A DNA stretch of 64,000 bases, taken from assembly GCA_019828565.1 (NCBI GenBank), contig JAHDYR010000045.1, positions 1 through 64,000 of the forward strand, given 5' to 3'. The notes under the pieces were generated by a model, which saw only the letters and a program-made list of their open reading frames with translations, was not told the DNA's origin and did no database searches. Origin of the DNA: Carpediemonas membranifera BICM. Lineage: Eukaryota; Protista; Fornicata. The translations under genes and the position numbers were made by a program. Of this stretch, positions 1 to 64,000 are shown in pieces. The first letter of the stretch is position 1, and each line of letters starts with the position of its first letter.

Positions 1-351
1 CCTCGTCGCCACTGCTGTTCTTCCCTGGGAGGCGTTGCTTCAGCTGGAGTTGAACGATCTTTTGGGTGACATTCAAACACCACTGACAGGTTCTGTAGGA
101 AGTTGCCAAAGGAATTCCATATGGCTCGGAGTTTCGTCCCTTCCTGCTTCCCCTGTGAGGAATTCCTCGTTCGCAACGTAGCAGAATGCGTTCAGATAGA
201 GCCGAAGAAGCTTCTTTCGGCGCCCAGAAACCGTATTCTTCGTTCCCATCAGCAGCGCTTGATCGTCATAAAGTGCACGCACAATATCTCAGGGGGATCT
301 TCCTGCTGGGCTGGCTAAGACCGGGTAGCACATCTTCACGACAGATCGACT

Positions 352-1410
352 TTATTCATTGTCCTCGTCAGCAGCCAGACGCTTCTCGCCCTCCGTAATC
401 AATGCCTTTCTTATGACCGGATCCTTATCATCGGGACGTTCGGGTAAGCCGAACACGCGGCGAAGGAGGTTGCGATTATCAGCTGTCTGCAAGCTGGTGA
501 TAAACTTGTTGACTGTCGGGAGCATATCCTGCCTCTCTGGTGCATCCTCATCAAGCTTCCGGAATGTCAGGGCGAAAGAGATGCATTTCTGCGCGTGAGT
601 GATTTTCAGCGGCACAGCCTCATGAGAGAGCATCTGGCAGAACTCGGTTGGGTACAGAATGATATACTCAAATATATCACGCTGTTTGTCCAGCGACCGC
701 TCTTTCTTTCCTGACATCTCCGCCATACGTGTCATCATGTGCTTGATTCCACCGCTAGGTCGAGAGCTGAGGGCACCAGGCTTCTTCAGTTCCACTCGCA
801 GTGCGTCTGCCTGATGCTCAAGCTGAGCGGCGGAACAATCACTGCCTGCCATCTTGTAAATCGCCAGATGATACGCGATATACACTTGCCACATGGTCTG
901 TGGACCCGAGTTAACAGTCAAAATGGACTGGAGTGCATGAAGCTGCTCCACCGTCGGGTGCTCAGCTGCGTCCAGGGAGACGATGGTCCAATCATCAGAC
1001 TGTTCGTTCGACCTGTCAATCGAACCACTCCAGGTCTTGGACAAGATCGTGTCAACATCATAGCACGACAAGTCATTCTTCCGCTTGTGATGCTTTGCGG
1101 CGGCGTCTTGGTCAGCGGGAAGGACAGTCTGGCCAGCGGGTGAGCCATCGCCTTGGACAGCGGGAGGGCCATCGCCTTGGACAGCGGGAGGGCCATCGCC
1201 TTGGCCAGCGGGAGGGCCCTCGCCTTGGCCGGTGGGACGCTGATCAGTGGCGAAATGAAGACGAGCGTCATCGTCAGAGGCGTTCAAAGCACGTGAAGCG
1301 CTGATGGCGTCCATGAGAACTATTTTGAACTCCTTCTTGAACGTCTGCGTCCGCTTGTTCTTAGGAATGGCGTAAAGCATTGCCATAAGCTCTGAAGTGT
1401 CGAAATCCAT
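352..1410 (-). CDS. Hypothetical protein, cluster family A (paralog of 23509..24354)
   Basis: 352-aa ORF. QTMWQVYIAYHLAIYKM and FEYIILYPTEFCQML align by eye with NIAWVAYQMELYNEL and VRYMILFPNLFWDLL of 23509..24354. Confidence 0.7.
   Translation of the reverse strand: MDFDTSELMAMLYAIPKNKRTQTFKKEFKIVLMDAISASRALNASDDDARLHFATDQRPTGQGEGPPAGQGDGPPAVQGDGPPAVQGDGSPAGQTVLPADQDAAAKHHKRKNDLSCYDVDTILSKTWSGSIDRSNEQSDDWTIVSLDAAEHPTVEQLHALQSILTVNSGPQTMWQVYIAYHLAIYKMAGSDCSAAQLEHQADALRVELKKPGALSSRPSGGIKHMMTRMAEMSGKKERSLDKQRDIFEYIILYPTEFCQMLSHEAVPLKITHAQKCISFALTFRKLDEDAPERQDMLPTVNKFITSLQTADNRNLLRRVFGLPERPDDKDPVIRKALITEGEKRLAADEDNE
1130..1237. repeat. 24-bp coding tandem repeat, about 4.5 units
   Basis: Unit ggccatcgccttgg(a/c)cagcgggag encodes QGDGPPAV/QGEGPPAG on the minus strand. 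Confidence 0.9.
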
Positions 1411-1439
1411 CGAAATGTTCTCGTGCAGATTTTGTCAGA

Positions 1440-2108
1440 ATGCGACTGACCACGAAGGAGACGTATACGATGCCAAGTGATGACTATTGTCGTCTCTACA
1501 GCAGCAAGATCTTTACTGAGTTCAGTACCGATTGTTCTGCGTTTGGCTTTTCGAGATCGATGCTTGCTAACAAGTGTGACATCAACGTGGACGAGAACGG
1601 CTTCAGTACTGCAGTTTCCGTCACTCAAGAAGAGCAATACTCCCTTATGGGAACTTCCGTTGGCAATGGGGTCATGGTGATGTCCCCAATCGAGAAAGGC
1701 ACCATCATCGGAGTGTACCGTGGTGAGATCGTCTCGACGCCGGGCCCCACAGCGGATTCGACCTATGTCATGTCCTTCTCGCAGAAGCTTGAGTATCACG
1801 TCGACTCCAGCGGTCTTCAGTATGGCTGTCACCTTATCAACGACGGCATGGGCTTCTACAACTGTGATGCCCACACGTATCTCGTCTCCGTCATGGTGGA
1901 TGACAAAGCCGTGAAACTGCCAATCCTCGTCATTGCGGCTACAGCCGATATCAAGCCGATGGAGTTCCTCTCCATTGAATACGGCGATGACTACTGGCGC
2001 GGTAAGAAGCGTGTTACTCTCTTCCCCTTCTCCATGGGTCGTATGTGCTCTGCAACGACTAGCCGTGAAGAGATGGAGGCTGTCGTTGACAATGTGCTCG
2101 GTTTATAA
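1440..2108 (+). CDS. Stand-alone SET-domain protein (putative lysine methyltransferase)
   Basis: SET motifs GVMVMSPIEKGTIIGVYRGEI, HLINDG..YN and ATADIKPMEFLSIEYGDDYW (ELxxxYG pseudoknot motif). Confidence 0.85.
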   Translation: MRLTTKETYTMPSDDYCRLYSSKIFTEFSTDCSAFGFSRSMLANKCDINVDENGFSTAVSVTQEEQYSLMGTSVGNGVMVMSPIEKGTIIGVYRGEIVSTPGPTADSTYVMSFSQKLEYHVDSSGLQYGCHLINDGMGFYNCDAHTYLVSVMVDDKAVKLPILVIAATADIKPMEFLSIEYGDDYWRGKKRVTLFPFSMGRMCSATTSREEMEAVVDNVLGL

Positions 2109-2117
2109 ACGCTCCTT

Positions 2118-2596
2118 GTTGTACGCGAATGAGGCGACGTCACCACTCCCTACAACGGCGCCAGGATGTGGTCAAGGGGGAATTTGCACTGAGTCACGTC
2201 GAACTCTCCATGGCACTCTCCCCCGTGCGCCACCCCTGATCACTACGTCTGGACCACTATTCTTCCACGGCGTTCTCTCCCTGGCGTTCTCATAGGCAAT
2301 CTTCTTCTTGCCTTCCTGATGTTGATATTAATTGTTTCTGTGTACACAAGCTTGCTAATGTCATTATAAGCTTCACGTAGTACTAAATCGTCTTGTATTC
2401 CCGGTATTATCGTCCATATGGCTGAGCATGAATAATGATGTTGATTACAAAGGAGGGAGAAGCTGGTAGTGGCTCTAGAGCAGACAACGTTCAATGTGCA
2501 GCACGCATAGAACAACAATCCCCTGAATATTACTGTAACTGATCATTCCACGGATTTCGTTTGCGACAGCGATCGCAAAATTGTGCACTTTACGGC
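2118..2596 (+). repeat. 479-bp direct repeat, copy 1
   Basis: Matches 4168..4646 with one mismatch seen (2492 c vs 4542 a). Confidence 0.95.
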
Positions 2597-2617
2597 TGAC
2601 AACAGAGAATCGTCTGC

Positions 2618-3406
2618 ATGTACGAAAAAGTCGCGTATTCACTTGCTGCTATGCATGCCATGACAAGATATAAGATTGCACCTGAGGAGGTGAAGAATTC
2701 TCATCGCCAATGCGTCAAGGACGCTGTTCTCGAAGCCTGGCTCTCATCTTCGGCTGATTTCAAGTGGGCAACAACTCTGATTGACGAATTGAACGCTTCA
2801 TACAAAGGCTCAATCACATACAACCTCCAGAGCCTTCTCTTCAGCGTTTTCCCCGAGGAAATGACGGACCCGCGTGCAACGAACGACATACTGCGTGTGC
2901 ATAAGCTGCTTGGCCCAATCATAGGGCAGACCGTCTTCTTGGCCTCCATCTGCAAGACTGATAGCATCTCCATCACGCGCGATCACTTCATGTCTGTGTC
3001 CTCACCCGTGCCTTTGTCATTGGATGATCGCAGAGCCGCATACGTGGCTCATACCTTCCCGAGTGTCTGGTCGACACTGGTCGAGGCCCTGATGATCGGC
3101 AGCATCGACCAGGCGATCTTTGCTGATATCTGCCTCGCCATTTTCGAGGCTCCCGATCCGCAGTTCGCCGACACGAAGAAATATGCGCAGCTGACTGATA
3201 CCTGTCTCTCGTACGCAGTGGAGAGTGTTACTGACAGGGATACTGAGCATAACAGCTGTAAGGTGAAGTGGTTCGGTTACCCCATCCCGACCTCTGCTCC
3301 GCTGTCCGAGTACAAGCAGTTTACGAATGAGACTCATGTGTCGAAGCGTGGCAGAGGTGTAGACAGTGGTTTTGTTGGGAAGGGACGCAGACTGAACCAG
3401 AAATAA
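2618..3406 (+). CDS. Cluster family B protein with C-terminal chromodomain-like region
   Basis: YAVESVTDR....CKVKWFGYPIPTSAPLSE fits the chromodomain consensus. The N-part (EAWLSSSADFKW...SYKGSITY) aligns with the 24404..25552 gene. Confidence 0.7.
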   Translation: MYEKVAYSLAAMHAMTRYKIAPEEVKNSHRQCVKDAVLEAWLSSSADFKWATTLIDELNASYKGSITYNLQSLLFSVFPEEMTDPRATNDILRVHKLLGPIIGQTVFLASICKTDSISITRDHFMSVSSPVPLSLDDRRAAYVAHTFPSVWSTLVEALMIGSIDQAIFADICLAIFEAPDPQFADTKKYAQLTDTCLSYAVESVTDRDTEHNSCKVKWFGYPIPTSAPLSEYKQFTNETHVSKRGRGVDSGFVGKGRRLNQK

Positions 3407-3665
3407 ACCATTTTGGGTGTGATACCGGCTTTGCTTCGCTTTGGCCGCCAGCGCCATCGTGAGTCATGACCTCCTGGCGGATGGCAGTCTCGACGGGAGC
3501 TTGAATGCCTCGAGGTAGCCCTGATCCCCAACCTAATGCGAAGACGTGCAACCCGGCGGTAGCCAGCCGGAGCTGAGCCGAAAGTTGCCATCTAGATGCC
3601 CCGACGGAGTGTACGGTGGTTCGTGAGGCGACTGTTCCCCTCATGCCGTCCATATAGGCATCCGC

Positions 3666-3742
3666 GCTGGCGTATCCTGCTGAATCCTTCGCCCCAGAGC
3701 TCATATCGGTTTCTTCAGAACGAAATTCTAAAGAAATGTTCG
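3666..3742 (-). repeat. 77-bp inverted copy of the 5' end of the HEPN gene (26741..26817)
   Basis: Exact reverse complement; both copies encode MSSGAKDSAGYAS. Confidence 0.95.
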
Positions 3743-4020
3743 CGGGTATGCCTGATCATCGCGCGTCGAAAGACAGCAGGAACGTACCCTACAACTCAGG
3801 TTGAAGTAGGCTTGGCTTTGGTTCAACTGATAAATGCGCCATTGCTCCGTTTATATCATCCAATGTTAGGATGCCTTGCTATGATGATATACCGGTCACT
3901 ACGCTTCTGGGCGACGGTGGAGGCTGATGGTATGGCAGCGCAGGGGCATGAAGCGGGTCAGAGGGGTGGGTAGTCAAGGGATACTGACCGATCTTGGAAC
4001 TTGGATGATCGTTGTCGTGG

Positions 4021-4191
4021 CCAGATGAACTTGAGGCAGTGGTGGAGGAGGAACTCGCGGTCCGTGTGGGGCAGGGTCTCGCCGACGATGAAGGCCATGG
4101 AAGAGGCGGCCTGGGTCATCGAAGGGACCTTGACGGGGTCAGCCCAGTTGTAGTAGAGGTGGGAGGCGTTGTACGCGAATGAGGCGACGTC
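4021..4191 (-). pseudogene. PIWI/Argonaute C-terminal fragment
   Basis: Translates as DVASFAYNASHLYYNWADPVKVPSMTQAASSMAFIVGETLPHTDREFLLHHCLKFI. This resembles the Piwi C-terminal consensus LxYxLCHLYYNWxGxIRVPAPxQYAHKLAFLVG. Confidence 0.7.
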
Positions 4192-4646
4192 ACCACTCCC
4201 TACAACGGCGCCAGGATGTGGTCAAGGGGGAATTTGCACTGAGTCACGTCGAACTCTCCATGGCACTCTCCCCCGTGCGCCACCCCTGATCACTACGTCT
4301 GGACCACTATTCTTCCACGGCGTTCTCTCCCTGGCGTTCTCATAGGCAATCTTCTTCTTGCCTTCCTGATGTTGATATTAATTGTTTCTGTGTACACAAG
4401 CTTGCTAATGTCATTATAAGCTTCACGTAGTACTAAATCGTCTTGTATTCCCGGTATTATCGTCCATATGGCTGAGCATGAATAATGATGTTGATTACAA
4501 AGGAGGGAGAAGCTGGTAGTGGCTCTAGAGCAGACAACGTTAAATGTGCAGCACGCATAGAACAACAATCCCCTGAATATTACTGTAACTGATCATTCCA
4601 CGGATTTCGTTTGCGACAGCGATCGCAAAATTGTGCACTTTACGGC
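4168..4646 (+). repeat. 479-bp direct repeat, copy 2
   Basis: Near-identical to 2118..2596; its first ~24 bp are part of the PIWI-like frame. Confidence 0.95.
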
Positions 4647-4819
4647 CGACTGCCTGGGAAGGTATCGACTCGAAAGGATAGGGGCGTCTCTGTCTACCTC
4701 ACAGATGAATAAATGAATGTATATATGCCTGTCTGGGCATCAGCGCTGTCGTTCAGGCCAATCTCGCTCGCAACCGAGCTTGAAGCAACGTCGACTCCTT
4801 TTGTCAATTTACTCATTAC

Positions 4820-6671
4820 TCACTCGCTCGCCGTCTCCAGTTTGCTCACACCGGAGTATACTGCGGCGTGCTCACCCTCAATCAGAATAACGCCATCGAA
4901 GTCCGACTCATGACAGGCCTTGACGACAGCAGCGCGGCTTCTCAGTGTCATCTTCTTGATGCGGCCACTCGCCATGTGTAGAACCGCATCGCTTATCCAA
5001 TGGCCTTGCTTTTTTGCGTTGTCAATGACGAGCACGGTCTTCTTGTTGGCGTGTGCCCATGTCCGTATGGCTTCTGTCGTGAGGTACAGGCTCTTCTTAT
5101 CGAAAAGCTCGTCGGGCTCGAACCAAGTGCCGTGGAATACGACTGACTTCTTCGCCCACGCGGTCAGTCTCGCTCTGAAACCGGCAATGGCGTTATCGTC
5201 CAAGTCCGTGTTGTGAACAAGGTAGTGAAGGGCGTGTGCGATGCAACTCCCATCTGGAGGCACGTTGTGTACATCACAGAAGCGCTTGATGTCTGCCATT
5301 GCACGAAGGTTGTCATAGCCTCTCTCAGGCTCAGGCTCAGCTGGCTCGCTGACGCTAAGATCTATGATATCAGCACACGGCACACACTCTTTGTTGTTGG
5401 CCTTCTCGGGCTCCGTCTGGGTGTTGGCTTCGCATGTCTTCACTGTCTTCACCTCCGACTCGCCCTTCTTCTCATTTGCCTCACCCTCGTCCTCCTTCTC
5501 CTCAGGCTCATCATGCACCTCTGTCACCTCCTCTACCTCGCCCTCCTCCTCCTCGTCTGACTCCTCTGAGTTGCTATCGACATCAGCGATCTTCTGAGGG
5601 ATTGTCATGAGGGCCTTGCGCTTCATGTGGATTGTGTCGCTCTTCCCCGTACGGCGGGGGGTACTCGTTCGTGCTTGGTGTGTGCCCGACTGGGGTAGGT
5701 CGCGGCAAAACGGCGCGGGTGTCGGGCTGGCACCCAAGGAGATGTCAGCTGCGTACCCCACGTCTTGCAGCAGCCTCGTGACGGTCTCCTCCAGCTCGAG
5801 TACTCTCTTCTGCGCCTTGTGATGGAGCACTCGTGCCTCCATCGGAAGAGATGGGAGGTCTTTGTGAATCCAGTCCTTCATTTCGAGCAGCTTGGATACG
5901 CGAAGGTATCTGTCGAACTGAACGTCGACGTGGTTGTCCCCAGCAACCGCAGCTGACTCTCGAGAGGCGCGAATGCGAAGCTCGCCGTGCACCTCCTTCT
6001 GGACTCTATGCCACAGGACGTAGTTGCGAGCGTTATTGTCCTCCCACTCCTTGAGCTTCTGGGCGATCTTTCTCTCGCGCCGGCGCTTGATCGCGCGTTC
6101 TCTAATCTCATCGTCGGACTCGTTGTCAAAGTCCACCTCACTCTCACTGTCGCACAACTCAGAATCGTCGACGCCGCTCTCTTCACCACTGTCCACGCCA
6201 CTCTCATCGTCGACGGGTTCTTTCTTAGCGCTCTCGGCCTTGCCCTTGCCCTTGTCCTTCTCCTCGGCGTCAATGGCCTCAATAATGGCCTTACGCGCCT
6301 TGCGCTTCTCCTGGCTATACACGATATCAGCCTGGTTGTCGTCAACCCACTTCGCCAGCGCGCCGAGCTTCTTGGAACTTCTTGGTCCGGCGAGTGCCAT
6401 AAACTGCTTCTTCAACTTATCCTGGAGCTCTTCCTTCTCGTCCTTCGTGAGGCGGAATTTCGTAGTGATATGGTTCAGGTTGATTCCTATATAAGCATTG
6501 CTATGACTACAAACGCTTCCTGATCACTAGATCGAGCAGTTTCCGTTCATCCAGCAAAACCGCGCGAAGGACAGCACATTTGGCATGATTGGTGGTTGCC
6601 TTGGTGTATGCAGCCAATATCGCATCGTACTGTTCCTTGCTAGCGCTCTCAATCCACTTTAGCAAGTCCAT
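4820..6671 (-). CDS. OTU-like cysteine protease/deubiquitinase with acidic N-terminal region; 28-nt intron at 6487..6514
   Basis: VPPDGSCIAHAL (Cys box) and EGEHAAV (His box). A GTTTGT...ATAG intron joins ORF 6507..6689 in frame to 4820..6415. Confidence 0.7.
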
Positions 6672-8092
6672 GTTCGGCACTATCAGCAAGAGAGCATAAA
6701 AAAATGGACATAGAGTGCCAAAAGTAATAAACTGAAACCATCCTCACGGCAACTATGTACCTAGGCGGCCTCAGTACCTCCAATACCTTCCGTATGTGCT
6801 TTTTTGTCCGTCCCTACTTCGTCCCACGAACCAGAAAAAAAGCGCAAAGAGAGGGCCCTTTGAATAATTCTATAACGGCAGCAGAGCATAAAACACGGTT
6901 CGAAAGGGCTGATTTTATGCTCTCTTGCCGTTAGTTCAAGCCGAGGCACGCTTCGGGCGAGCTCCGGCCAAGGTGTCCAGGAGTCAGCTTTTGGGGGAAG
7001 GTCTGTGGTGCTCTAACGTACCTCGGGACGCACTGTGGAGGCCCCTAGAGTACTCGGTCATGGCATGTCAGACCAAGGGTCCCTCAAATCTGGCCCCATT
7101 CAGGATGCACCCCCTAAATGTTCCGTTGCAAGCGTCTGACGGGCGTTCTCTGGATACCGACCAAGATGGAGGTCACATGGATCAACGGACGAGTATTGCG
7201 GTATTCTGGCCATGCCTGGTACTCTCAAATCATCTATACTGCTCAGTGCTCCATTTATAGTTCATATCGTTTCGTCCTGATGGACTTATGGTACTTGATG
7301 TTGTTTAGGGATTATTGTTGCTTTAATGATGCTCTGCGCCCGAATACTGATGTTTCTTAGTGTTGCGTACATGCCTACTACGTTAAAGCCGCCAGTATTC
7401 TTCCTATTCGTCAGTTCGTAATTTCAGTCTCGTTGCGAGCATAAAATGCACATTGTGAAAGGAAAGTGGGTGGTTATCTAATGGATACAGGGCAGGACAA
7501 GGTACACAAATGCCGTCCTGAGGTTTGGCATGGGATACTGATTTCATACGTCTAAAATGGGCGGTTGGACCCGAATTTCAGAATTTCGGCATGTCCGAAT
7601 TCCGAGGCAAGCGGGTAGGGTGTACAAAACCTGGCCTGGGTACCTATTAGAGCGAATAGAGAATGGCAGCACCATGGATTCGGTTTTCAGAATAATAATT
7701 GCATTTGGATCGCCATTTCAGAATTACTTCCAGCACCGGAGATTATCATTAAATCTGGGAGTGTAACAACACTTTTAAAAAATGAAAGGTCCCCATTCAC
7801 CCACTCAGGCCCTAGATCACGTATCTGAGCTCAGTTTGGGTCAATTCCCAATACTTTAGAGTTTTGTATGGTCGAAATTCTGAAATAGCAATCCAAACTG
7901 AAGCAGCAAAAACTCATCCCATGGAGGCTGTAGCGGCAATAGACGAAGATATCATGAAGCATTGGTTGAAGAATGTTCCAACCAAATCGCGTACGAACTA
8001 CAACAAGCTTCTGAAAGACGTTTTGGCCAGAATTTGTCAGGAAACCGCCACAGATATCCAGAAGGGCATCGAGATTGTCCGTAGTGACGAGC

Positions 8093-8237
8093 TGGTAACG
8101 GACCGACGAAAGGGAAAACGACGCGAAGTAGTAGCCCGCTTACGCGATGTACGGCGAGGACGACGAGTGAAACTACGACGGGTTCGGCGAGGCCGACGGC
8201 TAGACCGACGGCGATTTCTTCTAGCTCCATATGCCAT
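8093..8237 (-). pseudogene. cap: Truncated capsid protein (Arg-rich N-terminal arm only)
   Basis: MAYGARRNRRRSSRRPRRTRRSFTRRPRRTSRKRATTSRRFPFRRS is a typical CRESS capsid R-arm; it runs into unrelated sequence near 8090. Confidence 0.7.
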
Positions 8238-8244
8238 GTTTATG

Positions 8245-9708
8245 TCAATATTTACGCCAACGATAGACCCTCCGAGACTGGCGATAGCCACGAGAGTTAT
8301 AATATCTACGATAACGAGGTCGCCACATAGGAGTGCGCCCGAAATTGCGCGGCTTATACCAACGAGGCCCGCGATGAGTAAAAAACTTGGAATGCCAAGT
8401 TGGGCGGAAAGGGCGACGCTCAGACTTCTCCGCGCGACTCTGCTTAAAATCTGCATACCGCGAGATCGCGCGAGGCGCACGATCTAGCTTATGCTGAAGA
8501 CGTTTCGGCTTCTGAAAGTCCGAAACCTTATAGGACAAAGCAAACTTGTCCGGGCGGAAAGCCTCAAACTCATCCAAGCGACGATAACGAAGGTAATCCT
8601 TCAAAATCGCCTTCGTGTTAGGATTGCGCATACTAGCTATTACGCGATCATAGCTACGGCGTGAGGACGGCGGAAGGGTATCGCGGAACTGCAAGCGTTT
8701 CGCAGTAGGGTTGCGGAAAGAGGACGCCCACTTAACGAGATCCTGATTCTCAATCCGGTCGAACTGAGCCCAAAAGGGCTGCAGACGACTAGTCGTACTG
8801 CGAAAATCGGGATGATACAATCGAATGACCTTCACCCATTGTGAAGCGTCATACGGATACTGCAGATGCTTCATCGCATAAGGGAAAAGCGACCTAGGAT
8901 TATGATAACGCGCATTACGAACGCGCGCTGGGGGAGGGACATAAACGCCGGCGAGGCGATCAAACGCCTCGTCGCGCTTTTCAGGAAAGGTAGCCCGGGC
9001 CTTTCGGACAAGGGGAGCAGTCGGTTTCCGCTGGCGAGCAGGAGCGCTCTCTTGCGGACGAGGAGGAGCGTCCGAAGGAGGACGCTGCTCAATGGGACCG
9101 ACCGCAGGCTCAGGAATAGAACGGTGATCGGGCGCGTTCATGATCGGTACTGAGAGATATACATACCCCATGATCGGGTCACGGTAGGAACGCAGCACCT
9201 TACCAGCGTCCTGGTGAACTGTAAAAAAGGCATTACGGTGCTTACCAAGAGTACGCACAATGCCCTGCGCATCACCCAAAACTGGCATAATACGAAGCGT
9301 ATTATGCCCAGGCTGATAAGGCTTCGGGCGCTGGCTGTCGGGAACAGAACTGACAACGTCGCGCAAATAAATTGCGGACTTCAGCCAGCCTTCCTTCAGC
9401 GCAGAATCCTTAGTAGGAACCTCGCGAAACCACTTGCCAAAAGCAAGCTTCGTCGCAGGGTCTCCAGACTTGAAGGCAAGGTCATGAACCGCAGAAAGAG
9501 TATTCATACGAACTTCGCCAGACTTAATGTAGCGAAGTAAATCACCGACGGCCGCATAATCATGCGAGCCAGGGCCAATAGAATCGCCGTACGGGGCAAG
9601 CCCGCCGGCCGACTTCTTATTGGAAAGATAATCGATTACGTCCCCACGTAAATCAGAGTCACTGACATAGGGACGCACAAAAGCACCCCAATCAACGTCA
9701 GATGACAT
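8245..9708 (-). CDS. Viral 487-aa protein with N-terminal parvovirus-type PLA2-like motifs and basic C-terminus
   Basis: GDSIGPGS and SAVHDLAF resemble the Ca-loop (xxGPG) and HDxxY motifs; the tail is Arg/Tyr rich. Confidence 0.55.
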   Translation of the reverse strand: MSSDVDWGAFVRPYVSDSDLRGDVIDYLSNKKSAGGLAPYGDSIGPGSHDYAAVGDLLRYIKSGEVRMNTLSAVHDLAFKSGDPATKLAFGKWFREVPTKDSALKEGWLKSAIYLRDVVSSVPDSQRPKPYQPGHNTLRIMPVLGDAQGIVRTLGKHRNAFFTVHQDAGKVLRSYRDPIMGYVYLSVPIMNAPDHRSIPEPAVGPIEQRPPSDAPPRPQESAPARQRKPTAPLVRKARATFPEKRDEAFDRLAGVYVPPPARVRNARYHNPRSLFPYAMKHLQYPYDASQWVKVIRLYHPDFRSTTSRLQPFWAQFDRIENQDLVKWASSFRNPTAKRLQFRDTLPPSSRRSYDRVIASMRNPNTKAILKDYLRYRRLDEFEAFRPDKFALSYKVSDFQKPKRLQHKLDRAPRAISRYADFKQSRAEKSERRPFRPTWHSKFFTHRGPRWYKPRNFGRTPMWRPRYRRYYNSRGYRQSRRVYRWRKY

Positions 9709-9795
9709 CGCGCAGCAAATGAAACAAAGTAAGCGCCAGGTGCACTACAGCGCACCCTGACGCTCCTCTACCGAGAGGAATAAAAACAAGCACAC

Positions 9796-9918
9796 GACCT
9801 TAAAATGCCGTGTGACGAACTGACAAATCCCGCTAGTAATATTAAGGGCGCTTTTCGTCAGCGGCACTTTAAGGTCATCTTAAAGTGCGCAGACTATGCG
9901 CCCTGCTAGCGGGATTTT
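9796..9918 (-). promoter_or_regulatory. Rolling-circle origin: TAATATTAC on the minus strand (9836..9844) in inverted repeats
   Basis: gtaatatta is flanked by gaccttaaaatgccg..tgacgaa / ttcgtca.cggcactttaaggtc. Confidence 0.85.
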
Positions 9919-9998
9919 CACACACATTTTGATCACATCAAAATGAGACGGATACAAACTCTTGGATCGAGATTTACGCAGTTTAGGTACGGTCAGAA

Positions 9999-10886
9999 AT
10001 GCAAGCAAAGACGTGGTTCCTAACATACCCGCGTTGGAACGCTGAAAGCCCTGTAGACTTCGACACAATCATCCAGGAGCTCGAAAAGGTCCTCGAAAGA
10101 GAGTTCTCGCGCAGCATTGAAGCATACATCATCGCTCGAGAAAAACACAGAGACACGGAGCCGGACAGCAACAATAACCTACACTTCCACGTCTTCTTGA
10201 AGCTAAACAAAAGAATGCAATGGACCGCAAAGACTAGACCGAACGCATGGGACCTATGGGGAAATCACCCCAATGTACAGACCTGCAGATCTCCTGAAGC
10301 AGTAGAAAAATACTGCCAGAAGGACGGCGACTTCGTCGCTAAAGGGATCGACCTACACGCAAAAGCAAAGAAGAGAAAGGCTTACAACCTAGACTTGTTC
10401 ACGAGAGATCCGATAGAGCTAGTCAAAGACGGCCTCGTGAACCCTGCCCAGTATCTCAACTGCGTGAAAGCACAAGCACACTATAAGCTTCACGCCGAAC
10501 CACAAACGCACGCCGACGACGTGCGCGGAGTATGGATATGGGGAGAGCCAGGGGTTGGGAAGTCACACGCTGCCAGACACGAATACGGTGAGAGTTTGTT
10601 TATCAAAGCCCAGAACAAGTGGTGGGATGGTTACAACGGCGAAAAGGCCGTTATTCTAGACGATCTAGATACACCGGTACTGAACCACTATCTCAAGATC
10701 TGGGCAGATAGATGGTCGTGCTCTGGCGAGGTCAAGGGATCTACAGTCCCACTCAAACACGAAAAGTTCATCGTCACATCCAACTACCCGATCGAACATT
10801 TTACCGAGGGAGATACTGCAATGAACGAGGCGCTGACGAGAAGATTCAAGGTGAGACACCTACAGAAATTAAGAGATAGAATGTAA
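9999..10886 (+). CDS. rep: CRESS Rep (HUH endonuclease + SF3 helicase)
   Basis: Motif I FLTYP, motif II LHFHVF, motif III YCQK, Walker A GEPGVGKS, Walker B ILDDL, motif C VTSN, Arg finger ALTRRF. Confidence 0.97.
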   Translation: MQAKTWFLTYPRWNAESPVDFDTIIQELEKVLEREFSRSIEAYIIAREKHRDTEPDSNNNLHFHVFLKLNKRMQWTAKTRPNAWDLWGNHPNVQTCRSPEAVEKYCQKDGDFVAKGIDLHAKAKKRKAYNLDLFTRDPIELVKDGLVNPAQYLNCVKAQAHYKLHAEPQTHADDVRGVWIWGEPGVGKSHAARHEYGESLFIKAQNKWWDGYNGEKAVILDDLDTPVLNHYLKIWADRWSCSGEVKGSTVPLKHEKFIVTSNYPIEHFTEGDTAMNEALTRRFKVRHLQKLRDRM

Positions 10887-11284
10887 AGACTAACGAACAA
10901 TTTAAGCAATCAAAGATTGGCCTGATATTGGCTAGAGCAGAAGGTATAATAGCCGAGGGGGTTGGCGCATATAGCGCAAAAATGAGGGAAAGGCGTGGGT
11001 TCAAGCGAGAAAAAGAACACCACGAACTATCGAAAAAAGACTTGGGTTCGAACCCAAGACGGATAGGAGAAATGCCACCCGGCTTCGCCGGGCGGACTTT
11101 GGGAAATCCGTATAGTAAATCATATCTAGATGAATCTAGCCGATTTACTGGATACGGCGGGCAGCTAGATTTAATGAAAATCTTGCCCGAAATGATTTGA
11201 TATAATCAAAATGAGACGATTCGCAATCTCGACACTGTCGACACCACGATCTCGCAAAACCCGCAGGGCCATAAGCACCAAGAA

Positions 11285-11511
11285 ATGGTTTGTTTACCGA
11301 TAATGCCCTGCGAGGGCTGGGAGCTATCTAATTAGTAATTACACAGGTACAAGACGTTCACGTTACGTTCTCTCCGCGTTGCGACGATGTAAGTTCCACT
11401 TAGCATATTCTTACGCAGTACACCATCCAGCAGGTTAAAGTCGAGGACCTACCGATCATCCACCCGCGCCATGAAAGCCCGGAGGGGCAGCAGCTACTGT
11501 CGGACGACTCT
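11285..11511 (+). pseudogene. 5' exons of a gene split by the LINE; continues at 23051
   Basis: ATG, intron 11288..11346, VQDVHVTFSPRCDD, intron 11389..11418, then YTIQQVK...QQLLSDDS. This joins in frame across the TSD to MFSTPPEADDD at 23051. Confidence 0.7.
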
Positions 11512-13948
11512 TCAGTTGAAATGTCCGGTATGGGAAGTTGACGAAACCAACCGGAAAAAGGCCAAAAGCTGGCAATCGGGATTTATCGGATCTCATTGAA
11601 AGCTATTCGAGCTCGAAGCGAGCGACGGTGCCCCGCGGCGCCAGCATCCACCAAATGGTAATTTCAGGACCAAGAGTTCGTCTGCTCTGGGGCACGAGAG
11701 CAGAAATGGGAAGTATTCTCCTAACCCACTAGCCATAGGGCACATTGGGGAAGCAAATTGCTCCCCGGAGGAGATCGCCCGTTGCGAAGCAGGTTAGCGC
11801 CAGAGCGGGCCGGCAGAGGACAACTGGCTGCTCCAGGTGAGGTGCGCACCACCTCACCTGGAGCCCACTCCCCTGCCCTGTATACCTCGCCGTGCGCCAA
11901 GCTATGTCGAGCAACAGATGATCGTCCTCGTGTGCCCAAAAAATGCACAGAGGCAAAAACCACCCAAAAGGGAATAAGTTAGCCTCGGTAGGAAAGCGTT
12001 GACAGAATACACAGTACTCTAACAACAAACAAAACCTACCGCCCATGCTCCTGGGACCCACAAGGGGACCAGACGCAACTAAACGCTCCTCGCACAAACC
12101 CACAAGGGAAATCAACGCGAACAAGCGTACTGCGCCACCTTTATGATTGAAACCCCTACCGTAACCGGTACCCGCAGTAGGCCCCAGAGGCACTGCGACA
12201 CGATTGCCTCAGACAACTTAACTGGGGCCATATGGCAAAGTAACCCGAGAGCACCGGGACCGGCGGCCAATAGGCTCTCACTGGGAGGCCACTGGGCCAC
12301 ACTACTCCGGCGCCCGTGCTCTCATGCCGCCCAAGACCGGGCTTGTGGACGTCATCGCCACGAGAGCCGGGATCGCCGCCCGCCGCCGGCATAGGCAACA
12401 GGGCCACCACAACAGGCCCCCAGTACACCAGCCATACCGGACAACAGACCGGGAGCGCTGAGGGCCCCGTCCACAGCCCCACAAGAAACGCCCAGCCGAA
12501 GCCAAAAGGCATAAACCATCACGGTGTTTACCAGGACTCACAACCTCTTGGGAGTGACGCGACCCAGGAAGGAAACAACCGGGCTGCGACCACAAGATAC
12601 AGGACGAGGGGCGTGAATGGCAACCAGCTGGTGCAGCCGGGCGTCTATGCGAGCACGAAGGCGCTTATAGACCCGCATTTGGCCCCTCAGCTCAGCGTCG
12701 AAACCCCGAGCCGACTTAGACTCGTGGGGACTCAGGTCCTCGTCACGGTAATTCTGAGCCAGGTAGGAAAAAGCAGCGGCACGCTCCCGCCACCGGCTGG
12801 CCAGGACGTCCACCTGGGCAAAATCGTCAGCTATGGTCCGCAGGAAATGCGCCTCCCAACCCCGAGGAGTCGCCGGGCCAGGAGTCGGGGACTCCCGAGA
12901 AGGAGCGGTGAAGCCCCTGCCGCCACAAGGCAAGGGACTACCCTGGGGCCCGGAGGGGAATATGGGATCCCCCGTCGGAGTGCGAAGAGGGCCCTGCTTC
13001 CCGGGAAAGAGGCGGCGCCCCCGAAATCGGAGTCCAGGCCGTACTCGGGCCAAGGACTCGATAGGGATCGGAGTGCATAACCCCTGGTAATGCACCTCCC
13101 CCTCTGGGGACCGCTGGGCAGCGGAGGCGCCGGCCGAATGGCCAGGAGGAGGCGTGAAGGTGGAAGGAGAGATGGAACGGACGCATGGGGAATAAGGGAC
13201 AGCAGCCCCGTGTGGGGCGATGCTCCCTGTCCCTGCAATAAGGTTCCCTTTTGGGTTTTCGCCAGACATGTTTTTGTGTGGAAACAAGGTCCGCAACAAA
13301 CCTCGCATACCTCGCCCCTGAACCATCCGCCCTGAGGAAGGGAAAGGAGCCATACAAGACCAGGACATCGCTGGCTGGCGCCCCTTGGAACCTCCACCAA
13401 ACCTCCTCAAGCCCCTCCAAGAAGCTGGCAAAAGTGCACTTCCCGCCTTTTGCCACTCCAAATGGAAACAGGGGAATATCCCAACAGGGACATGCCAGAT
13501 AGGGAAGAAAGCATGATTTATGGCTTATTCGCCCTTAAGGCTGCACCCAGAAGGGATCTCAGGAAAACCAGAAGGGAAAAAGCAAATACGTCCATTATCC
13601 AGCTCGGCAACGCGATAGGATACGACAAGATTGTAGACCCAGAACAGGGAAGCTTTACAGCAAAGGAAGGCCCAGGGGAGCTCCGGAAAAGCCGGGCCAA
13701 GAAGCTGTTTGCATCACTTCCCCTCCTGAGACGGTACACAAAAGCCGCCCAACAGCCATACTGGCTATTCATTGAAGGGAACCGGCTGGACCTAAGCAGG
13801 CGGAGACACTAAGCCGGCTTCGCCCAGGGTCCCCCAAATTTGTGTTCTCCCCAGAGTCCAGGCGGACTACTCCAAGTACGTAGCACATCCCCACCGGACG
13901 AGCCAGACGACACCAGCTAGTGAGCAACACACCCCATCACTTCTCCCC

Positions 13949-16900
13949 GTGGAGGAGGGCCTTGATCTCGGCCGAATCCATAACCGGGACTTTTCGAGAC
14001 CACGCCACACAATGACCTCGAACAGCTCCCAAAGCGCCCCAGACGCCTTGGATTGCGCAAACACCACCCCAAATGGGATCAAGGAGTCGTTAACGCCACT
14101 GGGCAAGCAACTGGCCACACCGGACGAATGGGACTGCATCAGAGCCTCAGCAGATGCGGCTATTCCCACAAGGGACGTTGCCATGGTCTTCACCAGAGAT
14201 GACGCAACGGACTTCACTGCCCGAACGGGAAAGGTCGCAAGGACGCTCCTCCTAGAGCTCGTGGCAACATCGCTGCAAGCTGCAGGACATTCTTCGATCT
14301 CAGGCAACGGCATCCAGACCAAGTACGGGATGGAGGCTGCAATGTGGCTCCTCCATGCCGCCGGACACGCCATCTCCGCGGGAGCTGCAGCCAGAGGGCT
14401 CCCCCTCACTAGGACGCGAAAACAAGAAGCTCTGGGCCGACCTAGGCCGGGAACTAGCCAAAGGGCAAGGCTACCACGCCCCTCACCCCCCGGAGGGAGG
14501 TTTCCGCAGACCAGACGACACGCCCATCCAGATCTGGACCCAGGGCCCCGTCGAGGAGATCCTCATCTACAGCAGAACCGAGGGTGTGATGAGGCCAGTC
14601 TTCCCACCCCCACCCCTGGAAGAAGAGCCTTCGGCAGCAGAGGCAGACCTGAGGGAGGAGGTCAGAGACCTCATCCAACGGTGGTCAGTCCCCGGCTTCC
14701 CCGAACTCTGGTCGGCATGGGATAAGACCAGGCGTCTCTGGCCCCCACCCGCGAGGATTGCCCGCGAACTGGTGTCTGCCTCCTTTCTGACGCGCAACAT
14801 CACTAACTACTGGCTCACAACGGGGCAGACCCAAGTTATAGAGCCCGTACGGGACGGGGCATCTCATGGAGCCCTGGGTACTAACGAAGAAGAAACCCCC
14901 CTGGGCCCGAGCGGCAGCAGGACTTCCGGCCCTGATGACACACCCACCACGCCAAACAAGGGCACATGCGGGCCCAGCATGGGAGCTAGCCCGCCTCGTT
15001 CCAATATCACCCAACGAGCCAACACCACCAGGCAGTTGATCGCTATGGTGGACTTTGAGGAAGGAAGAGCCAGATCCAACCAAGGAGACGAGGCCATCAT
15101 TTGCGAAGGGGCGGCACTGATTTTCGACCCAGCTAACGAGCAAATCCTCTACTACATGCACGGGATGCTTGGGGAAGACATCACAGTGGATGCCCTGGAC
15201 CAATGTCTGTGGGCCACGCACTACATCCATGGCTGCCCACCAGCTACGTTTGTCGACGTCACCACGGGCAAAGCCCCCAAGGGATACGAAGCAGACTTCC
15301 CCCACGCCAAGCGATGGTGCACCGAGATGGCTACAGAGCTGAAGAGACTGGAAGACGACTCGGGGCCACAGAAGACCCACGTCCACATCGTGGCTAAGGG
15401 AGTCGAGGCTGAGAGAAGCATCCTGACCAGTGAGAAGTTCGTCCCAGACGGGAACCTCCGCACCTGGCTAAGCTTACGCCTCATGGATGAAACTGACCTC
15501 AACACGATCTTCCCCAACATCCTCGACACGCTGACCTGGTTCTACCCCAATAGTGGGGAGAAGAGCCTCACCGGCCTCCCCTCCCGACCCCAGTCCGAAC
15601 TGGGCCGGACCTGGACCAGAAGGTACCAACAGCGCCCGGAGGCAAAATTGGTGTGCCCCTATCACAAGCACGCACCCCACCACTGCCACTGCGCCCTAGC
15701 AGATGTCTCCATATTCTACGCCAGACTAGCAACAGCGTTCTGGATGAGAGACAACCCAGGCTGGGACTGGGGGCAGGTAGAAGCCCACCTCACAGCCCTA
15801 GGAAGCATGCTCATGGGCAGGGAGTCGCCGTACCATGATGAATACAAGGACCTGGCGACCAAAGTCAACGCCAGACACGGCCTCGGCACCGTGGCGGCCG
15901 GTCGCCTAACCCCATTGTCCCAACAAGTCAACCTCTTTGGCACCAAGAACCCCAAACTGGGCCAGATTATCATGACCAACTGGGAGGAAAACGATTTCAG
16001 CTCCGAAAAGGGTATCACCAGAGCCCTGGAAGGAACAGCCGTGATCATCGGAAACCCAGAATCGCTCGCGAGAGTAGGCGAACCAGCGCGACCCATCCTC
16101 CTGGAAATCCACTCGGAGTGGAACGGGCGCGCAGTCCGGCGCATCCCTCCGGCGCGCAAGGGGGTACCCCCTCCCCACACAGTGGGGGCGCACCAGGAGG
16201 ATGATGCATGGCAGACTGGCGGAGGTACTGGATGACGCAAGAAGCTACCCACTCCGTCGGTAACCTGCCGGGAAGGCAGGGCCATCCTGATGTGGCCCGG
16301 CGCCTAGCCAGGAACACTGGAAGACGTGGCAACCGCCCCTGGGAGCTCCCCCCGATAATGGGAACCTGGAGTGAAATCGAACAGCGCTAGATGAGCCCGA
16401 ACGCAGCCGGCAAGTCCGTGGAAGTCTACCTACGCGGCGTCGGTGGGTTCCTAACCCGGCCCAGCTGGTACGGCGAACTCTAGACCCGACCCCGCCCTGG
16501 CGGGTGCCTGAAACATGGCGAGCGGGTCGAGGAAACTCCAGGACCTCCCTAGGGGACCCGGGGGAGAGGGGAAACGTACGGAAGGTCCCTGACAGCAGCG
16601 TGCAGGGCAAGGCTTTGTAGGTGCCAGGCAGACCTGGGACCCAAAGGGCCCCTAAGAGTAAGACCTGGGTTAGCCTAACTTTGGGGGTATTAATGTGGCC
16701 ATGTATAGGATCCCTCTAGCGTACCAGCTAGGCCTTGACGGCCGTTGTTCACGCCCTCTTAGGAAGTGTTAGGTGTGCTCTGTAGAGGTACCAACACGCT
16801 TAGGCGTTCCTCGAAGGGGTGACACAAACTGTGACATTCAGCTTACACAGCAGGACGAGTAGCAGGACACATTAAATTCTTTCTTCTTCTTCGGAGTGGA

Positions 16901-17232
16901 ACGGGCGCCGCCGCGCTGTCCAAGACGGTTTCCCTTGGGCGAACCTGAGGGGGGAGCCCACGGAAATAGACGCGGAAAAGATGCTTACTCTAGACGTCAG
17001 CGACACCAAAACGATGACCCTATCCCAAGCGGCGTCTTTGATGCCCGTCCACAAATTCGACATAGCTGGAGGCCACATGGGCAGAGAAGCCAGGAAGAAG
17101 ATCTTCAACTACTTCACGGAGGTCCCAGCCGACGATCGAGAACTCCTGGCCAACATGTGTGTCGACCCGGAGACAGGCTCCATCAACTTCCTCCCCTCGT
17201 TCCTCCCCCGGGACTGGGGGTATCACGGATGA
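13949..17232 (+). CDS. LINE accessory ORF with DEDDh exonuclease of Maelstrom/arenavirus-NP type; interrupted by 16131..16890, probable frameshift near 14405
   Basis: Motifs IAMVDFE (ExoI), THYIHG, IVAKGVEAERSIL (ExoII-like) and CPYH....HCHCALADV. Removing the nested insert restores the frame into MLTLDVSD...GYHG. Confidence 0.65.
16131..16890 (+). mobile_element. Nested 760-bp retroposed element (SINE-like, or 5'-truncated related LINE)
   Basis: 18-bp TSD tcggagtggaacgggcgc at 16113..16130 and 16891..16908; tail ttaaattctttcttcttct; 3' ~500 nt homologous to the host LINE 3' end. Confidence 0.92.
16393..16870 (+). ncRNA. Conserved structured 3' RNA, copy in the nested element
   Basis: Shares sequence blocks and hairpins with 22518..23010; long-range pair agctggtacg/cgtaccagct. 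Confidence 0.6.
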
Positions 17233-18025
17233 ACCAGCAGAAAGAGGGAAGAGGCGAGTGGGCACCTTGAGGAGCGCCTCCTGGAGAGGCAAACTCGCCC
17301 TGGCGGGCTCAGGCGTGGAACACCCAAAAGGGGGGAAGCCATGGGACACGCTGAACTGTGTTTTCCCGGAAGGCGCCAGCACTAACGCCAAGAACAGACT
17401 GAGGACCGAGAGGAAGCAGGCGCTTCGAACAAAGGTGAGACGAAGGGCTACTGAACTCGCCAAGATGCTCCACAGGAGGACGGAGGTCTACCTGCCGAAT
17501 GGCGGCATAGGGGGCCTATATGGCCCTCCACGCGGGCAAATTGTCACTGAACAACCGCAAAGTAGCAGGACAGAGCGAACAGAGCCCGGGCCCCATCCAA
17601 CTAAGAGCTGTGCCCCCCCCCATACCCCCAACCCATCAGCCAAGACCCGCCAGGTCAGACAGGTGGACCAAGAGGACCTGCAGCCCAAAAGAGCACGACA
17701 GGAGGACACCGACCTGGGCAGAGGCATAGCGGCCCTGCTGGACCAAGCCATGGCCCGGCGAGAAGCAGAGGTCAGACAACAGCTGGAAGAAGCTGCAGCC
17801 AGAACCATCAACGAGCTCAAGGCCAAAAGCCAGGAGCTGGAGGAAGAACGGGAAGCCCGGAGAGCAGCCCAAGCTGCGTTGGACGAGATGCGGAAGGACC
17901 TCAGGGAGACAACGGAGAAGTGCTCGTCTCTAACCGAAGAGAACGAGGACTTACTCAGCCGCGCGGCCCGACTCTCGGCAACCAACGAAGCCCTCAGCTT
18001 CACCCCTAGCAGCCAAGATGGATAA
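17159..18025 (+). CDS. ORF1-like coiled-coil protein of the LINE
   Basis: Long E/R/A/L heptad-rich C-terminal half, upstream of APE-RT; a Cys/His-rich ORF follows (18174..18449). Confidence 0.55.
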   Translation: MSTRRQAPSTSSPRSSPGTGGITDEPAERGKRRVGTLRSASWRGKLALAGSGVEHPKGGKPWDTLNCVFPEGASTNAKNRLRTERKQALRTKVRRRATELAKMLHRRTEVYLPNGGIGGLYGPPRGQIVTEQPQSSRTERTEPGPHPTKSCAPPHTPNPSAKTRQVRQVDQEDLQPKRARQEDTDLGRGIAALLDQAMARREAEVRQQLEEAAARTINELKAKSQELEEEREARRAAQAALDEMRKDLRETTEKCSSLTEENEDLLSRAARLSATNEALSFTPSSQDG

Positions 18026-18648
18026 CTTCAGGTCTGACCTGAGAAGGAAGAGAGGCGAGGAGAAGGAAGGAGAGTAGAAACAATCATAAGTAAGAGGTGC
18101 AGAGGGTAGTGTGATATAAGTCTGAGCTAAAAGTGTATATATGAACCAGCATGTATGGCCAGGCTGTGACTAGTTGGGCCTTAAAGTCCAAATGGACACC
18201 GGCGAACCATTCCGGCGGGAGCAAAAATGCAACACATTCTTTTTCAACAAACCCCTGTGCCCCACAGGGCCGGGGGCAGGGTTACCAAAAGGTAAAAAGA
18301 GCCCTGCCTGTCCGGCAGGCTGTAACTCCAGCCTTGGGAGGGGCAACAACCACTGTCGCTCCCACCTAAGCTCGTTAGGTAATGGTCCTGCCATGCGGCG
18401 AGGAAGGAAGCTAAGCGGAGACCGGCAGCAATGCCGACAAGCATCGTGAGGCCCCGACTGTGAAAGGGAATGGTATGCCCTAGGCCGGGAACTAAGGGAA
18501 TACAGGCACAAGCCTGCCCAAAAGGAAACGACTGCTCGGTTAGAGGCCTCAGCAACCCACCAAAAGGTACGCCCAAAAAGGGAATGTCTACAAAGAGCAG
18601 ATTAGTGCGCGCAGGGTAACTCCCGCAGTTTATGTCAGAACAACCTGA

Positions 18649-21600
18649 ATGAGAATAATATCGCTAAACAGCGAAGGGCACCTAGCGGGCGCAAACGATT
18701 ACAGCGGATCCATAGCTTTATCCATCCGCAAGAGGATAAGGACTGATGCGATCCTCCTCCAGGAAACCAAGCGGTACGGTAATACCACCATCCCTTGCTG
18801 GGTAGATCTCCAGTACGCCTGTGCAGGAGAGGTCAAGCCATTAGAGGCAACGCGCAAGCGACCCACAAAGGGACTGGCCACACTGATTAGCCCGCACTCC
18901 AAAGCGGAATGGGACGTAGGCGTGTCCGACGGGACGAACCCACGAATCCAAGTAAGCATCCTCAAAGCATCGAGGGCCACGGCAGTCATCAATATCTACG
19001 CTCCCGATAGTGGATGTGCACGACCCGAGATTGAGGAGTTCGACCGGATGCTAGAGCAAACCGTCGCGAACTATGAGGGGTGTGACATCATCATCATCGG
19101 GGACTGGAACAGGAGGCCAGGGAAACTCAGGCAAGCAACTGCGATGACCCTCCAGCGATGGAACCTCACCCCAATAGCACCAACTGCACCGACGTACGGG
19201 ACTAACTCCCGAACGTCCACAATAGACTATGCAGCGGTAACAGGGGGTATCCAAAACCCGGTTGTTAGGGTAATAGACAAGACCACAATCGGGCACTGGG
19301 GGTCGGCACACAAAGCCATAGAGCTCACCTGGGATAGCAACCCGACAGGGAAACCAGAGATATCAAAGAGACTGGAAATCCCACGGATCGATACGTGGCT
19401 GGTCAAACCCAGGAGAACAGGGCCCAAGCTAGAAGAGTGGCCACCACTAGACAGCAAAATACCAGTGGACGAGATGGAGACTCTCATAAGGAAATGGTTG
19501 TCCACCGGGTTTGCTACCTCCAGAAGGCACCCATTCGCTGTAGAAAACCAGGAACGTATCCCTAGTGAGGTATGGGAACGGCTGGCCAAAGCATCCACCT
19601 GGAGCAAAACCGCCGCCAAAGATATCAAAAAGTCCCTCAACGGAGCACTGAGCAGATCATGGAGGACCTTCCAACATGACTGGAATGAGCAGGTTGAGGT
19701 TGGATCCCGTGATGGGTACAAAACGACAAAAAGGATCCTCGCAAACCAAGTGTTCCGCTTCTGGAACGAGAAGCAGCACGCCGGTCTCCCGGTAATGCTG
19801 AAGGCTGGAAACAAGATTCTAGCAAGGCAGAGGGAGATTGCAGACTCCCTCCAGGAGCAGTACGCGAAGGTCAGCTCCGGGAAGGAACCCACCTGGGAAC
19901 CCACCTGGGAAACCGAGCCAAAAACGGACATGGAGGACCATCCGCCATCGCTTGAAGAAGTGACAGCGGCGGTCAAGTCCATAAGGAAGTCCTCGGCCGG
20001 AGGCCCGGACGGGATTATTGGAGATTGTCTGAGGGACCTCCCCGAGTCAGCGTACGAGGCAATCACAATCCTGCTCGCGAAAGTATACGACAGCGGGACC
20101 ATGCCAACCACATGGAAGTATGCAGCGGTGTCGCCTATCCACAAGGTTGGGAAGGACAAGCTCACGCCCAGCTCGTACAGACCGATCTCCCTCACCCCCC
20201 TCCTATACAGAGCCTACGGGAGGATACTGAAATGGCGCCTCAGGCCGACGGTGGAGAAGTTCATCCCCAGAGAGCAAGTTGGGTTCATGAAAGGGAAAAC
20301 TGTAGTGGATCACATAGCCCTCCTAGCCCAACTCCACCAGTCCGGAAACCGTACCAGCGTCCTACTTGACATAGCAAAAGCATATGATACGGTCCCAAGG
20401 GACCTGCTGGTGAACAAGTTGACGCTCATGGGGGGTACACCCAAGACTGACGAGGGCCATCCGAAATACACTTACAGAAACGTACATCTCGGTACGAGGG
20501 GCAAGCACATGGTCCAGAACAAACATGGGGGTCAAGCAAGGATGTGTGGTGGCCCCCACTCTGTTCATTCTCTTCACAGCTAACTGGCTAAGCCAGGCGG
20601 CACTGTACCTCCGGCATAGAGAGATCCCGGACCCCTGCCTCCCTCCAACGGACGATAGGCCCAAAAACTGCCTCATTGCAATGTTTGTAGATGATACAAG
20701 CATCTCAGCCGAGACCCCGCAGCTCGCCGAAGAAGGCACAGACGCAGTGGTCAGGGTAATTGAAGCCCATGGACTCCAGACCAGCCCAGGCAAAAGTGTG
20801 GTGATAAGTACCGACGTAACTGCAGCGGTCAGCATCCAAGGAACTCCCACACTGGCGTCAGACTCAGCAAGGTATCTGGGACTCTGGCTAGCCAGCGGGA
20901 AGAATCCGTTGGCAGCATGCATCAAAATGAAGACGTCACAATCCCGGAAATACCTAGCCCTGGCAGGAGAGCAGGGTGGACCAAAGGATCCACCCCGGCC
21001 GCCACCTCGGAATCCATCCTCAGAACCTTCCTCTGGCCCAAGATCGAGTTCGGGATCGAGATCTGGGGCCAAGCGCTCAGGGGAAGAGCCATCTGGAACA
21101 ACTGGCGCGGCCTAATGGCAGGCACAGGACCAGGGGGAGGAGGAGCCGCCCGTGTACTAATGGGATGGATGTGCTGGGAGGCAGATATGGGGCAGAGAGC
21201 GGTGAGGCTCTATGAGTCTGCGCACGACCCGGACCGTCCGACCCCCCTAGGGAATCTGGACTGGGCGACAGCGGAGAGAGGATCGGTCTTACATCGCCTC
21301 TACCAATGGCGACGGAGCGTCCTCCAGGGCACACAGGAGGAGATGCCCGCCAGGGAAAGAGCAAAGAGGGGAGGCTGTACCCTCACAGCAGAAGAACTAC
21401 TGCACACCGGGAGCCGAACGGACAAAGGGGTGGCAACAGTACTAGCCCCGGAAGTCATCCTCAGCATGCAGCAAGGGAAGAGACCCAAGAAACCAGGAAT
21501 GATCAAGGGTGAGATGATAACCAGACGGGAAGTCAAGAGAGTAATCATGACTGCATCCAACACACTCCCCTCCCCCAGCAACAGTGGCAGAAGCAGAGCC

Positions 21601-22020
21601 ATACTTGGGAGCGCGATCGGCCAGCCCCAGGCCCTCCTGAGCAGGATCAAGCGGTGTTGCCCCCTATGTACCCTGGACTCAGAAGGTGACACCATTACTC
21701 GCCTGTACACTGTCACCAGAACCGCGGCGGAAACCACCAAAATCCTCTCAGAATGGGCATACAACCAGCCCCTGGGAACACAAAGCCACATCATCTGCCA
21801 ATGCAAGGCGGTAGAACGCCCAGAAGGATGGAATGACATCCTGGCGGAGGCGCATCTACGCACACAGTACCACGCCCTAAGGCAAGGGCAGGAGGCGGAG
21901 TGGTACAACTCAAGGGCAATCCTGGAAATGCTCTGGCTCCTCCGCAGCGAGGACCATACCGTCAGAGAGGGACTGCAGAACGGCAGACGTGCCCTTCTGA
22001 ACCTCCGGAAAGACGGGTAA
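18649..22020 (+). CDS. ORF2: APE endonuclease + reverse transcriptase + C-terminal Cys/His motif; two frameshifts (~20435, ~20930)
   Basis: APE: RIISLN, LLQET, INIYAP, IIGDWN, TIDY, SAHKAI. RT: GPDGI, YRPISLT, LDIAKAYD, GVKQG, FVDD, YLG. C-terminal CPLC...HIICQC. Confidence 0.93.
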
Positions 22021-44542: not shown

Positions 44543-45277
44543 TTAGACAACGCCAGCTTCCACGATGGCGATGGCAGCCTCGTAATCGGCCATCTCGTCG
44601 ACCTCGGTGGCTTTGAGATGCGTCACATCGACAGCCTTGAGGGCGCCGCCGTGCTCGCAGTAGATGGAGAGCACGTCGTCGAAGTACTTGTTGGTGAGGC
44701 CCTTCCCGTTGAGGAACTCGACCATGGGAGCGCGGGGGACCTTGTAGACACCGATAGCTTCGCCCTGGCCACCGATCTGCTTGCCGAGGCGCTCAATCAT
44801 GTGAGTCTGCTCGTCGAAGTGTGCCTTGACGCATTCGTCGTCGATGTCACCGCAGATTACAGCAACGTTGTTCTGCTCATCCCGGGCAGAAAGGCGGAGG
44901 ATGTCGATGTCCATGACGACGTCGCCGTTGATGCAGACAACAGACTCCTCGGTCATCTCCTGCAGGCCGATGCGGGCGGACTCGGCGGTGTTGGTCGTGT
45001 TGTAATCATGGTTCATGTGAACAACAAGACCAGGTTCAATCGCGCGGATGTACGCCTCCATCTCTTCAGCTACGTTACCAAGGACGACATGAATGTCCGC
45101 GATCAAGCCTTCTTCACGAAGAGTGCGAAGCTGCTTAATCTGGCGCGAGACGATTGTATTACCGTCAGGAAGGGGTACGAAGCTCTTATGGCGTTGAGGC
45201 TCCTCTAGATGAGGCAAAAGCCTCGTACCATTGCCAGCAAGAAAAATAAGGGCTGGAACACCGCCGTTAGCGACCAT
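44543..45277 (-). CDS. Nucleotidyltransferase (NTP_transferase, LicC-like)
   Basis: LAGNGTRL..., HKSFVPL, NHDYNTTNTAES, INGDVV, EVDEMADY. Confidence 0.8.
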   Translation of the reverse strand: MVANGGVPALIFLAGNGTRLLPHLEEPQRHKSFVPLPDGNTIVSRQIKQLRTLREEGLIADIHVVLGNVAEEMEAYIRAIEPGLVVHMNHDYNTTNTAESARIGLQEMTEESVVCINGDVVMDIDILRLSARDEQNNVAVICGDIDDECVKAHFDEQTHMIERLGKQIGGQGEAIGVYKVPRAPMVEFLNGKGLTNKYFDDVLSIYCEHGGALKAVDVTHLKATEVDEMADYEAAIAIVEAGVV

Positions 45278-45580
45278 TTTCTATTGTTTTCGTTTGTCCG
45301 TTTGAGTCGACTGTGCGCGAAGTCTATCAACCGAAAATAGCAGAACAGTATTGGCTCAGCATTGATAAAGCTTCAACGGTTCCCATGCCCGACCATTTAG
45401 AACACTTCACAGCCTTTCAACCGCCTTCCGTGCTTCACGACGAGAATTCGCAGGATAAAAAAATTTGGTCTGACAGGACTGTAGTCACGTGACCGAGCTG
45501 CGTCTAATAGAATGCGGCGTATAGCAACGCACACTTCCCAGCTGAGATGCTCCTTGCTATTCTTACAAAACGAATAATGG

Positions 45581-45808
45581 TCACCCCATCTGCAAATCAA
45601 GGTCAGGATTGTCGATAGCAAGCTCGATGATAGCCTGCCAGTCGCTGTCGTTGCCCAACCGGACGGATTTGTAGAACGCTCGCGAGGCCGCTTCTGGCTG
45701 GCCGCAATGATGGAGGGAATAGGCCAATATGTGCTGTGCCTCCTTCAATGTCGCATCATTACGCAGACAATGCTTCACAGCCTCGATAGCGAACGGGTAA
45801 TTGTGCAA
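45581..45808 (-). CDS. Exon of a TPR-like gene; other exons not resolved; duplicated at 47102..47329
   Basis: FAIEAVKHCL...EAQHILAYSL...EAASRAFYKSV is a helical-repeat pattern. Confidence 0.5.
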   Translation of the reverse strand: MHNYPFAIEAVKHCLRNDATLKEAQHILAYSLHHCGQPEAASRAFYKSVRLGNDSDWQAIIELAIDNPDLDLQMG

Positions 45809-46229
45809 TTTGTAGAATCCACGAGAAACATAGAGCCAGGAGATCGCATCTGGATAAAAACGACTGACAATACGTACCTTCTGGCAAGAACCCTACGTTT
45901 TCGAGCAGGTGGTCATTAAGCGACAGTGTCGCCATCAATAGTTTTTCGAACAGTATAGCGATCATTAAAGTGCACCCTCGATCAATTGGTAGTCTTTGCA
46001 GACCACAAACGGTGATGACCTACCCTGCGTTGTCCCGGATCCGTGGCCACAGTCCAGTGCCAGTCCACCACACGCTCAAACGGGAATCCGCTTCAATAAA
46101 CACGTGGATGTGGTGGCATGCGGAGCGTTTGCACACAGTCCTAAGTGAGTGCTGGCTTACCCTAGCCTGGTGATCACAACTAAAGCGAACTTGCAATTCT
46201 GCGAATCAGCAGGGGATTTAGTGACAAAA

Positions 46230-46778
<549 letters not shown>

Positions 46779-47097
46779 TTATTGGGGTGTTGTGTCCGTG
46801 AAGTTTTTTTTCACCCATACCATTTTTTTATCCACGTCCAGTTATTTCTGCACTCAGCACCACAGCCGGTCTGGCAAGCATCCACCCTGGAGGATGTGAA
46901 TACGGACCGAATGGTGCGCTCATGAAGATTCTGGAGAGTTGGAAGTCAGGGCCTTTACCTGCACTGCTCTGCACCAAGTGAGCACACCCTTGCACGTTCC
47001 TGCGACGAAATCATTCATCGTGATCCGGAGCCAGAGATTCGGTGTTTCTCTGTCGAAACAACTTTATCGGACGCTGGATTTACGAGAAAAAACGAAT

Positions 47098-48332
<1,235 letters not shown>

Positions 48333-48389
48333 GCCGAAAAAAAAATCAGGACGGGATTTAAGAGAAGACGGAAGACGACCACCCGTCAG

Positions 48390-48780
48390 TTGCAGATCGA
48401 GGCGGAGCTCGACGCCTTGGTATTTCGCTGCATCCTGCTCGACATGCTTGAGAATCACCAATAAATGTGAGAGACTTAACCCGACCTGGCAGCCACCAAC
48501 TCAGAGCAATCCAAGGCCGAGCCAGCCTCGGTGCCCACCGTGAAGCGGACATGGTCACACTGTCCCAGCTCCATCCCAAGCTCCATCACCAAGAACCCCA
48601 GGAACGGCCAGATCATCATGACGAACTGGGAAGAAAATAAGTTCTGCACTGGAAGGGGGTGCCATCAGAACCCTTGAAGGGGCGGCCATATGATCATAGG
48701 CAACTCTGACACACTCGAACGGGCCGGCACGACTCCTGCTCCTCTAGATCGACTCCGAATGAAGAGAGACGGACGGATAG
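48390..48780 (+). pseudogene. Degenerate relic of the LINE exonuclease ORF
   Basis: caccaagaaccccaggaacggccagatcatcatgacgaactgggaagaaaa aligns with 15941..15991 (TKNP..GQIIMTNWEEN); the similarity continues with indels. Confidence 0.75.
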
Positions 48781-50575
48781 AGACCCCGAGGAACGCCACC
48801 GCACAGCGCGATGAGTTCAGCGGGGCGAGACGTAACCTCCAGACAGGATCGGTCGGAATATTCGGCGCTTGGCCGATCCCCTAGAACGCCTTATGTGCGG
48901 AGAGCGGTTTCCAAGGCCGACGCCTCAGCAGCTCTGTCCGCGCTCCGCGACGCTGCTAAGAGTGCGGTCGAGCTGGCCCACTTTGACCCCGCGAGGCCGA
49001 TAGACCTTTTTACGATACGCCACACTGCTACTGCTACTGGCAAGAATCAGGTTTCAGAAATCAGCTGACTCTGTGAGAAGCTGTAGCGGCTACGCTCGGG
49101 CGTTCAGCCATTCGCTGAGAGCGTGCGATTGTGACCTCTGACCTCAAGAAGCGGACATGCAAGTCCCCGCGCTGCCGCTCACACGCCGCTCCAGCCATAC
49201 CCAGCGTCCGGCCCACATGACCCCCGAGCCCACTCGCACCATCGAGGTCAAACATGCTGCACCGGCTGCATTCCCTCGTCGGGACCGGCGTCTCGCTCCA
49301 CAAGTAACCAGGCGGTACAGCGTCCCGGCAATTCGCTGACGGCAGATGTCGTTCGCTCCGCGGTCTGTTCACACGTGTGAATGTGTGCCGTTCGTGTGGT
49401 TCTGTCCTGGTCGCGTCGGTAATCCCGAGCGTGCTTTGCCTTGTTGGGGTTCATCGCAATCAGCCCATCCACAACTCTATCGATCTCTCAGTCACCTCGG
49501 CAATAAACTGCTCGTCATCCTCGTCGTATCATGGTGTCACATTGGGGATGGTGAACGGAGTGAGCAAATCTGGCAAATCAGTTTACCCGGTACCGAGCTG
49601 GCTGAGCGGCCAGAAGAACAAACTGCCTAATGCCGGCTTGTGCTTCTCATCACTCTTTGCTTTTGTCCTCACGCTCCTCAATCCGACGGAGACGACCTTG
49701 ACGCTCGATCCAAGATAAATAGAACAACACTGGCAGCAGCGCGTCAGCCAGTCCGTGGTAGCGCCTTGCCCTTGAGGCCAGGTCAACGCTTGGATAGCTG
49801 AGCGATGAATAATGTGCAGCTGTGCGCGGCAAGAGCGGGCTCGCATCACATGTGGGCAATTCTGGCAAATGGAAATTTCGGACGAAAATGACCCCCCATG
49901 GGTGTGACTCACAGATGGGGGCTCCACGCCGCGGGCTTGCCCTCCCGCATACACTCGCCAACCGCCAGCAGCTGCTGGGTCGTCCAAGTGTATCATCTAG
50001 GCTCACTGTCCTAGGTCCATCTGATGTCCGCGCGGCAGTCTCACGCCGCCCGCGCGCTCCTAGCTAGAAGCCGGGTTCCGCGCCGTGTAAGGTGGCGCGG
50101 ATGTCCCGGTGTGCAGCAAGGGCCAGAGGCCAATGCAATACCACGGGTCCGAAGACGCCGTGGCGCACAGCTAGGATTTTGACATCATTAGATGGTGGCG
50201 GACTTACCTTGTTGCCGCTCCAGGGTCCCGTCGGAGCACCTGATTGATGTTGTTTAGTTCGGCACGAAGAAGTGACCGAAACTGAGAGAGAGTGAGGAAT
50301 CGTGATCTATATGTGGTAAATGAGCATCCTAAACAGATATAGCAGCAGAGGTGCTTGGAGAGCGATTATATTCGTGCGCGCGAAGGAATGTGTGAAAAAA
50401 GTGGCGTCGAAAAAAGAGATACAGAAAAAAAAAGGATGACATATTCTGCATATTCTGCGCGGCCATCTCGAGGACGGCAGACGTTGCGTTCAAGGCTGTT
50501 AGTGGGGCAATCGCACTCTATTCAGGCCTAGTTGATGGTGTTACGCCATTGGGAGCGGGCTGAGGGTGGATCGTG

Positions 50576-50984
50576 TCAAACTGAGTCGTCATTTTCGACG
50601 ACTCAGAAACTAAGGTTGGGAGTTTAAAGACTAAGATGGGTCATCCATCCTGTATGAGCTTCTCTTGCAGTGCAATGGTGTGAGTTTCAGCCCTCCTTGA
50701 ATCTATGCGCCATGTTCGAAGTCGGTCGAAATCGAAGATCGGATCGACTCCAAACGCATACTTCCAGTGTGCGCCCGCTGATAATGGCCCGGATCCAGAT
50801 GTTAGAGGGCTATACAAGCTTTATGGCAGAGCGACAGTGATTCGACGGTTGTAGTCGAGGTGACGGCATCGCTCAGCTTCGGACCCAGTCTCGGGACGAT
50901 TTCGAAAAGCAGGTGAACATGTCGCCAACCAAATCGATGGCCGATATAGCTTCGGAGTGGGCTCTAAAGCATGCATTCACGCAC
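50576..50984 (+). repeat. ~409-bp direct repeat, copy 1
   Basis: Near-identical to 54655..55063. Confidence 0.95.
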
Positions 50985-51326
50985 CATGTAATACTTTATA
51001 TACGTGACCTAATGTATCACATAAATACCCTGGAGCCCCGTGACAAGAGCTCGACGACAGTGACGTTAGCATCGGGGTACATCCAAAGAAAGGGAACCCA
51101 GGCACAGTGGTAAATGTCACGCTCAGGGTCGACTGTCACTTCGAGCCGGTGTGAATGGGCGTGGCAATTTCGTCAGCAAGAGAAGGGTTGCCGTTCGAGC
51201 TGATGTAATGTTGTAGAGCTCCGCAAGGAAGCCGTAGAAGTTATGGATAGTTTCCAGCGATTCAGCCATTCCAGGGAAAGACACACAAAATGCGGCGCTA
51301 TTTATATTCTATGTAATTCAATCCGA

Positions 51327-52322
51327 TTAGTAAAGCTTGGCAGTGTTAAGGGCGGCGGCCTCGACCTCCTGGGTGAGGTGGCAGTCCTCGAGTTGGACAT
51401 CGTCCGAGAGATTGTGCATTCTCCTGATAAACAGGCGATACTTCTGCAGGCGGGAGGCGACGTTCTCCCTGGTAATCGACTCAACGTTCATGAGGCTGAG
51501 TACGTTCTTGGGTACCGCTGACTTGATCCCGAGAGTGTGCACTGAGGAGACAAAGCGGTTGTGGAGCTCAGGGGTCCACACAAGACGACGGCGGCCGTCC
51601 TTGCCGAGCTTTCCCTCGGGACGGGTAGCGTATGCCTCGTCCTGGTGCGCCTCAAAGGCGGCCCGGTCCATGCGTGGGAAGCGGGGTCCAAGTGCCTGGG
51701 CCTGGAGGAAGGTGGAGTGTTTGGGGGCAGTCTTGCGGGCCTTCTTCTTGGTGGGCGCTGAGGCGGCGGCGGGAGCCTGTGTGGGAGCGGGAGCCATGAC
51801 GACCTTATGCTGCACCATGGTCGTCTTGCGGACATAGAGGGACTTGGATGTCGCAAGAGGAGCAAGGCGTGTGGTGAAGACAGGGACTGTGCTGGCCGAG
51901 TCCTTGTCGTCGGAAAGACCGGGGAAGTGCGCGATGGTTTGAGTTTCGACTTCGGGCTCGTTGATGCAGACGAACTCGTCCTTGTTGGCCTCAATGAGGC
52001 GAGGGAGCTCGAAGACTTCGACAGGGGCGACAGGGGCAGCTGTCGCAACAGGCATGGAGACCTGAGCAATGGAAGCAGGGTTCACGGGAGTGATAACGGG
52101 GACGGAAACACTGTCCAGGTTGAATTGAGGAATCCCAGAGAATGTAGATTGAGCCTGTGGCTGTACTTGGGGCTGAGATTTGAACTGAGGAACAGCGGGA
52201 GCGGGCTCTTCAGAAAGAACTGGTACTGGTAGCTGCTTTCTGTTGGTTTCGAGGTCCATTTCAAAGGGACTATCGAAATAGAGTGCCTCGCTGGCAAAGA
52301 CGTCGTTCAGGAGGAAATCCAT
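51327..52322 (-). CDS. GARP (SHAQKYF-class) Myb-like transcription factor
   Basis: RRRLVWTPELHNRFVSSV..LGIKSAVPKNVLSLMNVESITRENVASRLQKYR. Confidence 0.92.
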   Translation of the reverse strand: MDFLLNDVFASEALYFDSPFEMDLETNRKQLPVPVLSEEPAPAVPQFKSQPQVQPQAQSTFSGIPQFNLDSVSVPVITPVNPASIAQVSMPVATAAPVAPVEVFELPRLIEANKDEFVCINEPEVETQTIAHFPGLSDDKDSASTVPVFTTRLAPLATSKSLYVRKTTMVQHKVVMAPAPTQAPAAASAPTKKKARKTAPKHSTFLQAQALGPRFPRMDRAAFEAHQDEAYATRPEGKLGKDGRRRLVWTPELHNRFVSSVHTLGIKSAVPKNVLSLMNVESITRENVASRLQKYRLFIRRMHNLSDDVQLEDCHLTQEVEAAALNTAKLY

Positions 52323-52645
52323 GCGGTATTCGCCTAATTAGGAGCGAATGGTTTGATGCGAAATGACTCGAAACGACTGCATGATCACGCTGCCCTGACG
52401 ATCGCGGACCGATCAAGAGCAGAAACAGACTCCAAATGACTGCTCGAAGCACCCCTAGGCTTGGTTAGGCCGCCCGAAGCCTTCCCGCCTATTCTCAATC
52501 ACTTGAGCAGATCTTCGCATCTGACCCGGGTCGGATTATAGATTCGGGCAGCATAAAAATATTTTGAGACCATACCGCCCCAACGAAGGGCGTAGAGTAC
52601 GCTAAAAGGGTTTAAAATGAGCGGTAAAGCTTTGTTCGGCCAAAT

Positions 52646-53647
52646 TCATCTGCCCCAATTTTCGCTCTCGGGTAGAGCGTATTCCTCTGCCTTGAGCTTC
52701 AGCTCTAGCGCCGCTTCAAAGATCTCTAGCGTCAGTGGCACGTGCTGTATGGTCATCATCACCTCTTCAAACGGCGCTTTCAAAATACTTTTCTTCAACG
52801 ATCGCATATATGCCAACCCAACGCGGAATACAATGATAACGCCCTCGCAGCAGAAGCAATCGAAGATCCGCACGGCCACCTCGAACGGGGCAGCGTATAT
52901 GAAGAGCGTCATGAACCACTGGGTCGTGTAAAAGGACGCGTCGATGCTATGCCGGGCCAAGGCCTTGAAGATGGCCGGCTCGCGCTTGCTCAAGAGCTTG
53001 TTCCACTGCTTGAAGCGCACCTGGAGCTTGGGAAAGCCGGCATCAAAGATGCCAGGCATCCTATCAATAACTATCTGGCGCAGGGCCCAGAAGGCCTCCT
53101 TCTCGGACATGTACATAAGGAGTACGCCCGATATAAACCCCATGCCCTGGCAATACCCAACCTCTGGCTTATAGCAGGCGAAGGCGTTGAGGTTTCTCTC
53201 CAGCGCGTCCCTCCCAACTGCTTCCCCAGCCCGCCCCTCTGAAGCTCTGAACATGGCGTGGGACGGGAACGTCCTTTCAATGTCTCTCGCGATGGTGGAC
53301 CTGGCCTCCTCGTTCGTCTTGGTGAGTAGCGCGTCGTACGAGCTCTTGTTGCCGAGCTCGTGGTGTTGGTAGAGGACAGTCGACTGGAGAAGCTTCTGCC
53401 ACACGGCGCCGCGGAATTGCTCAGGTATCCCCTTGCGGACACGCTGTCTAAACTTCGGAGTGTGATGGAATGTGCACCAGTTGGAGGGACGAAGCATCCA
53501 TGTCCACTTAACGACCCTGGAATGCTCTTTCTCGATAGCTTGTCGCGTAGGAAGCCTCACGGGCCCGCTGGCGTCTGTATTGACAATGAATCCATATCTG
53601 TCTAGCTGAGCAACGTTTTCCTGTCGTGGTGAGTCTGGAGCCTCCAT
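52646..53647 (-). CDS. Rab-GAP TBC-domain protein
   Basis: RKGIPEQFRGAVW, IARDIERTFP, GYCQGM, QWFMTLF. Confidence 0.95.
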   Translation of the reverse strand: MEAPDSPRQENVAQLDRYGFIVNTDASGPVRLPTRQAIEKEHSRVVKWTWMLRPSNWCTFHHTPKFRQRVRKGIPEQFRGAVWQKLLQSTVLYQHHELGNKSSYDALLTKTNEEARSTIARDIERTFPSHAMFRASEGRAGEAVGRDALERNLNAFACYKPEVGYCQGMGFISGVLLMYMSEKEAFWALRQIVIDRMPGIFDAGFPKLQVRFKQWNKLLSKREPAIFKALARHSIDASFYTTQWFMTLFIYAAPFEVAVRIFDCFCCEGVIIVFRVGLAYMRSLKKSILKAPFEEVMMTIQHVPLTLEIFEAALELKLKAEEYALPESENWGR

Positions 53648-53920
53648 TGGGAGGCTGTTGGACAAGATTTCGGTGTTGTTGACGAACGCAGATTATGCCT
53701 GGGATCACGTAGAGCCTGCCCAAGTCTGAATGCGGCCTGAATGAGTCTAGCTTAGACGTAGCGTCTCAGCTGGAGACGTTTCTCTCAAACATTTGACAAG
53801 CAACTGCGTTTCAAGTCTGCACTCACCTTCCCAACCGCGGAACAACCTCTGGTCTCAACAGACCTGTCAATGCATGGGCTAGGTATGGGCATAGTTTTAC
53901 ATTTATGAGTGAAAACAAGT

Positions 53921-54472
53921 CTATTCTTCATCATCCCAGATGTGGAATCCCGTTGGCTTCTTGACCGGCATCGGAGGTCTCTCGCTCGGCTCGTGGGCGT
54001 AAGGGAGGTTAAGCTTCTGCTCGATGTTGGAGGCGTTTGTGACGTCAGAGCTGGCCTTCCCATAGTACGTAGCCTTCTCCTCGCCGGCCCCATGGGTCGG
54101 GCACGACTGGAGATATGCGGGGAGGTCCTCCTTCACGACCTTCTTGCTCACACACTCCTCGCTGACGATACGGGAGGAGTCTGAGGTGTATGTGGCCATG
54201 CTCACCGTGCGGTAGTCCGTCTTGGCCTCGTCTTGGCGGAAAACAGGGTTCAAACCTCTCTGGATTACACGCTCCTTCTGCTCCTCGGTTCTTTTCACTG
54301 GTTTAGGAGAGTCTCTGGTGATTTGGGTGTCATTGGAGTAACTTGTGCGCCAATCGGCCGTTGTTGATTCATGGAACTCGAAAGGAGAGCCATTTTGGCG
54401 GTCCTCGTACTATGTAACGTAAGAATAGTGTAGACGTACCCAGTTCCCCTGCTTAGTCCCCTTGGAGTACAT
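53921..54472 (-). CDS. Small probable ciliary protein (CFAP107/CFAP68-like N-terminus); 30-nt intron at 54410..54439
   Basis: MYSKGTKQGNW|YEDR is joined by a GTACGT...ATAG intron in frame with ORF 53921..54298. Confidence 0.5.
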
Positions 54473-54654
54473 GTTTGGTGAGTTGTTTTCTGAATCGTTT
54501 GCTCATAATATTTCCCTGCTCAAAAGGCCGGTTCATGTCGGACCCAGTCCGATAAGCCCGTCCACATGTCCGTATGATCACGCGAAGAATGCTTCAATGT
54601 GTAATTTCTGTGGGACATCTCTTCCGAGGCTGGCCGTCTGGACTACCAGTGGGC

Positions 54655-55063
54655 TCAAACTGAGTCGTCATTTTCGACGACTCAGAAACTAAGGTTGGGA
54701 GTTTAAAGACTAAGATGGGTCATCCATCCTGTATGAGCTTCTCTTGCAGTGCAATGGTGTGAGTTTCAGCCCTCCTTGAATCTATGCGCCATGTTCGAAG
54801 TCGGTCGAAATCGAAGATCGGATCGACTCCAAACGCATACTTCCAGTGTGCGCCCGCTGATAATGGCCCGGATCCAGATGTTAGAGGGCTATACAAGCTT
54901 TATGGCAGAGCGACAGTGATTCGACGGTTGTAGTCGAGGTGACGGCATCGCTCAGCTTCGGACCCAGTCTCGGGACGATTTCGAAAAGCAGGTGAACATG
55001 TCGCCAACCAAATCGATGGCCGATATAGCTTCGGAGTGGGCTCTAAAGCATGCATTCGCGCAC
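54655..55063 (+). repeat. ~409-bp direct repeat, copy 2
   Basis: Near-identical to 50576..50984. Confidence 0.95.
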
Positions 55064-55415
55064 AATTTTGACTGATGGTGTCTGGGTTGACATGGGTCTG
55101 ACCGACCCAGACCGATTTTGCTGTGTGCCAGAGGGCTAGCCTCCTGGTCTGCCCTCGCGCACGCCTGGCCCCTCCTCTCCCCTGTGTTGATTTGCCTCCT
55201 TGTTCCCTTGCAGTATCGGTGTGGGGTGTTCATTCGAAAGAAAGAAATGAAAGAAATTTACGTTTGCCTGGTGTCTGGCCCCGGACTGAGCTTGCTTTCC
55301 CATTGTGGCGTTTCCTGTCTCCTTGCTGCCGAGTCATTGAGTTTTGCCAGATAAAACCACCTTTACCTTTTTGCCTAGCATACGGCACAATGTCGACATT
55401 AGCAAGTATGGAGGT

Positions 55416-56807
55416 TCGGAGTTCGAACGCCAAGGTCAAGCGGTGGGCAGACGCTATCGCAGACCTAGATTTCGAGATCAAGCACGTCGCGGGTCTCGAT
55501 AACGGCGCAGCCGACGGACTATCCCGAGTTTACACTCTGCGGACGACGGCGTCACAATCCGACATTAAGGCAGCCCACGAATTCGCAGGCGCCCATCTAT
55601 CGAGGCATATGACGATGGAGAGACTATGGGCTGACAACCTCGTCGTGTCCAGGTCTGCCGTGGATGAATTCGTTTCGGAATGCCCAGTCTGCCAAGTCAC
55701 AGAGAGACCAACAGTCGACTAGCCAGATGGATTATATACCGCTGTTGACGAACCGTTCCGAAGGGTAGCGATCGACACGATGGGCCCGTTTCCTCCGATC
55801 GACGGCATGAAGTACGTGACCGTCATTATCGACATGTGCTCGAGATGGACGGAGCTCGTCCCCGTAGCATCGACCACTGGGAAAGACGCTGCAAACGCAT
55901 TCGTCAACGCATGGGTCCTGAGATACGGCTGCCCGGAGGTACTCCAATCTGACGGTGGACCCGAGTTCCACAATCAGCTCTTCGCGCGTCTCTCTTCAGA
56001 GATGGGGTTCAAGACGCACATAACCACACCGCACCACCCGCAGAGTAACGGGATGGTAGAACGGGCGAACAGAGAAGTCGAGCGCATCCTCATCGCCAGA
56101 AAGTTTCATTTACATGATACTAATTGGCTCCACCATTTACCTGCCGCGCAATTTATTGTTAACTCCTGCCCAAGAGTGGCGACCAGACTGACGCCAGCCG
56201 AAGTAATGTTCGGCCATAACCTCGTCCCTAACACTCTATTTGTCAGCGAGGACCAAACTAAGACCGGCAGGACGCAAGATAACCTGAAGGCGGCCGAGGC
56301 GTGCGTACTGTTAGCCAAGGCGAGAATACAGGCACGCCGAGAGGACGCGCTGGCCAAAGCTACATCATCAAGAAAAGAGCTGCTTTCGCGATTCGTCATG
56401 GTCAAGTATCCCAGCAGACCACCCAACAAGATGTCTCCCGGCTGGAGAGGACCGATGCGCAGAGTCAAGTGCATTAAGAAAGACGGAGTGCCCGTGGCTT
56501 ACATCGTTCAGAACCTCAGCGAAGATCGCAAAATGGGAAGACGATCACCGTGGACTCCGCCAGAGTGAGAAGGTTCAATTCGGGAGGACTATCAGAAGCA
56601 CAAGTAGCGAAGTTGGCTGCCACTAGTGTTGATGAGTTCGAGGTTGACAGAATCTCGGCAGCACGTGGCGCCGGCCCAATGTCCAAGAGAGAATACCTAG
56701 TACACTGGGTTGGGTTCGAAGACGAGGAAGCCTCATGGGAACCGTATGCCAACGTCAAGGATGCAGTGGCGCTGGACGAGTTCCTACAGAGCGAGAAAAG
56801 AACATAG
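55416..56807 (+). mobile_element. Ty3/gypsy pol 3' fragment (RNase H end, integrase, chromodomain) with a stop and a frameshift
   Basis: NGAADGLSR, H..GAH..CPVC, SDGGPEF, NGMVERAN, YLVHWVGFEDEEASWEP; closely related to 62377..63999. Confidence 0.9.
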
Positions 56808-56839
56808 ACCTGCTACTGTATGTACCTGTAAAGGGCAGG

Positions 56840-56936
56840 TGAGGTCAAGCATTTCATTTAATCCTCATCACTGGTAAGTGTTGTGATATAGATAGATTTC
56901 GGTGCATTTTAAGGTAAACAGTTCACGTCCACAACA
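56840..56936 (+). repeat. Putative 97-bp LTR between a pol end and a gag start
   Basis: Preceded by aaagggcagg, bounded TG..CA, and followed by gtaattact exactly as the 39605 LTR is. Confidence 0.65.
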
Positions 56937-56950
56937 GTAATTACTGCAAG

Positions 56951-58072
56951 ATGACTAGGAACGAAGCTCTTAAGAAGCCCATTCTCGATTCTTTCGAGTT
57001 TGGTGCACTCCAGCGCCATCTGTCACGTTGTGTTAGCTGTCCCAATCAGTTCTTTTATGATTGGTCAATGATCGTCAAAGTCAATTTAAAGTTAGTTCAT
57101 CGTTTCCCTTCGGTGTTCCTGTCCCCTGCCCGTCACAGTTATATAACTTTCGATTAAGGCTACTTTCCCGATGAACATTGACGCCCTGTCTAACTTTTTG
57201 GCCCCATGGTTGAATTCGGCTAAGCCGAAATCATGGTACTCGTTCCGAGACAATTACCGTTCTTTTAACGCCCGCACGAACTCCGAAATTCCGATCTTCA
57301 GTCTCATTAGCCAATTGTTATTCAGCTCCTGGAGATGAGTGATCCTGAGCTCCATGCCTTCATCGCAGAAGCGCGCGCGGCACTTGAATCTCCTCGTGTG
57401 CCTGAAGTGGCCGAGGAGAATGTAGGCCAGATCGCTATGGTCGCCGCCGCGCCTGCAGAAGAAGAAGAGGACGAAGACACGTCTGACGACTCCGACTCAT
57501 CCTCTTCCGATGATGACGATGAGCTGGCTCCCCCTCCCGAAGACTGGAATGAGGCTTTTATTGATCGCGTGAACCGCATCTTCGCCCCCCTTGATAAGCA
57601 AGATGCTCTCGACCGGTTCGACGATATCAAGTTCCCCGACGGTAACCTCTACGAGTCCATGCTAACCTACGTGTTCCTTTACTCGCGGATGATTATGAAC
57701 TGCGCGCATGTCCGTCCGAAGGAGTCTTCGTTAGTTCAGAAGTTCCTGACCAACGTGCGCGGAGACCGTCTACGTGAGCGCTGCGCCACCTACAAGGACA
57801 AGCGATCGTTTGAACGAACGGCTCAGGCAGCTATTGCGCAAGCCAGAAAGGCTGAGCAAGCGGAGAGAGAAGGTCGCCGGTCCAAGAGTAAAGGGCAGGC
57901 ATACGTTGACTTTCTCCTCGCAGCTCTGACCCAAGGTAAGCCAAGCCAAGCCTCTGCTCGTCCCCTGTTCCCGATCCGCCTCCTGCAGTGCCCCTCATCT
58001 GCGTTGTACGACACTGGCGCCACGGCCAACTTTATCTCAGAAGAGCTAGTGTCATGGCTGATGCCACTCTAG
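56951..58072 (+). pseudogene. Decayed gag and protease fragment
   Basis: Gag-like acidic and helical region; ALYDTGATANFIS protease motif. Confidence 0.65.
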
Positions 58073-58222
58073 GCTCGATCAGTATTTATTTTTAGCCGAT
58101 ACGATACGGTCCCGGCTGGCCCGCGGCACCGTATCGCAATCTATTAAATACTTCCTCACCAGGTTTTGCTAGCACGCCCCAAAGGCACGGCACAGTTTTA
58201 AAACTAGTCCACAACAACCACC

Positions 58223-60416
58223 ATGTTCAGCAATATCAGCACCAGCAATTTCCCTAAGCTCCGCGAGCTCACCCGCTCCGGGGTGAAAGCCTATCGCCAA
58301 GAAGTTGACAGACTGAAAGTCTTCTTCCCCAATGCGAACTACCGAGTCTTCCTTGATGAGACGTATATTGACGCCGTTGAGAGACAGACTGACGCAAAAA
58401 TCCAAGACCTCTCTGATGACCAGGTCTCCGAAGCCCTCGACGCTCTTGTTGCTCCCCGCAACGCCGACGAGTGGGTCAGAGAACTCCAGCACACTCGCTG
58501 CACCATGCCCACGCTCGCTCCGCCCAAAGTCACTCGTCGAGGCACCGTCCGTTTATTTGCCACGCAATTCCGCGCCGTCTACGCCTCCCGCACTGAGGTA
58601 GATTTCCCCGATGAGGAACAACCGGAGGAGGACGACACCGATGACGATGACGACGAGAAGGTCGACAAGCCTGAGAAGAAGGCCGCCAAGATCTTCATCA
58701 GCAACCTGCGCCCGTACCCCCTACAACGCGCCGTACGCCTGAAGACCGAATTAGCGGTCGCCACCACCCTCTCGCTCGAAGACACCATCACTCTCGCCCT
58801 CGAGGCCGCCGATGAAGAAGACGAGCTTGCCCAGACTGCCCTGATCAAGGGCTACGAGCTCGTTCCCATCAAGCAGAAGAAGGACGCGGACAACGACGAT
58901 GAGGCCCCTTCCAAGCCTAAGAAGCCTGCTGTCAAGAAGAACACCGCACCCCCAGCCCGAGCAAACGACGTCAATCCGGGCAACCGCGCCCCTCCTGCTC
59001 CCTGTGAGAAGTGCGGTGACAACCACTGGAATTCCGAGTGTCCGACTGCCGAGAAGCCTGCCTTCAAACCCAAGTTCACGCGTGACAACGGCCGTCTGCG
59101 CCCCAATCCTCCCCGTAAGGAGCGTGTAGACACAGTCGACGCGCACACCCCCCAGCAGGGCCCGCTCACCCTGAACGGCCATATAAATGGCCTGGAGTAT
59201 CCGATTGTTATTGATACGGGGGCGGGAGTCACATGCGTTTCGAGTGGTTTAGCAGAGCATTTATACCAACGCACGAGCTGCGAAGTCGTCACAGGCAGAA
59301 AGACCTCCGCAGCTGTCGCAACCGGCGACTCATTCACTAGCGACAGATACCTCCGAGTTACCGTTGCCCTGCCCAGGCCCGCGGGCTACGACACTGAGAT
59401 CTCGCTACTGGCCCTCATTATTCCAGGAGATGTGCCAAAGTTCCTATTAGGAACGGACGTACTCCGCAGACTTGGGATCCTCACCGAAGATTCCCTGAGC
59501 CTGTCGTTCCCATCCGATACCGCTGTTTCAGCCGACGACGATGACGATATAGCCGTCGACAACGTTGCACCCTGAGGATATGAAGCAGTAACAGTCCCGG
59601 AGCTCAAGGAGGACATTCTGCCCCTTCTCCGAGAGCATTCACAAGTATTCGAGCCTGAGCTGCCCTCAGAAGGTTCCAAGCTCGATCCTCTCCACATCAG
59701 GCTCACGGATGACGTCCTCATACAGGCGAAGCCACGCCCTATCGCTGATCCAGCTCTCAGAGCGCAAGTACATGCTGAAATCCAGCGCTGGCGCTCGCAA
59801 GGTATCGTTCGAGACTCCGAAGGCCCTTTCTCTGCCCCCCATCGTGATCGTTAAGCACGGCCACAAGTCTGGGAAGATCCGCGTGTGCGTTGACTACACC
59901 CGAATCAATGCGTACATCCAGGATGATCATTTCCCCCTCCCCGACTTACGACTGTTTGCCAGGGAGGCGGCCGGCGCTCAGTATTTCGCCTCGTTAGACC
60001 TGCGCTCAGGTTATCACCAGATGCGAGTCCACCCTGATGATATCGCACTCACAGCAACTGTCACCCCGGACGACTACGTGGAATTCTGCCGCGTACCCTT
60101 CGGAATCAAAACAGCCCCCGCGGCCTTCCAGCGAGCTATGCAGAAAGTCCTCGCACCCGTACTCCACCGAGGCGCGGCGGTTTACATCGACGACATACTG
60201 CTATATGGCCGCACAAAGGCTGAATTCCTCGCTTGTCTCCAAAAGACACTACAACTCCTCAAGGACGCGAACCTACGCCTCAGCGCCGAGAAGTGCACGA
60301 TCGGCAGCCGATCCGTCAAGGTCGTGGGCTTCATCCTCTCCGCTGACGGCATCCGCATCGACCCGGACAGGATCGCCGCCCTCAAGGAGCTCACGGTCCC
60401 CCATGTGCCTCGCTAA
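58223..60416 (+). mobile_element. Ty3/gypsy gag-protease-RT, 3'-truncated, with a stop and a frameshift
   Basis: CEKCGDNHWNSEC, IDTGA, RVCVDY, LDLRSGYHQ, PFGIKTAP, YIDD. Confidence 0.9.
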
Positions 60417-61252
60417 TGCGGAGAATGCTTTTATAGGGAAAGAAGAAGAGAAAACCCTTGTGCCAATAAATGGCTTAAACTGTATAAATGATTAGTGTGG
60501 TCTATGACCACCACACTGCCCCTCCATGCCTGGGTAATAGGCATGACACTCAACGAGTTACGGGGGTTAGGTTGGCCTAGGGTCATCCGTGTTATAGTTT
60601 GGTGCCACCCAAGCTATGCAACGGTCTACTCCATTGGCAGTGGAGTGGGCAACGCCCGACCCGCGGTCTTCCGATACGGAATTATGGTATCACCAACGGT
60701 GACATGGGAATAAAACCCGACAGCTGTATATGATAACGTGGATCCACTGTGTAAGCAATTGCTATGTTACGTGTTAAGATGGTCTTACCAGGGCTTCGCC
60801 GCCCTCATGAACCGCATATAGGGTCCGAACTTACCGACGTCAATGACAGTCAAACGGACGGCTAGGGTTCGCCCGTATTCATAGAGGCTTATCCCTGCCC
60901 CTCCACGGCCTCATATGGCCGTGTCTCGAAAAATATTACGTGTTACGCATGCTTCTAAGTAATTCGAGGGTTGATCTCGGCGTCTAGAAGAATAAGAAGA
61001 AGTACTGTACCATTGGCGCTGAAACTTACGCAGACGCCGAAAAAGGCATTAAGAGGCTCCAAAAGGCCTTCGTTGGCGAGTTTTGGGCCTTTCATTTTTC
61101 CTGGCGCGCTCGTACTTCATTAACAACATCAATCGGCTTCCGATGGAGCTAATAGGCTACAGCGCTTAGTAAATAGATGAATTAGCTTGATTTGGCGTCC
61201 TATTACTGCTCTAGGTTTCGTCCTGAAACCGATTGTTCCAAAAGTGCAGAAT

Positions 61253-62334
61253 ATGTCGCCGTCAACTCAGTTGATGTCGGACAACGCCGCCGTAGAAGTA
61301 ATTCTGGATACTATTCGCGCTAAAATCGCCGAAATTGGTGACGAGGAACTCACTAAGCCTCTTGTTTCCGCTCATTCCGCCGTCTGTCGTTCTCTTCGTG
61401 CTCAGACCCGTACGCAACGCAAGCGTTTGGCCACCGGGAACTTGTAAGTAACCAATATCAACAGAATACTCATTCAGACACCGTGTGCAGGCCGCGGAGC
61501 GGGATCACTCGCCCGACAACCGCATCCCACCAGCTACCTCGCGACATACGAGCGGAGGTCACTCGGCGCCTAGCCGGCTACACCAACTCCGTCGAGATGC
61601 CTCTTCAGCGCATCTTCGACGCAATCGAGCAAGGACACCTTCATCAGGCTTCGGTGTACATGGATGTAGTGAAGTGTCGGCAGGTACTCGGCCTCGTGGC
61701 TTTCTGTCAGTTCGCTCTCGCTGGCGTGGTGTCTCACCTTAAGATCCGTCTGCGCCCGACCCTCACTGACGGGGACATCGTGTCGGCCGCCCTTCAGAGT
61801 GGCGATATCAGCCTGACTGGCAATGGGCGTTACTCAGCTGGGCTCGTGGCCGCAGTGCGCGCTGCTGCTAATGTCGGATCTGATACCACGGCTCGTGGTT
61901 ACCTCAACCGGCTCATGATCCTCGTCTTTTCGCCGGACTACTTCAGGGTAGCGCTCTTTGGCATCAGCCGCGGTATCGGTGCACCCATCGCTTTCTGGGC
62001 GATGCTGGTCGACGAGCTGTGCCGCGATGGTCACCTGCCTGCCATCGGGGACGAGATCCATTGGGAGCCTCTCCAGGTCTCTGACCCGGACCGTTACTAC
62101 ACGGTGACGTGTGTTGTCCGCCATGAGTTCCTGAAAACGACTCGTGGACCTGGGACCTTCGCTCTCATACTCCAGTATGAGGGTTACTCAGGCCTCAGCA
62201 TCGTCTGGCTGAACGCCGATCTCTGTCTCGTCCGTTGTGTGCGCGACTATCTTGCTGAGCACGATCTTGAGCGCCACGCTGACGCGTCTTGGTTGGTCGA
62301 GCTGACCGATACCGAGGAGTCGGACGACGAATAA
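61253..62334 (+). CDS. Cluster-related protein with C-terminal chromodomain-like region; 47-nt intron at 61444..61490
   Basis: A GTAAGT...GCAG intron joins two ORFs in frame. YTVTCVVRH...LQYEGYSGLSIVWL...VRDYL is chromodomain-like. The 5' end is homologous to 28528..28613. Confidence 0.65.
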
Positions 62335-62376
62335 ATCTGATGACTTGACGCTGGAGCGATTAGATGTGGTGAAGAT

Positions 62377-63999
62377 TTATAGACCGTCCAGTTTGGCTTG
62401 GTCAGACTTCAAATATATATCTAATGCTTCCAGGTCCTTGACGGAGTCCCAATCCTGCCATGTCGCCTCCTCGTCCTCGAAACCAGACCAGTGAACGCGG
62501 TATTCGCGTTTGGTTCGTGTTCCGTTCCCTCGCGATTTGGAAATACGGTCCACTTCCCACTCATCGTTCGCCGTGGCGGCCAAGTCCTTGATCTCTCGCT
62601 CGGATAGATTGCCAGAGTTAAATCTGCGTACGCGCGGGGCGTCGACCTTCAATATCTTGCCTTGGCTTCCCTGGTTGAGGTCCTGAACTTCATAGGCGAC
62701 CGTCACGCCATCTTGCTTAACCGCACTGACCCGTCGCATGGGCCCTCGCCATCCTGGCATCAGCTTGTTGGGAGGTCTGGCTGGGTACTTGACCAACACG
62801 AACCGGCACAGTAACTCCTGACGTGACGATGCGGCGTTTGCGAGAGCGTCCTCTCTCATTGCCTGAATTCTAGCCTTCGCTAGCTGGATGGCTTGGCCAG
62901 CCGCCGCGCGTCTGTCCTGTATTCTGGCGCTAGTCGAGTGGGTGCAGATGATGATCTCGTTCGGGATCCTGATGTTGACACCTAGTATGATCTCGGATGG
63001 TGAGAGGTGAGTGGGTATCCTGGGCGTCGAATTGACGATAAATTGTGCGACAGGTAAGTGCTTGACCCAGTCCGCGTCCCGGAAATGGAACTTTCTGGCC
63101 TTCAAGATTTTGAGAACTCCACTGTTGGCCCGTTCGACGATGCCATTAGATTGCGGGTGATGTGGAGTCGTAACATGGGTGTGGAAACCCATCTCGTCGG
63201 CCAGGGACTTCATGAGCTGATTGTTAAACTCGGGCCCGCCGTCAGTCTGTAAGACCTCGGGGCAGCCATAGCGTAAGACCCAGTTATTAACGAACGCCGT
63301 AACTGCGGCTTGCGCAGTCGTACCTGTAACTGGAACCAACTCGGTCCACCTACTACACATATCTATGATGACGGAGATGTGCGTGAACCCCTGCGACTTG
63401 GGGAACGGACCTAAGGTGTCGATGGCTACTCGCTTAAACGGTTCATCAACGGCGGTATGCAGACCATCCGGTGTATCGACGTGGGGTCTCTCGAGGACTT
63501 GGCACACCGGGCAAGTTGCAATCACCTGGTCGACTGCGGCTCTCGACACCGACAACCCTTCGGCTCTAAGCTTCTCGGTCGTTAGTCGTCGAGATAGATG
63601 GGCGCCGGCGGTGGTGTGTGCTTCTTCAATCTCATCGGTCGTAGCTTTGCGAGTGAACATAGTAAACACACGGGACAGACCATCTGCGGCTCCATTGTCC
63701 AGGCCGGCGACGTGCTTAATCTCAAAGTCCAAGTCGGAAATGGCATCGGCCCACCTCCTGACTTTCGGGTTGATGCTACGGTACATGAAGGTAAGGTTTC
63801 GGTGGTCAGTGAGTATGGAGAAAGGTCCCCAGGCAAGGAACTTGCGCCAGCGCTGCAAGGCCGCCACAATGGCGTACGCCTCCTTCTCAATCGTTGACCA
63901 ACGAGACTGTGTGGCGTTGAAGGCCTTCGACATGTAACAGACAGGCTTGCCCTCTTGCAATAGGACTGCGCCGTACCCCACTCCCGAGGCGTCGGTCAT
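62377..63999 (-). mobile_element. Ty3/gypsy pol (RNase H, integrase, chromodomain), open frame running off the window
   Basis: TDASGVG, EKEAYA, TDH, CPVC, TDGG, NGIVERAN, YRVHWSGFEDEEATW. Confidence 0.95.
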
Positions 64000-64000
64000 T

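Follow-up and report, generated by a model that had tools for sequence, protein, structure and literature searches.

The window, that is, the whole stretch of 64,000 nucleotides of Carpediemonas membranifera DNA analyzed here, harbors an APE-type non-LTR retrotransposon (LINE) whose features are collected in Table 1. In agreement with the earlier note, which had described a LINE bounded by a target-site duplication, the 14-bp flanking sequence has its sole occurrences at 11498 and 23037, an arrangement shown by 0 of 300 resampled 23-kb sequences, and ORF2 yields Pfam matches above or near cut-off for the APE endonuclease (PF03372, PF14529) and for reverse transcriptase (RT; PF00078). The hallmarks of a LINE are completed by an internal 18-bp duplication, two pyrimidine tails and one 5'-truncated copy. 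ORF2 presents two frameshifts, near 20430 and 20990, and no Pfam match to RNase H. Its nearest solved relative is L1 ORF2p (E 4e-10), in a comparison with solved structures that does not amount to a clade placement, and two insensitive searches, which do not imply absence, returned no ORF2 relatives at E 1e-10 or 1e-8.

Table 1. Coordinates of the LINE, its parts and a related fragment in the window
Feature	Position	Strand	Remarks
LINE, APE-RT type	11512-23036	+	~11.5 kb; 14-bp target duplication; (TTTC)n tail
14-bp target-site duplication, 5' copy	11498-11511	+	
14-bp target-site duplication, 3' copy	23037-23050	+	directly 3' of the (TTTC)n tail
LINE 5' region	11512-14011	+	2.5 kb; its short ORFs match neither Pfam nor the family
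ORF1, N-terminal part	14012-14500	+	likely start ATG 14012; frame differs from that of the following part
ORF1, middle part	14505-16130	+	rest of N-domain, low-complexity linker, nuclease, start of post-nuclease domain
Nuclease domain of predicted DEDDh fold, Maelstrom / arenavirus ExoN type, with the ECHC residues of a zinc site	15033-15740	+	
18-bp duplication of nested insertion, left copy	16113-16130	+	
Nested 5'-truncated related LINE	16131-16890	+	760 bp; non-coding 3' end; pyrimidine tail
18-bp duplication of nested insertion, right copy	16891-16908	+	
ORF1, resumption past the insertion	16909-17232	+	in register; ends in PRDWG-type family motif
ORF1, C-terminal part	17233-18025	+	after second frameshift; low complexity, likely coiled coil
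ORF1-ORF2 spacer	18026-18648	+	non-coding
ORF2	18649-22020	+	APE endonuclease, reverse transcriptase, Cys/His residues near C terminus
3' UTR	22021-23036	+	1 kb; ends in (TTTC)n tail
Decayed related ORF1 fragment	48497-48746	+	post-nuclease region only

The 5' region of the LINE may represent an untranslated region or a decayed extra ORF. A hairpin of 35 nt occupies 11830-11864, and two open frames extend over 12274-13080 and 13336-13812, the second with a weak coding signal in a codon-periodicity scan; no relatives of this region were found. No Rfam match was obtained over positions 11000-24000, and two of the related loci described below (L003 and L005) gave only below-threshold miRNA matches.

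An integrated CRESS-DNA-virus-like unit (8248-10883) lies 600 bp upstream of the LINE. It comprises an intact Rep gene of 299 codons (9987-10883, + strand) with Pfam matches to Gemini_AL1 and RNA_helicase, an opposed ORF of 499 codons with an Arg-rich end (8248-9744, - strand) and, between the two ORFs, an inverted repeat (9825-9917); relatives of this Rep, with 32-55% identity, were found at 32 viral-contig loci. Pieces of Ty3/gypsy-like LTR retrotransposons occupy 35735-36906, 39605-44346 and 55102-63999 (protease, RT, RNase H and integrase, as recognized by eye), one of them lying between two identical copies of a 92-nt repeat, at 39605 and 44255. The window also presents three 100%-identical direct duplications (2118/4168, 45577/47098 and 50576/54655, with spacings of 2050, 1521 and 4079 bp), attributable to recent tandem duplication or assembly artefact.

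Organization of ORF1

The nuclease-like domain had been placed in an extra ORF upstream of ORF1 and ORF2; instead, it is the middle domain of a single ORF1 of ~1,080 codons. Read from the ATG at 14012 to the stop at 18025, and with a nested insertion subtracted, this ORF1 spans ~1,079 codons and is interrupted in the window copy by two frameshifts and by the nested 760-bp 3' end of another LINE. The first frameshift falls between about 14353 and 14505, and the upstream frame, open at 13988-14353, aligns with residues 45-163, at the N terminus of the related protein P0004 (38%, E 4e-13). The part of ORF1 that follows the insertion matches P0010 (48% over 33 aa, E 9e-5) and ends, at 17206-17220, in the PRDWG-type motif common to the relatives; the order of the C-terminal part matches that of P0003, P0005, P0008 and P0009, to which it shows no direct sequence match. 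The codon-periodicity scan, whose training set included the portion 15033-16130, revealed one coding track at ~13800-18000 that switches frame near 14400 and again near 17230, and gave no signal within the insertion. Taken together, the N-terminal match to P0004, the in-register resumption and the single coding track indicate that the nuclease ORF and the coiled-coil ORF are pieces of one ORF1, in which Pfam found no RRM or zinc knuckle. The frameshifts of the window copy, four in total, lie in or near G/C-rich runs and may reflect decay or assembly error; the copy is dead as it stands.

The nested insertion matches the 3' UTR of the main LINE (72% over 318 nt) and represents a 5'-truncated copy of a related LINE that transposed into the main one. 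Some 500 nt of non-coding 3' UTR (16380-16890 and 22500-23036) contain long identical blocks common to two diverged subfamilies, which are possibly an RT recognition signal; their folding shows no excess stability with respect to shuffles (z -1.16 and +0.63).

Predicted fold and conserved residues of the nuclease domain

The nuclease motifs that the earlier note had quoted are all present and share a single reading frame at 15033-15740. With residue numbering starting at nucleotide 15024, they place D10 at 15051, E12 at 15057, E28 at 15105, E130 at 15411 and C211 at 15654, followed in the C-terminal half by H214 (15663), H222 (15687), C223 (15690) and D227 (15702). The spaced residue pattern, written from the nuclease ORF itself, occurs in 1 of the 50 window ORFs of at least 200 aa and in 0 of 5000 shuffles of that ORF.

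These residues are conserved in a multiple sequence alignment of 12 rows, in which residue counts take in only the rows covering each position. E12 and E28 are invariant in the 11 rows concerned, D10 is retained by 10 of 11 and E130 by 9 of 10. C211, H214, H222, C223 and D227 occur in each of the 8 rows that extend over the C-terminal half; the truncated row P0011, which has a stray terminal alignment there, was left out of the latter counts, and P0006 and P0012 are near-duplicates. The nuclease residues are likewise retained at locus L001. The retention of the candidate acidic and histidine residues (D10, E12, E130, H222 and D227), previously noticed in the window copy, thus extends to all or nearly all covering homologs. 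The residue that follows the Exo I glutamate, equivalent in position to G392 of the Lassa nucleoprotein (NP), is a glycine in only 2 of 11 rows, the window copy having E instead. Furthermore, ORF1, including the nuclease, is under purifying selection: in the nuclease of L003 and L004 (68% identity, against 49-62% in other ORF1 regions) dN is 0.27 and dS 0.92, and the dN/dS of this single pair is 0.29, slightly below the rest of ORF1 (0.32-0.39).

AlphaFold2 with the 12-row alignment produced a model with pLDDT 76.3 and pTM 0.75, compared to a pLDDT of 35.6 for single-sequence folding. Along the chain the model shows three strands followed by a helix, then a fourth strand and, at the C terminus, another helix, which is the order seen in DnaQ, and the domain is accordingly predicted to have a DEDDh (DnaQ-like, RNase H-like) fold. 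The conserved acidic residues of Exo I, II and III and the histidine (D10, E12, E130, H222 and D227) occupy the expected strand and helix positions of the model, from which we infer the geometry of the active site; the third acidic residue (Exo II) is E rather than D. The ECHC zinc-site residues (E28, C211, H214 and C223) are also conserved and, judging by their order and spacing, would bind zinc.

Structural comparisons, the lists of which are filled by DEDD matches, agree with the DEDDh fold that had been put forward for this domain. The Foldseek matches are DEDD nucleases; Maelstrom entries rank 2nd, 3rd and 19th among them and have the best query TM-score (0.55). VIA-align aligned 999 chains, and the five with the highest scores are all Maelstrom (Z 13.0-14.5, with an rmsd of 3.3 over 177 residues at best), the first of them 1.7 Z ahead of the best chain of another kind (Z 12.8); in a wide structure search the lead of Maelstrom was ~1 Z unit, a near tie (Maelstrom 13.7, ESRP1 12.7, DinG exonuclease 12.6, another Maelstrom chain 12.4). 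Arenavirus NP was absent from the matches listed by Foldseek and by the first VIA-align search and was found in the wide search only, in which Lassa NP scored Z 10.3 (rmsd 3.3, 151 aligned residues) with 21% identity, the highest among the best 50 listed. DNA exonucleases score Z 11-12.8 against the model. The likeness to Maelstrom and arenavirus NP initially perceived in the motifs is supported by Maelstrom as the best structural match (Z 14.5), though by a narrow margin in the wide search, and by the conserved ECHC and catalytic residues.

At the sequence level, the Pfam Maelstrom model (PF13017) matched neither the window domain nor any homolog, and the language-model score of the nuclease to PF13017 (0.85) is a lead only. 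Pfam matches to the nuclease were all below cut-off (such as DUF1932), no match to solved nucleases was found among the sequences of solved structures, and a word-based protein search, viral contigs, phages and prokaryote genomes contributed nothing useful on its relatives. Since it has no Pfam Maelstrom match, we do not file the LINE domain in the Maelstrom family, though it is like the protist Maelstrom nuclease. Its best language-model look-alikes in the ESM Atlas (0.92-0.94) are unnamed clusters of 156-252 aa, mostly from arthropods, and these may be a further unrecognized branch of the nuclease group.

Relatives of ORF1 and their association with APE

Only 10 ORF1 relatives at E 0.001 or better emerged when 1.84 billion representatives were searched exhaustively. 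Five of them, as well as the cluster member P0012, are hypothetical proteins of C. membranifera and the other five are unnamed; the named proteins point to a free-living fornicate host, and the LINE family is likely from anaerobic protists. In the relatives ORF1 is one ORF of about 1,100-1,250 aa, and four of them (1,129-1,250 aa) present the same order of N-domain, linker, nuclease, second domain and low-complexity and coiled-coil tail; the copies across which the catalytic-type residues are kept are only 28-35% identical. A metagenome scan returned 155 pattern matches, 5 of which were confirmed.

The DNA context of the family shows an APE ORF downstream of ORF1, the two separated by a few hundred bases, in L002 (E 3e-22), L003 (2e-9) and L004 (1e-11). 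Association with APE is thus observed in 3 of 3 informative loci in addition to the window, as the contigs of L001 and L005 end within ORF1; this count leaves out P0002, P0004, P0006 and P0008-P0012. The contigs of L002, L003 and L004 end inside APE, and RT is seen in the window copy only. Because an APE ORF follows ORF1 in all three loci that are long enough, the ORF1 nuclease is a family trait, and a family-borne nuclease domain in ORF1 is almost certainly real. The earlier note had taken a diverged relic at 48.4-48.8 kb as a sign of such a trait. The trait itself stands on L002, L003 and L004, but the relic (48497-48746) does not contribute to it: it matches the window ORF1 (49% over 53 aa) and P0012 (80% over 25 aa) in the post-nuclease region, with no match to the nuclease domain.

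Because the nuclease and ORF2 are separated by another 3' UTR with its tail (16131-16890), one could think of two unrelated tandem elements, or of a host gene carried into the LINE on one occasion. Both readings are rejected as extremely improbable: the insertion has its own 18-bp duplication, the frame resumes in register past it, and single, uninterrupted ORF1s (1,233 and 1,129 aa) precede APE in L002 and L003. Neither of the outcomes that the earlier note had named as refuting its reading, a missing DEDDh fold or an ORF lacking from other full-length copies, was encountered.

A pyrimidine tract is observed soon past the ORF1 stop in the ORF1-ORF2 spacers of the window (18026-18648), L002 (6300-6740), L003 (5225-5605) and L004 (4628-4998), preceded in the window, L003 and L004 by a short AAAGTGTA motif. 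Tract and motif could constitute a 3'-end processing signal between the ORFs; a consensus fold of the spacers from three loci gave a covariation term near zero. Upstream of the element in L005, head-to-head arrays of 5-nt repeats, (GGTAA)n / (TTACC)n, at 231-339 resemble fused telomere-like repeats.

Candidate roles of the nuclease and comparison with known systems

In the portions of the literature available to us, DEDD residues combined with ECHC characterize Lassa NP as well as the MAEL exoribonuclease of Entamoeba, an active enzyme (PMC4408791), the ECHC site being reported for both Maelstrom and NP (PMC4408791, PMC7968707), and the residues of the LINE nuclease follow the order of the Lassa NP catalytic residues D389, E391, D466, H528 and D533 (PMC3429428). 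Activity of the Entamoeba MAEL protein was shown on single-stranded RNA (PMC4408791), while Lassa NP digests dsRNA and the RNA strand of RNA:DNA hybrids, dsRNA digestion requiring the glycine after the second acidic residue (PMC3429428). Because copies that share only about a third of their residues have preserved the catalytic ones, the LINE nuclease is very probably active, and by analogy with these enzymes its substrate is probably RNA.

We propose that the ORF1 domain is a Maelstrom-type DEDDh nuclease that would act, as a metal-dependent RNase like the Entamoeba MAEL protein and Lassa NP, as a 3'-5' exoribonuclease on the RNA of the element. ORF1p would coat this RNA as in other LINEs, and the nuclease would degrade element-derived duplex or small RNA, blunting host RNA silencing. 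In LINEs, ORF1p is an abundant RNA-coating product, and a nuclease located there therefore fits the clearance of bulk RNA better than a single integration step. We favor anti-silencing because the nuclease sits in ORF1 and because arenavirus NP shares this layout; as the main role, proposed from position and analogy, we rate it tentatively at somewhat short of an even chance. Against a dsRNA-directed, anti-silencing role count the Lassa-type glycine, present in just 2 of the 11 rows, and the characterized Entamoeba enzyme, which acted on ssRNA in the available account (PMC4408791). Published sources yielded no usable information on RNAi genes of the host.

Serious rivals are found in the replacement of RNase H and in the trimming of the element transcript. 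As an RNase H substitute, the nuclease would trail RT 3' to 5' on the template and remove the RNA of the RNA:cDNA hybrid in target-primed reverse transcription; ORF2 has no RNase H match, Lassa NP cuts the RNA strand of such RNA:DNA hybrids (PMC3429428), and the nuclease would move in the same direction as RT on the template. The location of the domain in ORF1 nonetheless speaks against this role, which we deem unlikely. LINE RNase H is usually fused to ORF2, and most LINEs do without one, which also counts against it. Trimming of the transcript to a defined 3' end for use by RT, with read-through or poly(A) removed, would account for the short pyrimidine tails, in place of poly(A), at the ends of both insertions, is in line with the ~500 nt of 3' UTR common to two diverged subfamilies, and has parallels in the many DEDDh enzymes among the structural matches that trim RNA 3' ends (RNase T, ERI1). 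This role is equally given a low probability; the predicted folding of the 3' UTR does not surpass that of shuffled sequences, and no structural stop was found in it.

Two further readings are weaker. The closest solved structures are animal Maelstrom domains, which are described as inactive RNA binders (PMC4408791), and the E in place of D at the third acidic position, together with an ORF1 that has no RRM or zinc knuckle match, would suit a domain that serves the ORF1 coat mainly in RNA binding or as a chaperone, its catalysis being vestigial. We consider this improbable, given that copies 28-35% identical retain the catalytic-type residues that animal Maelstrom has lost. A DNA 3'-5' exonuclease that proofreads cDNA or trims the nicked target end is more improbable still: TREX1, DnaQ, DinG and exonuclease I do score Z 9-12.8 against the model, but the two characterized ECHC-bearing groups act on RNA in the reports at hand (PMC4408791, PMC3429428), and a proofreader would be expected on the polymerase rather than in ORF1.

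Among known systems, the LINE domain shares with protist MAEL, such as Entamoeba EHI_192630, a DEDDh fold (predicted for the LINE domain), the ECHC site and the catalytic residues, as far as described in PMC4408791 and PMC2628886. It differs in residing in ORF1 rather than in a host gene, in its E at the third acidic position and in the lack of a PF13017 match. With solved animal MAEL it is 10-13% identical, and Maelstrom chains are, by a narrow margin in the wide search, its best structural matches. The arenavirus NP exoribonuclease has in common with it the DEDDh and ECHC residues, the H-C-x-L-x-D ending, 21% structure-based identity and a nuclease fused into an RNA-coating protein, as ORF1p likely is (PMC3429428, PMC7968707, in part). 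In contrast to NP, whose Z (10.3) is lower than that of Maelstrom, the LINE nuclease mostly lacks the dsRNA-linked glycine, its ORF1 has no NP-core match, and its context is a retroelement; no relatives of the nuclease were found in viral contigs.

The nearest precedents are the DEDDy ORF3s of bdelloid retroelements and the esterase ORF1 of CR1, L2 and RTEX, as covered in parts of PMC5408684 and PMC5718144. The former, found in Juno and Vesta LTR elements and in the Penelope-like Athena, are also retroelement 3'-5' exonucleases, a family trait and a DEED variant, with a Cys-His-Cys motif in Vesta2 and Vesta5; they are, however, DEDDy, RNase D-like and encoded by separate ORFs, whereas the LINE nuclease is DEDDh, Maelstrom-like and within ORF1 (PMC5408684). 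CR1, L2 (ZfL2) and RTEX likewise combine a captured enzyme and a coiled coil upstream of APE-RT, but their enzyme is an SGNH esterase rather than a nuclease, and the ORF1 described here, of 1,100-1,250 aa, has two further domains (PMC5408684). Within the mostly open-access literature searched, which does not extend to Repbase, a DEDDh or Maelstrom domain was not found in any LINE, and a prior description is possible (cf. PMC7968707, PMC3985635, PMC2628886, PMC5408684, PMC4408791, PMC3429428, PMC6431247, PMC5718144, bioRxiv 10.64898/2026.05.21.726589).

A predicted Maelstrom-type nuclease in ORF1 defines a new LINE ORF1 architecture. In the accounts available, DEDDh nucleases with an ECHC site have been described from host Maelstrom and arenavirus NP, and this LINE family provides a third setting, a transposon, the kind of element that Maelstrom helps silence. 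The family supplies several intact natural variants of what is likely an active enzyme, and allows testing whether a LINE encodes its own counter-defence or template-removal nuclease. The family is relevant, too, to the unsettled origin of the arenavirus exonuclease. In a broader and rather doubtful scenario, a LINE lineage would have turned a Maelstrom-type nuclease, of the kind that hosts use in transposon silencing, into a nucleocapsid-borne silencing suppressor, converging on arenavirus NP, and its copies may constitute both a third ECHC-DEDDh branch and a vehicle linking cellular Maelstrom with the arenavirus exonuclease.
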